From a virus (Duplodnaviria; Heunggongvirae; Uroviricota; Caudoviricetes), in the IMG/VR virus record IMGVR_UViG_3300035184_001394, positions 1-64,000 of that record: 64,000 bases of DNA. The stretch is one strand, 5' to 3'. Of the stretch, positions 1 through 64,000 are shown piece after piece. The translations under genes were made by a program, and so were the position numbers. The notes under the pieces were generated by a model. The model made no database searches and had not been told where the DNA came from. It saw nothing but the letters and a program-made list of their open reading frames with translations. Every line of letters starts with the position of its first letter. The first letter of the stretch is position 1.

Positions 1-728
1 ATCATGTTTGCATCAATACGTTCAGCAATACGTTCTTCAGCCATTTCCATTGTAATATACAGTACGTCCTTTCCGTACATCAGATGGTTTGCAGCCATAT
101 GACATTTAATTAACGACTTACCGCCACCAGTAGTTGCTAGTAATACTGTCATTGACTTGCGAGGTAGACCACCTTTGGTAATTGTATTAAGCAAGTCAAT
201 ATCAAAGGGAACTCGTTCTTCTTTCTTATGATAGAAATCGTATCGACCTTCGTATTCTTCTAGATAATCATGACCAACGCTCGAGTCAAAACTGATACCT
301 AGTGAGTCTTGTAAAAGTTTTGGTATTGAACCCTTACCTTCTTCAGTACCATCTTTAGAGCCTTCATCATCAGCATCTAGGATATTAATTGCTTTACGAA
401 TAGAGTTATAAAGATCTTTATTCTGGCAAAACTTTTCAGTTTCATCGAATAGAAATTGAGTATTTGTATCTTTATCAACTTTCAATTCACTGATAGAACT
501 CATTATTTCAGAATAAGATGTTTCGTTTAAGTCTTTACGATTATCAATCGAGATTCGCAGAGCCTCCAATGAAGGAGGCGCCTTATATTGTTCAACATAA
601 TCGCGATAAGAATCAAAGATTTTACGGTGTGTGTTATCATCAAAATATTCGTCTTTAATAAAAGGATATACTTTTGCGTAGTATTCGTTATTATAGACTA
701 AATTAGATAGTATCGTTGTTTCCATCAT
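1..728 (-). CDS. 41: replicative DNA helicase, T4 gp41 / DnaB family (N-terminal ~242 aa; 3' end lies beyond the window edge)
   Basis: Own minus-strand translation: MMETTILSNLVYNNEYYAKVYPFIKDEYF...LATTGGGKSLIKCHMAANHLMYGKDVLYITMEMAEERIAERIDANM. The Walker A and YI(S/T)MEMAEE..RIDAN blocks match T4 gp41 as recalled. Absent from the ORF track because it is open at the edge. The ATG at 726-728 overlaps the uvsX-C stop. Confidence 0.85.
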   Translation of the reverse strand, partial: MMETTILSNLVYNNEYYAKVYPFIKDEYFDDNTHRKIFDSYRDYVEQYKAPPSLEALRISIDNRKDLNETSYSEIMSSISELKVDKDTNTQFLFDETEKFCQNKDLYNSIRKAINILDADDEGSKDGTEEGKGSIPKLLQDSLGISFDSSVGHDYLEEYEGRYDFYHKKEERVPFDIDLLNTITKGGLPRKSMTVLLATTGGGKSLIKCHMAANHLMYGKDVLYITMEMAEERIAERIDANM

Positions 729-1245
729 CTTTCATTTTTCCTGGTATAGTCAATTTATATTTACGTTCGATAAAGTTGTTAAATGTTTCGTTTTTAACAA
801 GAGCTTCGAAGAATTTATCATCAGAACCTAAGTCTTTCTGTCTACGCTTAGGTTCAACAAGCTCACCAGTTTCTTGGTCAACAACATTATACCAGCCTTG
901 AGTGGCGCCTTTTGCTATATGTCCAGATTCAATAGCTAAGTCAAACAATGCTGACCACTTTTGAATACCAGAATCATACAATACAGTGAATGGTAGTTTT
1001 GCTTTTTCACGAACAAAACGAGATTTTTCGATATTGATTGTAAATTTAAATCCTGCTAAATCAGTACCATCTTTTTCTTGAGACTTACTAATAATAAAGA
1101 TTTGATTTGCTGAATAATAGATACCAGTATTGTGTGTTACTATACCATTTTTGAGTACATAATGTTGCTCATCATAATTTTCAGTTGCTATTGATAAATC
1201 ATAAACCGGTTTTCTACCAACCTGTTTAACGTTAACTATTTTCAT
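703..1245 (-). CDS. uvsX: UvsX recombinase, C-terminal fragment: 39-aa split-intein C half followed by the C-extein
   Basis: MKIVNVKQVGRKPVYDLSIATENYDEQHYVLKNGIVTHN|TGIYYSANQIFIISKSQEKDGTDLAGFKF... Intein blocks F/G end in HN+T. The extein is collinear with T4 UvsX ..GGTGPMYSADTVFIIGKRQIKDG.. There is an AAGGAA RBS before the ATG. Confidence 0.85.
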   Translation of the reverse strand: MKIVNVKQVGRKPVYDLSIATENYDEQHYVLKNGIVTHNTGIYYSANQIFIISKSQEKDGTDLAGFKFTINIEKSRFVREKAKLPFTVLYDSGIQKWSALFDLAIESGHIAKGATQGWYNVVDQETGELVEPKRRQKDLGSDDKFFEALVKNETFNNFIERKYKLTIPGKMKDDGNNDTI

Positions 1246-1574
1246 TTTGTTTCCTTATTTCATTAAGATATAGCTTTCTAGCTAGAGCAATTGTATCACT
1301 AAATAACAGTACAATCCATTCCAACAACTAAATCTTTAGCTTCAACCCATTCTTCGTTAACCAAGAATTTATGTTTATCTGAAACAGTTGCTTTAAATCC
1401 ATCTTCAAATTCAACTTCATAACATTCTGGATTGCCATCTTCAAGTGTATCAGGGTTCCAAACATGACTTACAACTTTATCACCGTTTAGAGTAATAACT
1501 TTTTCGCCAACATTGAAGTCTTCAACATTCTTAAGACCATCTGGTGTTTGAATTTCTGTGCCTTCAACTACGCA
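1129..1574 (-). mobile_element. naturally split mini-intein in uvsX (Int-N 1302-1574, 53-bp gap containing a stop and an RBS, Int-C 1129-1245); no endonuclease domain
   Basis: Cys1 sits after the extein GG, block B TxxH-like motif is present, and the terminal HN is followed by Thr+1. The insertion lies exactly inside the conserved UvsX GG|TG motif. The halves are 91 aa and 39 aa, similar in size to DnaE-type split inteins. Confidence 0.75.
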
Positions 1575-2204
1575 ACCACCAGATACAATATTCTTAGGAA
1601 ACATACCAATTTCTTGATAGATATGATTAACAGCTAAACAAGGAATGTTTCTTGTAGTTAGCTTTGGAGTTATGATGCGAAATAAAGATTTAAGTTGCTT
1701 AGCACGAGTCATATCAGCAGCTGAGTTATCTTTCATAGCATCGTCAACTTCTTTCTTAGAAGCTAAGTTACCGATAGAATCGATCATGATGAATACACGA
1801 TCTTTCTTATCAATCTGGTCTAATCGCTTAACGATATCAAATTTAAGCTGTTCAACATCTTCGATTGGAATATGTAGTACACGTGACGTATCAATATCAA
1901 AACTTTCTAAATAATCTGGTGTAATACCAAATTCTGAATCATACAACAAAGCAACACCATCTTTATATTTTTCAAGATATGCTTTCATACAATACAGTGA
2001 TAGTAGAGTTTTGAAACTTTTTGATGCACCAGCGACAACAGTTAGACCTGGGATTAAACCACCTTTAAGTGAACCACTAAAAGCGATATTCACAATTGGT
2101 AATTCAGTCTGAATTGGTTCTTTTTCGTCAAAGAAAGCAGATTTATTTACAACACCAGCTTGTTTGATTGAACCGGATTTTAACATTTTATCTAAAAGAC
2201 TCAT
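1299..2204 (-). CDS. uvsX: UvsX recombinase, N-terminal fragment: RecA-like core N-extein (210 aa) followed by a 91-aa split-intein N half
   Basis: RecA/UvsX core motifs present (VVAGASKSFKT P-loop-like, VFIMIDSIGNLASKKE). At ..KNIVSGG|CVVEGTEIQTPDG the Hint block A begins, with block B at TVSDKHKF. The ORF ends at TAG 1299-1301. Confidence 0.85.
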   Translation of the reverse strand: MSLLDKMLKSGSIKQAGVVNKSAFFDEKEPIQTELPIVNIAFSGSLKGGLIPGLTVVAGASKSFKTLLSLYCMKAYLEKYKDGVALLYDSEFGITPDYLESFDIDTSRVLHIPIEDVEQLKFDIVKRLDQIDKKDRVFIMIDSIGNLASKKEVDDAMKDNSAADMTRAKQLKSLFRIITPKLTTRNIPCLAVNHIYQEIGMFPKNIVSGGCVVEGTEIQTPDGLKNVEDFNVGEKVITLNGDKVVSHVWNPDTLEDGNPECYEVEFEDGFKATVSDKHKFLVNEEWVEAKDLVVGMDCTVI

Positions 2205-2483
2205 TTACAAATTATCTCCATTGTGTATTTTTTGTAACCTTTCTACAAAGGCATCAAGTTTTTCAGTGCGATTAGGCCAGAATATATAATCTTTTTCTGG
2301 ATTCGCTTTGAGATTTTTGATTAGTGGCATTATTGCTGCATAGAGCAATTCTGCTTTATTGTCGACAGTTTCTAGTTGAGCAGTGAGTTGTTCAGATTGC
2401 TTATTTGCAATCTGAACAACTTCCAATTCATCTTCGGAAACAGCATAAAAACCAAAATCTAATATTTCTTCAACGTTTTTCAT
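2205..2483 (-). CDS. hypothetical protein (92 aa)
   Basis: ORF track. Its stop abuts the uvsX ATG (2204/2205). No recognisable motif. Confidence 0.5.
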   Translation of the reverse strand: MKNVEEILDFGFYAVSEDELEVVQIANKQSEQLTAQLETVDNKAELLYAAIMPLIKNLKANPEKDYIFWPNRTEKLDAFVERLQKIHNGDNL

Positions 2484-2498
2484 TACTGTTTCCTATTA

Positions 2499-3419
2499 TT
2501 AACCGCGAGCTAGATCCTTGAAGATTGCCAAGTCGTCGTCGTCGTCAGAGTTCATTTCACCAGCTGATTTAGATTCTTCAATTGGAGCTGAATCGGCAAT
2601 ACCGCTTAAATCTAATTCATCGCTTCCGCCAACAGGTTCTTGTTCTGCAGTTTTACCGAAGTCTTTATTATCGGCTTCGTCAAGTGCAAGTACACGGAAC
2701 AATTTAGTCTTTAACTCAGCATAAGATTTAAACTTATTAGGGTCTAACAATGACTGAAGTGAATGTTGAGTTTTCCACAATTTTTCCATTTCATCATCAT
2801 CGTCGAAAACAGAAGTAGGATCGTCAAACTCAGACTTATCATAATTAGGGTAACCTTCAACTAAACGAATTTTTAGTCGGAAGTTAGCACCTTCCCAAAA
2901 ATCAAAAGGATTTACTGGTGATTCATCTTCAAAAGATGGGTTCATCAAATCATTCAGTTTATCAAAGATTTTTTTACCATACTGATAAAGAAATACTTTG
3001 CCCTCATTTTCTGGGTTAGCTGGATCTTTAACAACTAATACGTTTGAAATATACTTAAGACGTCGTTTCTGTTTACGAGCAAGTTCTTTGTCAGAATCAA
3101 TACCAGAATTCCACAGCTTAGAGTTATATTCTGATACTGGGTCGTCGACGTTTAAAGTTGTAAGAGAACTTTCGATGTACCATAAACCAGTTGGTCCTTG
3201 GAATCCATGGTCAAACGTGCGAACAAATGGTAGTTCTTCACCTTCAACAGCAGGTAAGAAACGGATAATTGAAAAACCGTTACCAACTTTATCGCGAGTT
3301 GGTTTCCAATACTTATCAGCATCTGGATCAGCATATGACTTTTTAGTGATTTTTTCAAGCTGAGAGTTAAGCTTGTCGAGGGATTTTGTACGGTTCTTTT
3401 TTAGTGATGCAAATGACAT
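2499..3419 (-). CDS. 32: single-stranded DNA-binding protein gp32
   Basis: [52 protein letters not shown] and an acidic C-terminal tail are collinear with T4 gp32 ([30 protein letters not shown]). Confidence 0.9.
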   Translation of the reverse strand: [306 protein letters not shown]

Positions 3420-3505
3420 ATTTAATATTCTCCTGAATATATGGCGTTTTATAGTTTAGTATAGCAATTTTTAATATAGCTTAGTATGCGTTGTTACCAA
3501 CGATA

Positions 3506-3513
3506 TATTTATA
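3506..3513 (-). promoter_or_regulatory. T4-type late promoter TATAAATA upstream of gene 32
   Basis: The minus strand reads TATAAATA about 90 nt upstream of the gene 32 ATG. This motif can occur by chance in AT-rich DNA. Confidence 0.4.
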
Positions 3514-3541
3514 ACAAGCTAGTTGTAAATTACAAATTTTT

Positions 3542-4150
3542 TTAAAAAAATTTATCTTTGACGATTTGTTTGAATCGTTGTTCATCGTATCGCAAGAAGG
3601 GTTTATACTTCTTGGATTTTATTATTATATCATAAAATATAATTTTGTCAACTACTTTTTCACTCCAATATGAATATATATTAGACATATGAGCTAACAT
3701 CGTAAATGTTTCAAGTGTTATCTTCTTTTGAAGCAATAATTTACCAATATGTGGATGTTGACCATTGTGTGATATAAAGTTAGATTGATAGTCATCTTTC
3801 AAATTACTCAAATCTGATTTGAAAACATGACCTAACGAATCTATCTTCTTTTTCCATTCAACATATATATTATAACCAGAATCATCCATAAGATCTCTTA
3901 TCCAAGCGTCTGGATTAACAACCATGTTAGCTAGTATCATATTCTCATAATCAGGTTTATTTGCAAGTTTTGCAAAAAAGTATGCGTCATTGCGAGTTCT
4001 AAAAGTTTCAAAGTTTGCTTTGACTTTGCCATTATATTTGTGAAAGTCGTAGCTTTTTGTAGTGAAATGTCTTTTATACGCAAGATATTTCACATAACTA
4101 TTGAAAGCAGTTTGGTTAATTAAATTCTGTGATGTCGATATCATCGTCAT
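3542..4150 (-). CDS. 59: helicase loader gp59
   Basis: YDFHKYNGKVKA..F.TRNDAYFFAKLANK and NPDAWIRDL resemble T4 gp59 (YDVIKYNW..RRDKYFFQKLSEK, NQDAWIGDI). The conserved 33-59-32 gene order is present. Confidence 0.75.
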   Translation of the reverse strand: MTMISTSQNLINQTAFNSYVKYLAYKRHFTTKSYDFHKYNGKVKANFETFRTRNDAYFFAKLANKPDYENMILANMVVNPDAWIRDLMDDSGYNIYVEWKKKIDSLGHVFKSDLSNLKDDYQSNFISHNGQHPHIGKLLLQKKITLETFTMLAHMSNIYSYWSEKVVDKIIFYDIIIKSKKYKPFLRYDEQRFKQIVKDKFF

Positions 4151-4352
4151 ATACCATCCTAAGATTTATAGCTTCACTTTTAACTTTTTCGCGCAACACA
4201 GCAGATTTTTTAACTACACTAGCAACAACTTCAATTTCGATGTTGTTCTTTTCCGAATATTCAACAAGAGCTTCGATGTAAGGAATTCCACTTGCTATCA
4301 TATGGGATATTTCATGATGTATTTTTTCTGGTGTTAATGCGATTACAGTCAT
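4116..4352 (-). CDS. 33: late transcription co-activator gp33-like (78 aa)
   Basis: Sits immediately upstream of and overlapping 59, as in T4. Small and acidic, with a hydrophobic/acidic C-terminus (DIDITEFN) compatible with a clamp-binding tail. Confidence 0.55.
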   Translation of the reverse strand: MTVIALTPEKIHHEISHMIASGIPYIEALVEYSEKNNIEIEVVASVVKKSAVLREKVKSEAINLRMVYDDDIDITEFN

Positions 4353-4399
4353 AATATCTCCTTAGTTGTTCAAATAAGCTTTTTCCTATTTGATGTGCT

Positions 4400-4428
4400 A
4401 TTATAACACAGTTATAAATAAATGTCAA
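4400..4428 (-). promoter_or_regulatory. early sigma70-type promoter
   Basis: Minus strand TTGACA-17 nt-TATAAT, upstream of gene 33. Confidence 0.75.
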
Positions 4429-4436
4429 CGTTTTAT

Positions 4437-5114
4437 TTAAATTTCTTCAAATAAAACGTTATTAATATATCTATCTTTAGCTTGTTCTGATATGCCCATA
4501 GCAAGTATAGATCTATGCAGGTGCTTATTCATCTTCTGATTTTCACAATATTTGTTAAGTTGAGTTTTAGTTGGTAAGGTAGTAATCATTTTAATATCAT
4601 TGCAAGAAGCCAAATAAGCCTTAATAAGGTTAGTAGATAAACAAATCAACTGTTCTAACTCATCACCATAAGTGATAGAACCAGCAGCAACCATGTTGTC
4701 TGAGAATATTTCAGTAGCCCATTCAGGTAAATCTCTTGGTTTATTCCATTTAATATCCTTAACAGACGCTTTAAACAGTTCGCATAATGGATGAACTTGA
4801 TCTTTTATAACAGGAGAAAAGTCAAAAAACGAACCACTTATTTTAGTTTTAGATGCAACTATATCAAAACCAAGAATAGGTAAGTTAACATTTTCTCTTG
4901 GAAATATATTGATATGTAGCAACCACATTCTACCATCGTTAATCGTTTTCAAATGACACTTTCTAATGTTATCACTACACCAGAAAGAATCAGTCCACCC
5001 ATCGAATTGCTGATCATGTTTTTCGTTTATAAACGGTTTTAAATGATTATTAAACGTTTCGCTAAGACTTGATGCAAATGTATCAAGTTTATCCCAGAGT
5101 GGATTGATATCCAT
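4437..5114 (-). CDS. ferredoxin-dependent bilin reductase, PcyA/PcyX-like
   Basis: IRKCHLKTINDGRMWLLHINIFPRENVNLPILGFDIVASKTKISGSFFDFSPV matches the FDBR core (PcyA: FRKMHLE...LHCVMFP...LPLFGCDIVAG...DLSP). Start overlaps the heme oxygenase stop. Confidence 0.75.
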   Translation of the reverse strand: MDINPLWDKLDTFASSLSETFNNHLKPFINEKHDQQFDGWTDSFWCSDNIRKCHLKTINDGRMWLLHINIFPRENVNLPILGFDIVASKTKISGSFFDFSPVIKDQVHPLCELFKASVKDIKWNKPRDLPEWATEIFSDNMVAAGSITYGDELEQLICLSTNLIKAYLASCNDIKMITTLPTKTQLNKYCENQKMNKHLHRSILAMGISEQAKDRYINNVLFEEI

Positions 5115-5689
5115 TATAGATCATCAACTTCAAAATCTTCACCTTCAAAATTATCAACTAATTCTAAAAATAATAGCTCTGCAAACTTAAAACAGACAAT
5201 AGCTTCTGGGGCCATATCATTATTTAACATACTACGAAGATCTGTGATCAACTGTTTGCGACCAGTAAACTCATACATTGTACCAGAACCAGGGACTCTC
5301 TTTTTGATTATTTGACCACCATGTAAATCACCAAAATGCCGAACGTACAGATGAGCTAATAGCTTATCATGTTCTCCTTTTGCGCTAAGCTCGGTTATAT
5401 GACTAATATATGAACTAACTGATTCGAGGTTTTCGGTTATTTCTTCAAGTCCATACTCATCTTCAAGTCCATGCATATCTTGCATTATATGAGAAGCTCG
5501 AAAAACAGTTTTAAGTTTTGACGGAATTGTCACTAACGACTCAAGTGCTTCATAAATCTCATACTGGGCCGAGAGATACTGGTAATATAGTAGTGGATTT
5601 ATTCTTCCGCCTAATAATATTTCAGCAAAATCTGAGCCTTCTATATTATTATGATTCTCTTTGGTCAGTTCTCTTAAGTTTAGTGTCAT
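5114..5689 (-). CDS. heme oxygenase
   Basis: N-terminal LRELTKENHNNIE (proximal His context) and HFGDLHGGQIIKK (HO signature GDLSGGQ). Confidence 0.85.
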   Translation of the reverse strand: MTLNLRELTKENHNNIEGSDFAEILLGGRINPLLYYQYLSAQYEIYEALESLVTIPSKLKTVFRASHIMQDMHGLEDEYGLEEITENLESVSSYISHITELSAKGEHDKLLAHLYVRHFGDLHGGQIIKKRVPGSGTMYEFTGRKQLITDLRSMLNNDMAPEAIVCFKFAELLFLELVDNFEGEDFEVDDL

Positions 5690-5784
5690 TGTTATTTCTA
5701 TTCCTATTTACAGTTGTATTTCATTGATAATAATCGCCATTTTTCTTTGCTTCACGTTTCCGATCAATCATAACTATAGATTTG

Positions 5785-6036
5785 TTAAACGTCCTCGCAT
5801 GCTTTGCGACTAAGTTTCTTGAGTTTGGTTTCTTTTGTTTTGTTGTATTCATCTTTAACACCTAATATAAAAAATATAACGTAAAAACACGATGGAATTG
5901 ATAAGATAACTTGTAATAATCCAGCTGCAGTATCAGTAGTTCGAACATAAGACGCTACTGATATTATTACAATTGCAACAATAAAAATTGAAAATCTAGT
6001 AACGTTAATGAATTTTGTTTTTCTTTCTGCAATCAT
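5785..6036 (-). CDS. small membrane protein (two predicted TM helices)
   Basis: Hydrophobic stretches FSIFIVAIVIISVASY and LLQVILSIPSCFYVIFFILG. Has its own early promoter. Confidence 0.5.
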   Translation of the reverse strand: MIAERKTKFINVTRFSIFIVAIVIISVASYVRTTDTAAGLLQVILSIPSCFYVIFFILGVKDEYNKTKETKLKKLSRKACEDV

Positions 6037-6067
6037 CTAAACTTTTCACTTTTATTATTAATATGTT

Positions 6068-6096
6068 ATTATAACACAACAAAAAGAAAATGTCAA
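6068..6096 (-). promoter_or_regulatory. early sigma70-type promoter
   Basis: Minus strand TTGACA-17-TATAAT. Confidence 0.75.
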
Positions 6097-6105
6097 CATT
6101 TATTT

Positions 6106-6285
6106 TTAGTAACCGCCACTCTTAAACCAACCCTTACCTTTCAATTGAAATCCGCCAGTAGAGGTGATAATCTTTTTCAAATCTCCAGCGCATTCTTCAC
6201 AGTTAGTCAATGCGTCATCTGACATACGCTGAACTGTGTCAATAACTTTTTTACATTTAATACATTCATATGTATATGTAGGCAA
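6106..6285 (-). CDS. FmdB-family zinc-ribbon protein (59 aa, TTG start)
   Basis: Own translation: (M)PTYTYECIKCKKVIDTVQRMSDDALTNCEECAGDLKKIITSTGGFQLKGKGWFKSGGY. Two CxxC pairs and the FmdB-like Y.Y.C..C start are present. GGAGG lies 7 nt upstream of the TTG. Just below the ORF-track length cut-off. Confidence 0.55.
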   Translation of the reverse strand: MPTYTYECIKCKKVIDTVQRMSDDALTNCEECAGDLKKIITSTGGFQLKGKGWFKSGGY

Positions 6286-6297
6286 ATGTCATCCTCC

Positions 6298-6552
6298 TTA
6301 GTAGATTGCTCGGATAAATTCATCGCTAACTAAGATGCACTTAACACCCTCTACTGTAACAGGTAATCCCTTAGCCCAATCAAGAGCAACTTTATTACCC
6401 TGTTCAATATCCTCAACCAATGAGCCAACTTCCAAGACTAACCCTGGTAATGCACCTGTTGTAACTCGCTGTGTTAAGATTATGCCACTTTCTGTCAACT
6501 TATCGTTTGTTTTTATTTCGGTTACTAGTACAAAATTCTTTAATGGTTTCAT
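6298..6552 (-). CDS. GroES-like co-chaperonin (Cpn10; functional analog of T4 gp31)
   Basis: MKPLKNFVLVTE...ESGIIL...G.VLEVG...GNKV.L layout is typical of Cpn10, at 84 aa. Confidence 0.7.
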   Translation of the reverse strand: MKPLKNFVLVTEIKTNDKLTESGIILTQRVTTGALPGLVLEVGSLVEDIEQGNKVALDWAKGLPVTVEGVKCILVSDEFIRAIY

Positions 6553-6577
6553 TATAATTTCTCTTTATTGTTGTTGT

Positions 6578-7189
6578 TTAATCAACTTTGGCTTTTTTCT
6601 TAGCTTCGCGTTTTTCTAATTTGCACGAACGTTTCTCTAGGCGCAGTAAAACTTCTTTACCATCCATCCACAAATCTTTATTATTAAGCATATCTTTGAT
6701 TTCTCTTTTTGTTAAAAAACCGCAGTAAACATCTCTTAATAATTTAGCTGACCAACAGCGTTCATGAATTATTTGACTATACATTTCTCCACCTTTACCA
6801 GAGGTTTTTCCAGCATAGTTGTGGAACATAAACATTGTATGACTAGATAATTCGAATACATCAGCACTCAAGAATATCATTGTTGCCGCTGACATACAAG
6901 CGCCTTCAACTGAAGCAATTACAGTAGCCCGACACTCGCGCAAAACTCGCATCATCTGTATAGCAGCAAGTAGATCACCACCACACGAGTTAATATGTAT
7001 ATGTACTGTATCAGCTTCACTGCAGTTTCTAATTATATTAAACCATTCGACGTAATATTCTGGAGTTTCTACTGGTCCTGATAAGTAAAAATCATGAACA
7101 ACATCAGTTGATCTGGAAGTAAAGAAATCCTTAGATTTGCTTGGCTGCAGTAAATCTAAGAAGTTATTATCAAATTTATTTTTTTTCAT
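6578..7189 (-). CDS. ClpP-like serine peptidase (S14 family)
   Basis: IHINSCGGDLLAAIQMMRVLRECRATVIASVEGACMSAATMIFLS...FMFHN matches the ClpP core (I.S.GG...a....D.m........v.t...G.AaSmg..l) with a candidate nucleophile Ser. Confidence 0.7.
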   Translation of the reverse strand: MKKNKFDNNFLDLLQPSKSKDFFTSRSTDVVHDFYLSGPVETPEYYVEWFNIIRNCSEADTVHIHINSCGGDLLAAIQMMRVLRECRATVIASVEGACMSAATMIFLSADVFELSSHTMFMFHNYAGKTSGKGGEMYSQIIHERCWSAKLLRDVYCGFLTKREIKDMLNNKDLWMDGKEVLLRLEKRSCKLEKREAKKKAKVD

Positions 7190-7206
7190 GTAGTTCCTTG
7201 TATCAA

Positions 7207-7485
7207 TTAAACTTTACGACGACAAGCTTTACCGCGGCCATCTTTAGCGTAAAATTCGTTTTTAGAATTTTCAATTGCTTCGGTTGTTTCGTATAAATCT
7301 TTTATTATTTGCTGGTCAGTTACTTGCTCACCATATTGATATGTAACGATGCCATTTCCTTGAGTCCTAAAAGCACATAGAGCTCTAAGAGAGCATTCTT
7401 TTGCGTAATTAATTGATTCTTGTGCGCTATTAAAATGTTCTTCGTTATTGTTACCGTTGTTTTTTATTACCCATACTTTATACAT
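7207..7485 (-). CDS. hypothetical protein (92 aa)
   Basis: ORF track; no motif recognised. Confidence 0.5.
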   Translation of the reverse strand: MYKVWVIKNNGNNNEEHFNSAQESINYAKECSLRALCAFRTQGNGIVTYQYGEQVTDQQIIKDLYETTEAIENSKNEFYAKDGRGKACRRKV

Positions 7486-7510
7486 GATATATTCCGTTTA
7501 TTTATGCAAT

Positions 7511-7675
7511 TTAAATGACACTATGTGCTGCTACTGAAGCAAATATCAATAACAGTATAAAACCAACTAAAAAGTACCAAGCAAATTTAAATATAAATAA
7601 GATAATGTTTAAAAATAATTTAACCAATAAGACCATTATTACTATAATTATAAAAAATAATACAAGAACTTCCAT
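7511..7675 (-). CDS. small hydrophobic protein (54 aa)
   Basis: Own translation MEVLVLFFIIIVIMVLLVKLFLNIILFIFKFAWYFLVGFILLLIFASVAAHSVI. Lies directly downstream of the early promoter at 7710-7738. Confidence 0.4.
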   Translation of the reverse strand: MEVLVLFFIIIVIMVLLVKLFLNIILFIFKFAWYFLVGFILLLIFASVAAHSVI

Positions 7676-7709
7676 CTAACTATTACTCCTTGATTTAACT
7701 TATGAGACT

Positions 7710-7738
7710 ATTATAACACCACTAAAAGAAAATGTCAA
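7710..7738 (-). promoter_or_regulatory. early sigma70-type promoter
   Basis: Minus strand TTGACA-17-TATAAT. Confidence 0.75.
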
Positions 7739-7741
7739 CTA

Positions 7742-8083
7742 TTATTTTAACAAAGATTCAAAACCTTGTTCTAAAGCAGCAGCTTCGATAATAGAGTTCA
7801 TTTCTAATTCAACTTCATCATATAAACATGATATATAACCGCTACTGTAGTTGCCATAATTGCGAGAAGGAATTCCGAATATTTTGGCAAATTGTGCTGC
7901 TCTATTACAAAGACCATTGTTATACAGGTCATAGTAACAATTTGATGCTTTGCGAAATTTCTCAAGCTTTTTGTTTTTACTACGTGGGTTATCAACACAA
8001 CCAGTAATTGGTATCAATTCGCAAAGCTCTTTTTGAGCTTTGTCATATTTTCCGTTATTGGCCCAATAAGTATTGTTGTTCAT
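7742..8083 (-). CDS. hypothetical protein (113 aa)
   Basis: ORF track; preceded by a conserved promoter/leader cassette. Confidence 0.55.
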   Translation of the reverse strand: MNNNTYWANNGKYDKAQKELCELIPITGCVDNPRSKNKKLEKFRKASNCYYDLYNNGLCNRAAQFAKIFGIPSRNYGNYSSGYISCLYDEVELEMNSIIEAAALEQGFESLLK

Positions 8084-8133
8084 AATTTAATTCCTAATTT
8101 AAGTTTTTTAAAGGTTTATCAATTTATGTAACT

Positions 8134-8162
8134 ATTATACTATAATCAAAGCGAAATGTCAA
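8134..8162 (-). promoter_or_regulatory. early sigma70-type promoter with conserved leader
   Basis: Minus strand TTGACA-17-TATAAT followed by AGTTACATAAATTGATAAACC. Confidence 0.75.
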
Positions 8163-8165
8163 CAG

Positions 8166-8393
8166 TTATATTGATACAAATTCGTATCTAATAAGAAGTG
8201 ACTCTACAACTAAGTAGAAAGCCCAAAACGGTATGGAAAAAGCAATGAGGGTTGACCAAAAGCCCTTAGCCAACACAATACCCCAAATCCATATGATGAA
8301 GAAAATTATTTTTACAAAAACGATTTTGTTTGTTCTCTTTGTTCTCATTATTATTGTTTTTCCTGTGTTGGATCTGCTGGTAAATTCGTCCAA
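8166..8393 (-). CDS. small membrane protein (75 aa)
   Basis: Two hydrophobic helices (IVFVKIIFFIIWIWGIVLA, LIAFSIPFWAFYLVV). Confidence 0.45.
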   Translation of the reverse strand: MDEFTSRSNTGKTIIMRTKRTNKIVFVKIIFFIIWIWGIVLAKGFWSTLIAFSIPFWAFYLVVESLLIRYEFVSI

Positions 8394-8659
8394 TATGAAA
8401 TATCAGACTTATAAAATTTGTTTCCATTTGTGTCTCGAAATGTGTGAGAGTTGCGGCAAAACTCTCCTCTTAATGTACCAATATGTTTACCGGCATAAAA
8501 GAGTATTGGAGTGTGAAACGGTGGTGTATTATCTTTAACACTCAGCCATTGTGTCTTTGTTAGTGATGCTATATACTTTTTCAATACTCTTATATCTTCA
8601 TACAAGTTATATATAGAATTGCGAGACATCTCGGGCGATGTCTCGCAATTCGAAATCAT
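8351..8659 (-). CDS. hypothetical protein, DUF551-like C-terminal region
   Basis: WLSVKDNTPPFHTPILFY...ISYWTNLP resembles the DUF551 pattern (W.s..d.lP...vLv). Assignment is weak. Confidence 0.4.
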   Translation of the reverse strand: MISNCETSPEMSRNSIYNLYEDIRVLKKYIASLTKTQWLSVKDNTPPFHTPILFYAGKHIGTLRGEFCRNSHTFRDTNGNKFYKSDISYWTNLPADPTQEKQ

Positions 8660-8729
8660 GTTCGTCTGACCAAAGTTTTAAATTATCCATTTTTAGTAAT
8701 CCACGCTGTTAATATATTAAACAAATGAC

Positions 8730-9023
8730 TCAAGAACAAATCACACCAATTGCACCGCCGAGTATTAAAATATGTTGAGCTTTCTTTCTTTTTATTTTTT
8801 CAGCGGCTGTTAATACTTTTCGTTTCGGTGGGAATAATTTTCTATCTTCAATATAAGCTAAAGATTCAGCTCTACTCATATTATATAATGCAGCAGCTTG
8901 TTTTTTTCGTTGTGAGTTTGAAATTTGAACAACTTCTACTTTTGCTTCTTCTAGATAATTTTTATGTTTATTTTGAGTCATAATTATAGTTCTCTGTTTG
9001 GTGTTGTTTTTGATGTTAGCCAT
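8730..9023 (-). CDS. hypothetical protein with C-terminal TM anchor
   Basis: ORF track. ATG overlaps the upstream stop (ATGGCTAA). C-terminal ILILGGAIGVICS. Confidence 0.45.
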   Translation of the reverse strand: MANIKNNTKQRTIIMTQNKHKNYLEEAKVEVVQISNSQRKKQAAALYNMSRAESLAYIEDRKLFPPKRKVLTAAEKIKRKKAQHILILGGAIGVICS

Positions 9024-9198
9024 AGATCAGAATCAATTTATAAAATTTGTAAGTAGTACTACATATCTCGATTGTGTCCGGACATTTTGCTAAAGCTCTC
9101 TCCTCGGATTTACCGCCTACTACTAAATCAGTGCGACGCCCTGCGGTTTTACTAGTATGTGTCGAGATAGATTTATAAACAGCCTTGAATGTCATCAT
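9016..9198 (-). CDS. hypothetical protein (60 aa)
   Basis: ORF track; lies directly downstream of a promoter/leader cassette. Confidence 0.4.
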   Translation of the reverse strand: MMTFKAVYKSISTHTSKTAGRRTDLVVGGKSEERALAKCPDTIEICSTTYKFYKLILIYG

Positions 9199-9228
9199 AA
9201 TATATTACCTTTATCAATTTATGTAACT

Positions 9229-9257
9229 ATTATACTAAAATCAAAGTAAAATGTCAA
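9229..9257 (-). promoter_or_regulatory. early sigma70-type promoter with conserved leader
   Basis: Minus strand TTGACA-17-TATAAT, then AGTTACATAAATTGATAAAGG. Confidence 0.75.
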
Positions 9258-9264
9258 CGTTTAA

Positions 9265-9753
9265 TTAAATTTCTTCAACAGTACAACCAAAGTATTTGTT
9301 TTGTGTAACTTTAATTATGTGATTCGATCTGTTCTCGTAGATAGCCCAGAGAGGGGTTTCATTAATAACACTATGATCTTTAATTTTATAAGCATAACTA
9401 TTTAAGATACCGTTCGCATATCTAATATTTTTTGTCATAACTTGCTTAAACATCCTTTCAGTATGAGTTTCAAATTCTTTGATAACTCCGGTTATCAAAC
9501 ACCACTTATGATAAAATACAGGACAATGAACGCCATAAGAAGGAATATCATTCAAATCAAGACCTACAGTATTATCTAAGTTATCAGTAAGAACTCTTGT
9601 TTTTCTGTGTATATCATCTTCATCACCACCGTGATGTTTAACATGTATTTTCACAAGTGACTGGTGAGTAGTTGCTTTTTTACTTCCGTCTCCCATTATG
9701 TTAGTACAAGAGTCCAAATAGTCTTTGATTAATGGTAGCATTTCATTATACAT
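9265..9753 (-). CDS. hypothetical protein (162 aa)
   Basis: ORF track; no motif recognised. Confidence 0.55.
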   Translation of the reverse strand: MYNEMLPLIKDYLDSCTNIMGDGSKKATTHQSLVKIHVKHHGGDEDDIHRKTRVLTDNLDNTVGLDLNDIPSYGVHCPVFYHKWCLITGVIKEFETHTERMFKQVMTKNIRYANGILNSYAYKIKDHSVINETPLWAIYENRSNHIIKVTQNKYFGCTVEEI

Positions 9754-9784
9754 AGTGTAGTTTCCTTTATTAATTTATGGAATT

Positions 9785-9813
9785 ATAATAATACAAATTA
9801 AAATAAATGTCAA
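9785..9813 (-). promoter_or_regulatory. early sigma70-type promoter
   Basis: Minus strand TTGACA-17-TATTAT. Confidence 0.55.
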
Positions 9814-9884
9814 AGCTTATTTTAGATTACAAACAAAAAAGGTTCTCGCAATTAAGGAGAACCTTTTAATTAGTTTATTTTATT

Positions 9885-10748
9885 TTAATTTGTGCGCATA
9901 TCCAATATCGGCATTCCGCCTTCACCAAGGATGGTATATGGCAATTGACCATTCCATTGTTGTGCTTCAGTTAAGTCGACAATAAGTGGATTACTTTTCA
10001 GTGCAGCAGCTTTTGCTTTAATAGCGGAAGCTTCAGCTTCACCTTTTAATCGAATTGAGTTCGCTTCAGCTTCAGCAACAAAGTTAATACCGTCAGCTTT
10101 TGCTTTTGCTATGTTAACACCCTGTTGAGCAACTAGTGCTTGCTTATCAAGATTGAATTGTTCAGCATCAGCTAAGTTTTTAGCAGTCTGTTTAGTTTCA
10201 ATTGATTGCAAGTACTTTGGTGGTAACGTAATATTCTCAATTTGAATGTTATCAACTTTGACTGGGAACGGAGTCATTTCTTCAATTAATAATGATTCAA
10301 TCAACATAATAGCAGAACTACGATCTTGTATTAACTTTTCCGCAGTAAACTTAGGAATAACATCCTTGGTAGCAGAACGGAATCGTGGATCTAATATTCG
10401 ATTTTCAAATTGTTGAAGGCCGCCGTATTGTTTAAATAATTCAAGCGCAGCAGTTTTGTCGACTGTCCAGTTAACAGACACCTTCACTGTGACTGGCATT
10501 TGTTCTGCAGTGCTTGAAGTCATTGCTTCTTCGTTTTTACGAGTACGGATTTCAATTTCTTCGACAGTATCTGCGAATGGTATTTTAAATCGCAAACCTG
10601 GGTTTTGTTGACTTTTTGCTTCAGAGAAGCGTTTAACGATTCCCACGTGTCCTTCAGATACAGTGTACCAGCTTGACCACAATAGAAGAAATATTAGTAG
10701 TCCAATGATAGATGCTACGATAGTTTTAATTGGTAATGTTTTTTGCAT
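9885..10748 (-). CDS. SPFH / band-7 (prohibitin/HflC-like) membrane protein
   Basis: N-terminal TM (IVASIIGLLIFLLLW), band-7 core (EGHVGIVKRFSEA...LRFKIPF...V.V.V.W.V) and an Ala-rich coiled C-terminus. Confidence 0.8.
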   Translation of the reverse strand: MQKTLPIKTIVASIIGLLIFLLLWSSWYTVSEGHVGIVKRFSEAKSQQNPGLRFKIPFADTVEEIEIRTRKNEEAMTSSTAEQMPVTVKVSVNWTVDKTAALELFKQYGGLQQFENRILDPRFRSATKDVIPKFTAEKLIQDRSSAIMLIESLLIEEMTPFPVKVDNIQIENITLPPKYLQSIETKQTAKNLADAEQFNLDKQALVAQQGVNIAKAKADGINFVAEAEANSIRLKGEAEASAIKAKAAALKSNPLIVDLTEAQQWNGQLPYTILGEGGMPILDMRTN

Positions 10749-10882
10749 TTAGTTTTTTCCTTTGGTTGTTATTATAAATTTAAGTTTGTTAATAGTTTGT
10801 TATATTTTGCATTTTCGAAAGAGTTTTTAAAATCTCCATATTTAAACGGGCTCTAATTTTATTCTAGAATCCGTGTATATCG

Positions 10883-10906
10883 ATGAGGGTGGAATTTCCA
10901 CCCTCA
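10883..10906 (-). terminator. GC-rich perfect palindrome (possible terminator or RNA-stability hairpin)
   Basis: ATGAGGGTGGAA/TTCCACCCTCAT lies 15 nt after the stop of ORF 10921-11238. There is no strong T-run. Confidence 0.35.
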
Positions 10907-10920
10907 TTGTCTATATTAAT

Positions 10921-11238
10921 TTAATAATTATAATCATAAAATTTTACAGGCTTTTCAGATAACAAGTAACGAGAGCCGCCAGCATCTTGCCATCTATCAT
11001 TTGCTTTGCTATATCTGATGCGGATAACTGAAGATTCAGTATCAGGTGTTATAAACCATCTTTGATCGTTTTGATTTGAACAATTCGCAGAGAACCCACC
11101 AACATGAAATTCCAATTTAAACGTTTCATCACGTACAGAATTCATTCTACGAATATCCATAGTTTTAGCAGAAACAGCACGAACAACTTCATAAGGAGTT
11201 ACGTCAGAGTAACCGTGACAATTTGCAAAATTATACAT
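10921..11238 (-). CDS. hypothetical protein (105 aa)
   Basis: ORF track; no motif recognised. Confidence 0.55.
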   Translation of the reverse strand: MYNFANCHGYSDVTPYEVVRAVSAKTMDIRRMNSVRDETFKLEFHVGGFSANCSNQNDQRWFITPDTESSVIRIRYSKANDRWQDAGGSRYLLSEKPVKFYDYNY

Positions 11239-11368
11239 AATTTATTTCCTAATTCAAGTTTTTTTAAAGGTTTATCAATTTATGTAACTATTATAATTTA
11301 TTTCCACATAATTTATTTCCTAATTCAAGTTTTTTTAAAGGTTTATCAATTTATGTAACTATTATAAT
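11236..11368 (-). repeat. 71-bp-period tandem duplication of a start codon + leader + -10 cassette (two identical 62-bp copies)
   Basis: 11236-11297 and 11307-11368 are both CATAATTTATTTCCTAATTCAAGTTTTTTTAAAGGTTTATCAATTTATGTAACTATTATAAT (plus-strand reading). Confidence 0.9.
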
Positions 11369-11389
11369 AAAATCAAAGCGAAATGTCAA
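11361..11389 (-). promoter_or_regulatory. early sigma70-type promoter
   Basis: Minus strand TTGACA-17-TATAAT. Only the distal repeat copy retains a -35 box. Confidence 0.7.
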
Positions 11390-11392
11390 CGT

Positions 11393-11581
11393 TTATTTTT
11401 TATTATGTGGAACGTTACTTTTTTCTAAACCGTTTTTCTTAAGCAGTAAAGCTACAGTTTCTCTCTCTGTACTAATTCCTATATCAAGAATATCTAAGAC
11501 TCTTATGTAACCATTTTGCTTTATTAATAAAGCAACTGATTTACCGCGAGTTAACGTTTGTAAGTTCCGTGCTTGTTTCAT
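11393..11581 (-). CDS. hypothetical protein (62 aa)
   Basis: ORF track; lies downstream of a promoter cassette. Confidence 0.45.
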   Translation of the reverse strand: MKQARNLQTLTRGKSVALLIKQNGYIRVLDILDIGISTERETVALLLKKNGLEKSNVPHNKK

Positions 11582-11610
11582 TTTTGATGCCTTTATTAAT
11601 TTATGTAACT

Positions 11611-11639
11611 ATTATAATAAAATCAAAGTAGAATGTCAA
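11611..11639 (-). promoter_or_regulatory. early sigma70-type promoter with conserved leader
   Basis: Minus strand TTGACA-17-TATAAT. Confidence 0.75.
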
Positions 11640-11652
11640 CGTTTATTTTAGT

Positions 11653-11826
11653 TTATTGAAAACCGTTTTTGTAAAAATCCGACCAGATTTCACTCTTTGT
11701 TCGAGTATCAGGTTTGTTCATTGCTGATACATGCTTAAGCTGTGGTGTGCAAGACTGACACCTCGGTTGTTCATACATGCACACAGTTCGTCGACATCCA
11801 GGGCATTCTCTTTCGTCATAACGCAT
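11653..11826 (-). CDS. small Cys-rich (zinc-ribbon-like) protein (57 aa)
   Basis: Own translation MRYDERECPGCRRTVCMYEQPRCQSCTPQLKHVSAMNKPDTRTKSEIWSDFYKNGFQ. CxxC...CxxC is present. Confidence 0.4.
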   Translation of the reverse strand: MRYDERECPGCRRTVCMYEQPRCQSCTPQLKHVSAMNKPDTRTKSEIWSDFYKNGFQ

Positions 11827-11840
11827 ATCGTTGTTCCTTA

Positions 11841-12314
11841 TTAAGTTTTAAAAGAATCTAACTCAGTTAGCTCTTCTGGTGAAATCCAATGTAGTATCTT
11901 TGTTGTATCTTTATTAGATGGAATCCACAGATTCTTGTCGCGAGACATTTTATATTTCTTATGGTCTAGTATTTTTACTATCGAACCACCATATTCATGA
12001 TCAAACATTGTAGGAGGATTTCGTATTACGCATATAAGATGATCACACGACTTAATAGTTTCGAATGCTTTACCTGTATATCCAATATGGAATCTAAAAC
12101 TTCTCTTCGTTACAAACCGAGTGCATGTTTTTATTTGAATTGTTTGCGGCAAGGCATCTTCAATATTTTCTGTAATTCTGGTATCCCAGGTACCATATTT
12201 ATCCGGATTACTCTCAACAATAAACTTGTTCTTTTCAAAAAAACTGTTTACTAATCTTTCGCCATACTCGCCTTGAGCTTCTTCTTCAGTTATAAAAATT
12301 GACCTATCAATCAT
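11841..12314 (-). CDS. hypothetical protein, possible PD-(D/E)xK nuclease fold
   Basis: E..(24)..WD..(17)..IQIKT spacing resembles a D...(E/Q)xK motif. Assignment is weak. Confidence 0.35.
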   Translation of the reverse strand: MIDRSIFITEEEAQGEYGERLVNSFFEKNKFIVESNPDKYGTWDTRITENIEDALPQTIQIKTCTRFVTKRSFRFHIGYTGKAFETIKSCDHLICVIRNPPTMFDHEYGGSIVKILDHKKYKMSRDKNLWIPSNKDTTKILHWISPEELTELDSFKT

Positions 12315-12531
12315 TTGATTCTATCGAGGAAAGTTGATTTATACTAAAAATTTTGTAAATATTGCGCAAGTAAGCTGTTTTCTTTTTATCAAACTCAATA
12401 AGCACACTGATTATAATATCTTGTTCAACTTCAGTTATTTTTACTGGAACGTCTTCCCAATTAGTATCAGCAGTGTTGCCGATTAACTCAAAATGACCTA
12501 GGTAAAAATCTTCTTCGTTTAATTCAACCAT
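12307..12531 (-). CDS. hypothetical protein (74 aa)
   Basis: ORF track; overlaps the downstream gene start by 8 nt. Confidence 0.45.
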   Translation of the reverse strand: MVELNEEDFYLGHFELIGNTADTNWEDVPVKITEVEQDIIISVLIEFDKKKTAYLRNIYKIFSINQLSSIESND

Positions 12532-12597
12532 AATTTATTTCCTGTATTAATTTAAGAGAGTATTGTATCACGTCCTTGTGATAATTCAAATTTTATT

Positions 12598-15138
12598 TTA
12601 GCAAAAGAATTCATCAAGCGTGTCGCGTTTTTCAGCAGACCAACCTATTGCTTCAACAATTGCTCGAACTGGTGCAAGAAATACTTTCTCGAATTGCAGA
12701 TCGTAATCTATGTACTTGTCTAAACCCAATTCTTGTGGTAACACGCCCGGGAACGATACAATATTTTCGCGTAATGGATTTGGAACTTTCAAATACAGAA
12801 CTTTAACTTTATCTCCACCAATTATATGTTGATACTGTTTAGCTAAACCAGAATCATCTATCATCTTATTATATAGCAAAGCACCACGAACATGGAATGG
12901 ACAACCCTTTTTGTATATTGATTTTTTATCAGAATATTTACCAATATTATCAGTACCTGACGTCTTAGCTACAGAGTGAGCAGGTAACGAATAAAACTCA
13001 GATTTGAAGTCGCTAATAAACTCTTGAACATCTTCTTCACTACCATTCATAATTACTTCGAAAGACTTTTTCATTTTATCGCGACAGACTTGAGGTGTCG
13101 AAGATCGAACAGATTCTAAACCAGTCACAGAGATTTTAGGTTTATCATAATGAACACCTTCACTGTTTAACGTATTCATGATATAACGCTTCTTAGCTAT
13201 AAACACTGATTTATCTGTAATCTTTTCGCGCTTCATTACCATAGCATTACGATAGGCGCCTAAGTCTTTTGCTAAATTAACATAACCATCTTCGATTACT
13301 TTTTCAATTTTAGTACCACAAATCTTATCAAGGAACTGTTCTCCTTCATCACGAGAAATATCAGTTGTACCAAAAGCAGCTTCTATTAATGGACCAAAGT
13401 CTACATATATAGAATCCGTATCAATATAAACAATATAATCTTTGGATGTTGACTTGAGTATTTTATTCAAGTATTCATTAACTGATTTTTCAGCACAACG
13501 AATTGCCAACTGGCCTGACGTAGTAATTGCTTCAGCCATATCATTAATATAATACAAGAAGTAGATATTTGCGACAGCACCGTAAAGGCTGTTCATGGCG
13601 ATCTTTATAGCCATTTGCTGGTTATGTAATTGACTGGCTTGTTTCTTAAGTTCTTTTAGTTTAACGGGATCTTTTTCTATTTCAACTAACTTTTCAACTT
13701 CAAGCATTTCTGTCTTAATAACTTTACGATTACCATAATAAGTTGCGATTATTTCAGGGATAACACCGAGTTTATTATTATCAAAACACGAGCCATTAGC
13801 ACCAACTGACATATCTTTATTATTATTCTTATATTCACGGTTTAAAACCATTTCTTGAGTAACATATTCGTGTTCGTGTGGAAGATATGTTTCTGGTGAC
13901 ATGTTAAATTGCATCATCAAATGCGGATACAGACTGTTTAAATCGAATGATACAATCCACGGATGCATCCCAACTTTGGGATCTTTAACAAAACCACCAA
14001 CAAGATTAGAGCGAATTCCAGGGCTACCTTTAACTGGAGGTACAATCTTATCTTTAATAAGTTTGCGGTAAATTGTACTTTCCCATATACCAACAGTACC
14101 AAATGCATCATTATAGTTTACACCACCTGAATAAGCAACAGTCATAACTAATGATAGTAAACCAGTTTCTTCTTCGAATCTTTGAATAAGTCGAGTATCT
14201 TGTAAGTTATAATCTAAATATAACTGTGGATTTTGTTCATACAAATCAGTAAGAGTACCATAAGCAGAATAATCTAATTTCTTTTCACCAAGTATGACGT
14301 GAGCAATATGATCAAGTTTAAATGATTCCTGAGGACCATACTTATAACCAAACTTTTTAAACGCATCCATGTAATCAATTATTGATATACCAGATATTGA
14401 ATAAGTTGATTGTTCTTTACCAAAGAATTCGCGAGATGTCTTTTTTATTGATCTCCAAGGAGAGAAGTCACGGGCTTTTTCTTCACCAAACAGTCGCATC
14501 ACTCGAGTTACAATATACATAATATCGAAGTATTCAACATTCCAACCGGTAACTACATCAGGATAATCAGCTTTCCATAAGTCGATAAAACGAGATAACA
14601 TTGCTACTTCACTTTCGAATTTAACAAAGACAATATCAGCTGGATCAATACCGGTTATAGTCTTAGTTTTATCGAAGTCTTTACGACCTAACAGAAAATA
14701 TTTGTTAGACTTAGAAGACTTGTATGATATAGAAGTTATTTCTTTATCAGCTTCTTCAATATTTGGATAGCCATCTGATATATCAACTTCAATATCGAAT
14801 GAGCATATGTTAACTAGTGAAATATCAAAAGTAATATCGTCAGGATATTCTTCTTGAATAAACTGAGATACATAGTTAGTGTTACCGTATATTTTGAAGT
14901 TACTCACTTCCTTATAAAGTGCAATAAATTCTTTAGCGTCTCCCATTGAATCAAACTTTTGTGGATTCAATCGCTTATCGCTATATAGTGATTTGTAATC
15001 TCCTTCTGATTTCTTAGTGTGTAAATAAAGTGTTGGACCAAATGGAACACGCTCTGAAAAACGTTCGCCATCTTTGTATCCGCGCCACAGCATATTATTG
15101 CCATATCTTTCAACTGATGTATAAAAATTATTACTCAT
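12598..15138 (-). CDS. 43: DNA polymerase gp43 (family B)
   Basis: Exo motifs FDIEV, GWNVEYFDIMY and YNLQDT. Pol motifs SFDLNSLYPHLM (DxxSLYP), KIAMNSLYGAV (KxxxNSxYG) and YIDTDSIYV (DTDS). Confidence 0.95.
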   Translation of the reverse strand: MSNNFYTSVERYGNNMLWRGYKDGERFSERVPFGPTLYLHTKKSEGDYKSLYSDKRLNPQKFDSMGDAKEFIALYKEVSNFKIYGNTNYVSQFIQEEYPDDITFDISLVNICSFDIEVDISDGYPNIEEADKEITSISYKSSKSNKYFLLGRKDFDKTKTITGIDPADIVFVKFESEVAMLSRFIDLWKADYPDVVTGWNVEYFDIMYIVTRVMRLFGEEKARDFSPWRSIKKTSREFFGKEQSTYSISGISIIDYMDAFKKFGYKYGPQESFKLDHIAHVILGEKKLDYSAYGTLTDLYEQNPQLYLDYNLQDTRLIQRFEEETGLLSLVMTVAYSGGVNYNDAFGTVGIWESTIYRKLIKDKIVPPVKGSPGIRSNLVGGFVKDPKVGMHPWIVSFDLNSLYPHLMMQFNMSPETYLPHEHEYVTQEMVLNREYKNNNKDMSVGANGSCFDNNKLGVIPEIIATYYGNRKVIKTEMLEVEKLVEIEKDPVKLKELKKQASQLHNQQMAIKIAMNSLYGAVANIYFLYYINDMAEAITTSGQLAIRCAEKSVNEYLNKILKSTSKDYIVYIDTDSIYVDFGPLIEAAFGTTDISRDEGEQFLDKICGTKIEKVIEDGYVNLAKDLGAYRNAMVMKREKITDKSVFIAKKRYIMNTLNSEGVHYDKPKISVTGLESVRSSTPQVCRDKMKKSFEVIMNGSEEDVQEFISDFKSEFYSLPAHSVAKTSGTDNIGKYSDKKSIYKKGCPFHVRGALLYNKMIDDSGLAKQYQHIIGGDKVKVLYLKVPNPLRENIVSFPGVLPQELGLDKYIDYDLQFEKVFLAPVRAIVEAIGWSAEKRDTLDEFFC

Positions 15139-15167
15139 TATATGCCTTTTTCATTATATTGTTTGCT

Positions 15168-15196
15168 ATTATATACAATCTAACTACAAATGTCAA
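15168..15196 (-). promoter_or_regulatory. early sigma70-type promoter
   Basis: Minus strand TTGACA-17-TATAAT upstream of gene 43. Confidence 0.75.
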
Positions 15197-15201
15197 CTAT
15201 T

Positions 15202-16914
15202 TTATAATACAACATCACTAAAATTTTTAATTTTTTGGAATTTAATATGAGCAGCAAATTTTTCAGCAAACTGATCACCTCGATGCGATATCACAAATAT
15301 GTTATCATCGCTGTTCACACTATGTAATGTCTCTATTAGATTTTCAATACCAACACCATCTAAAGCACCGTCTAGTGTTTCATCAAGAATCAACAAATTA
15401 GTAGATACAGAATTTCTTAATTTTGCAACTGATCTCCAAGATAACATTATAGCTAAAGTGATGCGAAGTTTCTCACCTTCAGAAAAAGAAGCATAAGAGA
15501 ATTTATCACGGAATCTTGATTTTATTATTTCGTTAAAGTTCTCGTCTAATTGGAAGTCTACGAATAAATCAAACTCAGCAAGATACTTATTAATCAATTT
15601 ATTCATGACAGGAATATACTGACTAATAATGCGAGCCTTAATGCCGCCATCTTTTAATATAGTACTCACAACGCCAAGTGTATTTTTAGCTTCAAGTAGT
15701 GAGTTATGTTCGCACTGTATACTAGATAAATGATCTTTAAGTTCAATAATACTGTTACTATCAACTTCTTTCATCTCTTTTTCAGCTGAATCTAAATCTT
15801 TCTTATAACTAGCGAGAGCATTCTTCCCTATTTTTATTTCTGAGCGACACTCCATTATTTCGACGTTGTTGCTTTTAATTAAATTTTCAATCGCAAGAAT
15901 TTCTTCTAATCGATCTTCAAATTGTCTAATCTTAACATCAATATCAATTAGCGCTTGCTGTATTTCGTCTCTCTTCTTATTCTTTTCTTGAATAACATCA
16001 ACTTTAAAATCGTGATCAATTCCCTGCTTGCATACAGGACAGTTATCGTTTTCATGATAAAAACTAAGATCTCTTGTAAAATTAAGGCTAACTTTTTCAA
16101 GGTCGCGTCGTATATTTCTGGCTTTATCAAATTTAGATTTGGCGTTCTTCTTATCTTCTATTTGAGAAGCGTATCCGTTAAACACTTGTTCAAAACCATC
16201 TATTTTTACATCACAATCTTTTATATGATCCAAATGACTACGCATTTTAGATCGTATTTTTTCGACTTCAGTTTTGCGTATTTTTTGAATTGATTTGTTG
16301 TGTTCTTTCGCTGATGTTATTTTATTTTCAGTTAAATCAAGTTGATATGCATTTTCGCTAATATCTAATTTGTTCTGACTGATGCGATCTTTAGCTAACA
16401 CATTCATAGTACTAAAAACTTGTATATCTAACAAATCTTCAATGATATCACGTCGCTGTGACGGAGACAATTCCATGAAGGGAACATATGTTGCACTACC
16501 TAATACAACTATTTGATTAAATGATTTGTAATTAATACCCAGAATGTTTTGCTCTAGATACGATTGATAATCGCGCGAAGCTGCATCTTGGTCGATCAGT
16601 TTACCGTTCTTAAAAATTTCAAATATTCCAGGTTTCATCCCACGTCTAATTAAATACTCTGCACCGGTTGCATTAAACTCAACTTCAACTAACATATCTT
16701 TGTCGTTGATTGAATTTATTAATTGAGCTTTGTTGACTTTTCTAAAAGCCTTTCCATATAGACCAAATACAATCGCGTCTAATATAGTACTTTTACCACT
16801 ACCATTGGCTCCACTAATTAGTGTCGAGTTACGACGATCTAAATCAATATGAGTAAAGACGTTTCCTGTTGATAATAAATTTTTATATCTAACTTTCTTA
16901 AAATGTATCCTCAT
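15202..16914 (-). CDS. 46: recombination endonuclease subunit gp46 (Rad50/SbcC-like ATPase)
   Basis: Walker A GANGSGKST, long coiled coil with a CPVC zinc hook (NCPVCKQG), signature SEGEKLR and Walker B LLILDE. Confidence 0.85.
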   Translation of the reverse strand: MRIHFKKVRYKNLLSTGNVFTHIDLDRRNSTLISGANGSGKSTILDAIVFGLYGKAFRKVNKAQLINSINDKDMLVEVEFNATGAEYLIRRGMKPGIFEIFKNGKLIDQDAASRDYQSYLEQNILGINYKSFNQIVVLGSATYVPFMELSPSQRRDIIEDLLDIQVFSTMNVLAKDRISQNKLDISENAYQLDLTENKITSAKEHNKSIQKIRKTEVEKIRSKMRSHLDHIKDCDVKIDGFEQVFNGYASQIEDKKNAKSKFDKARNIRRDLEKVSLNFTRDLSFYHENDNCPVCKQGIDHDFKVDVIQEKNKKRDEIQQALIDIDVKIRQFEDRLEEILAIENLIKSNNVEIMECRSEIKIGKNALASYKKDLDSAEKEMKEVDSNSIIELKDHLSSIQCEHNSLLEAKNTLGVVSTILKDGGIKARIISQYIPVMNKLINKYLAEFDLFVDFQLDENFNEIIKSRFRDKFSYASFSEGEKLRITLAIMLSWRSVAKLRNSVSTNLLILDETLDGALDGVGIENLIETLHSVNSDDNIFVISHRGDQFAEKFAAHIKFQKIKNFSDVVL

Positions 16915-17975
16915 GGTAAATTTATTGCCTCTAAATATAGCTCGTCCATAATAGACTTAACGGTACCTGTATCAACTGAAGTTTTAATAGAATCTATATA
17001 GTTGTGTAATATTTCTTTAGTATCTTTAGATTCATCAAGAATTTCATTAACACCGGTAGATTCAAAGTTTAAAGAATCATCAATAGATTTTACGTCAGCA
17101 GCTCCAGCTTCAGTTAATCTGTTCATAAACATATCATACAAGTATGCGTTTGTTCTATGCTTAACAATTACTTTAATAAAACAATTTTTTAACGGTGCTA
17201 AATCTAGGCTAGCAACATCATCAATATTCATGTCTCTATCGTCATAATCTATTTTATGGAATATGCGATTTGGATTTTCTACTTTAACCATAGAGCGACT
17301 TTCTGTATCAAATACATGAAATCCACGACTACATTCATAATCAGACCAATTCATCTCATAAGGTGCACCTAAGTACTCAATATTTCTATATCGCGATGGA
17401 TGATGGAAATGACCAGAAAATACGTTCTCAAAATTCTTAAATACTTTCATATCTAAACCATGAACACATAACGAACCTTTCATCATTTCAAAGCCTTTCA
17501 ATTCTAGATGACCCATAACTATATTAGCATCTGTATTTTCTATGCTAGTCATAACCTGTTCGAAATTTGTTTTTGTAATCCACGGTAACATTAAGAATTT
17601 AGTTGAACCTAAAACTAATTCAGTTGCTGCAGATTCATACATATTAAAATTAGGATATTCTCGCAATAGAAGATCCATCGAATTGACTTCGTTTGTGTTA
17701 GTATAGAATGTAGTATGATTACCAACAAGCGTGTGAAATTCTATTCCACGTTTAGCTAATTGACCAAAGAAGAAATCCTTAGAGCGCTTTAAACTTAAAT
17801 AATTGATATACTTTCTTCTATCAAATGTGTCACCAAGATCAAATACGACTTTAATATCATTTGCGTCTATATACGGAAAGAACTGCTCCATAAAGAATTG
17901 TTCTTGGTGATCAAGGAATACTTTACTGTCCCCTCTTGCACCGATATGTATATCAGTAACAATAGCTATTTTCAT
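16911..17975 (-). CDS. 47: recombination endonuclease subunit gp47 (Mre11/SbcD-like)
   Basis: Calcineurin-like phosphoesterase motifs DIHIG, GDTFDR, GNHT, GHLE and GHFHH. There is a 4-nt overlap with gene 46. Confidence 0.85.
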   Translation of the reverse strand: MKIAIVTDIHIGARGDSKVFLDHQEQFFMEQFFPYIDANDIKVVFDLGDTFDRRKYINYLSLKRSKDFFFGQLAKRGIEFHTLVGNHTTFYTNTNEVNSMDLLLREYPNFNMYESAATELVLGSTKFLMLPWITKTNFEQVMTSIENTDANIVMGHLELKGFEMMKGSLCVHGLDMKVFKNFENVFSGHFHHPSRYRNIEYLGAPYEMNWSDYECSRGFHVFDTESRSMVKVENPNRIFHKIDYDDRDMNIDDVASLDLAPLKNCFIKVIVKHRTNAYLYDMFMNRLTEAGAADVKSIDDSLNFESTGVNEILDESKDTKEILHNYIDSIKTSVDTGTVKSIMDELYLEAINLP

Positions 17976-18008
17976 TGTTTACCTCATTTATCTTGAATTT
18001 CATATGCT

Positions 18009-18037
18009 ATTATATAACAGTCAGTGACAAATGTCAA
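18009..18037 (-). promoter_or_regulatory. early sigma70-type promoter
   Basis: Minus strand TTGACA-17-TATAAT upstream of gene 47. Confidence 0.75.
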
Positions 18038-18058
18038 CGTTATATAATAATTTGTTTA

Positions 18059-18556
18059 TTAAACTACTTGAACTTTTTTTGAATATAACTTCTGTTCAAA
18101 ATCATTAACAAATTCGCTGATATATTCTGGTGGTTCGTTAAGTGTGACCTTAGCATCGCCAGCATCAATCATAGCTAATTCAGACATCATATGCTGAGAT
18201 GATTTAAAGCGGATATACATTTGCTTTTTCTCTTTTTGGATACGGCGTAGGAACGCAAACCAGATAATTTGCGTAAAGTACGCGAAAGGATTTTCCGATT
18301 TCTCTGAATTAAAGTTACACATATATTGTAAACAGTTCTCAACACCGTCAGATACCATATCTTCTTTATATGTGTAACCAGAGAAATTCGGTTTTGTTGC
18401 AAGTCGGGTAGCTATCAGCAATATGCATTTGCCAATATAATCTGGAACCCTTGGTTTAGGATCACTACACTCTTCTGCTTCTTTCACTTTATTGTTATAT
18501 TCAACAAGAGCTGCGAATAGATCTTTGTTATTTACATAATTTTTCTTTTTAGCCAT
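18059..18556 (-). CDS. 55: late sigma factor gp55
   Basis: MAKKKNYVNNKDLFAALVEY...NFSGYTYKEDMVSDGVE...NPFAYFTQIIWFAFLRRIQKEKK parallels T4 gp55 (YNYVNNKELLQAI...NFSGYTQSWKQEMIADGIE...[23 protein letters not shown]). I chose the internal ATG at 18556 rather than the track start at 18604. Confidence 0.85.
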   Translation of the reverse strand: MAKKKNYVNNKDLFAALVEYNNKVKEAEECSDPKPRVPDYIGKCILLIATRLATKPNFSGYTYKEDMVSDGVENCLQYMCNFNSEKSENPFAYFTQIIWFAFLRRIQKEKKQMYIRFKSSQHMMSELAMIDAGDAKVTLNEPPEYISEFVNDFEQKLYSKKVQVV

Positions 18557-18594
18557 TATATTTAAACCTACAGTTAATAATTTTAATAGCATAC

Positions 18595-18623
18595 ATTGTA
18601 CCACAGTTATTATTAAATGTCAA
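18595..18623 (-). promoter_or_regulatory. early sigma70-type promoter for gene 55
   Basis: Minus strand TTGACA-17-TACAAT. Confidence 0.65.
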
Positions 18624-18680
18624 CGTTTATTATATTTTAATTTATCTGAAATAGTTGTTGACATTTAATAATAACTGTGG
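18601..18680. repeat. 24-bp perfect inverted repeat (promoter -35 + spacer) with a 32-nt loop
   Basis: CCACAGTTATTATTAAATGTCAAC (18601-18624) is the exact reverse complement of GTTGACATTTAATAATAACTGTGG (18657-18680). Confidence 0.95.
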
Positions 18681-18686
18681 TATAAT
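18658..18686 (+). promoter_or_regulatory. consensus early promoter on the opposite strand, firing antisense into the uvsW 3' end
   Basis: Plus strand TTGACA-17-TATAAT. No credible plus-strand ORF lies downstream. Confidence 0.5.
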
Positions 18687-18721
18687 AGATGTATCATCGT
18701 TAGTAATAATACTAAAAGGCT

Positions 18722-20215
18722 TTAAATATCTATATTGTATATCTTTAATTCAAATTCTTCTTGACTATACATTTCAACTCTCTTCCTAAAATGTCTTAAA
18801 GTATAATTCTCTGAACTTTCTGTTCCAAGATTATCAGCAATATCGTATAGAGTTGCTTTGTCCGACCCGTTGCCTTTCCTGAGTGATCGACCAACAGATT
18901 GTAATACTTTAATCTCAGATTTAGAACCGGACGCAAATATAACATTATCAAGTCTGCGCAAGTTCACGCCAGTTGAGAATGTGCCGTATGAAGCAAGAAT
19001 ATTATGTTTCTTTTCAGGATCATTTTCAACTAAGTGCCTGATACGTTCACGTTCTTCACCACTCACACTACCATGAATAAAATGTAATACACGGCCTTCT
19101 TTCTGTAAAATTGGCTCTAATACTTTGCCATGCTTCTCGACTAAATCAAATAATATTAAATTGTTCTGACCTTCCAATGACCATAATAAGTTACGAATAA
19201 AGATATTACGTTTAGTATGATTATTTATGAATTCGCGTTCTGCCGGATATTTACGAGTTGGCTCTTTAATAGTTTTAAGAGCTGTTCTAAACTTTTTCTT
19301 TTCTTCCTTTGAATATTCAAGTACAATACCTTTGATTTTAAAGTCAGCAACCGTGCCATCGTCAATTAGATTCTTAGTAGTCACATATTTACGAGTAGAT
19401 CCAAATGAACCTTCTAATACAAGCCTATTAGTTTTAGACTCAGAAGATTTAAGCGTACCAGTGAATCCATGTCTATAACGACAATCAGTCATTTTTTCCA
19501 TAATCGTAGTCAAAGCTTTTGCTTGGAATAAATGGGCTTCATCGCCAAGTACAACACCAAACTGACTAAACCACTCTTTTGGCATTTTTTGTAATGATTG
19601 CCAAGTACTGATAACGATTGGAGCTCGAGTATTTTTCTCGACACCACCTTTAATTGTATAAATCAATTCAGACTTACAACCATAATCAACAAAATCACCC
19701 GCCATCTGGAATACTAACGAGACAGTCGGCACAATAATGAGTGTTCGTAATTGCTCAGTTTGGTAGTAATGTTGTTGCAATAGATATATAATTAATGATT
19801 TACCAGATGAAGTTGGAGATACGTTAAGCGAACGTCTATCTCTTATTGCATTAACAATATATTTGTTTTGATAATCTCTTGGTTGAAATTTAGACTTGAC
19901 TAGTTTAGCAATATCATATCCATAATCATCCGCGCATCTATCTTTATCTTGTAATTCAGACGGCAAATTAAGTTCGTATTCTCGAACCTCACAGAACTTT
20001 TTGAGATGGTTTAACAGTCCAACTAGAAGTAATGGCTTAAATGGAGAGTACATTCGTATAACACCATCCCACATCCGGGATTTGTATTTTGGTGAGAATT
20101 GATAGCCTTCTGGTTTGAAGGAGAAATAGTCAGAAAGTTCTTGCCGTACAGATGGATCAGCAGTCACTTTCATATTAACTTCATTTATATATTCGACATT
20201 AATTATGTCAGCCAT
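18722..20215 (-). CDS. uvsW: UvsW-like SF2 DNA/RNA helicase
   Basis: Motif I SPTSSGKS, motif II VVLGDEAH, motif III TGT and motif VI QSVGRSLR. Size (497 aa) and T4-like genomic context are consistent. Confidence 0.8.
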   Translation of the reverse strand: MADIINVEYINEVNMKVTADPSVRQELSDYFSFKPEGYQFSPKYKSRMWDGVIRMYSPFKPLLLVGLLNHLKKFCEVREYELNLPSELQDKDRCADDYGYDIAKLVKSKFQPRDYQNKYIVNAIRDRRSLNVSPTSSGKSLIIYLLQQHYYQTEQLRTLIIVPTVSLVFQMAGDFVDYGCKSELIYTIKGGVEKNTRAPIVISTWQSLQKMPKEWFSQFGVVLGDEAHLFQAKALTTIMEKMTDCRYRHGFTGTLKSSESKTNRLVLEGSFGSTRKYVTTKNLIDDGTVADFKIKGIVLEYSKEEKKKFRTALKTIKEPTRKYPAEREFINNHTKRNIFIRNLLWSLEGQNNLILFDLVEKHGKVLEPILQKEGRVLHFIHGSVSGEERERIRHLVENDPEKKHNILASYGTFSTGVNLRRLDNVIFASGSKSEIKVLQSVGRSLRKGNGSDKATLYDIADNLGTESSENYTLRHFRKRVEMYSQEEFELKIYNIDI

Positions 20216-20257
20216 GATATACCCAATATTATTTGTTATTGAATATATTTATAAAAA

Positions 20258-20389
20258 TTAATCGAAGTCGTATATGGCTATTGGGTACGGGTTTTTGTCA
20301 CACTCCCATTCACCATTTCCACGATATGTGAAGACAAATCTATCACCACACCAGAACCTTGTTACTGTTTCACCTATTGTTCGTTTCAT
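20258..20389 (-). CDS. possible small protein (43 aa)
   Basis: Own translation MKRTIGETVTRFWCGDRFVFTYRGNGEWECDKNPYPIAIYDFD. Fills the gap upstream of uvsW. Confidence 0.3.
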   Translation of the reverse strand: MKRTIGETVTRFWCGDRFVFTYRGNGEWECDKNPYPIAIYDFD

Positions 20390-20404
20390 AATATAATTCC
20401 TAAA

Positions 20405-20752
20405 TTAATTATCACTAGTAATTCCTAATAAAATATCAACAGCTTTAAATTCAGACTCATTGCAACGATCATTAAGTAGTTTAATCTTAGCATTAAGTTC
20501 TTCATTTGCATTATCTAGATCATATTTAAGTTCATCGATTAAATCGTGAAGTCTTTTTATTTCGCGTCTTTGCTCAATTGCGTTGCTGATGTCATCTAAT
20601 AGTCTAAGATTAGGAATTGTATTAACGTAGTCCCATTCGTCATCTTCGAGTAGCATATATCCATTTGAAGTATACATGTAATATAAGTTATCATCGCCAA
20701 CGTGAGTAGGACGCGTAATATGTTGGCTTAACTCTGTGTTTTTGTTATCCAT
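20405..20752 (-). CDS. hypothetical coiled-coil protein (~115 aa)
   Basis: ORF track, trimmed to the ATG at 20752, which overlaps the upstream stop by 8 nt. Has a heptad-like C-terminal half. Confidence 0.5.
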   Translation of the reverse strand: MDNKNTELSQHITRPTHVGDDNLYYMYTSNGYMLLEDDEWDYVNTIPNLRLLDDISNAIEQRREIKRLHDLIDELKYDLDNANEELNAKIKLLNDRCNESEFKAVDILLGITSDN

Positions 20753-21017
20753 TGCCTTTCTCCATAACATGTTGATACAAGAGTTTAAGATCACATAAAT
20801 CGTTTATATCTTCAATATCGTAACCCCATACAAGCGAGAAGTCTTCGATAAATTCTTCAAATGTTAACTCTGAATTGACTAGAGCATGCGGAACGATATC
20901 GCTTTTTGTGCAAAAATATCGATGTCTCTTAACTTTTACAGTAGCGTATGAAACAACTGTTTGACAGAATACGCTATCGTCAATAAATAATTGATTTATA
21001 TTCTCGGTAACTTTCAT
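20745..21017 (-). CDS. hypothetical protein (90 aa)
   Basis: ORF track. Confidence 0.5.
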   Translation of the reverse strand: MKVTENINQLFIDDSVFCQTVVSYATVKVKRHRYFCTKSDIVPHALVNSELTFEEFIEDFSLVWGYDIEDINDLCDLKLLYQHVMEKGNG

Positions 21018-21071
21018 AATTTAATTCCTTTATCAATTTATTAGACTATTATAATCAAATCAAAATGTTAA

Positions 21072-21659
21072 CTATTCAATATAGCGAACATCATCTGAAT
21101 CTACTACTAATATTTGCGGTACCAGGCCAGCAACATTAGTGTTAATTTTCCACAAACCATCGCTCTTAAGTGTATTTTTGTCAAGAATTGCAAAGAATGA
21201 TTCGCTATTCTCAGTATTACTACAATTTAACACTAATTGATTATGTGTTACTGCAGTAATAGTAATAAAGACATAATCATCGTAAATGTATCCGTGAAAT
21301 TCATCGCCTATTACAATTGGTACATCGAGATAATTACTAGTACTAACTTCTTTTTGGTATACAAATTTTGTTTTATTAATTTGACTAAAATAAACTGGTG
21401 TGTTATTTTTGCAGACTTCTATAGAAATACTATCTAATTTAATTCTGTCTTGACCACATCTTCTAAATTCTTCATTGTCTTTAATAACACTCACATTATA
21501 ACCCCAACCAACTTCCTGTATGACTAATGTACCATCTTGATTACTTAGAACTCTCCAGTCGATGGTTTGTGATTTTCTTGTAGTTTTTACTAAGGAATTT
21601 ACTTTTAGATCAATTTCCTTAGTTTTAATTACATCAACTTTAGTATTTCGTACGAACAT
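21072..21659 (-). CDS. hypothetical protein, paralog A (195 aa)
   Basis: MFVRNTKVDVIKTKEIDLK...VLSNQDGTLVIQEV...KFVYQKEV...SFFAILDKN...SDDVRYIE is collinear with ORF 22015-22611. Confidence 0.55.
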   Translation of the reverse strand: MFVRNTKVDVIKTKEIDLKVNSLVKTTRKSQTIDWRVLSNQDGTLVIQEVGWGYNVSVIKDNEEFRRCGQDRIKLDSISIEVCKNNTPVYFSQINKTKFVYQKEVSTSNYLDVPIVIGDEFHGYIYDDYVFITITAVTHNQLVLNCSNTENSESFFAILDKNTLKSDGLWKINTNVAGLVPQILVVDSDDVRYIE

Positions 21660-21689
21660 AATTTATTGCCTTTATCAATTTATGTAACT

Positions 21690-21718
21690 ATAATAAAATA
21701 ATGACAGCGAAATGTCAA
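21690..21718 (-). promoter_or_regulatory. early sigma70-type promoter
   Basis: Minus strand TTGACA-17-TATTAT. Confidence 0.6.
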
Positions 21719-21721
21719 CTA

Positions 21722-21994
21722 TTATTTTTTATTTCGCTGTACTTTTAATTCGTCTCTCAAAATGTCAACGCCTTGAATTTCATGAGCTGATGCTGGTCCG
21801 TCAACACCAGTCATGCATGCTACTAAACTGCATCTATGCTTATCTAGTTTATTTTTAAGATTGTCGATTTTCTTATCTTTTGCGTTTAATAAATTGCACA
21901 AGTCACTTAATTCAATTTCAACATCACCTAACATTATTCTGCTTTTTGATTCCATATCAGAATAACAAAACTTGTATACACATTCATATTTCAT
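21722..21994 (-). CDS. hypothetical protein (90 aa)
   Basis: ORF track. Confidence 0.5.
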   Translation of the reverse strand: MKYECVYKFCYSDMESKSRIMLGDVEIELSDLCNLLNAKDKKIDNLKNKLDKHRCSLVACMTGVDGPASAHEIQGVDILRDELKVQRNKK

Positions 21995-22014
21995 AATATA
22001 ATTACTTTATAAGG

Positions 22015-22611
22015 TTATACTGCTTCTGTGTAACGTATATCAGATGAATCTAAGTGTAATGTGTTACCATTTTCAAGGAAGATTTTCCAATCGCCGTCAG
22101 AGATAATAGAATCTTTGTCAAGAACTGCAAAGAATGATTTATCAGTATCATTATCGTGATAATTTAGTACTAATTGTTCATCTGAAACTGCACTAATAGT
22201 AACTGCAACATGATTTTCGTCATTATCGTCATTAAGGTACCCACTTAATTCGTCACCTGTTGTAATTCGGGCATCTTGGCGTACGTGAGTAATAACTTCT
22301 TTTTGGTATACAAATCTTGATTTAGAATAATCGCAACTAAAACAGATAGGAGTTGTATTTTGATCTATCTTTATAAAAATATCTAGAATTTCAGTTTTAT
22401 CTGTACCACATTCCATATAATTATTATGGTCTTGTATGACATTAACATTACTTAGACATTTAACTTCTTGAACAACTAACACACCACCATCATTACTCAG
22501 AACATGATAGTCAGCTTGCCTTTTATTAGAATTAATTGTAACTACAGTGTTAGACTTTAAAACAATTTCCTTAGTTTCAACTTTAGGAACTGCAACATTT
22601 CGTACAAACAT
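22015..22611 (-). CDS. hypothetical protein, paralog B (198 aa)
   Basis: MFVRNVAVPKVETKEIVLK...VLSNDGGVLVVQEV...RFVYQKEV...SFFAVLDKD...SSDIRYTE. Confidence 0.55.
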   Translation of the reverse strand: MFVRNVAVPKVETKEIVLKSNTVVTINSNKRQADYHVLSNDGGVLVVQEVKCLSNVNVIQDHNNYMECGTDKTEILDIFIKIDQNTTPICFSCDYSKSRFVYQKEVITHVRQDARITTGDELSGYLNDDNDENHVAVTISAVSDEQLVLNYHDNDTDKSFFAVLDKDSIISDGDWKIFLENGNTLHLDSSDIRYTEAV

Positions 22612-22641
22612 AATTTATTACCTTTATCAATTTATGAGAAT

Positions 22642-22670
22642 ATTACAACACATTCAAAGCTAAATGTCAA
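22642..22670 (-). promoter_or_regulatory. early sigma70-type promoter
   Basis: Minus strand TTGACA-17-TGTAAT. Confidence 0.55.
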
Positions 22671-22673
22671 CGA

Positions 22674-23111
22674 TTAATATTCCCCAGCCTGAAATTTCAT
22701 CACATCTATAATCGACTTAATTATAAAATTGCGAGAGTGTATGGTTTTAATAATATCCTCTAGATAATTAGCTCGAGCGGAATAATAGTCAACTTTTAAA
22801 CTTTTTGCTATGATATCTTTATCAGCTTGGATGTGCTTGTCGACATCGTTGCGTAAAACTTTGAGTTGGAATGGCTTCCAACTCATTTCATTTAAGGTCT
22901 CTTCAGCCATCGAACCATCATAGTATGATCGCTTCAGGTGTTCTAAAGTTCTATATTCAGCTTTGTGTTTTTTGACCCGTAGTACTTCATTGAAGTACAT
23001 GTTATAATATTTACTATGAAGCTTAGGTATATTTTTAGATTCACTAATCAGATTGTTTTCGTCAATAGTTGAATCTTTTGCCCATATCTCGCTTAGATCA
23101 TCAATACTCAT
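22674..23111 (-). CDS. uvsY: recombination mediator UvsY
   Basis: LHSKYYNMY...YYDGS...ARANYLEDIIKTIHSRNFIIKSIIDVMKFQAGEY parallels T4 UvsY (LYSKWLNKH...YYSGRG...ALDAIKSRGFAIKHIQDMRAFEAGK). Confidence 0.75.
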   Translation of the reverse strand: MSIDDLSEIWAKDSTIDENNLISESKNIPKLHSKYYNMYFNEVLRVKKHKAEYRTLEHLKRSYYDGSMAEETLNEMSWKPFQLKVLRNDVDKHIQADKDIIAKSLKVDYYSARANYLEDIIKTIHSRNFIIKSIIDVMKFQAGEY

Positions 23112-23139
23112 TATGTATCCTTTATCAATTTATGCGACT

Positions 23140-23168
23140 ATCATATCACAATCATTATGAAATGTCAA
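23140..23168 (-). promoter_or_regulatory. early sigma70-type promoter
   Basis: Minus strand TTGACA-17-TATGAT. Confidence 0.55.
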
Positions 23169-23171
23169 CAA

Positions 23172-23654
23172 TTATATTTTTTCTATTTTAAAATAATTAT
23201 ACTTGAAAGTTGCAGTTGCTTCTGGATATTCGATTGTTGTTGCAGTAACGTCTAGTTGAATATCAGATAAACTTATTGGAAAACAGTCAACGAAAGTAAT
23301 TCTTAAGTGTGGGTTTTTGTGACTATTCGTAATAAGGATAATTATGTCAGCTTTTTCAGTAAGTCCGTTTGGAAATTTACCATATTGAGAGCTTTCTTGT
23401 GGAGCACTTATTCCTATAAGCCAATTTGTTATTTCTAAATAATTGTCCATAGTCTCATTAACTATAAACGATAAAATTAGATCATCATATTCTAATCTAT
23501 CACCAACATTAAAAATATTACCAAGCGGAGAGCCAGTATTGATATTACCAGATGATATAGAAGGAATGTTTATTTTTTGAGTATTAAATTCAACATTAGG
23601 CAAACGATCAATCGATATAGAAAAACTCGCCGTTGATAAATAATTAGTATCCAT
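23172..23654 (-). CDS. tail-tube-fold structural protein (gp19/gp48/gp54 superfamily), 160 aa
   Basis: The layout F.I.I...P...F....a.iP......G.....GDR.eYDdl..sf.v.e......W.....FP..l.diqLD......e...tf.y mirrors T4 gp19 (163 aa) as recalled. Confidence 0.5.
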   Translation of the reverse strand: MDTNYLSTASFSISIDRLPNVEFNTQKINIPSISSGNINTGSPLGNIFNVGDRLEYDDLILSFIVNETMDNYLEITNWLIGISAPQESSQYGKFPNGLTEKADIIILITNSHKNPHLRITFVDCFPISLSDIQLDVTATTIEYPEATATFKYNYFKIEKI

Positions 23655-23692
23655 TTGTTTAACCTATAAAATATTAATGAAAGTAATACTCT

Positions 23693-23700
23693 TATTTATA
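23693..23700 (-). promoter_or_regulatory. T4-type late promoter TATAAATA
   Basis: Minus strand TATAAATA about 40 nt upstream of the ATG at 23654. Confidence 0.45.
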
Positions 23701-23721
23701 CAAGCTTCCAAGGAGTTCAAA

Positions 23722-23940
23722 ATGTCAGATTTAGTACACAACATAATAGATGATATCGAGTCAGAAATAAGCGAGATACAAATTATGTATCTCGATGGTT
23801 CTATATCTCTTGCTGAGCTTAACGATATGTGTGATTACCATACAGATTTAGAAAAGATTAATTTTAAGTTAGAAACGCGGAGTGATAAGGAATTGGCGGA
23901 GAAATTAATCACCGCCATACTTGAAGTTTACAATTTATAG
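23722..23940 (+). CDS. hypothetical acidic protein (72 aa)
   Basis: ORF track, trimmed to the ATG preceded by AAGGAG. A lone plus-strand ORF in a minus-strand block. Confidence 0.4.
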   Translation: MSDLVHNIIDDIESEISEIQIMYLDGSISLAELNDMCDYHTDLEKINFKLETRSDKELAEKLITAILEVYNL

Positions 23941-25299
23941 TTTATCAATATCTGTTGTGAATTGGTTACTAGGTGTTGTTGTTTTCCAGAATTTTAGTTC
24001 AGCTTGAGCTTCTTTAATTTCTTTTGCTAGGCTTTTAACCATTTCGTCTGTTAAGCTCATAATGTTAATACGAAGCAAACGTTCAGAATCATCGTTACAA
24101 AGCGGAATTAAAGCATTAATCATTTGGTCTACAACTTGAGCTTTTTTCTTATTCTTAAATACGATATTATCGTCTAATACAGCTTGGATAAAATTCATTT
24201 TGACATTTAACCATCTGGCTTTTTCTGATATGTCACTAATTTGTATATCGATACGTTTTTGTAAGATACCCAACCTAAAATCACAGAAGTCTTTAATAAG
24301 CTGTCGCGCATCATCGTATTCGCGCAACTTACCATTGTAGTCGATTACAGTCAAGTTTTCAGATATTGATTTAGTAAGTTTAAACTTTTGTAATATTTTC
24401 GCATCGTTCCAGCTTGACGCTGTATTTAGTTTTAATTTAACTTCAAAGCAAAAACCAGTCTTGTCGCATAAATCATCATAACCAACAATATCTCCATCAT
24501 CTTCCAGTTTGTCTAATACTTTAACATAAGACTCACGATCGAATCCATATGGTACTTCAGTAATAGCCAGTTGTGTTTTACTCTTCCTATTATAAAGACC
24601 ACACACATTATATTTGTTAGGTTCGTCGCCATTAACGACGGTGCCTTTAAAGTCTGGAAATTTAATTTTAGGTTGTCTTGTGATTTTACCCTTTGTTAAA
24701 TATTCTCTACATGCTTTAATAACACTATTAGGATCGCGGGGCACGACGTTTGTAGCGAAACCAGTTGCGATACCTTTGGTGCCATTCACGAGAACTAACG
24801 GAATAACTGGTAAATAGAATGACGGCGGTTCATGCTCAGGATCGTCGTGAACCGGAGCTAAATTGATGTCTTTAATATATTTGTTGAAATTATCGTGCAA
24901 CTTGGTGTAAACATATCTTGGAGCACCAGCTTCTTGTATTAAGCGAGTACCAAATGAACCACGACCTTCGATTAAACAAAGATTGTTATTCCACTCAGCT
25001 GCCATTAACACACCTGCACCTGCAGCAGAGGATTCTCCGTGGTTATAACCATAATCTGATATGATACCTGAAACAGCTGATACTTTCTTGAACGTAGATT
25101 TCGAATTCATAATAGATGAATATAGATAAAACCGCTGTACAGGTTTCATACCATCTATCATATTTGGAATAGCTCGTGACTCTACAGTATACATCGCGAA
25201 TGATTTCCATTCGTTAGCAGCAACTTTAGAAATTGGATACATATTGTCATTCGATACTACAGTATTATCGTCATTTGTAAAACTTGTTAAATCAACCAT
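23935..25299 (-). CDS. 52: DNA topoisomerase II medium subunit gp52 (GyrA-like cleavage core)
   Basis: RAIPNMIDGMKPVQRF (GyrA N-terminal signature) and ..GAPRYVYTKL (active-site Tyr context). 454 aa, close to T4 gp52. Confidence 0.85.
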   Translation of the reverse strand: MVDLTSFTNDDNTVVSNDNMYPISKVAANEWKSFAMYTVESRAIPNMIDGMKPVQRFYLYSSIMNSKSTFKKVSAVSGIISDYGYNHGESSAAGAGVLMAAEWNNNLCLIEGRGSFGTRLIQEAGAPRYVYTKLHDNFNKYIKDINLAPVHDDPEHEPPSFYLPVIPLVLVNGTKGIATGFATNVVPRDPNSVIKACREYLTKGKITRQPKIKFPDFKGTVVNGDEPNKYNVCGLYNRKSKTQLAITEVPYGFDRESYVKVLDKLEDDGDIVGYDDLCDKTGFCFEVKLKLNTASSWNDAKILQKFKLTKSISENLTVIDYNGKLREYDDARQLIKDFCDFRLGILQKRIDIQISDISEKARWLNVKMNFIQAVLDDNIVFKNKKKAQVVDQMINALIPLCNDDSERLLRINIMSLTDEMVKSLAKEIKEAQAELKFWKTTTPSNQFTTDIDKL

Positions 25300-25326
25300 A
25301 ATCTACCTTATTTAATTTATGATACT

Positions 25327-25355
25327 ATTATATCGCATTCATTATGAAATGTCAA
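25327..25355 (-). promoter_or_regulatory. early sigma70-type promoter
   Basis: Minus strand TTGACA-17-TATAAT upstream of gene 52. Confidence 0.75.
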
Positions 25356-25509
25356 CGTTTATTTTTGAATTATATAATGATGCAGCATAATCATCAAGCT
25401 GCTCAAATTTGATAATGTCTTCTTCATAAGCAAGCTGAGATTTAGCTAAACATTCGTCCCACAGTTTCCAATCGAGATTGTTTGTATCTTTATCAATTCG
25501 TTTAACCAT
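25342..25509 (-). CDS. hypothetical protein (55 aa)
   Basis: ORF track, trimmed to the ATG at 25509 with an AGGAA RBS. Confidence 0.4.
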   Translation of the reverse strand: MVKRIDKDTNNLDWKLWDECLAKSQLAYEEDIIKFEQLDDYAASLYNSKINVDIS

Positions 25510-25520
25510 AATATTATTCC

Positions 25521-25661
25521 TTACTGTAAATGTGTTGGATAAAATTCCCACTCTTGTCCGTCTGAGTCCTTTCTTTTCCACCCTACATGAATACCCTTAC
25601 TATCAAAAATAGGTTTGCAATCTGGTGGAGCCATTTGCTTTAACTCGTATGGTCTAGTCAT
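25521..25661 (-). CDS. hypothetical protein (46 aa)
   Basis: ORF track, trimmed to the ATG at 25661 with a GAGGAA RBS, 4 nt after the gene 39 stop. Confidence 0.35.
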   Translation of the reverse strand: MTRPYELKQMAPPDCKPIFDSKGIHVGWKRKDSDGQEWEFYPTHLQ

Positions 25662-25665
25662 AGTA

Positions 25666-27492
25666 TTATTCCTCGAACATAAACTCTTTACGTAATCCAG
25701 CATCTTTACCAAACATCATTTCAAAATATTTAGCATCATCAACAGTGACAGTATCGTATACAGGTTTGTTAATAATGGTATCATACTCTTGTTCGTTAAG
25801 ACTTCCCAAGCCTTTGATATACCTATGATACCAACTCTTAGATTCTGTTTTGAAATCATTTGCTTCCTCGTATGTATAGAACCACTTGACTTCGTTTTTA
25901 ATTGTTGAAATCATAATCGGTGTTCTTGTAATTTTAACTCTATGTTCAGTTAAAAGTCTTGGCCAGAATTTGTAGAAGAATGTAATAAGAAGTGGGCAAA
26001 TATGTCCAATTCCATCATGATCGGCGTCTGTTAGTATTGCAATATTTTTGTATGTCATATTGACAACACTATTTGGATCGTTTATATCAAGACCTAGTAT
26101 AGCTGTTAATTCGCTAAGTTCTTTATTCTTTAATACGTCAGCAGGTTTCATATCCCAAGTATTCATGATAACACCACGAAGAGGATAAGCACCGACTTTG
26201 TTTGCATCGCGTACTTTAAGTAAGAAACCCATTGCAGAATCGCCTTCTACAATCTTTAAAGTTGCATCAGATCTGTTTGCAGATATGTGTTTTGCAACTT
26301 TAATTTTCTTTAATTTCTTTTGAGCCATCGTTGCAGCTCGTCTATCAGCAGCTATTTTTTTAGCTAATTGAGCTTCAATTATAGGATCGATAATTTCTGG
26401 AGTATCCATGATTTTACGAGCATAATAAGCATGATCTTTAGCACTAGTAGTAGCAAAATGATTTCTTACATCAGACATAGAATTAGTTAGACGTTCTTTT
26501 GTTTGGCTGTCAAATTTTGGATTTGTAAAGTTACGAGCAAATAATACGAAAGTTATTCCAGCTTTAATAGTGGTTTTAACGACTTCTATTTTATGTTTTC
26601 TTTTGACTAATTTGACTAGCTCATCAACAACACCGTTCATCACATAATCTATGTATGTTCCGCCTTGTCTAGTATTCACTCCGTTTATATAACTTGTTGT
26701 CCGGAAACCATCTTCAGAAGGACCAAAGAAAAACGATAAATTATCATCTTTCTCAACAATATTATTATTACTAAACATTTCAGAATATTTCTTAAGGTTA
26801 CTAACTTTAATTCGTTTCTTATTGAATGAAAAAGCAATCTCAGGAAACGCCATTTGTAATCCAATTAATCGGTCTTCGATTAACTCAACAGTATCTAAGT
26901 CTTGTAAGTTGTCGACTTCAAACAAGCTAAAGTCTGCAGTAAAAGCAACTTCAGTTCCATTGCCTTCTTTTTGATATTCGCTGACTTTAAGTTCTTCACC
27001 ACCATCTTTACAATCAACTTCGATCATTTTTCCATTTGACCAAGTTCTTCCTAAAAATTTAGATGAAAGGAAATTAGTTGCAGAGGAACCAACTCCGTTG
27101 GTTCCTATAGTGACTCGATTGTCATCGAAACTTGTACCTGCATTGACTTTTGTCCAAGCAGCAACAGGTCTATAGATGTTAGCTCCCGTGACCTCGTCAT
27201 ATATCTCGTCTTGCGGTATACCTCTACCGTTATCAGAAACAGTTACAGAATCACCATCAACAGAAACATTAATTTTGTTTCCATATTTGAAGTTTGTTCT
27301 AATTGCCTCATCAATTGAATTATCAAGAATTTCATCAACCATTTTAGATAAAGCAGGAACATACAAAGTTTTTTTCCAAGTACCTAGAACAAATCTTTCG
27401 ACTTCTTCTTTAGAACTCGAACCCATATACATACCGATACGAGCACGAATGTGCTGCCGCGGTGTTAAAATCTTAAATTCTTCACTCATCAT
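25666..27492 (-). CDS. 39: DNA topoisomerase II large subunit (gp39, fused 39+60 type; GyrB-like)
   Basis: GHKL motifs DEILDNSIDEA, SDNGRGIP and GTNGVGSS. TOPRIM motifs EGDSA and LTDADHDG. At 608 aa it covers T4 gp39 plus gp60. Confidence 0.9.
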   Translation of the reverse strand: MMSEEFKILTPRQHIRARIGMYMGSSSKEEVERFVLGTWKKTLYVPALSKMVDEILDNSIDEAIRTNFKYGNKINVSVDGDSVTVSDNGRGIPQDEIYDEVTGANIYRPVAAWTKVNAGTSFDDNRVTIGTNGVGSSATNFLSSKFLGRTWSNGKMIEVDCKDGGEELKVSEYQKEGNGTEVAFTADFSLFEVDNLQDLDTVELIEDRLIGLQMAFPEIAFSFNKKRIKVSNLKKYSEMFSNNNIVEKDDNLSFFFGPSEDGFRTTSYINGVNTRQGGTYIDYVMNGVVDELVKLVKRKHKIEVVKTTIKAGITFVLFARNFTNPKFDSQTKERLTNSMSDVRNHFATTSAKDHAYYARKIMDTPEIIDPIIEAQLAKKIAADRRAATMAQKKLKKIKVAKHISANRSDATLKIVEGDSAMGFLLKVRDANKVGAYPLRGVIMNTWDMKPADVLKNKELSELTAILGLDINDPNSVVNMTYKNIAILTDADHDGIGHICPLLITFFYKFWPRLLTEHRVKITRTPIMISTIKNEVKWFYTYEEANDFKTESKSWYHRYIKGLGSLNEQEYDTIINKPVYDTVTVDDAKYFEMMFGKDAGLRKEFMFEE

Positions 27493-27517
27493 TTATCCTT
27501 TATCAGTTTATGTAACT

Positions 27518-27546
27518 ATTATATCATAGCGAGAACGAAATGTTAA
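27518..27546 (-). promoter_or_regulatory. early sigma70-type promoter
   Basis: Minus strand TTAACA-17-TATAAT with the conserved leader. Confidence 0.65.
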
Positions 27547-27644
27547 CGTTTATTTAAATATAATTTGTTATTAATCTTTTGACTGACATCTTATTATTTC
27601 AAATATATATTTATCGTCAGTTTCGTGATGTCCACCTGTGCTTC

Positions 27645-27908
27645 CTACCATTTCAATCGGCCCAGATGTACTATTATAAATTCTAAATTCTGACCCAACT
27701 TGCGATGCGCTAAATTCATATTGTGGATATATTCCAGTACATTTAATATATTTACCCTAACACCTTTCATTTTTGGATTTATAATATAGTGTTTTTTCTC
27801 ACTGAGATTATATTCTCTACAAAATACTTTTTGATAGTTAGTTATAATCTCGTTAAATGTACCTATAAATCCTACAGAACTTGGTTGCTTTATCATTTTA
27901 CTTCTCAT
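27645..27908 (-). CDS. hypothetical protein (87 aa as called; probably frame-disrupted, see findings)
   Basis: ORF track. The adjacent frame continues as a plausible 61-aa peptide down to 27571. Confidence 0.35.
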   Translation of the reverse strand: MRSKMIKQPSSVGFIGTFNEIITNYQKVFCREYNLSEKKHYIINPKMKGVRVNILNVLEYIHNMNLAHRKLGQNLEFIIVHLGRLKW

Positions 27909-27922
27909 TTTAAATAAAAATA

Positions 27923-28465
27923 TTACATATCCAACATTTTCTCAACTTGTTCAATAGTTTTGTTTAGACTTTCTTCATCATTAGTATCAATATAAACCAT
28001 TGCACCAGATTTGCGTTTCATTACTCTAATTTTAATTCCTGTTTTTGCATTGTGTAATTTTTTCTTGATTTCAGCACCCATCTCATCACTTGTTGTAATT
28101 ATAGCTCTTGTATCAGATTTAATATCTACTATTGGTTTAGGTTGTTTAGGAGCAAACGCAGCTGCGTTTGCTTTAGTCCATTTTTCTATTTGTGCTGCCA
28201 AATCAGCAAGTGTATTATCTTTACGTATAGTACCCATTGTTGAGTCAGTTTTACTGTTAACAAAGTCTGCATCATCTATATACGAAGTTTTCATTGCTTT
28301 TTTAGCATCATCACTTAATATTTTAATAAGTGCTTTTTTGATTTGTCTAGGATCAAATTGCAATGTTTGCCGTTGAACGTCTGGGTCAAGGCGACTTCTA
28401 TCCATTTTTATTAAAACTGAGTTTGGTTTAATTGATTCGTTTATGTAACTTTTAAATGATTTCAT
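27923..28465 (-). CDS. hypothetical protein (180 aa)
   Basis: ORF track; has its own early promoter. Confidence 0.55.
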   Translation of the reverse strand: MKSFKSYINESIKPNSVLIKMDRSRLDPDVQRQTLQFDPRQIKKALIKILSDDAKKAMKTSYIDDADFVNSKTDSTMGTIRKDNTLADLAAQIEKWTKANAAAFAPKQPKPIVDIKSDTRAIITTSDEMGAEIKKKLHNAKTGIKIRVMKRKSGAMVYIDTNDEESLNKTIEQVEKMLDM

Positions 28466-28487
28466 GTTTATTCCTTTTTATGAGTTT

Positions 28488-28516
28488 ATTATAAACTCGT
28501 TTAAATTAAATGTCAA
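28488..28516 (-). promoter_or_regulatory. early sigma70-type promoter
   Basis: Minus strand TTGACA-17-TATAAT. Confidence 0.75.
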
Positions 28517-28531
28517 TATTAAAAATATTTA

Positions 28532-28560
28532 TTTACATCGTTATTAAATTGTGTTATAAT
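28532..28560 (+). promoter_or_regulatory. early sigma70-type promoter (P1 of a tandem pair)
   Basis: TTTACA-17-TATAAT. Confidence 0.6.
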
Positions 28561-28594
28561 AAGTTTATCGGTTATTATTTATAACAATTATTTA

Positions 28595-28623
28595 TTGACA
28601 TTTAGTTAAAATATGTTATTATA
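28595..28623 (+). promoter_or_regulatory. early sigma70-type promoter (P2)
   Basis: TTGACA followed by TATTAT at 16 nt (or ATTATA at 17 nt). Confidence 0.55.
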
Positions 28624-28653
28624 GTATTATCAAATAAGTTAAGGAAATAAATT

Positions 28654-29007
28654 ATGAAAGTGCTTGATCTTAAAATAGATAGTTTGTATAAATTTAAATA
28701 TGATGAAAATATATTTAGATATGTTGGTTATAACTTGAGTGGTAATGGTGTCTGGCATCAGTTTACAAAAGATGTCAATCACGATGTTTGTGTTGAATTG
28801 TTAGATTCTGATATTGAGCTTATTGAACCATATTACGATAGTGTTTCAATTGGTACTAGAACTAGTACAAGAGAATATTTCGTATTCAAAAATGATCAGC
28901 AACATATGAAAAAAGAAAATCAAAACTTTGATACTTATATAAGCATGCATAAACCAAAGTGGCCTGTTCCTCGAAAAAATAAAAAAGCTCGATTTGCTAA
29001 AGGTTAA
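28654..29007 (+). CDS. hypothetical protein (117 aa)
   Basis: ORF track; AAGGAA RBS. Confidence 0.55.
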   Translation: MKVLDLKIDSLYKFKYDENIFRYVGYNLSGNGVWHQFTKDVNHDVCVELLDSDIELIEPYYDSVSIGTRTSTREYFVFKNDQQHMKKENQNFDTYISMHKPKWPVPRKNKKARFAKG

Positions 29008-29038
29008 ATTTAAAATTTTACTAACTGGGATTAAATAA

Positions 29039-29212
29039 ATGAATTATAAATTGGGATCTACTGTTCAAACAGGAGAAAAAATAAAAACATCTAAAGGATG
29101 GAGAAAAATCATAAGTGTGTTAGAGACGGGTGTAACTATTAAAGGTGATTTTATCTCATTTGGCGAAACTATATATGGATGGAAAGCAAAGCATATTGCT
29201 TCTAAGAAATAG
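29039..29212 (+). CDS. possible small protein (57 aa)
   Basis: Own translation MNYKLGSTVQTGEKIKTSKGWRKIISVLETGVTIKGDFISFGETIYGWKAKHIASKK. Confidence 0.35.
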   Translation: MNYKLGSTVQTGEKIKTSKGWRKIISVLETGVTIKGDFISFGETIYGWKAKHIASKK

Positions 29213-29226
29213 CATTATCTATTAAT

Positions 29227-29550
29227 TTACCATTTTTCTTTGTCAGCCCAATATGCGCCAGACATTTTACCTTTTTTTATATTCTTAGCGTGTCTGGCTT
29301 TGAATGATTTACGCTTTGCTTTCATATTATCAGATTCACCTTTTTTAGGTTCTCCTGCAGTTGAAGAACCTTGCTCACCAAAGCGTATTGTTTTGATTTT
29401 ATCGCCTTCTTTGGCTACAACAATATGACTCTTGGTTGGATGACTTGGTGTTTTCTTTGGTTTATTATAACCTTTTACTCCAGCCCTTTTTAATCGAGAA
29501 TCATTTTCTTCAGTGATGCATTCTGTAATAAATGCAGCGAAAGTTTTCAT
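29227..29550 (-). CDS. hypothetical basic protein (107 aa)
   Basis: ORF track. Lys/Arg-rich with a C-terminal ..SGAYWADKEKW. A late-type promoter lies upstream. Confidence 0.55.
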   Translation of the reverse strand: MKTFAAFITECITEENDSRLKRAGVKGYNKPKKTPSHPTKSHIVVAKEGDKIKTIRFGEQGSSTAGEPKKGESDNMKAKRKSFKARHAKNIKKGKMSGAYWADKEKW

Positions 29551-29599
29551 TTGTATTCCTTTGTATGTAATATTATATGTTCTTATTATACAGCTATCT

Positions 29600-29607
29600 T
29601 ATTTATA
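29600..29607 (-). promoter_or_regulatory. T4-type late promoter TATAAATA
   Basis: Minus strand TATAAATA about 50 nt upstream of the ATG at 29550. Confidence 0.4.
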
Positions 29608-29687
29608 ATAGTTAATATGTGTGATCTTTAAACACACTCATCGAAGCTTATAAATGTTAATAAAGTCTTATATGATTAAAATAAACG

Positions 29688-29716
29688 TTGACATTAACAT
29701 TCAACTGTTGTATAAT
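29688..29716 (+). promoter_or_regulatory. early sigma70-type promoter (distal of a tandem pair)
   Basis: AAATAAACG-TTGACA-17-TATAAT. Confidence 0.7.
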
Positions 29717-29788
29717 GGATATATAATCGATAATAATACTATATGTTTAAACGATGCAAGTAGGTACTTGATATAATTAAAATAAACG

Positions 29789-29816
29789 TTGACATTTATT
29801 TTTATTGTGTTATAAT
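29789..29816 (+). promoter_or_regulatory. early sigma70-type promoter (proximal)
   Basis: AAATAAACG-TTGACA-16-TATAAT. Confidence 0.7.
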
Positions 29817-29845
29817 AGTCTCGTAAATTTATTAGGAATTAACTC

Positions 29846-30589
29846 ATGCTTATTTTAAGTAAAACCCACGATTATTATGATTGCGTGTCGCAACACGGTA
29901 TCGACAAAACTATTATCTATAAGAGAAAAGATTCTGAAATAGAATTTAACTCAAATGAATTAAATTTTAAAATACATGATGTTTATCGAGATAGATGTTC
30001 TAGTGTATTAACTGTACGTTTATATTATATCTATTTTTGTGGTAAATTTTACCCAGGAGCTAAAATATCATGGTCACGCGACAGTCCATCTTTAGCAAAT
30101 AATTATAATATGAAAGATCCAGTTTATCATTGCTATTCAATGTATGAATACTTAGCTATCGTTGATCTATATAATAATACACATAATTATAATCAGTTTA
30201 AGATCTTAAAAGATTCAAAAAGAACTGCATATGTTAGCGCGCTTCGTTCACATAAAAAAATGAATTCATTCTTTTCTGATGAAGTAAAAATATCGCATGA
30301 TTTGATTCATAAAATTGGAACTCCAGTTGGCATGGTTGGTATGCGCATACCACGCCCTTTAAATAGTAATATTAAGTCAAATAACATTATTTTTTATAAA
30401 GACATAAATCTAAAGCAATTTGAGTTTTTTAGAGTTAAAGACACTTATATTGCGTTTAGTGAAATTGCTCAATTTATATCTGGTGTGCTTGGTGGTAACA
30501 GTCCACCTCTTATTGAAATAGAAGATAAACACAGAATCACTGGTCGCGGTTTTGACAATATGAGTTTTCGAAAACGCAAAGTAATATAA
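29846..30589 (+). CDS. hypothetical protein (247 aa)
   Basis: ORF track; no motif recognised. Confidence 0.55.
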   Translation: MLILSKTHDYYDCVSQHGIDKTIIYKRKDSEIEFNSNELNFKIHDVYRDRCSSVLTVRLYYIYFCGKFYPGAKISWSRDSPSLANNYNMKDPVYHCYSMYEYLAIVDLYNNTHNYNQFKILKDSKRTAYVSALRSHKKMNSFFSDEVKISHDLIHKIGTPVGMVGMRIPRPLNSNIKSNNIIFYKDINLKQFEFFRVKDTYIAFSEIAQFISGVLGGNSPPLIEIEDKHRITGRGFDNMSFRKRKVI

Positions 30590-30597
30590 AAAAATTA

Positions 30598-30626
30598 TTG
30601 ACACCCATTTTTTATTATATTACAGT
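30598..30626 (+). promoter_or_regulatory. early sigma70-type promoter
   Basis: TTGACA-17-TACAGT. Confidence 0.55.
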
Positions 30627-30669
30627 AGTCTTGTAAATTAATAAAACAACTTGAATTAGGAAATACACA

Positions 30670-30921
30670 ATGTTTAATTTTACACTAGGTAACGACAAGT
30701 TTTTAATAGAAATTAATTACATTTCAGGTATACAGAAGCGCTTTTGGGTATACAGTTTTAATATGAGTAATGGAAATGTAAATAATTGCAACTATGTCTC
30801 TGACTTAAACAGACCAATAGATATTTTTGCTGGTGATAAATACGAAAATAAAATAGAATCAATATATCAAATTGGTTATAAACGCGGCCTATTAAGTTTT
30901 TTAAAAGGGAAAAATAAATGA
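30670..30921 (+). CDS. hypothetical protein (83 aa)
   Basis: ORF track; ATGA overlap with the next gene. Confidence 0.45.
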   Translation: MFNFTLGNDKFLIEINYISGIQKRFWVYSFNMSNGNVNNCNYVSDLNRPIDIFAGDKYENKIESIYQIGYKRGLLSFLKGKNK

Positions 30922-31403
30922 GTAATGATTTAGTAAAAGACATTAGTGAAATGCACCAAAAGTTTGGTGTAAACGACTGGTTTGAAAAGAATAAACACGA
31001 CAAAGTATTAATGAAAGAATTCCTTAGATTCCGTATTAACATGTGTCTTGAAGAATTGCTTGAAACAGCAACTGCAGCCAACTTAGTGCTACATACTGAT
31101 ATTCAAGAAGGTCTAGTGTTTAAAGAATCTCAAAACAACGATTTGTGTATTGATTCTGAAGAAGTAGTAGATGGCTTAATCGATCTTTCTGTGTTCGCTA
31201 TTGGTACATTAGACGTGTTTAATGCTGATGCAAACAAAGCTTGGGATGCTGTATACGATGCGAATATGGTTAAAGAATCTGGTGTTAAACCTGGTCGCCC
31301 AAATAAATGGGGTCTTCCTGATATGATAAAACCGAAAATGGAAACACATGGCTACGACTGGGTAGCTCCATCTCATGAAGGTAATCACGGAGATTTTAAA
31401 TGA
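30918..31403 (+). CDS. MazG / PRA-PH-like all-alpha NTP pyrophosphohydrolase
   Basis: FRINMCLEELLE (EExxE-type metal site), VVDGLIDLSVFAIGT (second acidic helix), then ..VYDANMVK...GKP..KP..W..P tail as in MazG-like phage enzymes. Confidence 0.6.
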   Translation: MSNDLVKDISEMHQKFGVNDWFEKNKHDKVLMKEFLRFRINMCLEELLETATAANLVLHTDIQEGLVFKESQNNDLCIDSEEVVDGLIDLSVFAIGTLDVFNADANKAWDAVYDANMVKESGVKPGRPNKWGLPDMIKPKMETHGYDWVAPSHEGNHGDFK

Positions 31404-31600
31404 GAAAGGAAATTATAGAAACACTAAAATCTCATGCTATTGGCCATATCAATAAACATAAGATGAACGTCGAGATTTACCTCGCAAACCCAGTTGGTAT
31501 CGGTGAGCATTCAGACGTCATTGAAACTATTGAACTAGAACTTAAACAAATTGCAGAGTATCAAGATCAACTCGAAGTTTTAGAAAAATACTTTAGTTAA
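31400..31600 (+). CDS. hypothetical protein (66 aa)
   Basis: ORF track; ATGA overlap with the upstream gene. Confidence 0.45.
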   Translation: MRKEIIETLKSHAIGHINKHKMNVEIYLANPVGIGEHSDVIETIELELKQIAEYQDQLEVLEKYFS

Positions 31601-31609
31601 AAATAACAA

Positions 31610-31638
31610 TTGACATTCCTTTTATTTTAATATATAAT
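31610..31638 (+). promoter_or_regulatory. early sigma70-type promoter
   Basis: TTGACA-17-TATAAT. Confidence 0.75.
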
Positions 31639-31681
31639 AGTTGTATATTAATTTAGAAGGTTTTCTAGTACAGGAGTTTAA

Positions 31682-32101
31682 ATGAAATACGATAACGGTA
31701 AAACAGATTTATCATTGATACCACCAGAAGTCTTAGTTGACATTGCGTGTGTATTAGGCTTTGGTGCAAAGAAATATGGTAGGGATAATCACCGCTTTGA
31801 TGCTGGAGAAACTGAATGGAGTAGAGTATATGCTTCAGCCCAACGCCACTTGCATGATTTTTGGTCAGGTGAAGATTTTGACCCAGAATCTGGTCAGAAA
31901 CATATAACACACGCAATTACCCAATTGATTATTCTTGCAACTGCAATTAACGATGGCCATACGAATATGGATGACCGGTTTTTTACAAAATTAAAACAGT
32001 TAAGCACTACAGAAAAACCAAAACCCGACAGTCTCTTAGATACTAAAGCAACTAAACATGCACCCTATGTATATTTAAAGTCTCGGGAGATTATTGAATA
32101 A
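31682..32101 (+). CDS. dNTP diphosphohydrolase-like protein (KYDxGK...FGAxKYG family, MazZ-related N-terminal domain)
   Basis: MKYDNGKTDLSLIPPEVLVDIACVLGFGAKKYGRDN...SAQRHLHDFWSGEDFDPESGQKHITHAI matches the pattern I associate with the dATP/dGTP diphosphohydrolase N-terminal domain family. Confidence 0.5.
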   Translation: MKYDNGKTDLSLIPPEVLVDIACVLGFGAKKYGRDNHRFDAGETEWSRVYASAQRHLHDFWSGEDFDPESGQKHITHAITQLIILATAINDGHTNMDDRFFTKLKQLSTTEKPKPDSLLDTKATKHAPYVYLKSREIIE

Positions 32102-32850
32102 TGATAGTTGAAGATATACGTAAATACTTTAAAGAAGAACTTGCTGCAGAACGTTTCACTATTGATAAAACTGGTGCTAAAACGATCGAGTTGTTAGGTG
32201 CTAGCTTTATTGCTGATGAACCTGCTATTTTTGGTATTCCTAATCAAGAATATATTGATGCTGAAATAAAATGGTACAATAGTTGTTCTACTAATATTAA
32301 TACATTAGAAAAAATTTATGGTAAGAAACCAGCTGCGTGGGCTTACTCAGCAAATTCTTATGGCGAAATCAATTCGAATTATGGTCATCTTTTGTTTGAA
32401 CCAAAGTACTATAATCAATTTGAAAATGCTGTAAAAGAACTAATCAATAACCCTGATAGTAGACGTGCTCAACTAACATACACTAGACCTTCTGTATGGG
32501 TTGATTTTAACGAAAGCGGCAAAAACGATTTCATATGTACTTTAGGTCAACTGTTTTATATACGTGATAATAAATTACATATGGTAAGCATGATGCGAAG
32601 CAACGACTCTTGGGCTGGTTATCGCAATGATTATGCTTGGGCTAAATATCTTATGGAACTCGCTGTTAACGAATACAATGTTGGATGTGAAAATACTCCT
32701 ATTGCTATTGGTAATCTGTATTGGCAAGTAGCCAATATGCACATATATGAAAGAAATTTCTATTTAGTTGATTATTATTCAAAAACAGGTAAATTTCATA
32801 TTTCTAAACCCGACTATGCTGCAAAATATCCGAATAGTCAATATAATTAA
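32101..32850 (+). CDS. 42: deoxycytidylate 5-hydroxymethyltransferase (T4 gp42-like)
   Basis: Collinear with T4 gp42 as recalled: FTIDKTGAKTIELLGASFIADEP.IFG, GEINSNYG, NPDSRR, NDFICT (catalytic Cys), MRSNDSWAGYRNDYAW (Asp of RNDYAW = cytosine-specifying residue), HIYERNFYLVD, GKFHISKPDY. Confidence 0.85.
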   Translation: MIVEDIRKYFKEELAAERFTIDKTGAKTIELLGASFIADEPAIFGIPNQEYIDAEIKWYNSCSTNINTLEKIYGKKPAAWAYSANSYGEINSNYGHLLFEPKYYNQFENAVKELINNPDSRRAQLTYTRPSVWVDFNESGKNDFICTLGQLFYIRDNKLHMVSMMRSNDSWAGYRNDYAWAKYLMELAVNEYNVGCENTPIAIGNLYWQVANMHIYERNFYLVDYYSKTGKFHISKPDYAAKYPNSQYN

Positions 32851-32853
32851 CTG

Positions 32854-32882
32854 TTGACATTTCGGTTTAAGCTTGTTATAAT
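32854..32882 (+). promoter_or_regulatory. early sigma70-type promoter with conserved leader
   Basis: TTGACA-17-TATAAT then AGTTACATAAATTTATTAGG. Confidence 0.75.
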
Positions 32883-32911
32883 AGTTACATAAATTTATTA
32901 GGAAATATATT

Positions 32912-33364
32912 ATGTGTGATAAGTGGCATAAACGTTACCTTCATTTAGCAAAGAATATTGCTTCATGGAGCAGAGATCCTTCTCGTAAAATCGGAGCAGT
33001 TGCTATTGGTTCTAAAGGTCAGGTATTAGCTCAAGGTTTCAATGGATTCCCTCGGGGTATTCGAGATACTGAAGAAAGATATAATGACCGCGAGACTAAG
33101 TATAAATATGTCGTACACGCTGAAATGAACTGTATATATAACGCTACGTATAGTGGTGTTAGCCTTGATGGTAGTTCATTATATGTGCATGGTTTACCAG
33201 TTTGTTCTGAATGCGCTAAAGGTATTATTCAAACTGGAATCAAAGAAGTATTTTGGTCTGCTGATGAAGAAATACCAGTAAGATGGTGTGATGCTTATAA
33301 GATAACAAAGAATATGCTTCTAGAAGCTGGCATAAATATAACATATGTAAACATAGGAGAATAA
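32912..33364 (+). CDS. cd: dCMP deaminase
   Basis: Cytidine/deoxycytidylate deaminase zinc motifs VHAEMNCI and PCSECAKGI. Confidence 0.85.
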   Translation: MCDKWHKRYLHLAKNIASWSRDPSRKIGAVAIGSKGQVLAQGFNGFPRGIRDTEERYNDRETKYKYVVHAEMNCIYNATYSGVSLDGSSLYVHGLPVCSECAKGIIQTGIKEVFWSADEEIPVRWCDAYKITKNMLLEAGINITYVNIGE

Positions 33365-33367
33365 AAA

Positions 33368-33730
33368 TTGGAAGATGATTTATTACCAACAATAAGTGCG
33401 GTTATATTACTACCAGAGAGTAGATCTGACGTAACAAGATATGTGTTGATTGGAGATTTTAAATATGCTGGATTTGAAGTTCCAAGTGGGTTTGTGACTG
33501 ACGGTTTGACTATACCAAGGATATTTTGGAGCATACTACCACCCATTCACAGATACTTTCCTGCAGCCATAATTCATGATTATCTATTAACACAAGTATC
33601 TCGCGTAGAAGCTGACAGAGAGTTTAAGATTGTACTGAAAAAGCTAAATATATCTAGAGTGCGTAGATTTTTAATGGCTGCCGCAGTAAGATTATATTCA
33701 ACAATACTAAAAATATTAAATAAAAGTTGA
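33368..33730 (+). CDS. DUF1353-family protein (TTG start)
   Basis: FEVPSGFVTDGLTIPRIFW...AAIIHDYL...EADREF...R..MAAAVRLY fits the DUF1353 pattern. Confidence 0.6.
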   Translation: MEDDLLPTISAVILLPESRSDVTRYVLIGDFKYAGFEVPSGFVTDGLTIPRIFWSILPPIHRYFPAAIIHDYLLTQVSRVEADREFKIVLKKLNISRVRRFLMAAAVRLYSTILKILNKS

Positions 33731-33755
33731 CATTATAATCAACTTGTGATATAGT
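33727..33755 (+). promoter_or_regulatory. early sigma70-type promoter of the six-gene operon
   Basis: TTGACA-17-TATAGT. Followed by an atypical ~80-nt GC-containing leader rather than the standard leader. Confidence 0.65.
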
Positions 33756-33837
33756 AGTATCAATTAAACAACTGTGGGCTACTCTGCTTAAACCCAGCCA
33801 ATCCCACATTAATAAACTGAAATAATAGAGGAAGAAA

Positions 33838-35118
33838 ATGTCTAAAATTAATATCGCTATTGCCGGCGTCGGTAATTGCTCATCAGCACTTATTCAAGGT
33901 GTAGAATACTATAAAGAAAATCCAGAAGATACCATAGGTCTTATGTTTGAAGACATCGGTGGTTTTTCTGCTAAAAACTTTAATTTTGTTGTTGGATTTG
34001 ATGTCGATGCCCGTAAAGTTGGCCAACGATTAAATAACTCAATCTATGCTAAACCAAATTGTAACATGGAAGTATATCCTCCAAGTCATAATTTGACTTG
34101 TATAGCATCTAAATCGACAGTATACAGATCGCCAACATTTGATGGTATAGCACCTCACATGCACGATTTACATCCTGATATATCCTTCGTAGAAGATACA
34201 GAAACTCTGGCTATCACGGCTAATGAATACATTCAAATTCTTAAAGATAACAAAGTTGATGTATTACTTAACTATATGCCAGTTGGTTCTGAAACAGCAG
34301 CTCGTTGGCACATTGAAAATGCTATTCGCGCAGGTGTCCATATTGTTAACTGTATGCCAACATATATATCTACTAAAGATGCAATGGAACTTGAGAGACT
34401 TGCTATCGAACATGGCGTAACAGTTGTTGGTTCTGACATGCGTTCTGATTACGGCGCGTCACGTTTATCTGAGGTGTTACAAGGTTCAATTATGGATTCT
34501 GGATTGTTGGTTACTCAACACATCCAAGAAAACAAAGCTTGTGGAACTACTCAAGGTGATATGCGCCGTACTGGTCGTACTGCAAATACTGACTTCTTAA
34601 ACATGGCAACTAAAGATCGTTTAAAAAATAAACATATCTCTAAAGAAAATGTTTTAAATGGTCAAGCTGCTGTACGTGGTAAAGATATTGCTGGTCTTAC
34701 AATGTATGCTGGTCCGTCACTTACAGTTTTCCAAAAACCAGGTGATGAATACATTGGTTCAGATAATAAGATTGCTAATATTGATATGGTATTCTGGGGA
34801 TGGGCTGGGGCTCGCTATGAATTGACTGCTCGTTTATCTGTTCAAGATTCTCCTAATAGTGCTGGAATTGTATTTGATGCAGTTCGTTTTTGCAAAGTTG
34901 CTGCTGAGATGGGTATTGTTGGTTACTTACGTGGTCCATCGGCACACTCTCAAAAGACACCACCAACTCAGCTAAAAACTGCTGATTCAAAATTCGAATG
35001 CGAAGCATTAGCTCGTAGGATTTTAACTGATCTTACTCGTCCGCAACTCGCCGAAAATTACCCACAAGTTGAAGATTTGCTTTATACATTCCAAGCTGAT
35101 ACTTCAGATTACGAATAA
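33838..35118 (+). CDS. myo-inositol-1-phosphate synthase family enzyme (bacterial Ino1 type)
   Basis: INIAIAGVGNCSSALIQGVEYY, FVVGFDVDARKVG, VDVLLNYMPVGSE, TDFLNM, RLKNKHISK, LSVQDSPNSAGIVFDAVRFCKVA and KTPPTQL are collinear with actinobacterial Ino1 as recalled. Confidence 0.8.
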   Translation: MSKINIAIAGVGNCSSALIQGVEYYKENPEDTIGLMFEDIGGFSAKNFNFVVGFDVDARKVGQRLNNSIYAKPNCNMEVYPPSHNLTCIASKSTVYRSPTFDGIAPHMHDLHPDISFVEDTETLAITANEYIQILKDNKVDVLLNYMPVGSETAARWHIENAIRAGVHIVNCMPTYISTKDAMELERLAIEHGVTVVGSDMRSDYGASRLSEVLQGSIMDSGLLVTQHIQENKACGTTQGDMRRTGRTANTDFLNMATKDRLKNKHISKENVLNGQAAVRGKDIAGLTMYAGPSLTVFQKPGDEYIGSDNKIANIDMVFWGWAGARYELTARLSVQDSPNSAGIVFDAVRFCKVAAEMGIVGYLRGPSAHSQKTPPTQLKTADSKFECEALARRILTDLTRPQLAENYPQVEDLLYTFQADTSDYE

Positions 35119-35132
35119 AGGAAAAATATATT

Positions 35133-35510
35133 ATGAATACTTTTGATATTGATGGTGTGATTTATATGGGTAAAGACCATGACGGCGTTTACCCTGGGCC
35201 GAACGACTTGATTATTACTGGTCGTTCTATTGAAGAAAAACCAGAAACTATTAGGATGCTGCAGCAGAAAGGGATTAATAATAAAGTTTATTTTAATCCC
35301 TTACCATTTAAACAAAAGACCAGAGAAAGTTCTGGTCACCATAAAGCAGACATCATTTCAGCTCTTATTACATTAGGTTGTCCTATAGATATCCACTTTG
35401 AAGATGATCCAATACAAGCTGATATAATCAAAAAGGTTACATCAATTCACGTTGTATTATTAAACCACAACTTAACTGAAAAGGAGAATATGCGCCATGG
35501 GGGATACTGA
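35133..35510 (+). CDS. HAD-superfamily phosphatase (small, capless)
   Basis: Motif I FDIDGV, motif II IITGRS and motif IV HFEDDP. Confidence 0.55.
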   Translation: MNTFDIDGVIYMGKDHDGVYPGPNDLIITGRSIEEKPETIRMLQQKGINNKVYFNPLPFKQKTRESSGHHKADIISALITLGCPIDIHFEDDPIQADIIKKVTSIHVVLLNHNLTEKENMRHGGY

Positions 35511-36240
35511 AATGTATAAAGGCTATAAAATTAGAACAGGCCCGGGTATTGATCGTGATATGATTCGCGATTCACTAAAACATTATAGCCACTTCTCACT
35601 TGATAAAAAATCAGTAGTGCTTGATCTTGGTTCTAATATTGGTGGATTTACTAGGATGGCAAACGAAAAAGAAGTTAAACAATACATAGCAGTAGAACCA
35701 GATCCAGAAAATATGGAATTAACAACTGTTAATTCCATAGACGGAAGTAATAACTTATATTTGTTGGGTGTAGCCTCTATTTCTGAATCAGAACATTTAA
35801 CGTTTTTTCAATCTAATGCTGTAAGATCAAAATGCTCTGGAACTATTAATAGTAAAAGTCAAACAGCTACTAGAAAGAATGGCACTGCATACGATGTTGT
35901 TAATTATAATGTGTATGAACTGTTGGAAAAATATAAACCTACTCATGTCAAATGTGATATAGAAGGAGCAGAAATTGATTGGTTAGCTGATTGCGAAGGT
36001 ATATTTCCAGACTATATTCAGGAGTTGGCGTTTGAGTTGCATGGTAGAGCTGGTATAGTAGAACTCGAGCGATATTACGATAATATAATTGAACATTTTG
36101 AAATAGTTAGTTTTGTTCCATCTGTTGGGTTTAAAGGCAGTTTTAATAAAAAAGACGCTGTACTGTATGAAAAAGTTGGATATACAACAGAAGGTACTTT
36201 GTGGAGCATAGACTTATTCTTGCGTAGAAGAGTAAAATAA
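35497..36240 (+). CDS. FkbM-family SAM-dependent methyltransferase
   Basis: VVLDLGSNIGGFTRMA (motif I), AVEPDPENMELT and HVKCDIEGAEIDWL (FkbM signature iDvEG.E). An alternative start exists at 35512. Confidence 0.7.
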   Translation: MGDTEMYKGYKIRTGPGIDRDMIRDSLKHYSHFSLDKKSVVLDLGSNIGGFTRMANEKEVKQYIAVEPDPENMELTTVNSIDGSNNLYLLGVASISESEHLTFFQSNAVRSKCSGTINSKSQTATRKNGTAYDVVNYNVYELLEKYKPTHVKCDIEGAEIDWLADCEGIFPDYIQELAFELHGRAGIVELERYYDNIIEHFEIVSFVPSVGFKGSFNKKDAVLYEKVGYTTEGTLWSIDLFLRRRVK

Positions 36241-37406
36241 TGATTGATGGTACACATAAATCATACGAAGTACCTAAAGGATTTAAATCTGCTGACTCAA
36301 ATTATCCACTGGATAAATATTTTGATTTGTGCGACGTTGAGAAATTTCTTGACTTTAAATATTTTGTATGCGAAGTTAATAAGAGATCGGAATGGCAAAG
36401 GGGTCTTATTACAACATACGATTATAAAGAGTATGCTCTTAATCCAAATACAGAATACTTTCATCCGATGATTACATACGACGATCGTATGGTTTATATC
36501 GCTGAAAATATAGTAGGATTATCAAGCGACACTTTATCTCTACACAATAAGATTGGTAACACAATTATATCTCACTTCTATGGAGCTAGAGGTATTCACC
36601 AGATTGCCACTCGTAATAATGACGTTAAAACTGCTCATGTTGATTTTGAAAACTATTTTACTACTGACGAGCGCTCTCGTATACGAGAAAATTTAAAACT
36701 TTCAAAAATTGCTGGTTTGCCTATATATGGTTCTACTGAATTGCGTACTTCTCTCTGGGGTGCTGCAAACAAATATCAACAAAGCCGTTTTAATGTTACA
36801 ACCGAAGAAGAAAGAAAGCACCCTGGAAATATTATGGATTGGGTAGCTGGTTTATGCGAAGATGGAACTTTTGATCGTTTAATTAGTTGTAATTCTATTA
36901 AAGAAGCATTTAATGAACTCACTTCTAACGCTGGTATTGGAAGTTATTATGGATTCCATTGTGCTACTTCAAATTCAGTAAACCCTGAGTTGAACTGGAC
37001 TAATGATGATAACTTCGTTAAACCTGGACCTGGTGCTCAATATACTTTAAAGTTGATGTTTCCAAACGCAACAAATAAGTTAATTAACAGTGGCGATCTT
37101 GTTATATGGTTTAGACACAATCAAAAGTTCTTTGGTTTTGGCGATATTGAAATCCATGAATCTGCTCATAATATTTTAAATTTTGAAGGCAAAAAGATTC
37201 TTGAAAAAGATCAAACCGAAATGATGACTTATGGTTCTGAGGTTGCTATGTGCCAATATGGTATTTTTTGTAAGTTGCGCGAAGATAAAAAAGCTTGCGA
37301 TAGACGTAAAGTTGCCCGTATAGGAGATAGAAACATTGAAAAAATGCTAAATATGGCTGAGCAAGAACAAATTTCTCAAGCAGCATTTCAACAATTTTTT
37401 ACATGA
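36240..37406 (+). CDS. alpha-glutamyl/putrescinyl-thymine pyrophosphorylase (aGPT-Pplase)-like putative DNA base hypermodification protein
   Basis: NAGIGSYYGFHCATSNSVNPELNWTNDDNFVKPGPGAQYTL resembles the G.G.F.AYE...DL......D...W...GPGAQRG block I recall from this family. Based on memory only, so tentative. Confidence 0.4.
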   Translation: MIDGTHKSYEVPKGFKSADSNYPLDKYFDLCDVEKFLDFKYFVCEVNKRSEWQRGLITTYDYKEYALNPNTEYFHPMITYDDRMVYIAENIVGLSSDTLSLHNKIGNTIISHFYGARGIHQIATRNNDVKTAHVDFENYFTTDERSRIRENLKLSKIAGLPIYGSTELRTSLWGAANKYQQSRFNVTTEEERKHPGNIMDWVAGLCEDGTFDRLISCNSIKEAFNELTSNAGIGSYYGFHCATSNSVNPELNWTNDDNFVKPGPGAQYTLKLMFPNATNKLINSGDLVIWFRHNQKFFGFGDIEIHESAHNILNFEGKKILEKDQTEMMTYGSEVAMCQYGIFCKLREDKKACDRRKVARIGDRNIEKMLNMAEQEQISQAAFQQFFT

Positions 37407-37413
37407 GGTAAAT

Positions 37414-38517
37414 ATGAAAACAATTATAGCAGCACCATTCATCCCTATGTCGTTTCAGATAACGAGTCATAGGGCAGCACAAGGAATTATATATGCTGAT
37501 TTGCTTAAACACTATCACACAGACGATATTTCAGTAAGCTTATCTAGACCAAGCGTACAAGGTCCCGAAGCTAAAGAATCAAACAAAACAGAAGATTTTA
37601 ACGAATATGATAGATTATATATCTATCATGGTAATGATCGTAAAGCAGACGCTGGTGATCTAAACTTTTTTGGTGGAACTCGAAATTTCCCTCATGCTTA
37701 CAATATTAGAAATATTTCTAAATTTAAAGGTGAAGTTTATTCTATTGGATATGATATGCCTGATTATGCTACTATGTTAGAGCACAAGATTACTGGCCAT
37801 GAAAAGCGAGATGGTACACTTGACACAATGGTTCCTGAATTTCTCGAAGTTGATATTGATAATTTAAGAGCAATGCAAGAAAGAGCGATCACAATTATAC
37901 CACAACATCCTAGTTGGAGCGGTTTAGTGATCGGTGATAGTCATGCTATTTGTATGTATCGTGAAGGATATAATGTTAATTCAGTTCCGTTTAAAACTTT
38001 GTATGGAGCCTTAGAATTAGGCTTAAAAAGTTTCATAAATAAAAATGACATTAAGGATATTGAATGTTACTTTGGTAACATTGATATACGTCATCACATT
38101 TGTAGACAGGACGATCATAAACAAGCTATTAGAGATCTTGTTGATCGTTATGTCGACCAAGTCGATTCTTTGGATATGGAAAGTAAAGTGATCTATGAAC
38201 TATTACCTATCGAAAACGAACGCAGAAATCTTCCAAAAAGCGGATGGTATCTTGGTGAGAAATTTCATGGTACGTGGGCTGAGCGTAACGCAGCAAGACT
38301 TTACTTTAAAGAATACTCAATGAAAAGAGTTCAAGGAACGAGTGTTGAATTTCGTGAATGGCTCACTCCATCGTATTATAATGAATTAGGTGAACTTGAT
38401 TTTAAAGCTATGGAGCGACCAAAATCAGTTCATTTATCTCGTGAATACTATCCTCATTGGCAAGGACTTGAATACAATAAAATTAATAAAACAACAATTG
38501 AGGATTTTTTTCAATGA
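37414..38517 (+). CDS. two-domain protein: unknown N-terminal domain + SGNH/GDSL-hydrolase-like C-terminal domain
   Basis: GLVIGDSHAICMY (GDS block I) at residue ~170 and a later GNIDIRHH. The N-terminal 170 aa have no recognised motif. Confidence 0.35.
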   Translation: MKTIIAAPFIPMSFQITSHRAAQGIIYADLLKHYHTDDISVSLSRPSVQGPEAKESNKTEDFNEYDRLYIYHGNDRKADAGDLNFFGGTRNFPHAYNIRNISKFKGEVYSIGYDMPDYATMLEHKITGHEKRDGTLDTMVPEFLEVDIDNLRAMQERAITIIPQHPSWSGLVIGDSHAICMYREGYNVNSVPFKTLYGALELGLKSFINKNDIKDIECYFGNIDIRHHICRQDDHKQAIRDLVDRYVDQVDSLDMESKVIYELLPIENERRNLPKSGWYLGEKFHGTWAERNAARLYFKEYSMKRVQGTSVEFREWLTPSYYNELGELDFKAMERPKSVHLSREYYPHWQGLEYNKINKTTIEDFFQ

Positions 38518-39740
38518 AGCACGCAACGATCATACCACTTATAGGAGGCGAAGCACTAGCATCTACTGAAGTATTTGGAACTAAACCAGAATACATTTTG
38601 TCTTATAAAGGATTTGAAAACAATGAAAAACACTTACTAAACTATTGGAATAACGAAGTACCCTATCATGTACTTGACGATGAGAACAGTATTGCTCCTA
38701 AAAATATTAATGAGAAAGTTGATGTTATATCGAGTGTCTGTCCTTGTGCTGGATTAAGTCAATATCATTCTAAACACGGAGCTGAAAATCAAAATAACCA
38801 ATGGATGGAGAAAACAGCCAAGCATATTCTAGAAACCGTACAACCGAGTGTATTTTGGGGAGAAAATGCTCCTGCTCTTGTTGGTAAGATCGGTGAGTTT
38901 ATGTTAACTAAACTACGTAAAATTGGCCTCGATAATGGATACTCTATGGGTCTATATCTTACTAAGAATATTAAACATGGTATTCCACAATTTCGTAAAC
39001 GCACTTTCTATTTCTTCTGGAAGAAAAGCGAGTTTGGTGATACTGCACCAATGCTTAAATTTATTAACAAAGAACACACAAAAATTGAAGATGTAATTAT
39101 GAGCGCTACTGGTAGTACACAGTTAGAACCAATTAATTCTAAAATTCCAAGCAAAGACGATCCTTACTATAGATATCTTCTTGAAGTAATTCATGGTGGT
39201 ATTACGCATAGAGAATATTTTGAGTTATTAAAAACTAAAAATGTTCGAGGCAACGATGTAGAATCTATTATTATAAATTCAGGTCACGATTATATGATGG
39301 TTGGTGAATGGATGGAAAAAAATGGATACGACAGAGAAGTTCCAAAATGTGAACGAAAATATCATAAGCTAAAAGATGGTGGCAATATAATGCGACGTGG
39401 CACTATTATTCCTAAAGATTATATTGGAGCTTTTGTTGGTCATTATCCGACAGTTCTTACTCATCCATATGAAGATCGTTATATTAATTATCGCGAAGCA
39501 ATGACTATTATGGGATTACCACAAGATTACGAATTGTTAGACCCTAAAAAATCTGCTAATCATATTTGTCAGAATGTTCCATTACAAACTGCTAAAGATA
39601 TGGTGTTAGAAATTAAAGCTGTTTTCGAAGGAAAGCGCCAATTTTCTGATACTGATTTTTTATTACAATCTAACATAAACGAAACATCCAGAACTTTGAA
39701 TATACCAGATAAAGAGCAAAGTTTAGAATCATTTTTCTGA
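38514..39740 (+). CDS. DNA (cytosine-5) methyltransferase-fold enzyme
   Basis: Motif I-like IIPLIGGE, motif IV SSVCPCAGLSQ (PC dipeptide), motif VI GENAPAL, motif VIII IPQFRKRTFYF and motif X CQNVPLQTA. ATGA overlap with the upstream gene. Confidence 0.7.
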   Translation: MKHATIIPLIGGEALASTEVFGTKPEYILSYKGFENNEKHLLNYWNNEVPYHVLDDENSIAPKNINEKVDVISSVCPCAGLSQYHSKHGAENQNNQWMEKTAKHILETVQPSVFWGENAPALVGKIGEFMLTKLRKIGLDNGYSMGLYLTKNIKHGIPQFRKRTFYFFWKKSEFGDTAPMLKFINKEHTKIEDVIMSATGSTQLEPINSKIPSKDDPYYRYLLEVIHGGITHREYFELLKTKNVRGNDVESIIINSGHDYMMVGEWMEKNGYDREVPKCERKYHKLKDGGNIMRRGTIIPKDYIGAFVGHYPTVLTHPYEDRYINYREAMTIMGLPQDYELLDPKKSANHICQNVPLQTAKDMVLEIKAVFEGKRQFSDTDFLLQSNINETSRTLNIPDKEQSLESFF

Positions 39741-39748
39741 AATGATTG

Positions 39749-39777
39749 TTGACATTTAAACACAAACATGTTATAAT
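39749..39777 (+). promoter_or_regulatory. early sigma70-type promoter
   Basis: TTGACA-17-TATAAT. Confidence 0.75.
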
Positions 39778-39805
39778 ATGGAACATTAGTTAATTGGGGT
39801 AGTAA

Positions 39806-40438
39806 ATGAAAAAAGAATTATTAATAGATTTCGAAACATTAGGAATAAATCCTGAAAATTGCGTAGTACTCGACTGCTCGATTATTATCTTCGACAGAGA
39901 GAGATTCACATCTGATAAACCGTACACAGTAGCGGATATTACTGAAACTAAAACATTTAAAATATCTGTTACTGATCAGGTTAACAATTACAATTATGCT
40001 GTTGAAAACAGTGTTATTGAATTTTGGTCTAAACAAGATAAAGAAGTGCGAGCAAAAATTAAGCCGCTACCAACTGATCTTACTGTTAAGGAATTTACTG
40101 ATCAGTTTCTCAACTTAGTTTCTCAGCACAAAATTAGTTATTGGTGGTCTCGTGGAAACACGTTTGATCCACCTATTCTAACTAGAATTTTTGATGATCA
40201 AGGTAAGAAAAATGAATTAAATAAGAATTTAAAATATTGGGCAGTAAGAGATATGCGCACGTTTATTGACGCAAAACTCGATTTCCCGAAAGAAAATGGT
40301 TTTTCTCCTTTTGAAGATGAAGTAAAATGGGGGAAAATATTTAAAAAGCATGATAGCTCTTGGGATGTTTTAGCTGATGTTTTAAGATTACAAGCGATCG
40401 CGAGAGCCGAAGATGATTTGGAACAAGTGAAATTATGA
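39806..40438 (+). CDS. dexA: exonuclease A (DexA, DEDD 3'-5' exonuclease)
   Basis: LLIDFETLG (ExoI), EFWSKQDKEVRAKI, WWSRGNTFDPPIL, YWAVRDMRTFI and HDSSWDVLADV parallel T4 DexA (IIDFETMG, EWWKNQSPEARKNI, GMSFDFPIL, FWNQRDIRT, HDSIHDCAKD). Confidence 0.8.
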   Translation: MKKELLIDFETLGINPENCVVLDCSIIIFDRERFTSDKPYTVADITETKTFKISVTDQVNNYNYAVENSVIEFWSKQDKEVRAKIKPLPTDLTVKEFTDQFLNLVSQHKISYWWSRGNTFDPPILTRIFDDQGKKNELNKNLKYWAVRDMRTFIDAKLDFPKENGFSPFEDEVKWGKIFKKHDSSWDVLADVLRLQAIARAEDDLEQVKL

Positions 40439-41286
40439 AGATAGAAGCGACAATTGAACAATTAAGAGGAGCATCACTTTTTATTGGCGCACCAATGTAT
40501 GGAGGTAATTGCTCTGGTTTATTCACTAAATCTTGTACTGACTTATCTTCAATATGCGCGCTTAACGGAATTAAATTACAATACTATTTCTTATTCAACG
40601 AAAGTTTAGTTCAAAGAGCGCGAAATTACGTTACTGACGAATTTATGCGTTCTGGTTGTACTCATCTAATGTTTATAGACTCAGACATTGGTTTCGATGC
40701 TAGAGATGTTCTACACTTATTAAGCCTTCAGATATTAGATCCCAAGTATGATGTAATAACTGGACCTTATCCTAAGAAAACAATAGCTTGGGAAAAAGTT
40801 AGTAAAGCAGCTAAACTCGGCCATGGCGCAGAAAACCCCTTTGAATTAGAGAAATTTACAGCTGATTTCGTATTCAACCCAGAAGACAATAAAAATAGTT
40901 TTAATCTCGGTGAACCAATTAAAGTTAAAGAAGCAGGAACTGGTTTCATGTTAATTCCTCGCGTAACTCTTGAAAAATATCAAGAAGCTTATCCTGAAAT
41001 GAATTACAAACCAGACCACTTGCGATCTGAATCTTTTGACGGAGCTCGTAATATTACAGCATTTTTTGATTGTATTATAGACCCTAAGACGAAACGTTAT
41101 TTGTCTGAAGATTATTTCTTTTGTCATAAGACTCGTGAAGCTGGGATGAGTGTTTGGATGTGCCCTTGGATGCAAATCAACCATGTTGGTTCTTATATAT
41201 TTAGAGGCAATATGGCTGCGATTACTCAGTTGGGTGTTACTGCAACAGCAGACAATTCTGGTCAAAAGAAGAATTATAAAAAATAA
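40435..41286 (+). CDS. GT-A-fold glycosyltransferase-like protein
   Basis: Rossmann-like N-terminus (LFIGAPMYGG), NESLVQRARN and DxD motif THLMFIDSDIGF. ATGA overlap with dexA. Confidence 0.5.
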   Translation: MKIEATIEQLRGASLFIGAPMYGGNCSGLFTKSCTDLSSICALNGIKLQYYFLFNESLVQRARNYVTDEFMRSGCTHLMFIDSDIGFDARDVLHLLSLQILDPKYDVITGPYPKKTIAWEKVSKAAKLGHGAENPFELEKFTADFVFNPEDNKNSFNLGEPIKVKEAGTGFMLIPRVTLEKYQEAYPEMNYKPDHLRSESFDGARNITAFFDCIIDPKTKRYLSEDYFFCHKTREAGMSVWMCPWMQINHVGSYIFRGNMAAITQLGVTATADNSGQKKNYKK

Positions 41287-41302
41287 TTCATAAATAAAAA
41301 CG

Positions 41303-41331
41303 TTGACATGTACATAAATGTGTTATATAAT
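41303..41331 (+). promoter_or_regulatory. early sigma70-type promoter
   Basis: TTGACA-17-TATAAT upstream of gene 45. Confidence 0.75.
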
Positions 41332-41364
41332 ATCTAACTAATAAACAAATAGGAATACAATATC

Positions 41365-42027
41365 ATGAAATTTTCTGAAAGAACTATCACGATCCTTAAA
41401 AGTTTTTCTTCTATTAATAAGTCAATATTAATGCAAGAAGGTCAAACTATTAAAACGATTACTCCTGAAAAGACACTTATCGCAAGTGCCAATATTCCTG
41501 AGACAATTCCATCTCAAGCTTGCATATACGACTTATCAAGATTCTTGTCAATCTTGAGTTTGTATAGCGATCCGGATGTTAAGTTTAATGATACTCACTT
41601 TATTATATCGGAAGGTAAGCGCAGAACAAAATATATATATGCTGATGTTTCGATGATTCACACGCCACCAGCTAAAGAAATCAAGATTCCAACACAAGAC
41701 GTCGTTGTTGATGTTAAATGGGACGATCTTCAATCTGTTCTTAAGGCAGCTGGTGTTTTGCAGTTCTCTGAAGTTGCATTTGTCGGAGATGGCGACAAAT
41801 GTTATCTTAAAGCAATTGATAGTTCAACCGAAGGTGCAGACGATTATGGAGTTGAAATCGGCGAGACTGGCGACACGTTTAAGATTATAGTTAAAACAGA
41901 TAACCTTAAATTATTACCGCAAGATTACAGCGTTACTATTTGTGCTAAGGGTATATCTGAATTTAAAGGTAATGAAGTTACGTATTTCGTTGCTATTGAT
42001 TCTAAGTCAACTTACATTAAAGGATAA
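41365..42027 (+). CDS. 45: sliding clamp gp45
   Basis: MKFSERTITILKSFSSINKSILMQEGQ...ACIYDLSRFLSILSL parallels T4 gp45 (MKLSKDTTALLKNFATINSGIMLKSGQ...VAIYDLNGFLGILSL). 220 aa. Confidence 0.85.
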   Translation: MKFSERTITILKSFSSINKSILMQEGQTIKTITPEKTLIASANIPETIPSQACIYDLSRFLSILSLYSDPDVKFNDTHFIISEGKRRTKYIYADVSMIHTPPAKEIKIPTQDVVVDVKWDDLQSVLKAAGVLQFSEVAFVGDGDKCYLKAIDSSTEGADDYGVEIGETGDTFKIIVKTDNLKLLPQDYSVTICAKGISEFKGNEVTYFVAIDSKSTYIKG

Positions 42028-42035
42028 AAACTATT

Positions 42036-42278
42036 ATGGATGAACAACATCAAGAGCCGGTATCTGTATCTTTGGCTGATATCGCATCGTTAGTACAAAT
42101 CATCGACATAGTATCACTTCGTGGTGGAATTCAAGGCAACGAAATGGCCAATGTTGGTATGCTTCGCAACAAATTAGAGTTATTCTTAAAACAAAATGAC
42201 GTTAAAACTCAAGAAGATGCACAGCGCGAAGCTAAAGTTGATACTATCGGTCCAATGCGTTCTAAGCTAGTTAGTTAA
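42036..42278 (+). CDS. hypothetical protein (80 aa)
   Basis: ORF track; lies between genes 45 and 44. Confidence 0.45.
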   Translation: MDEQHQEPVSVSLADIASLVQIIDIVSLRGGIQGNEMANVGMLRNKLELFLKQNDVKTQEDAQREAKVDTIGPMRSKLVS

Positions 42279-42304
42279 TTAATATGATATAACTATATTT
42301 GACT

Positions 42305-42331
42305 GGGGAGTCATTCTCCCCTTTATTTTTT
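42305..42331 (+). terminator. rho-independent terminator
   Basis: GGGGAG-TCATT-CTCCCC followed by TTTATTTTTT. Confidence 0.7.
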
Positions 42332-42356
42332 ATTTTACTATGATGGGTACATTATT

Positions 42357-43310
42357 ATGACAATTACAACTAAATCAAACGAAGTATTGTGGGTTGAGCG
42401 ATATAGACCAACAGTTATTGCCGACACAATACTACCTCAAAAAACTAAAGATGTATTCAAAAAATTCGTTTCTGACAGCACTATTCCAAACTTATTACTG
42501 TCTGGAGGTCCAGGTTGCGGTAAGACTACAGTCGCAAAGGCAATGCTTGACGAATTGGGTTGTGACTATATCGTAAAGAATGGTTCACTAAACGTAAATA
42601 TCGATACTATCCGACATGATATATCAACATATGCATCATCTGTATCTCTTACTGGTGGTCGCAAGTATGTAATCTTTGATGAAGCAGATTACCTTAACGC
42701 AGCATCTGTTCAACCTGCACTTCGTAACTTTATTGAAGAATACTCAAGTAACTGTGGTTTTATCTTTACTTGTAACTTTAAAAATCGTATCATATCGCCA
42801 CTTCGTTCTCGTTTATCTGAAATCGACTTTTCTATTGAAAGTAAAGATAGACCTAAACTTGCTATGCAATTCTTTAAACGTGTTACTGCTATTCTTGAAC
42901 AAGAAAAAGTACCATTTGAAAAAGCAGTTGTTGCTAAGGTTATTGAAAAGCATTTCCCAGACTTCCGTCGCGTATTAACTGAACTTCAATCATACGCAGC
43001 TTCTGGTAAGATTGATGAAGGTATTTTCATTAATCTTAAGCAAGAATCTATTGATGCGTTGTTCAAATTTCTTAAGGAAAAGAACTTTACTCAAATGCGC
43101 AAATGGGTTGGAAACAACTCCGACCAAGATATGAATGAAATGTTTCGTAGAATATATGATCTTTCAACTGACAAGGTTGAATTCCGAAGCCAACCTGGCT
43201 TTGTAGTCACACTTGCTGATTATATGTATAAAGCTAATTTTGTTGCTGATTTAGAAGTTAACATGGTTGCTTTCCTTACTGAAGTTATGATTGAATGTGA
43301 GTTCAAATAA
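42357..43310 (+). CDS. 44: clamp loader large subunit gp44 (AAA+)
   Basis: W.ERYRP, Walker A GGPGCGKTT, Walker B VIFDEADYL and SRC-like SPLRSRL. Confidence 0.85.
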   Translation: MTITTKSNEVLWVERYRPTVIADTILPQKTKDVFKKFVSDSTIPNLLLSGGPGCGKTTVAKAMLDELGCDYIVKNGSLNVNIDTIRHDISTYASSVSLTGGRKYVIFDEADYLNAASVQPALRNFIEEYSSNCGFIFTCNFKNRIISPLRSRLSEIDFSIESKDRPKLAMQFFKRVTAILEQEKVPFEKAVVAKVIEKHFPDFRRVLTELQSYAASGKIDEGIFINLKQESIDALFKFLKEKNFTQMRKWVGNNSDQDMNEMFRRIYDLSTDKVEFRSQPGFVVTLADYMYKANFVADLEVNMVAFLTEVMIECEFK

Positions 43311-43501
43311 TGTTAAGCTTTGGTCGGTTAAAATGTTTTTATTGTAAAACGAAGGTTAAGAAAAAGCTTGTGTTTACTACAATAATCACGACAGCAGAAG
43401 GCGATCTTTCATTACAATTGTGCCCGTTGTGTGGTGAACAATTAGATGAAATACTTAAAGATATTGAACTAGTTAAAATGGAAAGAGAAAAAAATGGCTA
43501 A
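43310..43501 (+). CDS. small zinc-ribbon protein (63 aa)
   Basis: CFYCKTKV...CPLCGEQL. Overlaps both neighbours (TAATG with gene 44; 8 nt with gene 62). Confidence 0.45.
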   Translation: MLSFGRLKCFYCKTKVKKKLVFTTIITTAEGDLSLQLCPLCGEQLDEILKDIELVKMEREKNG

Positions 43502-43892
43502 AGAATTAACACCATTTGATTTTATGACAGCTGCGTCGTATTCGAAAGTTGACTTGATTGGAGATAATGAAAATCCAGATCATATAGAAAAATTGTATAG
43601 CCCATATATGGTTAATCGGGGTTTTTCAAATTTCCAAGATACAATTCTACACGCAAATGAAATGAATCAAAGACCTGCTTTATTCTATCGTGCTCAATTT
43701 GATTATTATCGTTCAGTGTTAAGGAAAGGCAAGAGGTTTTCTAAATGGGCAAAACCATCTAAAGATAAAGATTTAGATGCGATACAGCAAGTATATCAAT
43801 GTAGTAGAATAGTAGCACAACAATATTTTAAAGCACTATCTAAAGATGATATGAAGACAGTGCACAACAAACTGATAACGGGTGGAGCTTAA
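43494..43892 (+). CDS. 62: clamp loader small subunit gp62
   Basis: Positioned after gene 44. LRKGKRFSKWAKP parallels T4 gp62 PRGKRYGKWAKL. Confidence 0.65.
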   Translation: MAKELTPFDFMTAASYSKVDLIGDNENPDHIEKLYSPYMVNRGFSNFQDTILHANEMNQRPALFYRAQFDYYRSVLRKGKRFSKWAKPSKDKDLDAIQQVYQCSRIVAQQYFKALSKDDMKTVHNKLITGGA

Positions 43893-43896
43893 CTTA

Positions 43897-43904
43897 TTAT
43901 AAAT
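43897..43904 (+). promoter_or_regulatory. T4-type late promoter TATAAATA
   Basis: TATAAATA about 60 nt upstream of regA. Confidence 0.35.
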
Positions 43905-43963
43905 AATTTCATAGCTAACTTTGGCTTTATGAAAATAATAATAATAAAAGGTGAATATGTATT

Positions 43964-44368
43964 ATGAACTCAGAAGATATTTTTAAAGGGGTCGGTGTAG
44001 AGATAACTTTACCAACCGATGATAGTTTCTTAAAAATAAAGGAAACTCTAACTAGAATTGGTATATCAGCAAGAAAGGAAAAGAAATTATTTCAATCTTG
44101 TCATATACTTCATAAACAAGGTCGATATTCAATTCTTCATTTTAAAGAGTTGTTTGTATTAGACGGCAAAATTGATACATTCGCTACAGAAGATATGGCT
44201 CGTAGAAATACAATAGTCAATCTGCTAGATGAGTGGGAATTGCTTAAAATTGTTGATAAAGAACGAGCTTCAGCTCCCCGCGCATCACTAAATCAGGTTA
44301 AGATTATTTCTTATAAAGATAAAGCTGACTGGGAACTTTGTGTTAAATATAATATAGGTAAAAAATAG
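43964..44368 (+). CDS. regA: translational repressor RegA
   Basis: VEITLPTDDSFLKIKETLTRIGI...LFQSCHILHKQGRYSILHFKELF..DG parallels T4 RegA (IEITLKKPEDFLKVKETLTRMGI...LYQSCHILQKKGLYYIVHFKEML). Confidence 0.85.
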   Translation: MNSEDIFKGVGVEITLPTDDSFLKIKETLTRIGISARKEKKLFQSCHILHKQGRYSILHFKELFVLDGKIDTFATEDMARRNTIVNLLDEWELLKIVDKERASAPRASLNQVKIISYKDKADWELCVKYNIGKK

Positions 44369-44382
44369 GTGAGATGTTAATT

Positions 44383-44868
44383 ATGAATGAACTAAAGTTT
44401 TATAAAAATAAGGAATACGCGTATTCTCCTAAACTACATGAAGTGGATTCAATAGAGTTTGATATTCAAGCTGCATTTCAAATGGGCGATAAGATTAGAA
44501 CATACAATCCATGGAATAAAGAATGTTTAATACCAGTTAAAAATATTGGTGGAAAAGTTGGTTTTCAGTTACATCCAGAAAACCGTGCACAAGTACCGAC
44601 TGGTTTGATATTTGATATACCAGAAGGATACAGTCTAAAAATGTATATGAAACCCGAAGTTGCTCTTAAAAAAGGATTAGTCTTAGCGAATGGTACTACT
44701 ATTATAAGCTATGATCTTCATCGTAGACCAAATGATGAATTGTATATGGTATTATACAATGTTTCTGATAGCTTAGTTGTAGTAAACGAAGGCGAAATAC
44801 TTACAGCAATTTCCATGGAATTAGCCTGCGAATATTCTCTTTCAGAATCTGTTAAAGTACCAGTATAA
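44383..44868 (+). CDS. dUTPase-fold protein with divergent catalytic motifs
   Basis: QVPTGLIFDIPEGYSLKMYMKPEVALKKGLVLANG...LYNVSDSLVVVNEGEILTAI follows the trimeric dUTPase strand order. The RS and IDxDYxGE motifs are not conserved. Confidence 0.45.
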   Translation: MNELKFYKNKEYAYSPKLHEVDSIEFDIQAAFQMGDKIRTYNPWNKECLIPVKNIGGKVGFQLHPENRAQVPTGLIFDIPEGYSLKMYMKPEVALKKGLVLANGTTIISYDLHRRPNDELYMVLYNVSDSLVVVNEGEILTAISMELACEYSLSESVKVPV

Positions 44869-44907
44869 AAAAAGTTAAAAAAAGTTTTATACATCGAGTT
44901 TTTTGTG

Positions 44908-44915
44908 TATAAATA
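44908..44915 (+). promoter_or_regulatory. T4-type late promoter TATAAATA upstream of hsp20
   Basis: TATAAATA about 100 nt upstream of the ATG at 45014. Confidence 0.4.
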
Positions 44916-44990
44916 GAAATGTTAGCATGATGCCGAAAGGGTTTTGCTAACATAACAACAATGCTAGTTATAATTATAACAGCAAATTAA

Positions 44991-45008
44991 TCTTGCTCAA
45001 AGAGGAGA
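44991..45008 (+). promoter_or_regulatory. candidate ROSE-like RNA thermometer hairpin sequestering the hsp20 Shine-Dalgarno
   Basis: UCUUGCUC-AAA-GAGGAGA. UUGCU pairs with AGGAG leaving an internal G-G opposition. The ATG lies 6 nt downstream. Confidence 0.4.
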
Positions 45009-45013
45009 AAACA

Positions 45014-45481
45014 ATGAGAAATCTACAAGTTAACACTGATCACCTAAAACCATTCACCGTTGGATTTGATAACATACTAAATCGTTTATTTGAAAATGAA
45101 AATTGTGCAACACGAAGTACTGGGTTTCCACCCTACAACATCAGAAAGCGTTCAGACACAGAATTCCATATAGATCTAGCAGTAGCTGGCTTAGATATTA
45201 ATGATGTTGATATAGAAGTATCAGATGGTCAGTTAGTTGTGCGTTCAGCATTCGACGACAAAGCAAAAGTATTTAATGGTGAATTTATTCATCGCGGTAT
45301 TTCGTTTAAGAAATTTACGAGACCATTTACTCTTGCCGATGATATCGAAGTTACTGGTGCAAATTTGAAAAATGGATTGCTTACAATCGATTTAACTCGT
45401 ATAGTACCAGAAGAGAAAAAACCAAAGAAGATTACAATTGAATGTGGTTCGCCCAATGATAAACAGTTCTTGGCTGGTTGA
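45014..45481 (+). CDS. small heat-shock protein (Hsp20 / alpha-crystallin, IbpA-like)
   Basis: FPPYNIRK...FHIDLAVAGLDINDVDIEV.DGQLVVRS...FIHRGISFKKFTRPFTLADDIEV.GANLKNGLLTIDL. Confidence 0.85.
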   Translation: MRNLQVNTDHLKPFTVGFDNILNRLFENENCATRSTGFPPYNIRKRSDTEFHIDLAVAGLDINDVDIEVSDGQLVVRSAFDDKAKVFNGEFIHRGISFKKFTRPFTLADDIEVTGANLKNGLLTIDLTRIVPEEKKPKKITIECGSPNDKQFLAG

Positions 45482-45510
45482 ATAAAGAATATATTTAAAT
45501 AGTTATATAT

Positions 45511-45546
45511 AAGGAAACTCGATATTGAGTTTCCTTTTTAGTTTTT
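45511..45546 (+). terminator. rho-independent terminator
   Basis: AAGGAAACTC-GATATT-GAGTTTCCTT followed by TTTAGTTTTT. Confidence 0.7.
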
Positions 45547-45561
45547 AAAGATAGGAAAGTT

Positions 45562-45714
45562 ATGAAAATGTTAAAGATGTTAAATAAAAATGCGAAAGCT
45601 TGGTTAAATACTTGGTTTAAATACACTTGCCATACACAAATTATGGCTCCTTATCAAATTACGTGTAACGCAAATTCATTCATAAACAAAATAAAAACAG
45701 AAAAAGAGGCTTAA
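45562..45714 (+). CDS. possible small protein (50 aa)
   Basis: Own translation MKMLKMLNKNAKAWLNTWFKYTCHTQIMAPYQITCNANSFINKIKTEKEA; AGGAAAG RBS. Confidence 0.3.
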   Translation: MKMLKMLNKNAKAWLNTWFKYTCHTQIMAPYQITCNANSFINKIKTEKEA

Positions 45715-45848
45715 TAATAGTAATGGAAAAGTATAAGTTAAAGGTAGTGGTGAATTGTATATCAACAATGATATTAATAGTATCACTACCAATTTTTGTT
45801 ATTTTGCTACACATGTAATAGTTAGTGGTTGGGAAAACTCGGCCACTA

Positions 45849-47597
45849 TCATCCAGCCCAGTTTGGATCTAGCGAATTTCCACCGCCATGGCCAAATAAA
45901 ACTGATTGTGAATTACTATTAATATCACCTTCTTTTATATTAGTTGATCCTTCTAATTTATTATAAACATTAGTAACCCCACCTCCAACATTTTCTTTTA
46001 CGGTGTCAATAGTTTTAAGCTTATTATCTCCTTCTGTTTGTCTTTTAATTGATCTTCTAAGCCTAGCAACTTGCATTTTTGTTCTTCTGTTTTGTTTAGT
46101 CGTTACAGATCTAACTTCTTGTACAAGAGACACTTCGGGTATAAACGTTCCATCATCTACCGATGAAGCTAATTGCTCGAGTTTATTGAAACTATCTTCT
46201 AAAATTACTTTTTGCTCTTCTATTCGTTCTAATTCTGCTTTGCCGCTTGCTATTATTCCTTTATTACTACGACCGCCTGCCGTACTTTTTGATTTAGCAA
46301 GAGCTGCTTCTTCCTGAGCTAGAAGTTCATCGTTAATTTTATTAAGCTCGCTTCTAGCTTTTAATATTGCTTCACGTTTTTCTTTTTCTGTTTTTGCTAG
46401 AGATAAATCTGTGTTAACAAGATAAAAATTATTATCCATATCAGCAACCAATTTTGATCTACTTTTTTCAACTTCACCTTTTATATAATCGGCTGCAACA
46501 CCACCTAAAGTATAAACAGCGCCGCCAACAGCACCAACTAGCGCTCCAACTGGGCCAAACATTGCACCTATTGCTGCGCCTTTTAGAGCAGTTTCACCAA
46601 GATTGACGAGATTAAGTTCAGCTTCACCAATTTTAACAGCACTATTAATACTGTTTTTCTCAAAATTATCTCTAACCATATCAGCTGCAACATCAACTAC
46701 TATTGTTGCAACCGATGCAAGACCAACTCCACGAACAATTGATCCTTTTAATCCAAATGGCAGTTTTCCTGCACCTATAGGAGGTGTTGCTGTTGTAGGG
46801 CTTGCTGCTGTAGGAAGAGTGTTTGTCAATTTACCTAATCCGAGAGCTTTCAATACTGATCCACCGGCAGCAAACATATTTTTTACAAGTCCAGCTGCTA
46901 TTCCAATAGCACCACTGAGTAATTTAAAATTGTTTCTTAAACCAAGAACAACAACAGAACTTCCAACTAACCAAGTTAATGGATTTGTGATTATCTCTGA
47001 AAAACTTGATAAACTTTCACTCACTTTAAAAATCCAATCTTTGAATTTTGTTTCATATTCTGTGAACTTTCCACCGGTCATCTTGTTAACCATACCTTTT
47101 ATCAAGTTATAGCTAAAAAATACACCACCAGCTACTTTAGCAAACGTTTTAATGAAGTCAAATCCAGCTTTAGCACCACTTTTAAGTTTATCACCTAGCA
47201 CTGGTTTTGTTTTTTTAGGTTTTGTTTTTTCTGGTTTTGTTAGATCTTCTACGTCATCAATAGCTTGTCGTCTTTCTGCTGCTTCTTTATCTTGAATTTC
47301 AGTTAACTCAAGAGATTTAGCAAGTAAACTGGTTTGTTCAATTAAACTAGTTGATATAGTTTGAAATACATTGTCAAATTTACTCAGTTGTATTTTAACT
47401 TGTCTTATAGAATTTGGACTACTGTTTCGATTTAATAAACCTTCTGCCTTCAACCTATCTATAATAGCTTGTGTATCATCAGACACTCTAGCCTTTTTAG
47501 ATTTCTTTTCACTTTTTTGTGATGGTTGATCTTTCGCGCTTTTTTGTTGTCCGACTATACTCGGTAGTGTTTGATTTTTTTCTGGTTTATCAGCCAT
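45849..47597 (-). CDS. 29: baseplate hub / tail length tape-measure protein (gp29-like)
   Basis: 582 aa (T4 gp29 ~590). Coiled N- and C-terminal regions flank a Gly/Ala-rich hydrophobic core (GAAIGAMFGPVGALVGAVGGAVYTLGG). Lies in a baseplate hub gene context. Confidence 0.6.
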   Translation of the reverse strand: MADKPEKNQTLPSIVGQQKSAKDQPSQKSEKKSKKARVSDDTQAIIDRLKAEGLLNRNSSPNSIRQVKIQLSKFDNVFQTISTSLIEQTSLLAKSLELTEIQDKEAAERRQAIDDVEDLTKPEKTKPKKTKPVLGDKLKSGAKAGFDFIKTFAKVAGGVFFSYNLIKGMVNKMTGGKFTEYETKFKDWIFKVSESLSSFSEIITNPLTWLVGSSVVVLGLRNNFKLLSGAIGIAAGLVKNMFAAGGSVLKALGLGKLTNTLPTAASPTTATPPIGAGKLPFGLKGSIVRGVGLASVATIVVDVAADMVRDNFEKNSINSAVKIGEAELNLVNLGETALKGAAIGAMFGPVGALVGAVGGAVYTLGGVAADYIKGEVEKSRSKLVADMDNNFYLVNTDLSLAKTEKEKREAILKARSELNKINDELLAQEEAALAKSKSTAGGRSNKGIIASGKAELERIEEQKVILEDSFNKLEQLASSVDDGTFIPEVSLVQEVRSVTTKQNRRTKMQVARLRRSIKRQTEGDNKLKTIDTVKENVGGGVTNVYNKLEGSTNIKEGDINSNSQSVLFGHGGGNSLDPNWAG

Positions 47598-47599
47598 TT

Positions 47600-47770
47600 T
47601 TAATTTTCGCTCTTATCTTTTTGTTGTTCGAGATAGTTTACCAGCATTCCAAAATATAAGTCGCGTTCATATGGCAACATGTGTTCTATATCATGTATTG
47701 AGTATTTGTGGTGCTGAGCTAACGAAAATATCATTTGATAGTACGCAGATAAATCAATGTGGCTCAGCAC
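47600..47770 (-). CDS. small protein (56 aa, GTG start), possibly gp51-like hub assembly factor
   Basis: Own translation (M)LSHIDLSAYYQMIFSLAQHHKYSIHDIEHMLPYERDLYFGMLVNYLEQQKDKSEN. Packed between the upstream stop (TAGTG overlap) and the gene 29 ATG (2-nt gap). Confidence 0.35.
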   Translation of the reverse strand: MLSHIDLSAYYQMIFSLAQHHKYSIHDIEHMLPYERDLYFGMLVNYLEQQKDKSEN

Positions 47771-48471
47771 TAGATAAAAAAACTTCGCATTCCTTCTATA
47801 ATAAATGTTTTATCAACACCATCTTTATTTTTGTATTTTAATTCGTGTCTAACTTTTGGCATAGTCTCAAAGAATTCTTTTATTCCTTTAATGACGTCGC
47901 CCGTCATATTATCCATGAATTCATCAATCTGCTCATCGCTATATTCTTTAAAATCAAAAACTTCATCATTTGATACTAATTTGTCTAAACACGAAGTCAT
48001 AACAAAATAGTTAACAAGTGGATCATTTGGATCCATATCAATAATACTGGCAAACTCGTCTATTGTTGGGTATTTTAACATTATAGTGTATTCGTCATTG
48101 ATTTTTATTTTGTTTGTGTGGTTTTCATCTTTGCTTATTTGAACCTTATCTATATCAATAGACAATTCAATTGTTTCTTTTGTATCTGGATCTTTAATAG
48201 TAAATTCTAGAGAGTTATCAACAGATCTAGCACGTATAACTAAAATTATATATTCTAAGTCAAACATTGCAAATTTAGAAACATCCGAATCTAATAGACA
48301 GTTATTAACTATCTGTTTTGTCGCTAGTAATTCCTGTGTTGCATCATCTGACTCTTGTGCGACTAATAAGATCTTCTCTTCTTTTACTGTAAAAGGTCGA
48401 TACTTAATTTTCTCACCAGTTGAAGGTAAGATCATCTCTGATATTGGCAAATCGATTTTTGGTAACGACAT
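47770..48471 (-). CDS. baseplate hub subunit, gp26-like
   Basis: 233 aa. N-terminal ..LPSTGEKIKYRPFTVKEEKILL.. pattern, and position upstream of gene 29. Assignment is by context and weak recollection. Confidence 0.4.
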   Translation of the reverse strand: MSLPKIDLPISEMILPSTGEKIKYRPFTVKEEKILLVAQESDDATQELLATKQIVNNCLLDSDVSKFAMFDLEYIILVIRARSVDNSLEFTIKDPDTKETIELSIDIDKVQISKDENHTNKIKINDEYTIMLKYPTIDEFASIIDMDPNDPLVNYFVMTSCLDKLVSNDEVFDFKEYSDEQIDEFMDNMTGDVIKGIKEFFETMPKVRHELKYKNKDGVDKTFIIEGMRSFFI

Positions 48472-48485
48472 TATGTAAATCTCCT

Positions 48486-49274
48486 TTAGATTCTATTACT
48501 GATATTGTCAAATGAATTTCTTGTTCGCGATATTCTATTAATCGCATCTTGTATACTGTCGAATTTAACACCTTGGTCTATTGTTTGTTTTACTACTCCC
48601 GCAAATCCTGCAACTGCTCCTAATCTATCAAGTAGTCCATTTCCTCTACTGTTTCTAGCAGTTGGAGTTCCCGACTTTGTGCCTGAATAAGATATTTTGT
48701 CGTACACAAAGGCAACAGGCAGAGTAAGGAATGTATTATTATTAGCCCAACCCAAATCCAGATCACCAAGAGTTATAGGATATGCGTTGTGCAGTTTAAC
48801 TTCATAATATTTATTTTCAAAACATTCAGATGAATAATGTCGTATTGTTATATTTGTTGCGTATTCATCTTTATATCCAAACTCGTATGGTAATTTACCA
48901 TCAACTTCATTAAATGCACCAGCATCAGACGCACCATGATTAACTATCTTTTGGATCCAATTATGAAAATAGTTTAAAATATTATGATCAGAGTCGACCA
49001 TAAAAACAGCGCTAACTGGTTGATTAACAACCGACATTGGAAATACTGTCGTTAATTGACCAACAGCCTGGTATGGTATCGCGTTAATATTAACACCTGG
49101 GATGTTAGCTGTCATACAAAAGAAAGAAAATATTCTTGAATCTATTTTTGTACCTTTATCTAACTCAGTTACACCATCTTGTATAGGAGATATTATAATC
49201 TCAAAAAGTGACGACCTTGCCGGACCGCCTCTACTATCAATTTCAGATTTAAACCTACTGATGTCGAAAGCCAT
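48486..49274 (-). CDS. tail-tube-fold baseplate protein (gp54/gp48/gp3-like)
   Basis: N-terminal ..GGPARSSLFEIIISP.. (compare gp19 ARPNLFQVEISY), ..AYPITLGDLDLGW.. and a flexible C-terminal tail LLDRLGAVAGFAG like gp54. Confidence 0.45.
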   Translation of the reverse strand: MAFDISRFKSEIDSRGGPARSSLFEIIISPIQDGVTELDKGTKIDSRIFSFFCMTANIPGVNINAIPYQAVGQLTTVFPMSVVNQPVSAVFMVDSDHNILNYFHNWIQKIVNHGASDAGAFNEVDGKLPYEFGYKDEYATNITIRHYSSECFENKYYEVKLHNAYPITLGDLDLGWANNNTFLTLPVAFVYDKISYSGTKSGTPTARNSRGNGLLDRLGAVAGFAGVVKQTIDQGVKFDSIQDAINRISRTRNSFDNISNRI

Positions 49275-49279
49275 TTAAT

Positions 49280-49885
49280 TTACCTTTTATTAATAATTTT
49301 ACGTGAATCAGCGTAAACTTTTTGTTTAGATGCACCGATAAATTTACCAGCTGGTAGGAATAGAGCAATGTCCCATTCTGATGGTGTTATGTAAATAAAC
49401 CTTGATTTAATTTGTTTATTAAGGTAATGTTTAATACATGGCGCAAATTCTTTAAATTTAGCAGCTCCGTTTAATAAATCATAAGATATTTTTGCTCTAG
49501 TATTTTCGTCGTATCGATCATTAGTTACAGTCTTATATATTTCATCCATTAAAACTGCACGTAATTGTGGAGGCAAATAGTGCATATTAATTCCTAAAAA
49601 TCCACCTTTTGCTAGACTAATTGGAAATATTAATGGAAACGCATCATAGTAAGGTAACGTATCTTTGTGTTTAGCGACGTATGAAAACATATACATATTT
49701 CCGAACCTAATTTTAGATTCTGCACTTGACTTCTTTTCTTGCATTATTTTCTTTTGTACAATATCAGGACCTTTCTTTATTTTTCTGGCCTGATCGCGAT
49801 ACCAATTTCTGGCTTCGTCAGTTCTGGCTGGTACTTGTCCACCTCTTATACCTTTGAGTAATATGTTTGCAAATAAAGTAGCCAT
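49280..49885 (-). CDS. 2: DNA end protector protein gp2-like
   Basis: GNMYMFSYVAKHKDTLPYYDAFPLIFPI...GFLGINMHYLPPQLR matches the pattern I recall for T4-like gp2. Lies in a gene 4 - 2 neighbourhood as in T4. Confidence 0.5.
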   Translation of the reverse strand: MATLFANILLKGIRGGQVPARTDEARNWYRDQARKIKKGPDIVQKKIMQEKKSSAESKIRFGNMYMFSYVAKHKDTLPYYDAFPLIFPISLAKGGFLGINMHYLPPQLRAVLMDEIYKTVTNDRYDENTRAKISYDLLNGAAKFKEFAPCIKHYLNKQIKSRFIYITPSEWDIALFLPAGKFIGASKQKVYADSRKIINKR

Positions 49886-49996
49886 TTATTTAATTCCTAG
49901 TTCGTATTTTCTTTCAGTTACAGCTTTCTGCAACTTTACTTTATTTTTATAAGAATTATCAGTAGGTTCGTTACAATTAATACAACTATTATACAT
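49886..49996 (-). CDS. possible small protein (36 aa)
   Basis: Own translation MYNSCINCNEPTDNSYKNKVKLQKAVTERKYELGIK. TAATG overlap with the gene 4 stop, and it ends adjacent to the gene 2 ATG. Confidence 0.3.
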   Translation of the reverse strand: MYNSCINCNEPTDNSYKNKVKLQKAVTERKYELGIK

Positions 49997-50454
49997 TATT
50001 TAATTCCCAACTCTTTTTCAGTCATAATAATAAATTCCCAAGCTCGATCTTGACAATATATTCGAGCCGCTTTCCACTTAGCTTCATTAACACCATATGT
50101 TTTAACTTCATTCAGATATCTTCGTGATACTCTACCGGTAGGTGTAGAATTCTTTTTCTTTATGTTTGGTGGTAATGTTTGAGCATAAGGTTTAATTTCA
50201 ATCATTGTTGTAATCTTTCTACCATCTGGCATATTCTTGTGTACAACAACGTCAGGATAATATCTGTGCATCTTACCATCAATTGGAGATCTATAAGGAA
50301 CTATATGTTCTTCTGATGCCCACCAAATTACGTCATTATGCTTATCAACAAATCTAAAAAATTTTAGTTCCCACAGAGATCTATACGTGATCTTAGAATA
50401 ATCACCTTTATATTTGGCTGGGTTTGTCGGTCTAAATTTACCTCGATATGCCAA
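49996..50454 (-). CDS. 4: head completion protein gp4
   Basis: MAYRGKFRPTNPAKYKGD...ITYRSLWELKFF..VD....V.WW.SEE..VPY.SP.DGK.HRYYPD pattern is typical of T4-like gp4. 152 aa. Confidence 0.65.
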   Translation of the reverse strand: MAYRGKFRPTNPAKYKGDYSKITYRSLWELKFFRFVDKHNDVIWWASEEHIVPYRSPIDGKMHRYYPDVVVHKNMPDGRKITTMIEIKPYAQTLPPNIKKKNSTPTGRVSRRYLNEVKTYGVNEAKWKAARIYCQDRAWEFIIMTEKELGIK

Positions 50455-50470
50455 TTATATATTCCTTTTG

Positions 50471-50478
50471 TATAAATA
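50471..50478 (+). promoter_or_regulatory. T4-type late promoter TATAAATA (rightward baseplate operon)
   Basis: TATAAATA 55 nt upstream of the ATG at 50534. Confidence 0.5.
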
Positions 50479-50498
50479 ATAGTTAATAGTATATTGTT

Positions 50499-50506
50499 TA
50501 TTTATA
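50499..50506 (-). promoter_or_regulatory. T4-type late promoter TATAAATA (leftward gene 4 operon)
   Basis: Minus strand TATAAATA 45 nt upstream of the ATG at 50454. Confidence 0.5.
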
Positions 50507-50533
50507 CAATATTAGAAAATAACAGAGGCAAAT

Positions 50534-51496
50534 ATGGCATCTAATACATCAACTCGCCCGGAACGAGCGCGCAAAGCAAAAGAATTTAAGAATAGCAATA
50601 AGATACATTCTTTTCCTGCTAAGCCAATGCCACATTCTATGATGTTGACATTTAAAAAATATGATTACTCAAACTTATACAGTAAAATAAATACGACAAC
50701 TACAAGCAGTAACAATTCCGGCGTTCAAAAATCTGAAGAAGTAATAATAGAATTACCTTTCCCTACAAATTTATCAGATGTAACTTCTTTAAGAGTTGAA
50801 ACTTTTGGTCGATCGGCTGCATCTTCAGCTTTCGCTTCTAGTTTGTCTGGTGCACAGTCTGCAGGTACAAGCGGAAATGCAATGCTTGATAATGCATCAA
50901 CAGCAATTGGTAATATTGCTAAAGGAATACAGAAAACTGGTGTTTCAATAGTTGATCAATCTAATGCAGGTAGACAAGATATGGCAGCATTTCTGAGTCA
51001 GTCTGCTGCTAAATTATACAAAAATGATTTTTCGACAACATTAGATAGCGTTGTCGGTCGTGCGTCTAACCCGAAAGAAACTTTATCTTTTAATGGTGTT
51101 AATTTAAAATCATACACGTTTACTTGGAGATTATTTCCAAGTAATATACAAGATTCAGAATCTATTAAGAATATAGTAAAAACAATAAAATCTCAGATAT
51201 TACCATCAACTAGAGATTTTTTAGCATTTGAAAAGGTATTTTTAACTTATCCCAGTACAGTAGACATACAATTGCTTGGTGTTGATGAATCGCATTTCTT
51301 TAAATTTAAAACTTCAATGGTATCTAGTTTTAATGTTAATTACGGCTCCGGTGATGACATACCACTTATTTCTGGTGGAAAGCCAGCTCATGTGACAATA
51401 GATATAGGATTTTCTGAATTAGAAGCTCACACTGCCGGACACGAAGATAATCTAGATGAAGTTGTTAGTAGCAGTGATAGTGGAGGTCAAGGATAA
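50534..51496 (+). CDS. baseplate tail-tube cap / tube-fold protein (gp48-like)
   Basis: 320 aa. ..LSFNGVNLKSYTFTWRLFPSN..ES..I..IV..IK... and ..GKPAHVTIDIGFSELE pattern is typical of gp48/gp54-type tube-fold proteins. Assignment is tentative. Confidence 0.4.
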   Translation: MASNTSTRPERARKAKEFKNSNKIHSFPAKPMPHSMMLTFKKYDYSNLYSKINTTTTSSNNSGVQKSEEVIIELPFPTNLSDVTSLRVETFGRSAASSAFASSLSGAQSAGTSGNAMLDNASTAIGNIAKGIQKTGVSIVDQSNAGRQDMAAFLSQSAAKLYKNDFSTTLDSVVGRASNPKETLSFNGVNLKSYTFTWRLFPSNIQDSESIKNIVKTIKSQILPSTRDFLAFEKVFLTYPSTVDIQLLGVDESHFFKFKTSMVSSFNVNYGSGDDIPLISGGKPAHVTIDIGFSELEAHTAGHEDNLDEVVSSSDSGGQG

Positions 51497-51873
51497 TGAC
51501 TAAGTATTTTGAGAATTTTCCAACAATAGAATATAACGGTAGACGAGTTAAAGATATTACACGGCGAAATAACTTTGCTCGTAATATATCTAACAACCCA
51601 TATTTATTTATGCCTTACACTGTTAAACAAGGTGAAAGAGCAGAAGACATAGCTGAATTCTATTATGGTTCAGTTGATTATATTTGGTTGGTTTATTTAG
51701 CTAATAACATTATAGACCCTTATCATGAATGGCCATTTGATGAATATAATTTTAACCAATATATCATGAAAAAGTACGAAAAAGAATCCGGTGAAATTGG
51801 TGAAGATATTGTAGCTTGGACACAATCTGAAGAAAACGAAGAAAACGTACTTTATTATTACAGGGAGGTATAA
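51496..51873 (+). CDS. 53: baseplate wedge protein gp53-like, N-terminal LysM-like part
   Basis: YTVKQGERAEDIAEFYYGSVDYIWLVYLANNIIDPYHEWP parallels T4 gp53 YYIKGSPRPEELANAIYGNPQLYWVLLMCNDNYDPYYGW as recalled. Confidence 0.55.
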   Translation: MTKYFENFPTIEYNGRRVKDITRRNNFARNISNNPYLFMPYTVKQGERAEDIAEFYYGSVDYIWLVYLANNIIDPYHEWPFDEYNFNQYIMKKYEKESGEIGEDIVAWTQSEENEENVLYYYREV

Positions 51874-51876
51874 CTA

Positions 51877-52134
51877 ATGGCTGTTGATATAATCAAATTA
51901 ACACCAGAATCTTTTGAGACTATTTATTTGCGTGGCGAAGACCGTGTTATATTAAGAACAGAACAAGGCAGAAAGATTATAATTAAACGTATCATTCCGG
52001 AAGAATGGACTCCATATAGAATATACGACTTTGAACGGGCGTTAAACGATAATAAAAAAGAAATATTCTTATTTGATAGTAAGTACATTAACAAAATTTC
52101 TAAAGATTTTGTTAACAGTGTAAGAGATGACTAA
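51877..52134 (+). CDS. 53: gp53-like, C-terminal part (separate ORF in the same frame after a TAA stop)
   Basis: YRIYDFERALNDNKKEIFLFDSKYINKISKDFVNSVRD versus the T4 gp53 tail VDTYEAAVLENEKLRQIKIIAKSDINSFMNDLIRIME. GGAGG lies 8 nt before the ATG. Confidence 0.4.
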   Translation: MAVDIIKLTPESFETIYLRGEDRVILRTEQGRKIIIKRIIPEEWTPYRIYDFERALNDNKKEIFLFDSKYINKISKDFVNSVRDD

Positions 52135-53492
52135 TGGCTGAATTTAATCCATCAAACTGCCAAATATTAGAAGCGTCAATTAGGTCTCATGGCAAACCGA
52201 AAGGGACTAATATTAATGGAATGATCGGTAATATAAGCTTCACTCAATCAATTAATATGACTTCATGGATGGGATCTATTACTGTACATGACAACTCTGG
52301 ATTTTTAGAAAACTATCCATTGAGAGGTGAAGAGGAATTAATTCTAAAATTAAATAGTCTTGATTTAAATTACGAAATTGATTTAAATGCACAAATATAT
52401 AAAATAAATAACATGTCTACTACAGAAAATAACGATGGTGTAGTATATACTCTGCATTTTATGTCAAAGGCTAGTTACGCTGCTGGTACTCGCAGAATTA
52501 TTAAATCATTTAAAGATCAATCAGCTTCTGAAATAGTCGGTTCGTTATTTAAAGAGTATGTTTCAAACTATTCTCAACAAAAGAGAGTTGATGAAGAGTT
52601 ACCGTTTTCAACTAAAAAATATAATCTAATTGGTGACGATAACAGAGGTCGTCGATTATATATCCAACCAACAAACGGTTATCTTAGAGCAATAATACCA
52701 AATTACGGAACAAATCAGGCAATGCGATTTATTTCTTCTAAATCGTTTAGTGTCAACGCTCAATCAAGTTCTTATAGGTTTTTCGAAACATTTGAGGGTT
52801 ATTATTTTGTTACTGACGAGTTTTTAATTAAGAGTGCCATTAGTAATAACGACAAGGTAATTAATCTTTTTTATGACTCATTCGTAAGTTTAGACCCTAA
52901 AAAAATGTCTGATCAAATTAGAACAATAGAGACACTTTCTAATACGAAACGTGTTGATGTCGGATTTGATACTCATGGCGGTGGGTATGTGAATAAAGTA
53001 ATAGAAATAGATTATGTTCGCAGAAAGGTAAACGAAAACGTATTCGATTATACTAAAGACGCGAAATATATTGACACTACTGGAAATATACCAAAAATAT
53101 CATCTGATATACATTCTCCTGAGTTTATAAAAGACACATTTAATGAGGAAAACGCAAAAAGATTTTTGGTATTTAAAGATTATAGTCAAGAAGGTGATAT
53201 GGCTAGTAATTTAAGGGCTGATCAATATTATAGTGAAATAATATCAAGAAGAACATCTCAACAACATCATATGAGTAGTATAGAAATTAGTATTGGTTTA
53301 AAAGGTCGATTAGACATATCAGCTGGATCTATTATTAATATTAATGCCACTGGTTTTTCTGGTAGTAATGATAAAAAACCAAATAAACAGATATCTGGAA
53401 ATTACTTAGTTTATTCTGTAAGCCATGATATTAACAAAGATATATTGAAAACAAGTGCTAATTTAATTAAATACGACTGGAGTACTACATAA
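52134..53492 (+). CDS. baseplate hub protein (gp27-like)
   Basis: 452 aa, lying immediately upstream of and overlapping (ATAATG) the gp5-like spike. Assignment by context only. Confidence 0.4.
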   Translation: MAEFNPSNCQILEASIRSHGKPKGTNINGMIGNISFTQSINMTSWMGSITVHDNSGFLENYPLRGEEELILKLNSLDLNYEIDLNAQIYKINNMSTTENNDGVVYTLHFMSKASYAAGTRRIIKSFKDQSASEIVGSLFKEYVSNYSQQKRVDEELPFSTKKYNLIGDDNRGRRLYIQPTNGYLRAIIPNYGTNQAMRFISSKSFSVNAQSSSYRFFETFEGYYFVTDEFLIKSAISNNDKVINLFYDSFVSLDPKKMSDQIRTIETLSNTKRVDVGFDTHGGGYVNKVIEIDYVRRKVNENVFDYTKDAKYIDTTGNIPKISSDIHSPEFIKDTFNEENAKRFLVFKDYSQEGDMASNLRADQYYSEIISRRTSQQHHMSSIEISIGLKGRLDISAGSIININATGFSGSNDKKPNKQISGNYLVYSVSHDINKDILKTSANLIKYDWSTT

Positions 53493-54907
53493 TGATTGAA
53501 TCTGGAATTGGAATACGTAATCCACTTTTTTTTATGGGTGTTGTTGAGCGTAATGATGATCCAAGACTCGAAGGAAGAGTTCAAGTACGTGCGTTTAGTG
53601 TTCATGGAAAAAACCATCAAAACGAAGTACCTACCACTGATCTTCCGTGGGCTGTGTGTGTAGCTGGTAATTACAGTCCAAACAACCCACCACCAAAGCT
53701 AAATTCGTTTGTTTATGGAATGTTTTTAGATGGAAGAGATGCTCAGCACCCTCTTATACTTGGTTTAATACCAACACAATTTGCAGAAGTTATTGATCCA
53801 GCAAAAAATGGTTGGGGAGTAATACCCGATAAAGATGGTAATGTTTCAGCGCATGGTTCTTCTCCTAGGGATTTTGGTAGTCCACAGAATTCAAATCTAG
53901 CACGTGGCGAAAATCTTAATGATACATATATAGAATCGCAAGAATTAAATAGAGTATTAGGATCGAGGATTGCTGGTACAGATGAAACTTGGGACGAACC
54001 TCCTACGGCGTATGCTGCACAATATCCTTATAATAAAGTTGTTGAAACTGCTAAACATTCAGTAGAGATTGATGATACACCAGGTGCTGAAAGAATCATG
54101 ATTCATCATGATTCAGGTTCGTATATTCAAATGGATTCATCTGGCAGTGTATCATATAAATCAATGAAAGATACCTCAGATGTTCGTCTTGAAAATGAAA
54201 GTATATATGTTGGTGGAAAAAGTATTGTCCATATAAACGGCGACAGCCACGTATACGTACATGGAAATAAAACAGAAGAAGTTAACGGTGATTATCGTTT
54301 ATTAGTGAAAGGTAACGCCGAATTTGGCGTTGGTGGTCAAATGAACTTAAACGCTGGCGATCAGATTCAGGCTCGTGCTGCTGATATTAAATTAGATGCT
54401 AATGTATCAACACTAACAATTAAAGCAAAAAAGAATATTCATATCGGATCTGATGAAACAATATTAATGCACACAAATTTCATGAATCAAACAGCACTTC
54501 TCAATTTTGACACGTTTGTGGGTTTTGATTATAATTTAACATCAGGTAGAGATTGTATAACATCATCAAGTAATATATTTGCGACTGCCAATGGATCAAT
54601 GCCGAGTGAAACTATTGCTGGCAGTGTTGGTATTCATCTAAAAAGCTTAACAGCACCAATAAATTTAGATTCTAGTACAGTTGTAAGCATGAAAGCTCCA
54701 ACTGTTAATATGGATAGTGTAATTAATCTTGCAAGTGGGTTTAGTTCATCAGCAAGTGCAGCAATACAAATATTACCAACTTTTAAACCAAGTCCAGCTA
54801 TTATGCCTCAGCCACCAACAAAATCAACATCATTAACACAGCACAAGAAATCGGGTACTTCGTCAGTTAGCGGTTTAAGCGGCGTGTTTGATGATAAATT
54901 AAAATAG
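53492..54907 (+). CDS. 5: baseplate central spike gp5-like (OB-fold + beta-helix, no lysozyme domain)
   Basis: N-terminal FFMGVVERNDDPRLEGRVQVRAFSVHG...DLPWAVCV (gp5/VgrG OB domain). YPYNKVVETAKHSVEIDDTPGAERIMIHHDSGSYIQMD. Repetitive beta-helix VHINGDSHVYVHGNKTEEVNGDYRLLVKGNAEFGVGG. Confidence 0.7.
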   Translation: MIESGIGIRNPLFFMGVVERNDDPRLEGRVQVRAFSVHGKNHQNEVPTTDLPWAVCVAGNYSPNNPPPKLNSFVYGMFLDGRDAQHPLILGLIPTQFAEVIDPAKNGWGVIPDKDGNVSAHGSSPRDFGSPQNSNLARGENLNDTYIESQELNRVLGSRIAGTDETWDEPPTAYAAQYPYNKVVETAKHSVEIDDTPGAERIMIHHDSGSYIQMDSSGSVSYKSMKDTSDVRLENESIYVGGKSIVHINGDSHVYVHGNKTEEVNGDYRLLVKGNAEFGVGGQMNLNAGDQIQARAADIKLDANVSTLTIKAKKNIHIGSDETILMHTNFMNQTALLNFDTFVGFDYNLTSGRDCITSSSNIFATANGSMPSETIAGSVGIHLKSLTAPINLDSSTVVSMKAPTVNMDSVINLASGFSSSASAAIQILPTFKPSPAIMPQPPTKSTSLTQHKKSGTSSVSGLSGVFDDKLK

Positions 54908-54916
54908 GATAATAAG

Positions 54917-56491
54917 ATGGCTTCTACTTGCATAGACAAAAATGATCAAACAACAATTAATGGGTTGAGCGTAAGTTCTAGTCCAACTACTAATTCTAAT
55001 GGTGAATATACATTAAATCAAATAAGCTTGTTTGCAAAAGAACTTGCTGATAATATTGTAGCAGAAAAAGAATCTAACCCAATATTAATTGCTCAAAATA
55101 AGTATGGCGATTCTTTCTATAAATCTGTAAACTACACAAACAAAGAGTTTCTTGTTAACAAAGATTTAACTAAATATCCAAAATTACAAGAAAGATTAAA
55201 TCAAGGGCAAATTACACCAATTGAATTGGCCGACTTTCTCACTCTTTTTAATCTTACACCTAATGGCGTAATCGCAAAAGGTACATTATGGCCAGATAAT
55301 TTATTATTTGAACTTGAGCGATATTATGCTAATGATATTAAGTTTGGCTCTCTCGGTGGGATTTGCTCAATTTTTGAAAGTGTATTCGTGAATGTAGACG
55401 GATTTTTTAACGCAATTGGAGTGATTCAAGGTTTTATTAACGATGCATTCACATTCATAGCTAAAATAAAAAGTTACTCCAATAGTCCAGAAGATCGTGC
55501 TGTAGCTGCTGCTGAAGCAATTACAGTTCAAGAGTTAATAACGAAGATTGGAGAATTCATTAGCGATGAAGTAGATCAAATGCTTAAAGCTGTAAGTTTA
55601 ATGTTTGAAAATTTTAGTATTTCTGATATCATAGGTAATGTTAATCACAGAATTAAATTATCAACTATCAGAACTATAATGAAGTGCAAAGACGAAGCAT
55701 GCCTTTTGACATCTGAAGAAAACAAACAAACTATTAGAAATAAAATAAATGGATTGTTTAGTTACGCAGTAGGCTTATATGAAAATCCAGGCGTTGCCGA
55801 AATACAATTTCTAATTACACGAGTTTGCGCTCTTATTTCTAATGTTAGAGCATTATTACTAGATTTTAAATCCCCTATGGATCAATTTGAATTCAAATAT
55901 AAAAGAATATCAAATAGATTAAAAACAATTTCCAACATAACATCTTCAACTGCGATTAGAAATGGTGCCATAAGATTCTCAGAAGACGCCAAGTTAGAAA
56001 ATATAAATAGTATAAACACCAGCTGGGAAGATAACGGTGATGTTAGTTATACACCTACTGGTAAAAAAGCAAACAATGTGAAAGAACCAAATATACAAGA
56101 ATATTCAGACTTGCCATCATGCAGCGATGTTAGAAATGGAAAAGATTCAAGAATAGAAGTTGATAGTAATAGTTTTTGGGTTAAAGATTTTGGCATGGAA
56201 GGTTGGACCGGATTAGATTTTGATTTAAGAGTATATCTCATGAGATTTTCTGATTTAGTCGGTGTTAAACTTATTCTTAAAAGAGGATGGATAAGCCAAC
56301 AGTATAACTCAAAAATTGGTGGTGATCCGGATTCAATTTATATGAGTGGGAAGACAGTTAGTATTTCAACTGAAAATATTTTTTATCTTGATACAATACC
56401 AGACTATGCAATCAGAAGCGGTTTTAAATTTGTTAAAATAGACAAAGTTAATAATCTCATTCACTTAGATACAAGGCCACTAATCGGTTAA
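54917..56491 (+). CDS. baseplate-associated protein with degenerate peptidase-M15-like C-terminal domain
   Basis: The C-terminal ILKRGWISQQYNSKIGGDPDSIYMSGKTVSIS...LIHLDTRP resembles SGYRS..N...GG...S.H..G.A.D...HvD.R, but the first His and the Asp are replaced. Confidence 0.35.
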   Translation: MASTCIDKNDQTTINGLSVSSSPTTNSNGEYTLNQISLFAKELADNIVAEKESNPILIAQNKYGDSFYKSVNYTNKEFLVNKDLTKYPKLQERLNQGQITPIELADFLTLFNLTPNGVIAKGTLWPDNLLFELERYYANDIKFGSLGGICSIFESVFVNVDGFFNAIGVIQGFINDAFTFIAKIKSYSNSPEDRAVAAAEAITVQELITKIGEFISDEVDQMLKAVSLMFENFSISDIIGNVNHRIKLSTIRTIMKCKDEACLLTSEENKQTIRNKINGLFSYAVGLYENPGVAEIQFLITRVCALISNVRALLLDFKSPMDQFEFKYKRISNRLKTISNITSSTAIRNGAIRFSEDAKLENINSINTSWEDNGDVSYTPTGKKANNVKEPNIQEYSDLPSCSDVRNGKDSRIEVDSNSFWVKDFGMEGWTGLDFDLRVYLMRFSDLVGVKLILKRGWISQQYNSKIGGDPDSIYMSGKTVSISTENIFYLDTIPDYAIRSGFKFVKIDKVNNLIHLDTRPLIG

Positions 56492-56496
56492 CTAAT

Positions 56497-56913
56497 ATGA
56501 CTATAAACGTTTTTACAAATAGAAGCAAAACTCCAGATTTATTTTCAGACTTACGAAAAGATTTAGTATTGAGTCCGTTATCAGAAGATCTTGCTGTTCT
56601 CAAGAATGAGAACGCTGTGAAAGAATCAATTAAAAATCTGATATTAACAGATCGCGGTGAAAGGCTCATGCAACCATTTTTGGGTGGTGGCATAAGAGAA
56701 TTGCTTTTTGAAAACCTTATACCAAGAACAGTTAAATCAATAGAAAACCGAGTGAGAGATACAATTGAGTTGCATGAACCAAGATGTGAATTGATAGATG
56801 TATCGGTATCAGCTAACTTAGATGAAAATTCAGTTAGAGTTATAATACAATTTTACGTATCAAACGTCGATCAACCGACTTCTCTTGATATTATTTTAGA
56901 AAGGATAAGATAA
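56497..56913 (+). CDS. 25: baseplate wedge protein gp25 (GPW/gp25 family)
   Basis: 138 aa. ..AVKESIKNLILTDRGERLMQPFLGGGIRELLFEN...RVRDTIELHEPR..L..V.V pattern. Confidence 0.8.
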   Translation: MTINVFTNRSKTPDLFSDLRKDLVLSPLSEDLAVLKNENAVKESIKNLILTDRGERLMQPFLGGGIRELLFENLIPRTVKSIENRVRDTIELHEPRCELIDVSVSANLDENSVRVIIQFYVSNVDQPTSLDIILERIR

Positions 56914-56914
56914 G

Positions 56915-58732
56915 ATGACACAACCAACAACACCAATTGTAGAATTGGATTTTGAAGGTATAAAAGAACAGCTTAAAACGTTTTTGCAAGGTCAAACTCA
57001 GTTTAAAGATTATAATTTTGACGGTTCAAACTTGAGTGTCCTTCTTGATGTTCTTGCATATAACACTTTTCAAAATAACTTTTATACTAACATGGCAATT
57101 AATGAAATGTTTCTTGACTCTGCTCAGATTAAAAACTCAGTAGTTTCTCATGCAAAAGAATTAAACTATTTGCCACGATCAAGAAAATCAGCAAGAGCAA
57201 TTGTTCAATTAACAATAACTGATGTGACAGAAACAAATTCAACTATAGTAATACCAAAGTATAGTGAATTTACTACAAGGTATCAGGGCGATACATTTTC
57301 ATTTGTAACTAATAAGACATATATTGCACGAAAAACCGGCAAAGACGGCACGTTCACAACAGATAACATTGAGATATTCGAAGGTCAGATGCTAGCAACA
57401 TTTGAAAGAGAAGGTTATTTTATAGATGATGACGGTAAATTGCGCATTGCTATTACTAATGATACTGTTGATACTGATTCAATTGGTGTTTTCATAGACT
57501 CAGAACAAACTGATGATCAGAATCAATTTACATATGCTAGTGGTATTTTTGGAATCAAACCCGAAGATAAAGTATTCTATGTTGAACCATATTTTGATGA
57601 CAAATATTCAATTTATTTTGGTCGCAATGTTTTTGGCGTTCAACCAACCGAAGTTGAAGATGTTCGCGTACTATATCGTATTACAAGTGGAGCAGAAGCA
57701 AACGGGGCTGTTAAATTTGATGCGACGTTTATTAGTGGTGCATCGATTAGTGTTGCAACAATAACAAAAGCTTATGGTGGCGCTGAGCGTGAAGATTTAG
57801 CATCTATAAGATATTTTGCTCCAAAGTCGATTCAAATACAAGAAAGAGCGATTACAACAAGCGATTACGAAATATTATTGAAACAAGCTTTCCCGGAAAT
57901 TAGTGCTGTATCTGCATATAGTGGAGATCAGTTAGATCCTCCTCAATTTGGTAAAGTTGCTATAGCTGTTTATTTAAGAGATAATACCCAATTGATATCT
58001 ACTACAGTATCAAATGAATATCTTCAATTTCTAAGTGATCGAAGCCCATTAAGTGTTGAACCAATATTTGTTTCAACTGACTTTGTATATTCTGACCTAG
58101 ACATTAAAATATATTATACAACAAAGTTAACTGAAAAATCAGTTGATGAAATTGAAGCGCTCGCAAGAGCTGCAATACAGTCATATTCTGATGATAACCT
58201 AGAACAATTTAACAAGTCATTAAGACTATCTAAATTATCTTCTATTATTGATAATCTTGATCAATCTATACAGAGTAATAATATTGAAGCTTATCCAGTT
58301 ATTGAATATTCACCACCATTAAATGTTAAAGTAAATCCAACATTTAAGTTTGAAGCTGAATTGACTAAACCTTATCCATTCAAAGAATCAAATGGTTTTT
58401 CTGATTATAAACCAGCAATTAAGAGTGGCGTGTTTGATGTTGACGGTGTTTGTGTATTTCTACAAGATGATGGTATGGGTAATATTCAAATTGTTACTGA
58501 TGACGCAACAAATCCACAAGTTATAAATCCAGCTGCTGGAACAGTTGATTATGTTACTGGTACAGTAAGATTAGTAAAATTAACAGTTGAAGATTTTCCA
58601 AACTCGGCTATTAAAATTATAGCAAGAACAGTTAAAAACGATATCAAATCTCCACAAGGTAGAGTATTCATTTTAAGAGATGATGATGTTAAAATTAACG
58701 TAATAGTTGAAGATGAAAGATCTTCTCAATAA
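56915..58732 (+). CDS. 6: baseplate wedge protein gp6 (Baseplate_J family)
   Basis: LDFEGIKEQLKTFLQ...FDGSNLSVLLDVLAYNTFQNNFYTNMAINEMFLDSAQ...AKELNYLPRS.KSA is a typical gp6/J N-terminus. Follows gene 25. Confidence 0.8.
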   Translation: MTQPTTPIVELDFEGIKEQLKTFLQGQTQFKDYNFDGSNLSVLLDVLAYNTFQNNFYTNMAINEMFLDSAQIKNSVVSHAKELNYLPRSRKSARAIVQLTITDVTETNSTIVIPKYSEFTTRYQGDTFSFVTNKTYIARKTGKDGTFTTDNIEIFEGQMLATFEREGYFIDDDGKLRIAITNDTVDTDSIGVFIDSEQTDDQNQFTYASGIFGIKPEDKVFYVEPYFDDKYSIYFGRNVFGVQPTEVEDVRVLYRITSGAEANGAVKFDATFISGASISVATITKAYGGAEREDLASIRYFAPKSIQIQERAITTSDYEILLKQAFPEISAVSAYSGDQLDPPQFGKVAIAVYLRDNTQLISTTVSNEYLQFLSDRSPLSVEPIFVSTDFVYSDLDIKIYYTTKLTEKSVDEIEALARAAIQSYSDDNLEQFNKSLRLSKLSSIIDNLDQSIQSNNIEAYPVIEYSPPLNVKVNPTFKFEAELTKPYPFKESNGFSDYKPAIKSGVFDVDGVCVFLQDDGMGNIQIVTDDATNPQVINPAAGTVDYVTGTVRLVKLTVEDFPNSAIKIIARTVKNDIKSPQGRVFILRDDDVKINVIVEDERSSQ

Positions 58733-58744
58733 CAGGATAGTGTA

Positions 58745-60910
58745 ATGCAAATAGAAAAGAACATTGCGTTTCTGGTAAATCAGCAATTTCCTGCTATATA
58801 TCGCGAGAGTGGTCCAGAGCTAGTAAATTTAGTTGAAGAGTATTACAACTTTTTAGAAACAGATACGAAGCAAAGTAATTACGTTGGTAGGCGGTTGTTT
58901 GAATATAAAGATATAGCAACAACTGTTTCGAGTATGATAGTATTCTTTCAAAAGAAATATATGGCAGACTTGCCATTTAAAGAAGAGTCTGTTAGATTTA
59001 TATCAAGAAACATAATGGAATTGTATCGTCGCAAAGGAACAAAGGCAGGTATAGAATTATTTTTTAGTGCGTTTTATAACGAAGAAATTGATATATTTTA
59101 TCCGGCTATTAAAATGTTTAAACCATCTGATTCTAAATGGAAGACTGGTATATATTTGCAGATGTTTGTAAATTCAAATTTCTTCGAATCTAATTCTGGG
59201 TTATCATATAATTATAATGATTTGTTAGGTAGAAATATAAAAGGTACGTCGTCTAATGCTAAAGCAGTCGTCGACAAGATAAATTTTGTTGTATTGAATG
59301 GTATAAGCACTGCTATAATTTATATAGAAAAAGTTCAAGGAACTTTCAAGCGTTTTGACGATATCCAAACAAGCATATTAGGTGAAGTTGTTACGTTCGG
59401 CAGAGTAAACGGATCTTTAAGTTCTTTTTTAGTTGACGATGATTTCAACAGTACGTCTGGAAATTCGGTTGGCGATATATTCGATGTTCAGTCTGAATTT
59501 GGTTTTGGTGGTACTGCAATTGTAACAAAAGTATCAGAAGAATTTACAGGTGAAATTAATTATAAAGTAGAAGATGGCGGTTTTGGATACTCAATAGAAA
59601 ATACAAAATTAATAGTATCAGATCAAGTTATTGTATTAGATAATATAGATCTTAGCTTCGTTGTTGGTGAAACTTTGACTGATACTGTTGGTAACACTGG
59701 AACAGTCGTTGGTCAAAATACTAACATCGTTGGTGTTAAAATGATTGCTAATAATGATTTTAGTATTGCTGAAACAATAAGCACTGTTAACAGAACTATT
59801 AACATAGATTTAGATATTTCAGATGTAACAGTCAAAAATTTAACATCACCTGGTCCAATGTTTGCTGATACAGGTGATGCTAATAATGTTATAGTTGAAT
59901 CACTATCAAATCAAGAAGTGATTCAAATTATAACTGATATCATCGAACCATATATAGACGTAGATATTAACAGCCTAGATTACGGGCTTGATGCAAATAA
60001 CAACATGTCTGGAACTGCTGGACAAGTTAATCTCACAACGGTAATTCAAGACGCGTTTGATTTAACTCCTTTTACTATCGGAACAATTGATTCATTTGCT
60101 AACATAAACCCTGGAACTGGTTACGAAAATGATGCGTTTACTATTGCAGTTGACAGCGTAATTCACACGCTAGAACGATATAATCAAATAGTAACATTGT
60201 CTGAACCCTTAGATGCCGCAACGTTTGTAGTAGGTGAGATTATAACAGAAGAAACAACAGGTAAGACTGGAAAAGTTAGATCTGTTAACTCTCAAGACGG
60301 ATTTATTATAATAACTCCATTTTCATATTATGGATTCAGTGGTAGCTATAATGTACTAAAAGAAAATGCAGCGCCTGGCGATGTTAAAATAGTAGAAAGA
60401 GTCGATACAGATTATACATCTGAAGTACACGGTAATAACGCAAAAATAAAAAGTATAACTGAGTTTGCTGTTGGTGCCATTTCAGAAGTTGCAATTAGTG
60501 ACTCTGGATTTGGTTATGTTGATGAGTCAGAAGCTTTCCTATTAGATGGTAATAATAATATAGTAGTAAAAGGAATAATTGAGTCTGATACTCAAGGCAA
60601 AACAGCGGGTTTCTGGTCTTCACTTTCTTCTCACATAAACGGTTATAAGGAATCTGCGAACACTATATCATATTACGATTCTGGAATGAGAATACAAGAT
60701 AGCGATTATTATCAAGAATACTCATATGAAATAAAATCGACTATTGGTATTGAACGATACGAAACACTAGTAAGAGATAATGTACACTTAGCAGGTACTA
60801 AAATGTTTAGTAAATTCTCATACAAGAATAAAACTGGCGGTGGAAACAAACCACGATTTATAAGATTATTTAACGACCAAGGTACAGGTTCACCACTAGA
60901 AGTTGTATAA
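58745..60910 (+). CDS. baseplate wedge structural protein (gp7 position)
   Basis: 721 aa, immediately after gene 6. No motif recognised. Confidence 0.35.
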   Translation: MQIEKNIAFLVNQQFPAIYRESGPELVNLVEEYYNFLETDTKQSNYVGRRLFEYKDIATTVSSMIVFFQKKYMADLPFKEESVRFISRNIMELYRRKGTKAGIELFFSAFYNEEIDIFYPAIKMFKPSDSKWKTGIYLQMFVNSNFFESNSGLSYNYNDLLGRNIKGTSSNAKAVVDKINFVVLNGISTAIIYIEKVQGTFKRFDDIQTSILGEVVTFGRVNGSLSSFLVDDDFNSTSGNSVGDIFDVQSEFGFGGTAIVTKVSEEFTGEINYKVEDGGFGYSIENTKLIVSDQVIVLDNIDLSFVVGETLTDTVGNTGTVVGQNTNIVGVKMIANNDFSIAETISTVNRTINIDLDISDVTVKNLTSPGPMFADTGDANNVIVESLSNQEVIQIITDIIEPYIDVDINSLDYGLDANNNMSGTAGQVNLTTVIQDAFDLTPFTIGTIDSFANINPGTGYENDAFTIAVDSVIHTLERYNQIVTLSEPLDAATFVVGEIITEETTGKTGKVRSVNSQDGFIIITPFSYYGFSGSYNVLKENAAPGDVKIVERVDTDYTSEVHGNNAKIKSITEFAVGAISEVAISDSGFGYVDESEAFLLDGNNNIVVKGIIESDTQGKTAGFWSSLSSHINGYKESANTISYYDSGMRIQDSDYYQEYSYEIKSTIGIERYETLVRDNVHLAGTKMFSKFSYKNKTGGGNKPRFIRLFNDQGTGSPLEVV

Positions 60911-60944
60911 ATAAACAAAAATGTAATTGGAATTCGAGCGAATC

Positions 60945-62558
60945 ATGGCAGAAATATTAACAACTAATTTTAAAACTGATACTACTAAATTATTTACTGC
61001 GAGCGCGCTTAGTAGTGAATATTACCTGTTTGCTTCTAGTATAAATGCTACTGTATCAAATAATGGAATGCGATCAACAAACAACTTTCTAGAGAACACG
61101 TTGTTTGGTAAGAAAGTATTAAACGAAAATAAGTTATTTATGATTAAATATTATCCATGGCAAAGCGGCTTGGTTTATACTCAATACGACGACATAGAAG
61201 ATTTAGAAGATGTTAATTTCTATAGTGTTGTCGGACCAAACAGTAATGATACAGGTGATTATAGAGTATACAAATGTTTAAATAACAATTTTGGTGCAAA
61301 AGTTTCAAGTCCCCCAAATTATAGCGGAGTTACAGTAGATCAAATATATAGAACCGCTGATGGTTATGTTTGGAAGCACATGTATGCGTTAACTGAAATT
61401 GAATTTGACGCGTATAACGCTATCGGATATATTCCAATAATTGGCTCTTTTGATATTTCACCACAACATATAACCAACGGATCTCCGATATCAGACATAA
61501 TTGTGGAAAACATAGATTCTAATAATGGATATACTGTAGATACTGGAACTATAGAAACGGTATACGCCGCCGGTAGCGCTAAACAAGACGAAATGCAAAT
61601 GCGACCTACAACTGAGTTAAATCAAACATTAAATTATTATGTCGGCCAGAGTATCTATATAACAAATACTAGTGGTGTATCGTTTCTTTTTGAAGTTACA
61701 TATTATTCATACGGTGTTGGTGGTTTACCAGTTATTAGTGTAGATGTAACTAACGGAACACCAAACTCGCTTGGGATTCTTAGAGGAGCAACTTTTAGCT
61801 TCTTACCAAGAATAGAAATATTGGGTGACGGTACTGGTGCTCAGGCTGTACCTAACATATCAAACAGCAAAATAAATTCAATCAGTATACTAAATAGTGG
61901 TACTGGTTATAACAATTTATCAGTCAGAGTTGTTGATCCAGAATTTAACTTCGATCCTGAAAATGCTAACACTGTTGAGATAAGCGCTGAAGTAAGAGGA
62001 ATACTTGCACCAAAAGATGGTCATGCTTATAACTTATTAGAAGAATTTAAATGCAGACACATGTTATTATATGCATATATTACAGCGGATAATAACAATA
62101 ATATTGGTGCGACAAACACATATGGTACCGTGGGATTTGTGAAGAATCCAGAGTTTGCAAATACATCACCAGCTGTGTTTGATAATAGAATAGCAGTTAC
62201 TACAGACGATATTGGATCTGTATTAGTAAACACAATAATAACTCAAGTTGACAATAACAATAAAACTATTTTTTCCGGCAAAGTTCACGAAGTTAATCTA
62301 TCGACTAATACGATGTACATCGCTGAGCATTGCGGTCCATACCAAAATGTTGGCAATACAAGCATATCATTTAGTGAAGATTATCCATTTAGATCTGAAA
62401 CAGGTCAAACAATTAATATAAATACACCTATAAATACAAATGTAATAACACCAGAATACACACAAAGAACCGGTGAAGTATACTTTATGGAAGATTTCTT
62501 CCCACTGGATAGAAACATTTTATCAAGAGAAGAGTTTAAACTTGTTCTGGAATTTTAA
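60945..62558 (+). CDS. baseplate wedge structural protein (gp8 position)
   Basis: ORF track, trimmed to the ATG at 60945 (MAEILTTNF...). Assignment by context only. Confidence 0.35.
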   Translation: MAEILTTNFKTDTTKLFTASALSSEYYLFASSINATVSNNGMRSTNNFLENTLFGKKVLNENKLFMIKYYPWQSGLVYTQYDDIEDLEDVNFYSVVGPNSNDTGDYRVYKCLNNNFGAKVSSPPNYSGVTVDQIYRTADGYVWKHMYALTEIEFDAYNAIGYIPIIGSFDISPQHITNGSPISDIIVENIDSNNGYTVDTGTIETVYAAGSAKQDEMQMRPTTELNQTLNYYVGQSIYITNTSGVSFLFEVTYYSYGVGGLPVISVDVTNGTPNSLGILRGATFSFLPRIEILGDGTGAQAVPNISNSKINSISILNSGTGYNNLSVRVVDPEFNFDPENANTVEISAEVRGILAPKDGHAYNLLEEFKCRHMLLYAYITADNNNNIGATNTYGTVGFVKNPEFANTSPAVFDNRIAVTTDDIGSVLVNTIITQVDNNNKTIFSGKVHEVNLSTNTMYIAEHCGPYQNVGNTSISFSEDYPFRSETGQTININTPINTNVITPEYTQRTGEVYFMEDFFPLDRNILSREEFKLVLEF

Positions 62559-62572
62559 AGGAAGCAATCTAA

Positions 62573-64000
62573 ATGCCTATTAACACAGATCTTAATACTG
62601 CACCGTATTTCGACGATTTCGACATAGCAAATCAATATCATAAGATATTGTTCAAGCCTGGGTATGCAGTTCAAGCCCGTGAACTAACACAACTTCAGAC
62701 TATTTTGCAAAGTCAGATAGAGCAGTTTGGAGATAATATCTTTAAAGAAGGTAGCATAGTTAAAGGTTGTAACTTTACAACGCTAGGTGATTTGCAATTT
62801 GTTAAAGTTATTAATGATATTATACCAGCATCACCCGGTGATCCAACTGATATTTTATCATATGTAAGCAAGCGCGTAGTTGAACAAGTCGTAGGTGGAA
62901 ATGATATTGAAGTAGATTATGTGTATGAAATAGTTGGTACAACTTCTGGATTACGAGCAAGTATATTATCTTCTGCTCGTGGTTTTGAATCACGCCCACC
63001 AGATTTAAATACTTTTTACATAAACTATTTAACAACAAACGAAGACAACAATTATAAAGTCTTTCAAGGCGGCGAAGCTTTAACTATAAATTTGTATAAG
63101 TTTAAAGTGGGAACTACTGAAACAGCTTTCCCGCCTGAATTAGGAAAGGCAACAACGAGTGTAACACTATTTAATAATCCTACCGGTCATGCTTATGGAA
63201 TTCAATCTTCACCCGGAATAGTTTTTCAAAAAGGTCATTTCCTGTTCGCAGAAGAACAAACATTGGTGGTTGCAAAATATTCAAATTTACCTGATAGTGT
63301 TGCTGTTGGTTATACAGTACAAGAAAGACTTACTTCTGCACTAACTGATAATTCTTTGTATGATAATGCAAACGGTTCTAATAACGAAAATGCTCCTGGT
63401 GCTGATAGATTAAAATTACAACCTTTACTTACTGTTTTAAGTACTGGCGCTGCTGACTCAGATCCAACGTTCTTTGCTTTAATTAGGTATCAAAACGGAA
63501 ACGAAATTGCTTTGCGCGATGTATCGCAATATAATGTATTAGGCGAAGAACTTGCCAAGAGAACATTCGAAGAATCCGGTAATTACATTTTAAATGATTT
63601 CAAAATAAAGACAGATCGACGTGATAGTGTCGTCAAAGCGCTTGTTGGTACAGGTACTGCATATGTTAAAGGTTTTCGTGTTGAAAATACAGGCGAGCGT
63701 TCATATACGATAGATCAAATCACTGGTACCGAAATTCACAACAGTCAGCCAGTATCATTTAATTATGGATCATACGTTGATGTCGTATCTTATAATGGAC
63801 AGTTTGATATTGATGTTCCAACTCCGGTTCCATTACTAAACGCAAACACTGTTCAAATTGGTACAACTTACGTATCAAATTTAACACCAACTAAATTATT
63901 TTTACATGGTACTCGATTCGATGTCGGTGAAAGATTCGCAAACGTCGCCAAAATAGACGGACCATATGGTGAAGTTACTGTCGGTAATATATTAAAAGAC
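62573..64000 (+). CDS. structural protein with DUF4815-like N-terminus (partial; continues beyond the window)
   Basis: Own translation MPINTDLNTAPYFDDFDIANQYHKILFKPGYAVQARELTQLQTILQSQIEQFGDNIFKEGSIV... is open to the window end. This N-terminus is characteristic of a conserved myovirus baseplate/fibre-associated family. Confidence 0.6.
   Translation, partial: MPINTDLNTAPYFDDFDIANQYHKILFKPGYAVQARELTQLQTILQSQIEQFGDNIFKEGSIVKGCNFTTLGDLQFVKVINDIIPASPGDPTDILSYVSKRVVEQVVGGNDIEVDYVYEIVGTTSGLRASILSSARGFESRPPDLNTFYINYLTTNEDNNYKVFQGGEALTINLYKFKVGTTETAFPPELGKATTSVTLFNNPTGHAYGIQSSPGIVFQKGHFLFAEEQTLVVAKYSNLPDSVAVGYTVQERLTSALTDNSLYDNANGSNNENAPGADRLKLQPLLTVLSTGAADSDPTFFALIRYQNGNEIALRDVSQYNVLGEELAKRTFEESGNYILNDFKIKTDRRDSVVKALVGTGTAYVKGFRVENTGERSYTIDQITGTEIHNSQPVSFNYGSYVDVVSYNGQFDIDVPTPVPLLNANTVQIGTTYVSNLTPTKLFLHGTRFDVGERFANVAKIDGPYGEVTVGNILKD

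Follow-up and report, generated by a model that had tools for sequence, protein, structure and literature searches.

A putative naturally split mini-intein in the uvsX gene of a T4-like phage, probably left by the loss of a homing endonuclease cassette

The uvsX gene in the 64-kb stretch of phage DNA analysed here (the window) comes in two pieces, which raises the question of how the recombinase could be made from it and how the gene came to be broken. The two open reading frames are adjacent on the minus strand, as are all features given below, and are in different frames. The first (1299–2204, 301 residues) consists of 210 residues of UvsX (the N-extein) followed by 91 residues of intein (IntN), and the second (703–1245, 180 residues) of 39 residues of intein (IntC) followed by 141 residues of UvsX (the C-extein). 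The N-terminal frame ends with ...KNIVSGG|CVVEGTEI...GMDCTVI and a TAG stop codon (1299–1301), and the C-terminal frame begins MKIVNVKQVGRKPVYDLSIATENYDEQHYVLKNGIVTHN|TGIYYSANQ. The N-extein (210 codons, 1575–2204) carries the RecA-type ATPase core, ends ...MFPKNIVSGG and is identified by Pfam RecA, NCBIfam recA, tblastn and an alignment to T4 UvsX (3IO5); the C-extein (141 codons and the stop, 703–1128), whose first residue is Thr+1, carries the UvsX C-terminal domain and matches T4_UVSX_C, recA and 3IO5. Removing both intein halves in silico gives a colinear protein of 351 residues, which aligns with 3IO5 over residues 29–336 (E=6.7e-95) free of gaps across the junction. The predicted junction is ...NIVSGG-TGIYYSANQ... 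(junction peptide ...NIVSGGTGIYYSANQ...), and the insertion site is therefore the conserved GG|TG motif of UvsX. Of the 80 closest IMG/VR loci, 70 have an unbroken uvsX in which the exteins abut exactly at the site of the window's intein. A sequence-only reading of this DNA had described the two frames, the 91- and 39-residue halves, a 53-nt gap with an AAGGAA ribosome-binding site, and a restored GG-TG junction in a product of about 351 residues; all of this is borne out, the spacer (1246–1298) being exactly 53 nt long.

The same reading had called the inserted sequence a naturally split intein, with a C-terminal HN followed by Thr+1, and had proposed a Hint-domain search and a comparison with known split inteins as checks on that call. 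The search was positive for Pfam Hint_2 in IntN and for NCBIfam intein_Cterm (24.2 bits against a cutoff of 15.6), with intein_Nterm just under its threshold (21.4 bits against 24.5). In the comparison, the joined halves matched the gp41-1 structure 6QAZ over their full length in phmmer (E=2.4e-5) and matched gp41-1 in a profile comparison with hhalign (E=2.4e-12, 97.7% probability), and the two inteins are split at the same point. Judged by these sequence matches, the assignment to inteins is far beyond chance. IntN (1302–1574) contains Cys1 and block B with S65-x-x-H68, and IntC (1129–1245) contains D107 and H119 in block F and H129-N130 in block G; together with Thr+1, these residues do not vary among 11 family members of 50–76% identity, which supports an assignment to class 1. 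Cys1 and S65-x-x-H68 are also present in gp41-1, in which T131 of the uvsX family is Ser. Thr is a rarer +1 nucleophile than Cys or Ser. The break sits between blocks B and F, the canonical position for endonuclease insertion, and each reading frame combines an extein part with an intein part. An AF2 model of the fused intein is weak (mean pLDDT 61, below 50 in the IntC region) and was built from an alignment of trimmed rows taken from full-length metagenomic proteins, a single-sequence run reaching a pLDDT of only 39. Foldseek searches with this weak model returned inteins as all top matches, at TM-scores of only 0.3–0.4.

The best-supported reading of these features is that UvsX is made by protein trans-splicing, because the catalytic residues are invariant, pN lies far below pS in IntN as well as in IntC, and gp41-1 is split at the same point. 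The ratio omega is about 0.05–0.22 for IntN and 0.04–0.14 for IntC, similar to most comparisons of the exteins (mostly 0.03–0.11, up to 0.33); the values are rough because dS is saturated, and the pattern indicates that both halves are under purifying selection. We suggest that the two frames are co-transcribed and that each is translated separately. The strongly acidic IntN (net charge −14) and the basic N-terminus of IntC (net +4 over the first 14 residues) would then associate into the HINT fold. Splicing would proceed by an N-S acyl shift at Cys1, trans-esterification to the hydroxyl of Thr+1, and cyclisation of Asn130 followed by an O-N shift, and would yield the 351-residue UvsX and the freed intein halves. 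Taken as a whole, the interpretation that the window carries a naturally split, endonuclease-free class-1 mini-intein at GG|TG that trans-splices and arose by deletion of a homing endonuclease cassette has, in our estimate, a probability of about 0.8.

Splicing activity is predicted from conservation. In a different outcome the halves would no longer splice, and UvsX would be a two-chain enzyme held together non-covalently by the intein halves, or the gene would be decaying. Genes fractured by endonucleases whose products assemble non-covalently have precedents (cited in PMC2677866), and the split NrdA of phage Aeh1 is assembled without an intein. The two halves in the window also appear to stem from different lineages: IntN is 80% identical to its counterpart at the metagenomic locus L015 and 56% to that at L009, while IntC is 90% identical to L009 and 56% to L015. 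The pair may therefore be recombinant, and its compatibility is assumed. Against a loss of splicing, residues that are required for splicing only are all invariant, and purifying selection on both halves is as strong as on the exteins. Moreover, T4-like phages have uvsX among their core genes, and the 64-kb window holds no second copy; the break falls within the conserved GG|TG beside the DNA-binding region, where some 130 additional residues would be unlikely to be tolerated. We consider a non-splicing gene distinctly improbable. Translational bypassing of the 53-nt gap in the manner of gene 60 was rejected by eye, rather than by a systematic test, because no matching take-off and landing codons precede the ATG, because IntC begins at a conserved Met with its own ribosome-binding site, and because the spacers of relatives are about 900 nt long.

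The trans-splicing reading also requires that the interruption itself be real. If the true gene were a contiguous cis mini-intein, the stop codon, spacer and change of frame would be errors of sequencing or assembly; contiguous mini-inteins of the same family do occupy the same site in 10 of 80 metagenomic loci, and at one pair of loci a single 30-nt indel is all that distinguishes the split form from the contiguous one. The same arrangement, however, is present on two contigs from other samples, with the same 53-nt spacer (L010, 100% identical to the window over 2296 nt; L011, 99.94% over 1625 nt), and a one-off assembly error is therefore unlikely. A further contig from ENA (P0001) has an IntN identical to that of the window. 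The frames are separated by several stop codons, with further stops immediately past the TAG in the IntN frame and a TAA four codons 5' of the IntC ATG in the other. IntC has its own translation signals, an AAGGAA Shine-Dalgarno sequence (1251–1256) placed 5 nt before the ATG and kept in L009, and shares its MK(I/V) start and a ribosome-binding site with all split relatives. Short endonuclease-free spacers occur in 13 of 80 metagenomic loci besides the window, and the homology of the window's spacer is with the tail of an endonuclease cassette and not with the intein. An artefact is already largely refuted on these grounds and we regard it as extremely improbable.

The spacer itself is non-coding and without intein or endonuclease sequence. 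No endonuclease homologue was found in it or elsewhere across the 64-kb window, in agreement with the earlier claim that the split intein has none. Scans of 1246–1298 for sigma-70 promoters and intrinsic terminators predicted none. Phage-specific promoters were checked by eye only; the T4 late promoter (TATAAATA) is absent from the spacer, and a weak MotA-box-like sequence, ATTGCTCTA, was spotted, for which we make no claim. Folding of the spacer RNA with its flanks gave nothing beyond shuffled controls (z=0.32), so that a translational hairpin of the gp41-7 type is not evident in the spacer.

The origin of the spacer is suggested by the closest relative, L009, in which the two halves are separated by 895 nt containing a 229-residue endonuclease-like frame and a 54-residue frame. 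The window and L009 are homologous as far as the stop codon of IntN and again from 58 nt upstream of the IntC ATG; the window spacer is identical at 45 of 53 positions (85%, ungapped) to the sequence directly upstream of the L009 IntC. It matches the in-frame coding 3' end of the 54-residue frame down to the same stop codon, and the differences are mostly synonymous or conservative. The remnant of the last 23 codons of that frame (1235–1303; 78% identity and E=1.6e-8 by tblastn, and a DNA alignment) overlaps both the stop codon of IntN and the start codon of IntC. Given this 85% identity to the 3' end of the cassette, the window allele is most likely a deletion derivative, equivalent to step III of the scheme of Dassa et al. 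2009, as in gp41-7. On this evidence the ancestor would have been a fractured uvsX allele with a free-standing homing endonuclease cassette inside the intein; the cassette would then have been deleted except for its last ~55 nt, which still provide the ribosome-binding site and start context of IntC. In that scheme a fractured gene has a homing endonuclease gene between its halves; one lies there in relatives and none in the window, which matches a derived, endonuclease-free state, again like gp41-7.

A departure from this account in the direction of a single evolutionary step is that the endonuclease-free split is ancestral and that relatives such as L009 gained cassettes later within a short spacer. 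Repeated invasion clearly occurs, since the position is occupied in different relatives by at least three to four endonucleases of unrelated type. Yet a spacer that is the in-frame coding end of the cassette's 54-residue frame is difficult to place in such a history, as are the endonuclease fragments in other short spacers: L113, L126, L141, L132 and L124 keep zinc-finger tails or 5' plus 3' fragments, and in the first three the zinc-finger tail of a Seg-like endonuclease is still encoded. These fragments show deletion in progress. In addition, the model of Dassa et al., in which the invading element supplies the stop codon, the ribosome-binding site and the ATG (PMC2677866), accounts for the arrival of these signals. 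An ancestral endonuclease-free split therefore seems unlikely, and we prefer deletion of a cassette from a fractured gene.

The split uvsX intein is no one-off, and it is a further case of an already known kind of element, with no change of concept. About 18 sequenced T4-like phages have the intein at the same GG|TG site, as do many metagenomic loci, and in most cases a free-standing homing endonuclease gene separates the halves. The phages with a fractured uvsX include Yersinia phage vB_YenM_TG1, Escherichia phage HY03, Proteus phage Pm5461, Shewanella phage Thanatos-1, Pseudomonas phage PspYZU05 and Vibrio phage vB_VmeM-32. They share with the window homologous IntN and IntC (46–67% identity), the identical site and the two frames, but their spacers are 500–1070 nt long and hold a GIY-YIG or Seg-like endonuclease gene, which has decayed in Vibrio phage vB_VmeM-32. 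Their database entries list the pieces as RecA-like proteins in their own right. The open-access literature yielded neither a description of an intein, split or otherwise, in uvsX nor a paper reading these fractured genes as split inteins, in agreement with the remark in the sequence-only reading that no split intein is known at this site. A match in Paraglaciecola GD virus 1 was set aside, as uvsX is uninterrupted there. The states seen at GG|TG range from an empty site through a cis mini-intein, a gene fractured by an endonuclease and a decaying endonuclease to the endonuclease-free split, and include re-fusion through one 30-nt deletion and a doubly fractured gene in three pieces.

The phage most likely obtains a core enzyme of recombination only through protein trans-splicing. 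At the level of sequence, and at one insertion site, the locus and its relatives support the step of endonuclease loss from a fractured gene in the scheme of Dassa et al., and they mark uvsX as a hot spot of nested selfish elements; T4 SegA cuts uvsX (PMC2988022). More tentatively, and with the odds somewhat against it, all stages of the split-intein life cycle might coexist and interconvert fast at GG|TG, with the window's pair a still-splicing chimera and the endonuclease-free split a stable, selected end-point and not a transient one. A chimera of two lineages that splices would mean that halves from across the family are, by nature, broadly cross-compatible. The compact 91+39-residue split intein with its Thr+1, a distant relative of gp41-1, occurs in dozens of natural variants, from which new or orthogonal tools for ligation might be drawn.

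Among known systems, gp41-7 (Dassa et al. 2009, PMC2677866) is similar in that a mini-intein divides a replication or recombination gene of a T4-like phage into two neighbouring frames and the free-standing homing endonuclease of sister alleles is missing. It differs in its host gene, the gp41 helicase, and in keeping the 5'-side endonuclease hairpin, whereas the window keeps the 3' end of the cassette with no hairpin predicted. The closest solved structure is gp41-1 (6QAZ and 6RIZ), of the same length class with 88+37 residues against 91+39; it shares the S-x-x-H of block B and a THN C-terminus, but belongs to another family (28% identity) and another host gene, has Ser at +1, and lacks the additional WNPDTLEDG.PEC segment of the uvsX inteins. 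The cyanobacterial DnaE inteins (Ssp and Npu) have halves at distant loci (step IV of Dassa et al.), while in the window only 53 nt separate the halves, which probably share an operon. They are likewise naturally split, endonuclease-free class-1 inteins with an acidic IntN and a basic IntC, required for an essential enzyme of DNA metabolism, with weak sequence similarity (4KL6, E=0.004). Mycobacterial RecA inteins (Mtu RecA) contain an endonuclease domain and occupy other insertion sites. They are contiguous and have no specific sequence relationship to the uvsX intein, but they too interrupt a RecA-family recombinase, and their HINT fold (3IFJ and 2IMZ) is matched by the weak AF2 model.

In the window, uvsX is encoded as two ORFs that lie on the minus strand in different reading frames. 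The first (ORF1, 1299-2204) encodes 210 residues of UvsX followed by the 91-residue N-half of an intein (IntN; 301 residues in total), which begins CVVEGTEI and closes with GMDCTVI and a TAG stop. The second (ORF2, 703-1245) encodes a 39-residue C-half (IntC, MKIVNVKQ...NGIVTHN) and the remaining 141 residues of UvsX, beginning TGIYYSANQ (180 residues in total). A 53-nt spacer (1246-1298) separates them, and an AAGGAA ribosome-binding site is located 5 nt upstream of the IntC ATG. Beyond the TAG, the IntN frame contains further stop codons; the IntC frame is closed by a TAA four codons before the ATG. On re-reading the sequence, all the figures of the sequence-only reading (two ORFs, the sizes of both halves, the gap and the AAGGAA) proved correct. 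The window also carries a T4-like replication and recombination module and then baseplate genes (2205-27492 and 54917-62558), the neighbours including gp32, a family-B DNA polymerase, an SMC/gp46-like ATPase, the UvsW helicase, topoisomerase II subunits and a gp6-like baseplate wedge protein. No additional intein signal was seen among the window's ten largest ORFs.

Excising both halves in silico and joining the exteins (the flanking parts of UvsX) gives a protein of 351 residues that aligns with T4 UvsX (3IO5) without a gap across the junction (...fpknivsgg-tgiyysanq... against ...fsktvmggg-tgpmysadt..., E=6.7e-95). Of the 80 closest IMG/VR loci, 70 have an intact uvsX in which the exteins adjoin exactly at the window's insertion point. 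The earlier claim that removal of the halves rebuilds the GG-TG junction of UvsX is thereby borne out, and the host gene argues strongly for an intein in UvsX.

The Hint-domain profile search and the comparison with catalogued split inteins that had been proposed as checks both favour an intein. Pfam matches are to RecA and Hint_2 (below threshold) in ORF1 and to T4_UVSX_C in ORF2; NCBIfam intein_Cterm scores above its cutoff (24.2 against 15.6 bits) and intein_Nterm slightly below (21.4 against 24.5 bits). The fused halves match the gp41-1 split intein (crystal structure 6QAZ) along their whole length (E=2.4e-5), and an 11-member family profile matches gp41-1 with 97.7% probability (E=2.4e-12). 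At 28% identity gp41-1 is a distant relative. Profile comparison places the break between ORF1 and ORF2 at its split point. Family members with 50-76% identity show no variation at C1, at S65-x-x-H68 of block B, at D107 and H119 of block F, at H129-N130 of block G or at Thr+1. The AF2 model rests on a shallow alignment and is of low confidence (pLDDT 61, below 50 in the IntC region); its best Foldseek matches are all inteins, and we regard the structural evidence as only supportive.

Pairwise Nei-Gojobori comparisons place pN far below pS in both halves, with ω of about 0.05-0.22 for IntN and 0.04-0.14 for IntC; the exteins are similar (mostly 0.03-0.11, some C-extein pairs reaching 0.33), all of these ratios being rough as dS is saturated. 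IntN has a net charge of -14 and the first 14 residues of IntC +4, the charge complementarity between halves that is typical of split inteins. Since a scan found no sigma-70-type promoter or intrinsic terminator between the ORFs and nothing stands out when the RNA at the spacer is folded, the simplest reading is that ORF1 and ORF2 would be co-transcribed and each translated independently. The domain, gp41-1 and 3IO5 matches support the original interpretation of a split intein interrupting UvsX, and we infer that it splices. The element is a genuine and most likely functional, naturally split intein free of an endonuclease. A one-off assembly artefact is very unlikely, since the same arrangement recurs on contigs from JGI samples 3300038734 (100% identity, 2296 nt) and 3300034736 (99.94%, 1625 nt), and a protein from an ENA contig (P0001) has an identical IntN end.

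The closest relatives with both halves (L009, L012 and L013; 90% identical to the window in the N-extein, 90% in IntC and 85% in the C-extein) have a spacer of 895 nt. It holds a 229-residue endonuclease-like ORF, with weak, below-cutoff matches to the DNA-binding domains of I-TevI and I-HmuI, and a 54-residue ORF overlapping the IntC start. Homology between the window and this DNA ends at the IntN stop and restarts 58 nt short of the ATG of IntC. The window is best read as a deletion derivative and its spacer as the scar of an endonuclease cassette, because the spacer matches the 3' end of the 54-residue ORF (45 of 53 nt, ungapped; 78% identity between its translation and the last 23 residues). 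The deletion would have left only the part of the cassette that gives IntC its ribosome-binding site and start context. The non-coding spacer is closer to L009 (85% nucleotide identity) than is the flanking coding DNA (76-79%), which suggests either constraint on translation initiation or recent exchange, the sample being too small to decide.

Within 1129-1574, IntN is closer to the type found at the related locus L015 (80% identity) than to L009 (56%), whereas IntC is closer to L009 (90%) than to L015 (56%). The two halves thus appear to have different histories, and their discordance fits recombination or co-conversion in the region of the endonuclease, and points to recombination between the halves across it. 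Given these histories, the compatibility of the window's pair is assumed.

A tblastn search of sequenced phages yielded 25 records in which IntN occupies the same position in uvsX, representing around 18 distinct T4-like phages of Escherichia, Salmonella, Shigella, Klebsiella, Enterobacter, Yersinia, Proteus, Pseudomonas, Shewanella and Vibrio. In every record inspected, 500-1070 nt between the halves hold a free-standing homing endonuclease gene, the types including Seg-like GIY-YIG with NUMOD3 motifs, canonical GIY-YIG (Thanatos-1) and a decayed copy (vB_VmeM-32). The last, in a cultured Vibrio phage (KU160494.1; L004:3279-3793, spacer 501 nt), has its Seg-like ORF broken into a 140-residue N-part and an 89-residue C-part in another frame, and is an intermediate towards the endonuclease-free state of the window. 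Its GenBank record mentions a "HintC" domain. These relatives have the layout that Dassa et al. 2009 (PMC2677866) call a "fractured gene"; the hosts listed there do not include uvsX, but the authors describe one endonuclease-free locus, gp41-7, and propose loss of the endonuclease as step III of their model. The window's locus fits step III, as does gp41-7; it is of a known kind, distantly related to gp41-1. According to the sequence-only reading, no split intein is known from this site of uvsX, and searches of the open-access literature likewise turned up no account of an intein in uvsX. New beyond that reading are the widespread intein family and the probable origin of the spacer as a cassette scar.

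Metagenome contigs scanned with a profile of the uvsX-type family yielded 191 confirmed matches. Among the 80 best (a selection that does not give unbiased proportions), 10 loci are contiguous cis mini-inteins with no spacer, 13 are split and endonuclease-free (23-138 nt), three are split with endonuclease fragments (213-298 nt) and 54 have endonuclease-sized spacers (714-1410 nt). Several short spacers (L113, L126 and L141) still code for the zinc-finger tail of a Seg-like endonuclease (...C..C...RWHFDNCK), which shows that endonuclease deletions occurred independently. In view of such deletions and the 13 endonuclease-free split loci among these 80, the window's state is one recurrent stage and no oddity.

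The identical split point hosts at least three to four unrelated types of endonuclease ORF (spacers of L001-L007, L009, L014 and L015): a Seg-like GIY-YIG type that bears NUMOD3 and ends in a zinc finger, the canonical GIY-YIG of Thanatos-1, the 229-residue ORF of L009, which precedes the 54-residue ORF and whose tail resembles I-TevI/I-HmuI weakly and below cutoff, and a 497-residue ORF (L014). Small ORFs of 54-61 residues lie upstream of IntC in L005, L006 and L009. Two contigs, L092:3072-6929 and L093:1-3372 (JGI samples 3300075147 and 3300078404), encode uvsX in three pieces, in the order UvsX-N with IntN(a), a 331-residue endonuclease ORF, a 140-residue ORF, a 304-residue endonuclease ORF, and IntC(b) with UvsX-C. 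The 140-residue ORF consists of IntC(a), the 11-residue extein SMYPKAIVSGG and IntN(b), so that two distinct split inteins are separated by 11 residues; four more metagenomic proteins (P0005, P0014, P0015 and P0019) have the same middle-piece layout. Finally, a contiguous cis mini-intein (L117:4267-4340; L118 and L121 are contiguous as well) and a split form whose spacer is 36 nt long (L123:3320-3420) have identical flanks and differ solely by one 30-nt indel (TAAGATTCAGAATAATATAAAATGTAAAAA), as if an intein had been re-fused, or split, in nature by that one indel. In the contiguous form, the former ribosome-binding site GAGGAAATT is translated as a linker, E-E-I, preceding the IntC Met.

Follow-up and report, generated by a model that had tools for sequence, protein, structure and literature searches.

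A candidate cyclitol-based hypermodification module at a hypervariable hydroxymethylcytosine locus of uncultivated T4-like phages

A putative six-gene operon (O1 to O6) lies next to a gene 42-type dCMP hydroxymethylase in the window, the 64,000-nt stretch of viral DNA analyzed here. The surrounding locus is best explained as a hypervariable "base-decoration" site in a large T4-like clade of uncultivated phages making 5-hydroxymethylcytosine (hmC) DNA. On balance, we lean towards reading the six genes as a pathway that hypermodifies 5-hmC after replication and leaves a cyclitol-derived adduct, the chemistry of which we infer. The module is established by its genes and their linkage, by fusion proteins, by folds and by the signature of the hmC synthase. 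We found no description of such a module in the literature searched. If the reading is true, the genes represent an undescribed and widespread hmC-decorating kit, and the probable inositol-type ring would be new DNA chemistry.

Operon structure and the hydroxymethylcytosine locus

The six plus-strand ORFs follow each other with tight or overlapping junctions, and the coordinates given in the preliminary description proved correct (Table 1). O1 and O2 are spaced by a 14-nt gap, O2 and O3 overlap by 14 nt, O3 and O4 meet at TAATG, O5 starts 7 nt after O4, and O5 and O6 share an ATGA. The promoter-like site reported ahead of the operon is present as well. Promoter-like matches between 31.5 and 42.5 kb totaled 47 against 50.6 +/- 6.8 in shuffles and hence show no excess. 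Five sites match at 11/12 or better (31610, 32854, 33727, 39749 and 41303), and all of them are on the plus strand, intergenic and 5' of a gene block. A single transcription unit is plausible for the six genes, since no plus-strand site of at least 10/12 was found inside 33838-39740 and a 12/12 site lies right after O6.

Table 1. Features of the operon and its neighborhood in the window.
Feature	Position	Strand	Assignment and evidence
MazG/PRA-PH-like	30918-31403	+	NTP pyrophosphohydrolase; phrog_671 3.7e-14
dGTP_diPhyd_N type	31682-32101	+	dATP/dGTP-diphosphohydrolase-like; phrog_801 1.2e-31; abuts gene 42
Gene 42 type	32101-32850	+	dCMP hydroxymethylase; PDB 1b49, E 6.6e-71, full length
cd	32912-33364	+	dCMP deaminase; PF00383, 1.9e-18
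DUF1353 ORF	33368-33730		Between dCMP deaminase and the 33727 promoter-like site
Promoter-like site	33727-33755	+	Sigma-70-type, TTGACA-17-TATAGT, TG extension, 11/12; gap 5' of O1
O1	33838-35118	+	Myo-inositol-phosphate synthase family (cyclitol-phosphate synthase)
O2	35133-35510	+	Small HAD-type phosphatase
O3	35497-36240	+	FkbM-family SAM-dependent methyltransferase
O4	36240-37406	+	Stand-alone HMUDK_hel protein
O5	37414-38517	+	Beta-GT-like N-terminal domain + SGNH-fold C-terminal domain
O6	38514-39740	+	C5-cytosine DNA methyltransferase-fold protein
Next promoter-like site	39749-39777	+	12/12; 9 nt past O6 stop; marks end of six-gene unit
dexA-like	39806-40438	+	3'-5' exonuclease, constant flank; PF16473 1.3e-16; phrog_255 4e-34
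GT-A-like	40435-41286	+	Constant flank; phrog_1574 2.5e-58; weak Glyco_transf_21, E 0.012

The hydroxymethylase and the dCMP deaminase (cd) described upstream are both present, with a DUF1353 ORF additionally intervening before the promoter. In most related loci, cd keeps its synteny with gene 42. In E. coli ThyA numbering, the gene 42 homolog carries D for L143 and D for N177, together with C146 and a retained D169. Judged by published signature criteria for hmC, hmU and 5-hydroxycytosine synthases (PMC13326640), these residues identify the thymidylate-synthase homolog upstream of the operon as the 5-hydroxymethyl-dCMP synthase type and not the hmU or 5-hydroxycytosine type. The retention of D169 indicates that the base in the window is hmC rather than 5-hydroxycytosine. 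Further upstream, PF18909 is recorded on the L004 and L172 orthologs of the dGTP_diPhyd_N-type protein. The MazG/PRA-PH-like protein is a candidate for clearing dCTP, and PRA-PH genes occupy the equivalent place in the relatives L004, L172 and L183. Downstream, the expected dexA was found. The gene previously called a GT-A glycosyltransferase is in place and has a strong phrog_1574 match, but its GT-A likeness is weak. It is always located just 5' of gp45 in this phage clade and is kept in L172, L183, L184 and most O6 loci, with one homolog annotated as "dpG-synthase-like". Genes for a heme oxygenase and a bilin reductase also occur in the window.

The locus order is gene 42 - cd - cassette - O6 - dexA/DUF3310 - GT-A-like - gp45. 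At least five cassettes alternate at this site, O1-O5 being one of them. The others encode a GT4-like 410-aa protein, a UDP-galactopyranose mutase with a 358-aa protein, X397/X328/X307 with O5, or a cupin and a methyltransferase with O5. The mutase cassette holds this position in relatives and also in Aeromonas phage 25. Immediately 5' of O6, where O5 lies in the window, about 33 O6-bearing relatives encode a protein of ~410 aa that we read as a putative GT-B-like glycosyltransferase. The O1-O5 cassette is mobile as a module and occurs in numerous unrelated phage backbones.

O6 is a constant gene of the locus and not specific to the cyclitol route, as it is placed after whatever cassette is present (80 viral loci). 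It is found in more than 500 viral contigs. The C5-methyltransferase fold proposed earlier stands (PF00145, 5e-21), but the proposed pathway membership is weakened by O6 staying whichever cassette is inserted. O6 could possibly, though we consider this the less likely case, be an ordinary orphan C5 DNA methyltransferase acting on residual or sequence-specific plain cytosine for anti-restriction, outside of the cyclitol chemistry. Such a role would fit the independence from the cassette and the intact catalytic motifs IV, VI, VIII and X (conserved PC, ENA, QxRxR and QNV). However, motif I reads IIPLIGG (G to L) and motif II lacks its Glu, both atypical for SAM binding, O6 overlaps O5 at the ATGA, and O6 always adjoins an hmC synthase, the product of which is blocked at C5. 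The constancy of O6 at an hmC locus across so many contigs rather calls for an hmC-related role.

O4, O5 and the proposed chemistry

O5 is the hub of the system. Its C-terminal domain has the SGNH fold recognized earlier, with invariant GDSH, GNxD, His340 and many invariant Arg/His. The N-terminal part, previously labeled an unknown domain, is similar to the N-domain of T4 beta-glucosyltransferase (hhalign probability 75%, E 2e-5, 72 columns) in an alignment that takes in the N70-FFGG loop. The similarity is modest, and the position of the catalytic Asp100 of the T4 enzyme is Asp in only 27 of 38 O5 sequences. We know of no SGNH enzymes acting on DNA. For O4, the sequence rejects the earlier aGPT-Pplase-like assignment, the one family call of the six that proved wrong: no aGPT-Pplase/ADDT match was found and hhalign against a bona fide AADT detected no similarity. 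O4 instead matches HMUDK_hel in Pfam (2.4e-12), the helical domain that 5-hmdU DNA kinases carry. The fold is of the helix-hairpin-helix DNA glycosylase or PUGT-like type, and it is as close to QNG1, whose substrate is a free nucleotide, as to PUGT. The invariant polar residues include Glu334 and Cys338.

We suggest a pathway in which the substrate would be DNA-borne hmC, the adduct presumably a cyclitol, and each catalytic step is conjectural. O1 would convert glucose-6-phosphate to inositol phosphate. O5 might hold hmC-containing DNA via its beta-GT-like N-domain, and its SGNH-type domain could derivatize the 5-CH2OH, most economically by an esterification that generates a leaving group. This step would be a kinase-free counterpart of the 5-hmdU DNA kinase. 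O4 would flip the base, and the cyclitol (phosphate) would replace the leaving group through Cys338/Glu334. The transferase role of O4 is proposed based on the homology to the base-handling helical domain of the kinases and the structural closeness to the Cys-dependent PUGT/AADT. O2 would strip the phosphate and O3 would O-methylate the adduct. In agreement with the preliminary description, the window contains no P-loop kinase, as Walker-A ORFs are only gp41, gp46 and gp44. Neither in the window nor in its flanks did we find a known kind of activating enzyme (kinase, nucleotidyltransferase or NDP-sugar route), which leaves the energy source for cyclitol attachment unexplained.

The likeness of O4 to QNG1, a nucleotide-acting helix-hairpin-helix enzyme, could also mean that O4 and O5 act before replication on free hm-dCMP/hm-dCTP or another nucleotide, so that a precursor bearing the cyclitol, or a nucleotide product other than DNA, would result. 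We consider this unlikely, given that the Pfam match of O4 is to a DNA-kinase helical domain, that the N-domain of O5 looks like the half of beta-GT that binds DNA and that T4 has DNA-level transferases at this site. Bulky C5 adducts are also, as far as is known, post-replicative (PMC13326640).

Linkage of inositol-phosphate synthesis to the module

The enzyme families initially assigned to O1-O3 are confirmed. The Ino1-type cyclitol-phosphate synthase O1 (MIPS) matches PF01658 (Inos-1-P_synth, 8e-8), TIGR03450 (1.6e-58, under the equivalog cut-off) and the structures PDB 1gr0 (E 2.7e-48) and 6k96 (E 2e-27). O1 shares 73% identity with ORF125 of Ralstonia phage RP13, the DNA of which is reported to be heavily modified. 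O2 has no Pfam match, yet it matches phrog_415 (2.9e-6), shows likeness to the phosphatase part of polynucleotide kinase, and HAD motifs I-IV (DxDGV, IITGR, K, FEDD) are kept in 65 homologs. O2-type HAD genes are co-located with MIPS in 83 loci. O3 matches TIGR01444 (2e-15) and PF05050 (1.7e-6).

Of 50,697 deposited phage records, only 19 contain MIPS. After dereplication at 90% identity, 19 O4 clusters were informative: MIPS and O5 are each present in all, HAD in 18 and FkbM in 12, making O3 an optional member. The MIPS/HAD/O4/O5 module varies very little among about 28 O4 lineages. The gene order is not fixed, with O5 leading in most lineages and standing last in the window clade, and such variation in gene order argues for selection rather than shared descent. 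Fusions join FkbM to O4 (P0054, P0071), FkbM to both O4 and O5 (P0384), and O5 to O4 (Aeromonas phages 31/44RR). The proposed co-occurrence with gp42 homologs is seen in part: 24 of the scanned loci and 8/19 informative O4 clusters have an hmC-signature synthase no more than 10 kb away, and its absence from that range in most loci is uninformative rather than negative given the short contigs. By our grouping, the loci with a nearby synthase cover at least five backbones. The synthase is directly adjacent in L174 (TS-O5-MIPS-HAD-FkbM-O4) and in L184, which has the same six genes in the same order at an O5 identity of 51%. The relative L004 has the order 42 - cd - MIPS - HAD - O4 - O5 - O6 - uvsX, and T4 has 42 - beta-gt - uvsX. 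In cultured phages, the MIPS+HAD pair is always in a DNA-hypermodification setting, adjoining a true AADT in Cr30 (PF18724, 1e-52) and inside a FolE-QueC-DpdA-QueE cluster in Moby.

MIPS, a phosphatase and an O-methyltransferase constitute the textbook route to ononitol-type solutes. O1-O3 match this set and might thus be auxiliary metabolic genes making inositol or its methylated form (as a compatible solute or as a precursor of lipids or glycans) beside unrelated DNA enzymes O4-O6, with the heme oxygenase and bilin reductase genes in the window pointing the same way. We regard this as improbable because MIPS and HAD are tied to O4 and O5 across varied backbones and gene orders, FkbM is physically fused to both proteins, the cultured-phage pairs keep to DNA-modification genes, and no adjacent LPS or capsule genes were found in the loci read. 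Very improbable is a counter-defense function, in which the esterase and the glycosylase-like enzyme make or destroy a signaling molecule (host immune nucleotides) with no DNA modification: a stand-alone bacterial O4 homolog, which also speaks against the main reading, lies beside an integrase in an island we read as defense-like (helicase-nuclease, Schlafen/AlbA-domain and NUDIX genes) and a cREC_REC domain gene lies 3' of O4 in 10 loci, but MIPS/HAD, the gene 42 linkage and the beta-GT-like domain would be left unexplained. The initial proposal is partly supported overall. Its core, a (methylated) cyclitol or related group placed on 5-hmC in phage DNA, has strong comparative support from linkage, fusions, the hmC-type synthase, synteny and the putative GT-B-like protein at the O5 position in relatives, with the adduct and its catalysis remaining presumptive.

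Comparison with known systems

Phage C5-methyltransferase and TET pathways create 5-hmC for later glycosylation (PMC8256090), and the window likewise has a C5-methyltransferase-fold gene within a cytosine-hypermodification locus. The hmC of the window stems from gene 42 prior to replication, though, and we saw no TET/JBP gene next to O6. With C5 already occupied, O6 cannot have the role of the TET-pathway methyltransferases. The arabosyl-5-hydroxycytosine clusters of RB69/DLP3 and the galactosyl clusters of Pootjesviridae also combine sugar-precursor genes, including a HAD phosphatase and elsewhere a UDP-galactopyranose mutase, with DNA transferases beside a thymidylate-synthase homolog (PMC13326640). 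These systems differ in using 5-hydroxycytosine (D169N synthases), GT-B enzymes and NDP-sugars (PMC13326640), whereas the window keeps D169 and has no NDP-sugar route.

Similar in layout is the 5-hmC glucosylation of T-even phages, which has an hm-dCMP synthase of the same signature and decoration genes beside gene 42. The L004 module sits between 42 and uvsX like T4 beta-gt, and the O5 N-domain aligns with that of beta-GT. In contrast to beta-GT, O5 has an SGNH-fold domain in place of the UDP-sugar-binding GT-B C-domain and does not conserve the catalytic Asp100, and the donor-supply genes of the window would lead to a cyclitol phosphate instead of an NDP-sugar. Thymidine hypermodification by 5-hmdU DNA kinase and AADT (e.g., PaMx11 gp46/PUGT) acts on hmU instead of hmC. 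The window also lacks the P-loop kinase, O4 has no sequence similarity to AADT, and the nucleophile would come from MIPS/HAD rather than from an amino acid and a PLP enzyme.

Cells couple inositol phosphate first and dephosphorylate it afterwards in mycothiol synthesis (MshA/MshA2), in archaeal and mycobacterial PIP synthase reactions and in di-myo-inositol phosphate synthesis. The sugar or lipid partners are activated there by UDP or CDP, of which nothing is visible here, and the acceptor in our pathway would be a DNA base. The order of MIPS product, transfer and dedicated phosphatase would nevertheless be shared, and this transfer-then-dephosphorylate logic would explain the phosphatase as the obligatory partner of MIPS in the module.

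Genomic setting of the operon

The six genes lie in a divergent T4-like phage of 33% G+C, whose gp43 is 44% identical to cyanomyovirus gp43. Further T4-like core genes in the window are gp41, an intein-bearing uvsX, gp32, gp59, gp46/47, topoisomerase II, gp45 and gp44. The six plus-strand genes (O1 to O6) and their junctions match the coordinates of the preliminary description exactly, and the TTGACA-17-TATAGT site was found where it had been placed. Overall, promoter-like matches do not outnumber those in shuffled sequence. All five matches of 11/12 or better, however, lie on the plus strand, each in a gap ahead of a gene block, and a perfect one stands 9 nt past the O6 stop. Since the best promoter-like sites flank the interval from O1 to O6 and none falls within it, a single transcription unit is plausible from the sequence. 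Four sites carry the perfect 12/12 sigma-70 consensus, all intergenic and before gene blocks, and this arrangement suggests that the region consists of several short early units transcribed by host RNA polymerase.

Several neighboring features are listed in the table. A DUF1353 gene, with the PHROG label "tail assembly chaperone", sits between the dCMP deaminase gene (cd) and the operon promoter and runs at its 3' end into the -35 hexamer of that promoter. The apparent split of uvsX is likely due to insertion of an intein or homing element. The heme oxygenase and bilin reductase genes are auxiliary genes of a type characteristic of marine T4-like phages. Gene 42 is flanked by two NTP-pyrophosphatase-like genes as well as dCMP deaminase.

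Coordinates of features in the window and at compared loci
Record	Position	Strand	Feature
Window	703-2204	-	uvsX, apparently split
Window	703-1245	-	ORF with the UvsX C-terminal domain
Window	1299-2204	-	ORF with RecA domain, then Hint/intein-splicing matches
Window	4437-5689	-	Adjacent heme oxygenase and ferredoxin-dependent bilin reductase genes
Window	6578-7189		ClpP-like gene
Window	31610, 32854, 39749, 41303	+	Perfect sigma-70 consensus sites (TTGACA-17-TATAAT)
Window	32101-32850		Gene 42 homolog
Window	33368-33730		DUF1353 protein, TTG start
Window	33727-33755	+	Operon promoter, TTGACA-17-TATAGT
Window	33838-39740	+	O1 to O6
Window	40435-41286		GT-A-like protein (phrog_1574)
Ralstonia phage RP13 (L001)	91878-93158		Myo-inositol-phosphate synthase (MIPS)
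Caulobacter phage Cr30 (L010)	53130-57655		gp123 and gp122 directly upstream of MIPS gp121; HAD gp118
Stenotrophomonas phage Moby (L011)	28187-33601		MIPS and small HAD between FolE and QueC/DpdA-like/QueE
L059	11032-11454		cREC_REC domain gene directly 3' of O4
L183	4743-8041		X397, X328 and 307-aa protein cassette upstream of O5
Pseudoalteromonas phage vB_Psh_XG4 (L263)	100-6580		Gene 42, four ORFs (131, 559, 414 and 368 aa), O6 homolog

The predicted modified base

The gene 42 product aligns with T4 gp42 over its full length (PDB 1b49, E 6.6e-71). Some gp42-like enzymes make 5-hydroxy-dCMP, and a 2026 paper (PMC13326640) gives the diagnostic positions. A hydroxymethyl-dCMP synthase has the catalytic Cys, an acidic residue at ThyA L143 (hydroxymethyl product) and Asp at N177 (cytosine specificity), and keeps D169 (PMC13326640). 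The window enzyme has the catalytic Cys and Asp at L143, D169 and N177, identical to T4 gp42. The earlier call of a gp42-type dCMP hydroxymethylase thus holds over the full length and at all diagnostic residues, and the predicted enzyme carries the hydroxymethyl-dCMP synthase signature. Two other bases are excluded because of this signature: 5-hydroxycytosine of the RB69 type by the retained D169, and hmU by the Asp at the N177 position. Among 24 gene-42 query matches neighboring O4 loci, 23 have the 5-hydroxymethylcytosine (hmC) signature, the sole exception being an ordinary ThyA in L064 that stands beside an hmC-type copy. At the level of whole contigs, the 80 best loci for one synthase share only that synthase's own contig with the O4 set.

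An interchangeable cassette at a putative decoration locus

The module is abundant, with 629 clusters of O5 at 50% identity and relatives of O6 in more than 500 viral contigs; in 90% clusters, O4 has 289 relatives and O5 849. Linkage was assessed in 80 viral contigs with O4, which were scanned with the window proteins and dereplicated to 28 O4 clusters, 19 of them with enough flank. MIPS and O5 accompany O4 in all 19 informative clusters, HAD in 18, FkbM in 12 and O6 in three, and an hmC synthase lies within 10 kb in eight. MIPS is rare among phages (19 of 50,697 records). The order in most lineages is O5-MIPS-HAD-FkbM-O4, and in the window clade MIPS-HAD-FkbM-O4-O5. A 259-kb contig (L174) reads dNMP kinases-TS-O5-MIPS-HAD-FkbM-O4, TS being the gene 42 homolog, and has two ATP-grasp genes past O4. 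A 158-kb T4-like contig (L184) keeps the window's six genes in unchanged order with an O5 identity of 51%. A DUF6378 gene lies ahead of O5 in 43 loci.

The surroundings of O6 were compared in 80 of the 531 contigs with O6 relatives. The constant frame is gene 42, cd, a variable section, O6, dexA or DUF3310, a GT-A-like gene and gp45. Directly before O6 stands O5 in 28 loci, a protein of about 410 aa in 33, and a 358-aa protein with UDP-galactopyranose mutase in 16. Where O5 precedes O6, its companions are MIPS-HAD-(FkbM)-O4, X397-X328-X307, or a cupin hydroxylase and a methyltransferase. T4 has gene 42, beta-gt and uvsX in succession, whereas the relative L004 has 42-cd-MIPS-HAD-O4-O5-O6-uvsX. 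Given this synteny and the varied gene sets before O6, O1 to O5 are one cassette among five or more that replace each other at the position held by the hmC transferase in T-even phages. O6, which the preliminary description had included in the six-gene operon, is as judged from gene order part of the frame and not of the cassette, being kept beside the hmC synthase whatever cassette intervenes. Hundreds of viral contigs show this pairing of an O6-type gene with an hmC-type synthase, regardless of the intervening cassette (loci L185-L262).

The alternative gene sets have few recognizable relatives. The 410-aa protein is a candidate GT-B/GT4 enzyme, as we read it from an E-x7-E-like motif; its comparison with the C-domain of T4 beta-glucosyltransferase (BGT) was non-significant (hhalign probability 6%), and tblastn against deposited phages found nothing. 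PDB sequence searches returned nothing for this protein, the 358-aa protein of Aeromonas phage 25 or the GT-A-like protein. X397 is a new family with no Pfam match. Neither X397/X328 nor the phage-25 358-aa protein shows a detectable relation to O4, O5, BGT or amino-acid:DNA transferases (AADTs). The GT-A-like gene of the frame overlaps the end of dexA and in the clade is invariably followed by gp45, and phrog_1574 homologs occur in Stenotrophomonas phage DLP6, Sinorhizobium phages phiM7, M19 and N3, Cr30, Pelagibacter phage HTVC027P and Synechococcus phage ACG-2014f.

Cultured phages also carry the locus. Aeromonas phages 25 and 31 both encode gene 42. In phage 25 (L176), UDP-galactopyranose mutase and the 358-aa protein precede O5, and in phage 31 (L002) a sodium:solute symporter (PF00474, 7e-53) precedes an O5-O4 fusion. 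Phage vB_Psh_XG4, cultured and unannotated, has another cassette at the same locus: none of its four ORFs, three of them large, was matched by window or cassette protein queries.

Putative cyclitol supply and methylation

The first three products had been described as an Ino1-type synthase, a HAD phosphatase and an FkbM methyltransferase, and all three assignments stand, the first at family level. O1 exceeds the cut-off of PF01658 (32.8 bits against 27) and matches Ino1 (PDB 1gr0, E 2.7e-48), in an alignment that covers residues 3-382 and takes in the NxDFLNM...SKxISK and DSPNSAG stretches. With NCBIfam TIGR03450, O1 scores 198.6 bits, under the equivalog cut-off of 638 above which an identical substrate and product would be expected. 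The five-membered-cyclitol-phosphate synthase 6k96 is a second, weaker relative (E 2e-27). O1 is therefore assigned as a putative cyclitol-phosphate synthase of the MIPS family. O2 has no Pfam match and no PDB sequence match. It matches phrog_415 (2.9e-6), and its HAD motifs DxDGV (I), IITGR (II), K71 (III) and FEDD (IV) show conservation of 90% or more across 65 homologs. O3 is above the cut-offs of both TIGR01444 (57.5 bits, cut-off 37.7) and PF05050 (28.7 bits, cut-off 22.7).

MIPS and HAD genes recur in other phages. O1 shares 73% protein and about 70% DNA identity with the MIPS of RP13, an unrelated soil phage. This likeness far exceeds that of the rest of the genomes, which points to a recent horizontal transfer of the MIPS-HAD pair. 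The DNA of RP13 has been reported as heavily modified, of the SP-15 type. In Cr30, the pair accompanies the AADT gp123 (PF18724, 1e-52) and gp122, which has a weak TET-associated-glycosyltransferase match. In Moby, it lies within a 7-deazaguanine cluster, which hints at an inositol-bearing deazaguanine derivative. These three settings are consistent with MIPS and HAD forming a portable cyclitol supply unit for different DNA-hypermodification systems.

Candidate DNA-directed enzymes

O4 had been called aGPT-Pplase-like, an assignment that is withdrawn here. The protein matches HMUDK_hel (PF18723), the helical domain of 5-hmdU DNA kinases (2.4e-12, 47.3 bits, cut-off 25), and its homolog P0065 spans positions 48-273 of the 281 in this profile. 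No ADDT/aGPT-Pplase match (PF18724) was found in Pfam at E <= 0.1, and hhalign of the O4 profile against Cr30 gp123, a true AADT, gave a probability of 0.1%, so that AADT identity is rejected at the sequence level. AADTs have a two-helix-bundle, glycosylase-like fold with a catalytic Cys and a Glu close to it. The predicted O4 model is all-alpha, and its Foldseek matches in the PDB are weak and led by the AADT PUGT (E 0.12). The roughly 60 invariant positions of the O4 family include Glu334 and Cys338 on one helix, which are reminiscent of the Cys/Glu pair of AADTs. AADTs work with a P-loop 5-hmdU DNA kinase on hmU DNA, whereas neither the window nor the locus censuses showed such a kinase, and the synthases present are of the hmC type. 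O4 itself has no Walker A motif: it has the helical domain of 5-HMUDK without the P-loop kinase domain. A PDB sequence search with O4 returned nothing, and its exact-protein match is one 2.8-kb JGI contig. A stand-alone homolog (44% identity) is flanked by an HTH gene and an integrase in Crocinitomix algicola (LYPF02000017.1), amid helicase-nuclease, Schlafen/AlbA-domain and NUDIX genes that we take to be defence-like. In ten loci, a gene for a cREC_REC ("cyclic-phosphate processing receiver") domain follows directly 3' of O4.

O5 had been seen as an SGNH-like domain joined to an unknown one; the first part stands and the second is corrected to a BGT-like domain. Residues ~165-350 show an SGNH fold with a block I GDS and the catalytic His. 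Block III is G-N-I-D in place of the canonical GxND, and block V has no Asp three residues before His340 (canonical DxxH). No Pfam match was obtained, Lipase_GDSL included, apart from one homolog at E 0.024, and a PDB sequence search found nothing. The N-terminal domain aligns with the BGT N-domain (hhalign 69-75.5%, E 2-4e-5; O5 25-115 with BGT 23-101), its invariant N84..G87G88 facing BGT N70-FFGG, and the likeness also appears against PF09198 (E 0.047). Of 22 control pairs run likewise, 21 had E >= 0.005, and the exception (E 3.7e-5) was X397 with X328, which we read as distant paralogs. Homology with the DNA/hmC-binding domain of BGT thus has modest standing. BGT (GT63) uses Asp100 as catalytic base, whereas O5 has Asp there in only 27 of 38 sequences, and the C-terminal half of O5 is SGNH-type instead of a UDP-glucose-binding domain.

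Fusions connect these proteins. FkbM is joined to O4 in P0054 and P0071, O5 to O4 in Aeromonas phages 31 and 44RR (795 aa), and all three in P0384 (981 aa). Several metagenomic proteins (P0406, P0427, P0430, P0444, P0458 and P0505) carry X397 at the C-terminal end of O5; in L183, X397 is a separate gene. As O5 is fused or combined with different partners, it is the hub of the system.

For O6, the described C5-methyltransferase fold is borne out by PF00145 (75.9 bits, cut-off 22) and by intact catalytic motifs IV (PC), VI (canonical ENV), VIII (QxRxR) and X (N), conserved in seven orthologs and 24 homologs and located with an M.HhaI guide sequence. SAM-binding motif I is IIPLIGG instead of the canonical FxGxG, and the acidic position of motif II is Tyr/Trp in the alignment. 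A PDB sequence search returned nothing. DNA with hmC would offer no C5-H to a C5-methyltransferase, and yet O6 is the locus's most constant gene.

A proposed route and comparison with known systems

The window holds no kinase, nucleotidyltransferase or NDP-sugar gene, and 5-hmdU DNA kinase is also absent from the locus censuses. A Walker-A scan and Pfam search of the window ORFs gave only gp41, gp46 and gp44, in agreement with the earlier statement that no P-loop hydroxymethylpyrimidine kinase is visible. There are known SGNH acyltransferases that use CoA thioesters to acylate hydroxyls. The scheme that we infer is the simplest one using every conserved part. O5 would dock on hmC DNA by its beta-GT-like domain, and its SGNH domain would esterify the 5-CH2OH group. 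O4 would flip the base, with Cys338 expelling the ester via an exocyclic methylene, a route shown for AADT/PUGT, and would then add a cyclitol-phosphate hydroxyl. O2 would strip the phosphate and O3 might methylate the adduct.

The proposal of an hmC-decoration operon is supported in substance by linkage, fusions and the hmC signature, with corrections to the identity of O4, the hub position of O5 and the constancy of O6. The cassette quite likely decorates hmC in DNA. The chances that the attached group is a cyclitol are about even. Only tentatively do we suggest the reading as a whole, which is that numerous, for the most part uncultivated, T4-like and other phages put a carbocyclic polyol (inositol or methyl-inositol, possibly via phosphate) on hmC without a kinase, through activation or derivatisation by the SGNH/BGT-like O5 and installation by O4, and that O6, kept beside hmC synthases throughout, has been co-opted to work on hmC instead of methylating C.

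Whether restriction, CRISPR and glycosylase defences are effective depends on the hypermodifications of phage DNA, and these have also yielded tools, for example hmC glucosylation in epigenome mapping. O1 to O5 are a probable phage system that hypermodifies hydroxymethylpyrimidines, and they bring new enzyme families and probably a new class of adduct. Literature searches returned no description linking inositol or MIPS with phage DNA modification, DpdA or hmC, and in full text nothing tying HMUDK_hel-only or SGNH proteins to phage DNA modification. If the proposal is true, it would add a new adduct class and two new DNA-modifying enzyme families, and would clearly reveal a hypervariable decoration locus of environmental T4-like phages. 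The cyclitol adduct would be isobaric with hexosyl-hmC and therefore easily missed by mass alone.

In architecture, 5-HMUDK combines a P-loop kinase with HMUDK_hel; the O5-O4 fusions mirror it as a catalytic domain plus HMUDK_hel. To our knowledge, known hmC decorations are all glycosides that GT-A or GT-B enzymes build with NDP-sugars as donors, and known substitutions at the hydroxymethyl carbon all need a DNA base kinase. The O1-O5 module has neither a GT-A/GT-B enzyme nor a DNA base kinase, and brings an inositol-phosphate synthase into DNA metabolism.

What the first reader, a model, noticed from the sequence alone, without database searches (positions are those of the whole stretch)
33838..36240. 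Phage-encoded cyclitol module: Ino1-type inositol-phosphate synthase + HAD phosphatase + FkbM methyltransferase
Seen: ORF 33838-35118 is collinear with bacterial Ino1 (GVGNCSS..QGVEYY, DVDARKVG, YMPVGSE, DFLNM, DSPNSAGI..DAVR, KTPP.QL). Around the DFLNM block (..QENKACGTTQGDMRRTGRTANTDFLNM) it looks longer and different from the Ino1 sequence as I recall it. It is followed by a minimal HAD phosphatase (FDIDGV / ITGRS / FEDDP) and an FkbM-type methyltransferase (LDLGSNIGG, DIEGAE). Established: MIPS plus a phosphatase yields myo-inositol from glucose-6-phosphate. MIPS-family orthologues can also make other cyclitol phosphates; one example makes the five-membered carbocycle of a carbocyclic nucleoside antibiotic pathway. 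Inference: the phage makes a free and probably O-methylated cyclitol early in infection. I am not aware of this trio in a phage. Its purpose is open: a DNA adduct, a nucleoside analogue, a compatible solute or a lipid head group.
Basis: partly seen in the sequence, partly recalled or inferred. Interest (0 to 1): 0.65.

Follow-up and report, generated by a model that had tools for sequence, protein, structure and literature searches.

The report
Phage inositol-making gene pair
A T4-like phage carries an early-expressed gene pair, an inositol-phosphate synthase and a small dedicated phosphatase, that should make free inositol from host glucose-6-phosphate; in every phage lineage examined the pair sits among genes that chemically modify phage DNA, which hints at an untested link between a cyclitol and DNA modification.

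Summary
The three ORFs and all quoted motifs are real. ORF 33838-35118 is an Ino1-type synthase. It matches M. tuberculosis Ino1 at E=3e-48, and its NAD-binding and catalytic Lys/Asp/Ser residues are invariant in 117-118 of 118 homologues. The extra segment before DFLNM is a 15-residue insertion shared by a whole subfamily, including homologues in bacterial gene contexts, so it is not a phage novelty.

ORF 35133-35510 is a capless HAD phosphatase with all four motifs invariant. Its predicted fold is closest to polynucleotide 3'-phosphatases. It follows Ino1 in 49 of 49 evaluable viral loci and occurs in exactly the same 19 of 50,697 phage records as Ino1.

The FkbM methyltransferase is real but optional: 9 of 29 complete clusters have it, at three positions. 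The conserved unit is therefore a pair, not a trio.

The pair opens an early operon with three putative DNA-modification genes, downstream of a T4 gp42-type dCMP hydroxymethylase. Elsewhere the pair sits inside TET/JBP-ADDT, 5-hmdU-kinase or DpdA/QueC clusters.

Best reading: the pair makes free myo-inositol early in infection. Its use is inferred, most plausibly as a building block for DNA hypermodification or as an anti-defence function. No functional study was found.

The parts
33727..33755 (+). Early sigma-70-type promoter of the Ino1 operon (TTGACA-N17-TATAGT with an extended -10 TG)
   Evidence: 11 of 12 consensus positions plus TG, in the 108-bp gap before Ino1 (sequence); 20 perfect TTGACA-N16-18-TATAAT sites in the window against 0.13 expected, 19 of them on the strand of the adjacent genes. 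This is the pattern of T4-type early promoters.
33838..35118 (+). Ino1-type myo-inositol-phosphate synthase homologue (426 aa), long-insert subfamily
   Evidence: for homology. for the alignment and the insertions. D200, S203, N250, D252, K265, K269, K311, D337, S338 and K373 are invariant in 117-118 of 118 homologues. for clade placement.
35133..35510 (+). Capless (C0) HAD-superfamily phosphatase (125 aa), the obligate partner of Ino1
35497..36240 (+). FkbM-family SAM-dependent methyltransferase (247 aa), an optional cluster member
   Evidence: above the curated cut-offs; present in 9 of 29 complete clusters, in the gene orders I-J-K-L-M-N, I-J-L-K-M-N and M-I-J-K-L-N.
36240..37406 (+). Protein L (388 aa), an all-alpha protein with a 5-hmdU-DNA-kinase helical domain and no kinase domain detected
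   Evidence: Pfam HMUDK_hel at 2.4e-12; conserved motifs GIGxYYGxH, PGPGA and E..CQ; fused to M in Aeromonas phages 31 and 44RR2.8t.
37414..38517 (+). Protein M (367 aa): an N-terminal alpha/beta domain of unknown type plus a C-terminal SGNH/GDSL esterase/acyltransferase-like domain
38514..39740 (+). Protein N (408 aa), a C5-cytosine DNA methyltransferase homologue and the last gene of the unit
   Evidence: Pfam DNA_methylase at 5e-21; conserved with I-J-L-M. The next perfect early promoter lies at 39749-39777.
32101..32850 (+). T4 gp42-type deoxycytidylate 5-hydroxymethyltransferase (249 aa), upstream context
   Evidence: PDB 1b49 (T4 dCMP hydroxymethylase) E=6.6e-71 over the full length; 772 phage records hold a homologue.
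32912..33364 (+). dCMP deaminase (150 aa), upstream context
30918..31403 (+). Candidate MazG/PRA-PH-type NTP pyrophosphohydrolase (161 aa); a dCTPase role like that of T4 gp56 is inferred only
   Evidence: No family matched this window ORF itself (NCBIfam). The assignment rests on its homologues in L043, L054 and L055, which carry Pfam PRA-PH. Homologues lie near the pair in 5 lineages.

Best explanation
What it is. The core is a two-gene module, not a trio.

How it most likely works:
1. An Ino1-type, NAD-dependent synthase cyclises host glucose-6-phosphate to inositol-3-phosphate.
2. A dedicated 125-residue capless HAD phosphatase, always encoded next to the synthase, releases free myo-inositol.

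Shown: both proteins keep every catalytic residue of their families. The pair is the first two genes of an early transcription unit, Ino1-HAD-FkbM-L-M-N. That unit sits just downstream of a T4 gp42-type dCMP hydroxymethylase in a T4-like myophage.

Inferred: hosts of the cultured relatives (Stenotrophomonas, Caulobacter, Ralstonia) are, from general knowledge, not inositol producers. A phage that needs free inositol there must bring both enzymes.

Inferred use, the weakest step: the cyclitol is a building block for the DNA hypermodification made by the neighbouring genes. It could serve as a hydroxyl nucleophile or decoration on 5-hydroxymethylpyrimidine. FkbM, where present, would add an O-methyl group.
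For: Enzymes:
- Ino1 homology and collinearity with M. tuberculosis Ino1.
- The lysines and other residues that carry out MIPS catalysis (role described in PMC11348189) are invariant in 117-118 of 118 homologues.
- Homologues 62-65% identical sit in bacterial gene contexts.
- Two different Ino1 subfamilies (long-insert; Moby/Cr30 type, 41-42% identical) pair with the same HAD family (46-57% identical). This argues that the shared canonical activity is what is selected.
- HAD motifs are invariant and the fold is confirmed.

Coupling of the pair:
- HAD lies downstream of Ino1 in 49 of 49 evaluable loci, median gap 14 bp.
- Both genes occur in the same 19 of 50,697 phage records.
- They are the only two gene families shared by all 10 lineages compared.

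Expression: an early promoter lies at 33727 and the next at 39749. The genes between them overlap or lie 7-14 bp apart.

Context. DNA-modification genes flank the pair in every viral lineage examined:
- gp42-type hydroxymethylase, L, M and N.
- TET/JBP plus ADDT in Cr30 and L056.
- An ADDT-like gene, HMUDK_hel and HMUD2 in RP13.
- An L homologue, a GT4 glycosyltransferase and a C5-methyltransferase in L057.
- DpdA, QueC and QueE in Moby, L051 and L052.

Chemical precedent: the ADDT enzyme ViI gp247 links a hydroxyl (serine O) to the 5-methylene of a pyrimidine in DNA (PMC8989533).
Against: - No activity or product has been measured for any phage member.
- The NCBIfam equivalog model for Ino1 is far from met (198.6 bits against a cut-off of 638). 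The protein lies in a clade separate from characterised Ino1.
- No gene for activating inositol (nucleotidyltransferase or kinase) and no obvious inositol transferase is present.
- L/M occur without Ino1 in Aeromonas phages. Ino1/HAD occur without L/M or ADDT in the three 7-deazaguanine lineages. The pair is therefore not tied to one modification chemistry.
- In the DpdA/QueC clusters there is no evident way to attach a cyclitol.
- The association could reflect a shared accessory or anti-defence hot spot in T4-like genomes. Acb1 and NAMPT also lie nearby.
- The nearest structural relatives of the HAD act on nucleic-acid 3'-phosphates.
Confidence: 0.5

Rival explanations
1. The pair makes free myo-inositol, or drains glucose-6-phosphate, as a soluble effector unrelated to DNA chemistry. 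It could be an anti-defence or host-takeover function. It lies next to DNA-modification genes only because both kinds of cargo collect in the same accessory or anti-defence region of T4-like genomes.
For: - Known anti-defence genes lie nearby: Acb1 in RP13 and L057, and NAMPT plus a PRPP-synthetase-like gene in L056.
- The pair occurs with at least four unrelated modification chemistries, and only Ino1 and HAD are shared.
- No inositol transferase or activating enzyme was found.
- The DpdA/QueC clusters offer no attachment chemistry.
Against: - No defence system or host process known to me responds to inositol.
- The pair sits inside the modification clusters, not merely beside them: between FolE and QueC, between DpdA and QueC, and heading the L-M-N operon.
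- Draining G6P would seem costly during nucleotide synthesis (inference).
Confidence: 0.25
2. The synthase is neofunctionalised. It uses another sugar phosphate, or closes a different ring as Ari2 does. The pair would then supply a non-inositol cyclitol, for example a carbocyclic sugar mimic for a nucleoside analogue or base decoration.
For: - The protein falls in a clade that excludes characterised Ino1 (NJ bootstrap 96/100).
- It scores far below the Ino1 equivalog cut-off.
- The long-insert subfamily has a 15-residue insertion next to the N.DF motif, near the stretch that PMC11348189 describes as a helical domain at the active-site entrance (the placement relative to that domain is my inference).
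- Bacterial members sit in capsule/EPS loci rather than lipid loci.
- Ari2 shows that the family can make a five-membered ring (PMC11348189).
Against: - Every residue shared by Ino1 and needed for G6P chemistry is conserved, including the K373 (KTPP) region.
- The protein is closer to M. tuberculosis Ino1 (E=3e-48) than to Ari2 (E=2e-27).
- Subfamilies with and without the insertion pair with the same HAD, which suggests a common product.
- None of the additional enzymes needed for a carbocyclic nucleoside is present.
Confidence: 0.12
3. One reading: synthase, phosphatase and FkbM form one pathway whose end product is a free O-methyl-inositol (as in ononitol or pinitol).
For: - The three genes are contiguous and translationally coupled in the window and in L055.
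- FkbM-family enzymes are typically O-methyltransferases of ring or sugar hydroxyls (background knowledge).
- FkbM, when present, is always inside this cluster.
Against: - FkbM is absent from 20 of 29 complete clusters and from Moby, Cr30, RP13, L051, L052, L056 and L057.
- In five loci it lies after L rather than after HAD.
- Its substrate could equally be a group already on DNA.
Confidence: 0.08
4. The small HAD is a nucleic-acid or nucleotide 3'-phosphatase, like the phosphatase domain of polynucleotide kinase. It would not work on the product of Ino1.
For: - PHROG match to polynucleotide kinase at 3e-6.
- Capless HADs often act on macromolecules (background knowledge).
- Some GenBank records name it polynucleotide kinase.
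Against: - Strict adjacency (49 of 49 loci) and identical phyletic distribution with Ino1.
- There is no kinase domain.
- Inositol-3-phosphate, like a 3'-nucleotide, is a phosphate on a secondary ring alcohol, so the fold similarity fits both substrates (inference).
Confidence: 0.05

Closest known systems
Bacterial Ino1 / myo-inositol-3-phosphate synthase (M. tuberculosis Rv0046c, PDB 1gr0)
   Same: Collinear over 380 residues (E=2.7e-48, about 37% identity). Same NAD-binding GxGxxxS and DVD..K motifs. Same catalytic D, S, N.D, K..SK, D.K, DSPNSAG and K(T/S)PP residues.
   Different: - Sits in a separate clade.
- Has 15- and roughly 9-residue insertions and a longer C-terminus.
- Scores below the equivalog cut-off.
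- Is encoded by a phage and paired with a HAD phosphatase. I know of no such pairing for cellular Ino1, and none was seen next to the bacterial-context homologues L045, L048, L050 and L053.
Ari2, the five-membered cyclitol-phosphate synthase of aristeromycin biosynthesis (PDB 6k96)
   Same: Same fold and family, and the same lysine/aspartate core.
   Different: More distant (E=2.1e-27, about 33% identity). Ari2 differs at several motif positions where the phage enzyme agrees with Ino1: DLHPNK, PTGLQ, GDDLAS, NEDFRNL. None of the other aristeromycin pathway genes is present.
Annotated Ino1 genes of cultured phages (Caulobacter phage Cr30, Stenotrophomonas Menderavirus such as Moby/Mendera/Ps15, Ralstonia phage RP13)
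   Same: Homologues at 38-73% identity, each with the same small HAD gene next to or near it.
   Different: In those records the HAD is 'hypothetical', 'polynucleotide kinase' or 'phosphoribosyltransferase'. The only comment found in the papers calls the synthase a bacteria-like gene (PMC9025141). No function, pairing or link to DNA-modification clusters is described in the papers searched.
Phage pyrimidine hypermodification pathways (5-hmdU DNA kinase plus amino acid:DNA transferase; Lee et al. 2018 and 2021, PMC5889632 and PMC8989533)
   Same: Neighbour L carries the HMUDK helical domain. Relatives carry ADDT, HMUD2 and TET/JBP next to the pair. The concept is the same: a hydroxymethylpyrimidine in DNA is activated and then decorated.
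   Different: No P-loop kinase or ADDT lies in the window cluster. The partner of L is an SGNH-fold protein. The hydroxymethyl base is made by a gp42-type dCMP hydroxymethylase, so it is hmC rather than hmU. Known donors are amino acids or polyamines; no cyclitol donor has been described.
T4 hmC pathway (gp42 dCMP hydroxymethylase followed by glucosyltransferases)
   Same: A gp42 homologue about 50% identical over the full length, in a T4-like replication and structural gene set.
   Different: No alpha- or beta-glucosyltransferase match was found among the cluster proteins. The place downstream of the hydroxymethylase is taken by Ino1-HAD-(FkbM)-L-M-N.

Membership tests
myo-Inositol-phosphate synthase (MIPS/Ino1, EC 5.5.1.4) | N-terminal Rossmann NAD-binding motif (GxGxxxS) and the downstream acidic residue motif (DVD..K) | tested here: met
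   G10, G12, C14, D55, D57 and K60 are conserved in 117-118 of 118 homologues and match M. tuberculosis Ino1.
myo-Inositol-phosphate synthase (MIPS/Ino1, EC 5.5.1.4) | Catalytic lysine network and Asp/Ser/Asn residues of the active site | tested here: met
   D200, S203, N250, D252, K265, K269, K311, D337, S338 and K373 are invariant or nearly so. The role of the lysines is described in PMC11348189.
myo-Inositol-phosphate synthase (MIPS/Ino1, EC 5.5.1.4) | Curated family thresholds | tested here: inconclusive
   Pfam PF01658 scores 32.8 bits, above its cut-off of 27. The Pfam NAD-binding domain model gave no hit. The NCBIfam equivalog TIGR03450 scores 198.6 bits, far below its cut-off of 638.
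myo-Inositol-phosphate synthase (MIPS/Ino1, EC 5.5.1.4) | Conversion of glucose-6-phosphate to inositol-3-phosphate | not testable with these tools
   Needs an enzyme assay.
Ari2-type five-membered cyclitol-phosphate synthase | Closer relationship to Ari2 than to Ino1 | tested here: not met
   E=2.1e-27 and 33% identity to Ari2, against E=2.7e-48 and 37% to Ino1. The motifs follow Ino1 where the two differ.
HAD-superfamily phosphatase | Four catalytic motifs: DxDx(T/V), S/T, K/R, (D/E)D | tested here: met
   D5-x-D7-G-V, T29, K71 and D91-D92 are invariant in 29 and in 56 sequences.
HAD-superfamily phosphatase | Rossmannoid HAD fold | tested here: met
HAD-superfamily phosphatase | Curated family threshold | tested here: not met
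   No Pfam or NCBIfam family reaches its cut-off. Weak Acid_phosphat_B hits occur in 8 of 29 members, the best at 3.6e-6.
HAD-superfamily phosphatase | Substrate is inositol monophosphate | not testable with these tools
   Inferred only, from strict adjacency and co-occurrence with Ino1.
FkbM-family methyltransferase | Curated family thresholds | tested here: met
   TIGR01444 scores 57.5 bits against a cut-off of 37.7. PF05050 scores 28.7 against 22.7.
Proposed 'cyclitol trio' (Ino1 + HAD + FkbM as one conserved module) | All three genes conserved together | tested here: not met
   FkbM is in 9 of 29 complete clusters, at three positions. It is absent from all cultured-phage relatives.
5-hmdU DNA kinase / ADDT thymidine hypermodification system | P-loop 5-hmdU DNA kinase plus amino acid:DNA transferase | tested here: not met
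   In the window only the HMUDK helical domain is present, in L. M is an SGNH-fold protein. hhalign finds no link from L to the Cr30 ADDT or the RP13 HMUD2. ADDT and HMUD2 do occur next to the pair in Cr30, L056 and RP13.
T4-type hmC nucleotide pathway | gp42-type dCMP hydroxymethylase | tested here: met
   PDB 1b49 at E=6.6e-71 over residues 1-243.

The most novel reading that the evidence does not exclude
Free myo-inositol made by the phage, O-methylated where FkbM is present, is covalently attached to a modified base in phage DNA. The most plausible form is an ether on the 5-hydroxymethyl carbon of hmC or hmU, formed by the neighbouring L/M or ADDT-type enzymes. This would be a cyclitol DNA hypermodification. 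It would be isobaric with glucosyl-hmC but would not be a glycoside.
Probability: 0.22. Interest if true: 0.9.

Novelty: new variant of a known kind. Interest (0 to 1): 0.6.

Why it matters
If the pair makes inositol for DNA, it would add a new chemical class, a cyclitol, to the known phage DNA decorations (sugars, amino acids, polyamines, deazapurines). It would also be another case in which a phage encodes the biosynthesis of its own modification donor. Such a non-glycosidic, glucose-isobaric adduct could escape glycosylase- and glucosyl-hmC-directed defences, and mass-only screens could have missed it.

If the product is instead a soluble effector, it would point to an unknown role for inositol in infection of bacteria that, from general knowledge, do not make it.

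Either way the question can be tested directly. Three cultured phage groups carry the pair: Cr30 on Caulobacter, Moby/Mendera on Stenotrophomonas and RP13 on Ralstonia. The environmental relatives look abundant: 39 IMG/VR loci were recovered, and thousands of metagenomic proteins match.

Tried and rejected
- Source contig. Exact look-ups of the window's Ino1 and M proteins found nothing on record. Megablast of the region against phage records found nothing.
- Cellular relatives. The one genome-contig scan, run with a single protein, reached only four close relatives, so broad cellular neighbourhoods could not be surveyed. Bacterial context came from three look-ups instead.
- 7-deazaguanine link in the window. 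tblastn with FolE, QueC, QueD, QueE and DpdA from Moby, L051 and L052 found no homologue in the 64 kb.
- M as a T4 beta-glucosyltransferase relative, a resemblance I recalled from memory. There are no sequence hits to any PDB chain, and the model is an SGNH fold. Rejected.
- L as a relative of ADDT or HMUD2. hhalign probabilities were below 1%. Rejected at this sensitivity.
- L against PDB sequences: nothing significant.
- HAD profile against PDB sequences: nothing significant. Only the fold search identified relatives.
- The insertion as a phage-specific novelty. Rejected: it is shared with bacterial-context homologues.
- Literature. Eight searches on phage Ino1, inositol with DNA modification, and related topics found no functional study, only a passing mention.
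- The N-terminal domain of M could not be assigned. Both fold searches were dominated by the SGNH domain.
Full report
**1. Observation**

All quoted motifs are present in the translations.

The synthase:
- It matches M. tuberculosis Ino1 (1gr0) at E=2.7e-48 over residues 3-382.
- It matches the five-membered cyclitol-phosphate synthase Ari2 (6k96) at E=2.1e-27.
- It matches a Thermotoga MIPS-related protein weakly.
- Pfam Inos-1-P_synth is above its cut-off.
- The NCBIfam Ino1 equivalog model is far below its cut-off, 198.6 against 638 bits.

The methyltransferase passes both the NCBIfam and the Pfam FkbM thresholds.

The small protein passes no curated threshold. However, its four HAD motifs (D5-x-D7, T29, K71, D91-D92) are invariant across 29 and 56 homologues. 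A confident model (pLDDT 93) is a capless HAD fold. Its nearest solved structures are the Pnkp1 and T4 polynucleotide-kinase 3'-phosphatase domains, class B/C acid phosphatases and MDP-1.

**2. The 'different' segment near DFLNM**

Relative to M. tuberculosis Ino1 and Ari2, the window protein has a 15-residue insertion just before N250-T-D252-F-L-N-M. A second insertion of about 9 residues lies further on.

Both insertions are also present in:
- Ralstonia phage RP13 (73% identical);
- two other T4-like phage contigs;
- 62-65% identical proteins that sit in bacterial gene contexts.

The bacterial contexts are:
- Sediminibacterium-type MAG contigs, next to glycosyltransferase, CapD-like, UDP-glucose dehydrogenase, Wzi and Wza genes;
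- a contig binned as Leptospirales, next to homoserine dehydrogenase and threonine synthase.

Among 89 full-length 50%-identity representatives of the family that I aligned (70 tabulated), only the representative of this clade (P0361) has the insertion. It is a subfamily trait and not evidence of phage-specific neofunctionalisation.

The residues that matter are conserved. D200, S203, N250, D252, K265, K269, K311, D337, S338, K373 and the NAD motif are invariant in 117-118 of 118 homologues. They correspond to the lysine network and acidic residues that carry out MIPS catalysis (PMC11348189).

**3. Phylogenetic place**

I built a neighbour-joining tree of 100 sequences: 89 representatives, the phage and bacterial homologues, M. 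tuberculosis Ino1, and Ari2 as outgroup.
- One clade (bootstrap 96/100) holds the long-insert group, the Moby-type and Cr30-type phage proteins, and ten other representatives. It excludes M. tuberculosis Ino1 and the bulk of the family.
- The long-insert group itself has bootstrap 100/100.
- One member of the wider clade lies on a 266-kb contig with XRN, XPG, ankyrin and RNR genes. That contig looks like a giant virus.

**4. The conserved unit is a pair**

- In 49 of 49 viral loci with enough sequence downstream, a homologue of the HAD follows Ino1. The median gap is 14 bp and the largest is 5.5 kb.
- Among 50,697 phage records, Ino1 homologues and HAD homologues occur in exactly the same 19 records: 16 Stenotrophomonas Menderavirus-type records, 2 Cr30 records and RP13.
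- In an all-against-all comparison of ten lineages, Ino1 and HAD are the only families present in all ten.
- The HAD is as well or better conserved than Ino1 across subfamilies. Window against Cr30 is 57% for HAD and 38-41% for Ino1.
- Two distinct Ino1 subfamilies pair with one HAD family. This argues that their common activity is what is selected.

The bacterial-context homologues have no such HAD next to them.

FkbM is present in only 9 of 29 complete clusters. It occurs in the gene orders I-J-K-L-M-N, I-J-L-K-M-N and M-I-J-K-L-N, and it is nearly absent from phage records. It is an optional tailoring member of the larger cluster.

**5. Surroundings in the window**

The window comes from a T4-like myophage. 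It encodes homologues of the T4 replication, recombination and baseplate proteins gp43, gp46/47, topoisomerase II, gp45, gp44, gp32, UvsX, gp5, gp6, gp7, gp8 and gp48. Close relatives also carry ribosomal protein S21, Cpn10, ThyX and a gp41-type helicase.

Promoters:
- The window holds 20 perfect TTGACA-N16-18-TATAAT sites against 0.13 expected. Nineteen lie on the strand of the adjacent genes. This is the pattern of T4-type early promoters.
- An 11/12 match with an extended -10 TG lies at 33727-33755, 83 bp before the Ino1 start codon.
- The next perfect site is at 39749.
- The genes between the two overlap or lie 7-14 bp apart.

Ino1-HAD-FkbM-L-M-N is therefore most probably one early transcription unit.

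Upstream lie three relevant genes:
- A T4 gp42-type dCMP hydroxymethylase (PDB 1b49, E=6.6e-71). The phage therefore makes hydroxymethyl-dCMP.
- A dCMP deaminase.
- A candidate MazG/PRA-PH-type pyrophosphohydrolase. This assignment rests on its homologues in related loci.

The operon partners:
- L carries the helical domain of 5-hmdU DNA kinases but no kinase domain.
- M models confidently (pLDDT 91). It has an N-terminal alpha/beta domain plus an SGNH/GDSL esterase/acyltransferase fold with an invariant GDSH serine.
- L and M are fused into one 795-aa protein in Aeromonas phages 31 and 44RR2.8t.
- N is a C5-cytosine methyltransferase homologue.
- The order I-J-L-M-N is kept down to 60% Ino1 identity.

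**6. Surroundings elsewhere**

In every viral lineage I examined, the pair sits within or beside DNA base-modification genes.

| Lineage | Modification genes next to the pair |
|---|---|
| Window, L043, L054, L055 | gp42-type hydroxymethylase, L, M, N (with or without FkbM) |
| L057 | M-like, Ino1, AAA, L, GT4 glycosyltransferase, HAD, C5-methyltransferase; Acb1 nearby |
| RP13 | ADDT-like ORF118, HMUDK_hel ORF120 (3e-47), Ino1, HAD, Acb1, HMUD2 kinase |
| Cr30 | TET/JBP dioxygenase (annotated 'SNF2'; Pfam 8e-21), ADDT (1e-52), a weak TAGT-like gene, Ino1, HAD, P-loop kinase |
| L056 | NAMPT, TET/JBP, ADDT-like, Ino1, HAD, P-loop kinase, NT5C |
| Moby | FolE, Ino1, HAD, QueC, DpdA, QueE |
| L051 | denV, Ino1, HAD, QueC, DpdA, QueE |
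| L052 | QueD, FolE, DpdA, Ino1, HAD, QueC |

The window itself has no 7-deazaguanine genes.

**7. Mechanism**

Shown by sequence and predicted structure:
- a synthase with an intact Ino1 active site;
- a phosphatase with an intact HAD active site;
- strict coupling of the two genes;
- a promoter arrangement that indicates early co-transcription with DNA-modification genes.

Inferred: G6P is converted to inositol-3-phosphate and then to free myo-inositol. The need for the free polyol would explain the obligate phosphatase. The need for both genes would follow from hosts that lack inositol synthesis (background knowledge).

The use of the product is the weakest step. I favour supply of a cyclitol for DNA hypermodification, for three reasons:
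- The pair lies inside modification clusters.
- The five lineage groups with hydroxymethylpyrimidine-type clusters (the first five rows of the table) all carry hydroxymethylpyrimidine-recognising or transferase components.
- An ADDT enzyme is known to form a C-O link from a hydroxyl to the 5-methylene of a pyrimidine (ViI gp247, PMC8989533).

Against this:
- No inositol-activating or obvious inositol-transferring enzyme is present.
- L/M and Ino1/HAD occur independently of each other.
- The three DpdA/QueC contexts offer no attachment chemistry.
- Known anti-defence genes (Acb1, NAMPT) share the neighbourhood. A common accessory hot spot, with a soluble-effector role for inositol, remains a serious rival.

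**8. Comparison and novelty**

Ino1 genes are already annotated in Cr30, the Menderavirus phages and RP13. One paper mentions the gene as bacteria-like (PMC9025141). In the searches on phage Ino1 and inositol I found no functional study, no description of the dedicated HAD partner, and no link to DNA-modification clusters.

The enzyme is a new member of a known family. The module (Ino1 plus an obligate capless HAD in phage DNA-hypermodification islands) is a new variant of a known kind. A cyclitol on DNA would be categorically new, but it is unproven.

**9. Verdict**

- Confidence that the pair makes free inositol: about 0.7.
- Confidence in the whole best explanation as stated: about 0.5.
- Confidence that the cyclitol ends up on DNA: about 0.2-0.3.
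- Interest: 0.6. The context is surprising, and cultured phages make it directly testable.

Noticed in passing
window, whole (e.g. 3624, 4400, 6068, 7710, 8134, 9229, 11361, 11611, 15168, 18009, 25327, 28488 on -; 18658, 29688, 29789, 31610, 32854, 39749, 41303, 54507 on +): The window holds 20 perfect TTGACA-N16-18-TATAAT sites against 0.13 expected. Most begin TTGACATTT, and 19 lie on the strand of the adjacent genes. This looks like a set of very strong T4-type early promoters that could map the early transcription units. Two of them are atypical: the one at 54507 lies inside a baseplate-hub gene, and the + strand one at 18658 lies between - strand genes.
   Followed up: partly
window 36240-38517; L046 3819-6206 (Aeromonas phage 31 ORF233c): Proteins M (SGNH fold plus an unknown N-terminal domain) and L (5-hmdU-kinase helical domain without a kinase) are separate genes here. 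In Aeromonas phages 31 and 44RR2.8t they are fused in the order M-L into one 795-aa protein. Those phages lack Ino1/HAD, and Aeromonas phages as a group include gp42 carriers. The pair may be an uncharacterised enzyme acting on hydroxymethylcytosine in DNA, perhaps an O-acyl transfer.
   Followed up: partly
window 38514-39740: A C5-cytosine DNA methyltransferase homologue (PC and ENA motifs present) is conserved in the same operon of a phage that also makes hydroxymethyl-dCMP. If cytosine is fully replaced, its substrate is unclear.
   Followed up: no
L003 1706-3034 (Caulobacter phage Cr30, AGS81014.1): The gene annotated 'putative SNF2 DNA repair protein' matches Pfam Tet_JBP (8.4e-21, 74 bits). 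It lies beside an ADDT amino acid:DNA transferase (1.3e-52). Cr30 therefore probably hypermodifies cytosine through a TET-type route, which its record does not say.
   Followed up: partly
L001 (Ralstonia phage RP13) 2808-4580, 4915-5889, 12631-13221, 13279-14535: RP13 ORF118 is similar to the Cr30 ADDT. ORF120 is a full HMUDK_hel protein (3e-47), ORF132 matches Acb1 (anti-CBASS, 8.7e-15) and ORF133 matches HMUD2 (1.4e-13). All are annotated as hypothetical. Together they look like a DNA-hypermodification and anti-defence island around Ino1/HAD.
   Followed up: partly
L056 248-4179: A PRPP-synthetase-like gene and a NAMPT gene lie just upstream of the TET/ADDT/Ino1/HAD cluster. They resemble an NAD+ salvage pathway of the kind used against NAD-depleting defences.
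   Followed up: no
L045, L048, L053 (Sediminibacterium-type MAG contigs): Bacterial homologues of the long-insert Ino1 (62-65% identical) sit in capsule/exopolysaccharide loci, with GT1/GT4, CapD-like, Bac_transf, Wzi, Wza and UDP-glucose dehydrogenase genes. They are not next to inositol-lipid genes. This may point to inositol, or another cyclitol, in a polysaccharide.
   Followed up: no
L050 against L051: The Ino1 on a contig binned as Leptospirales, with bacterial housekeeping neighbours, is 80% identical to that of a 120-kb T4-like phage contig binned as Caldisericales. This suggests recent phage-bacterium exchange, or mis-binning.
   Followed up: no
L058 7001-8182 (266-kb contig, 31% GC): An Ino1 of the same wider clade lies on a contig with XRN exonuclease, XPG/FEN1, ankyrin-repeat, RNR and thymidine kinase genes. 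The contig is probably from a giant virus of eukaryotes. No HAD partner is next to it.
   Followed up: partly
window 33368-33730: A DUF1353 protein (PHROG label 'tail assembly chaperone') lies between the dCMP deaminase and the Ino1 promoter. This slot is variable in relatives: DUF6552 or about 1.3 kb of other genes.
   Followed up: no
window 31682-32101: A protein with the N-terminal domain of dATP/dGTP diphosphohydrolases (1.9e-27) lies directly before, and overlaps, the dCMP hydroxymethylase gene. A homologue lies near the Cr30 cluster. Its nucleotide target in an hmC phage is unknown.
   Followed up: no
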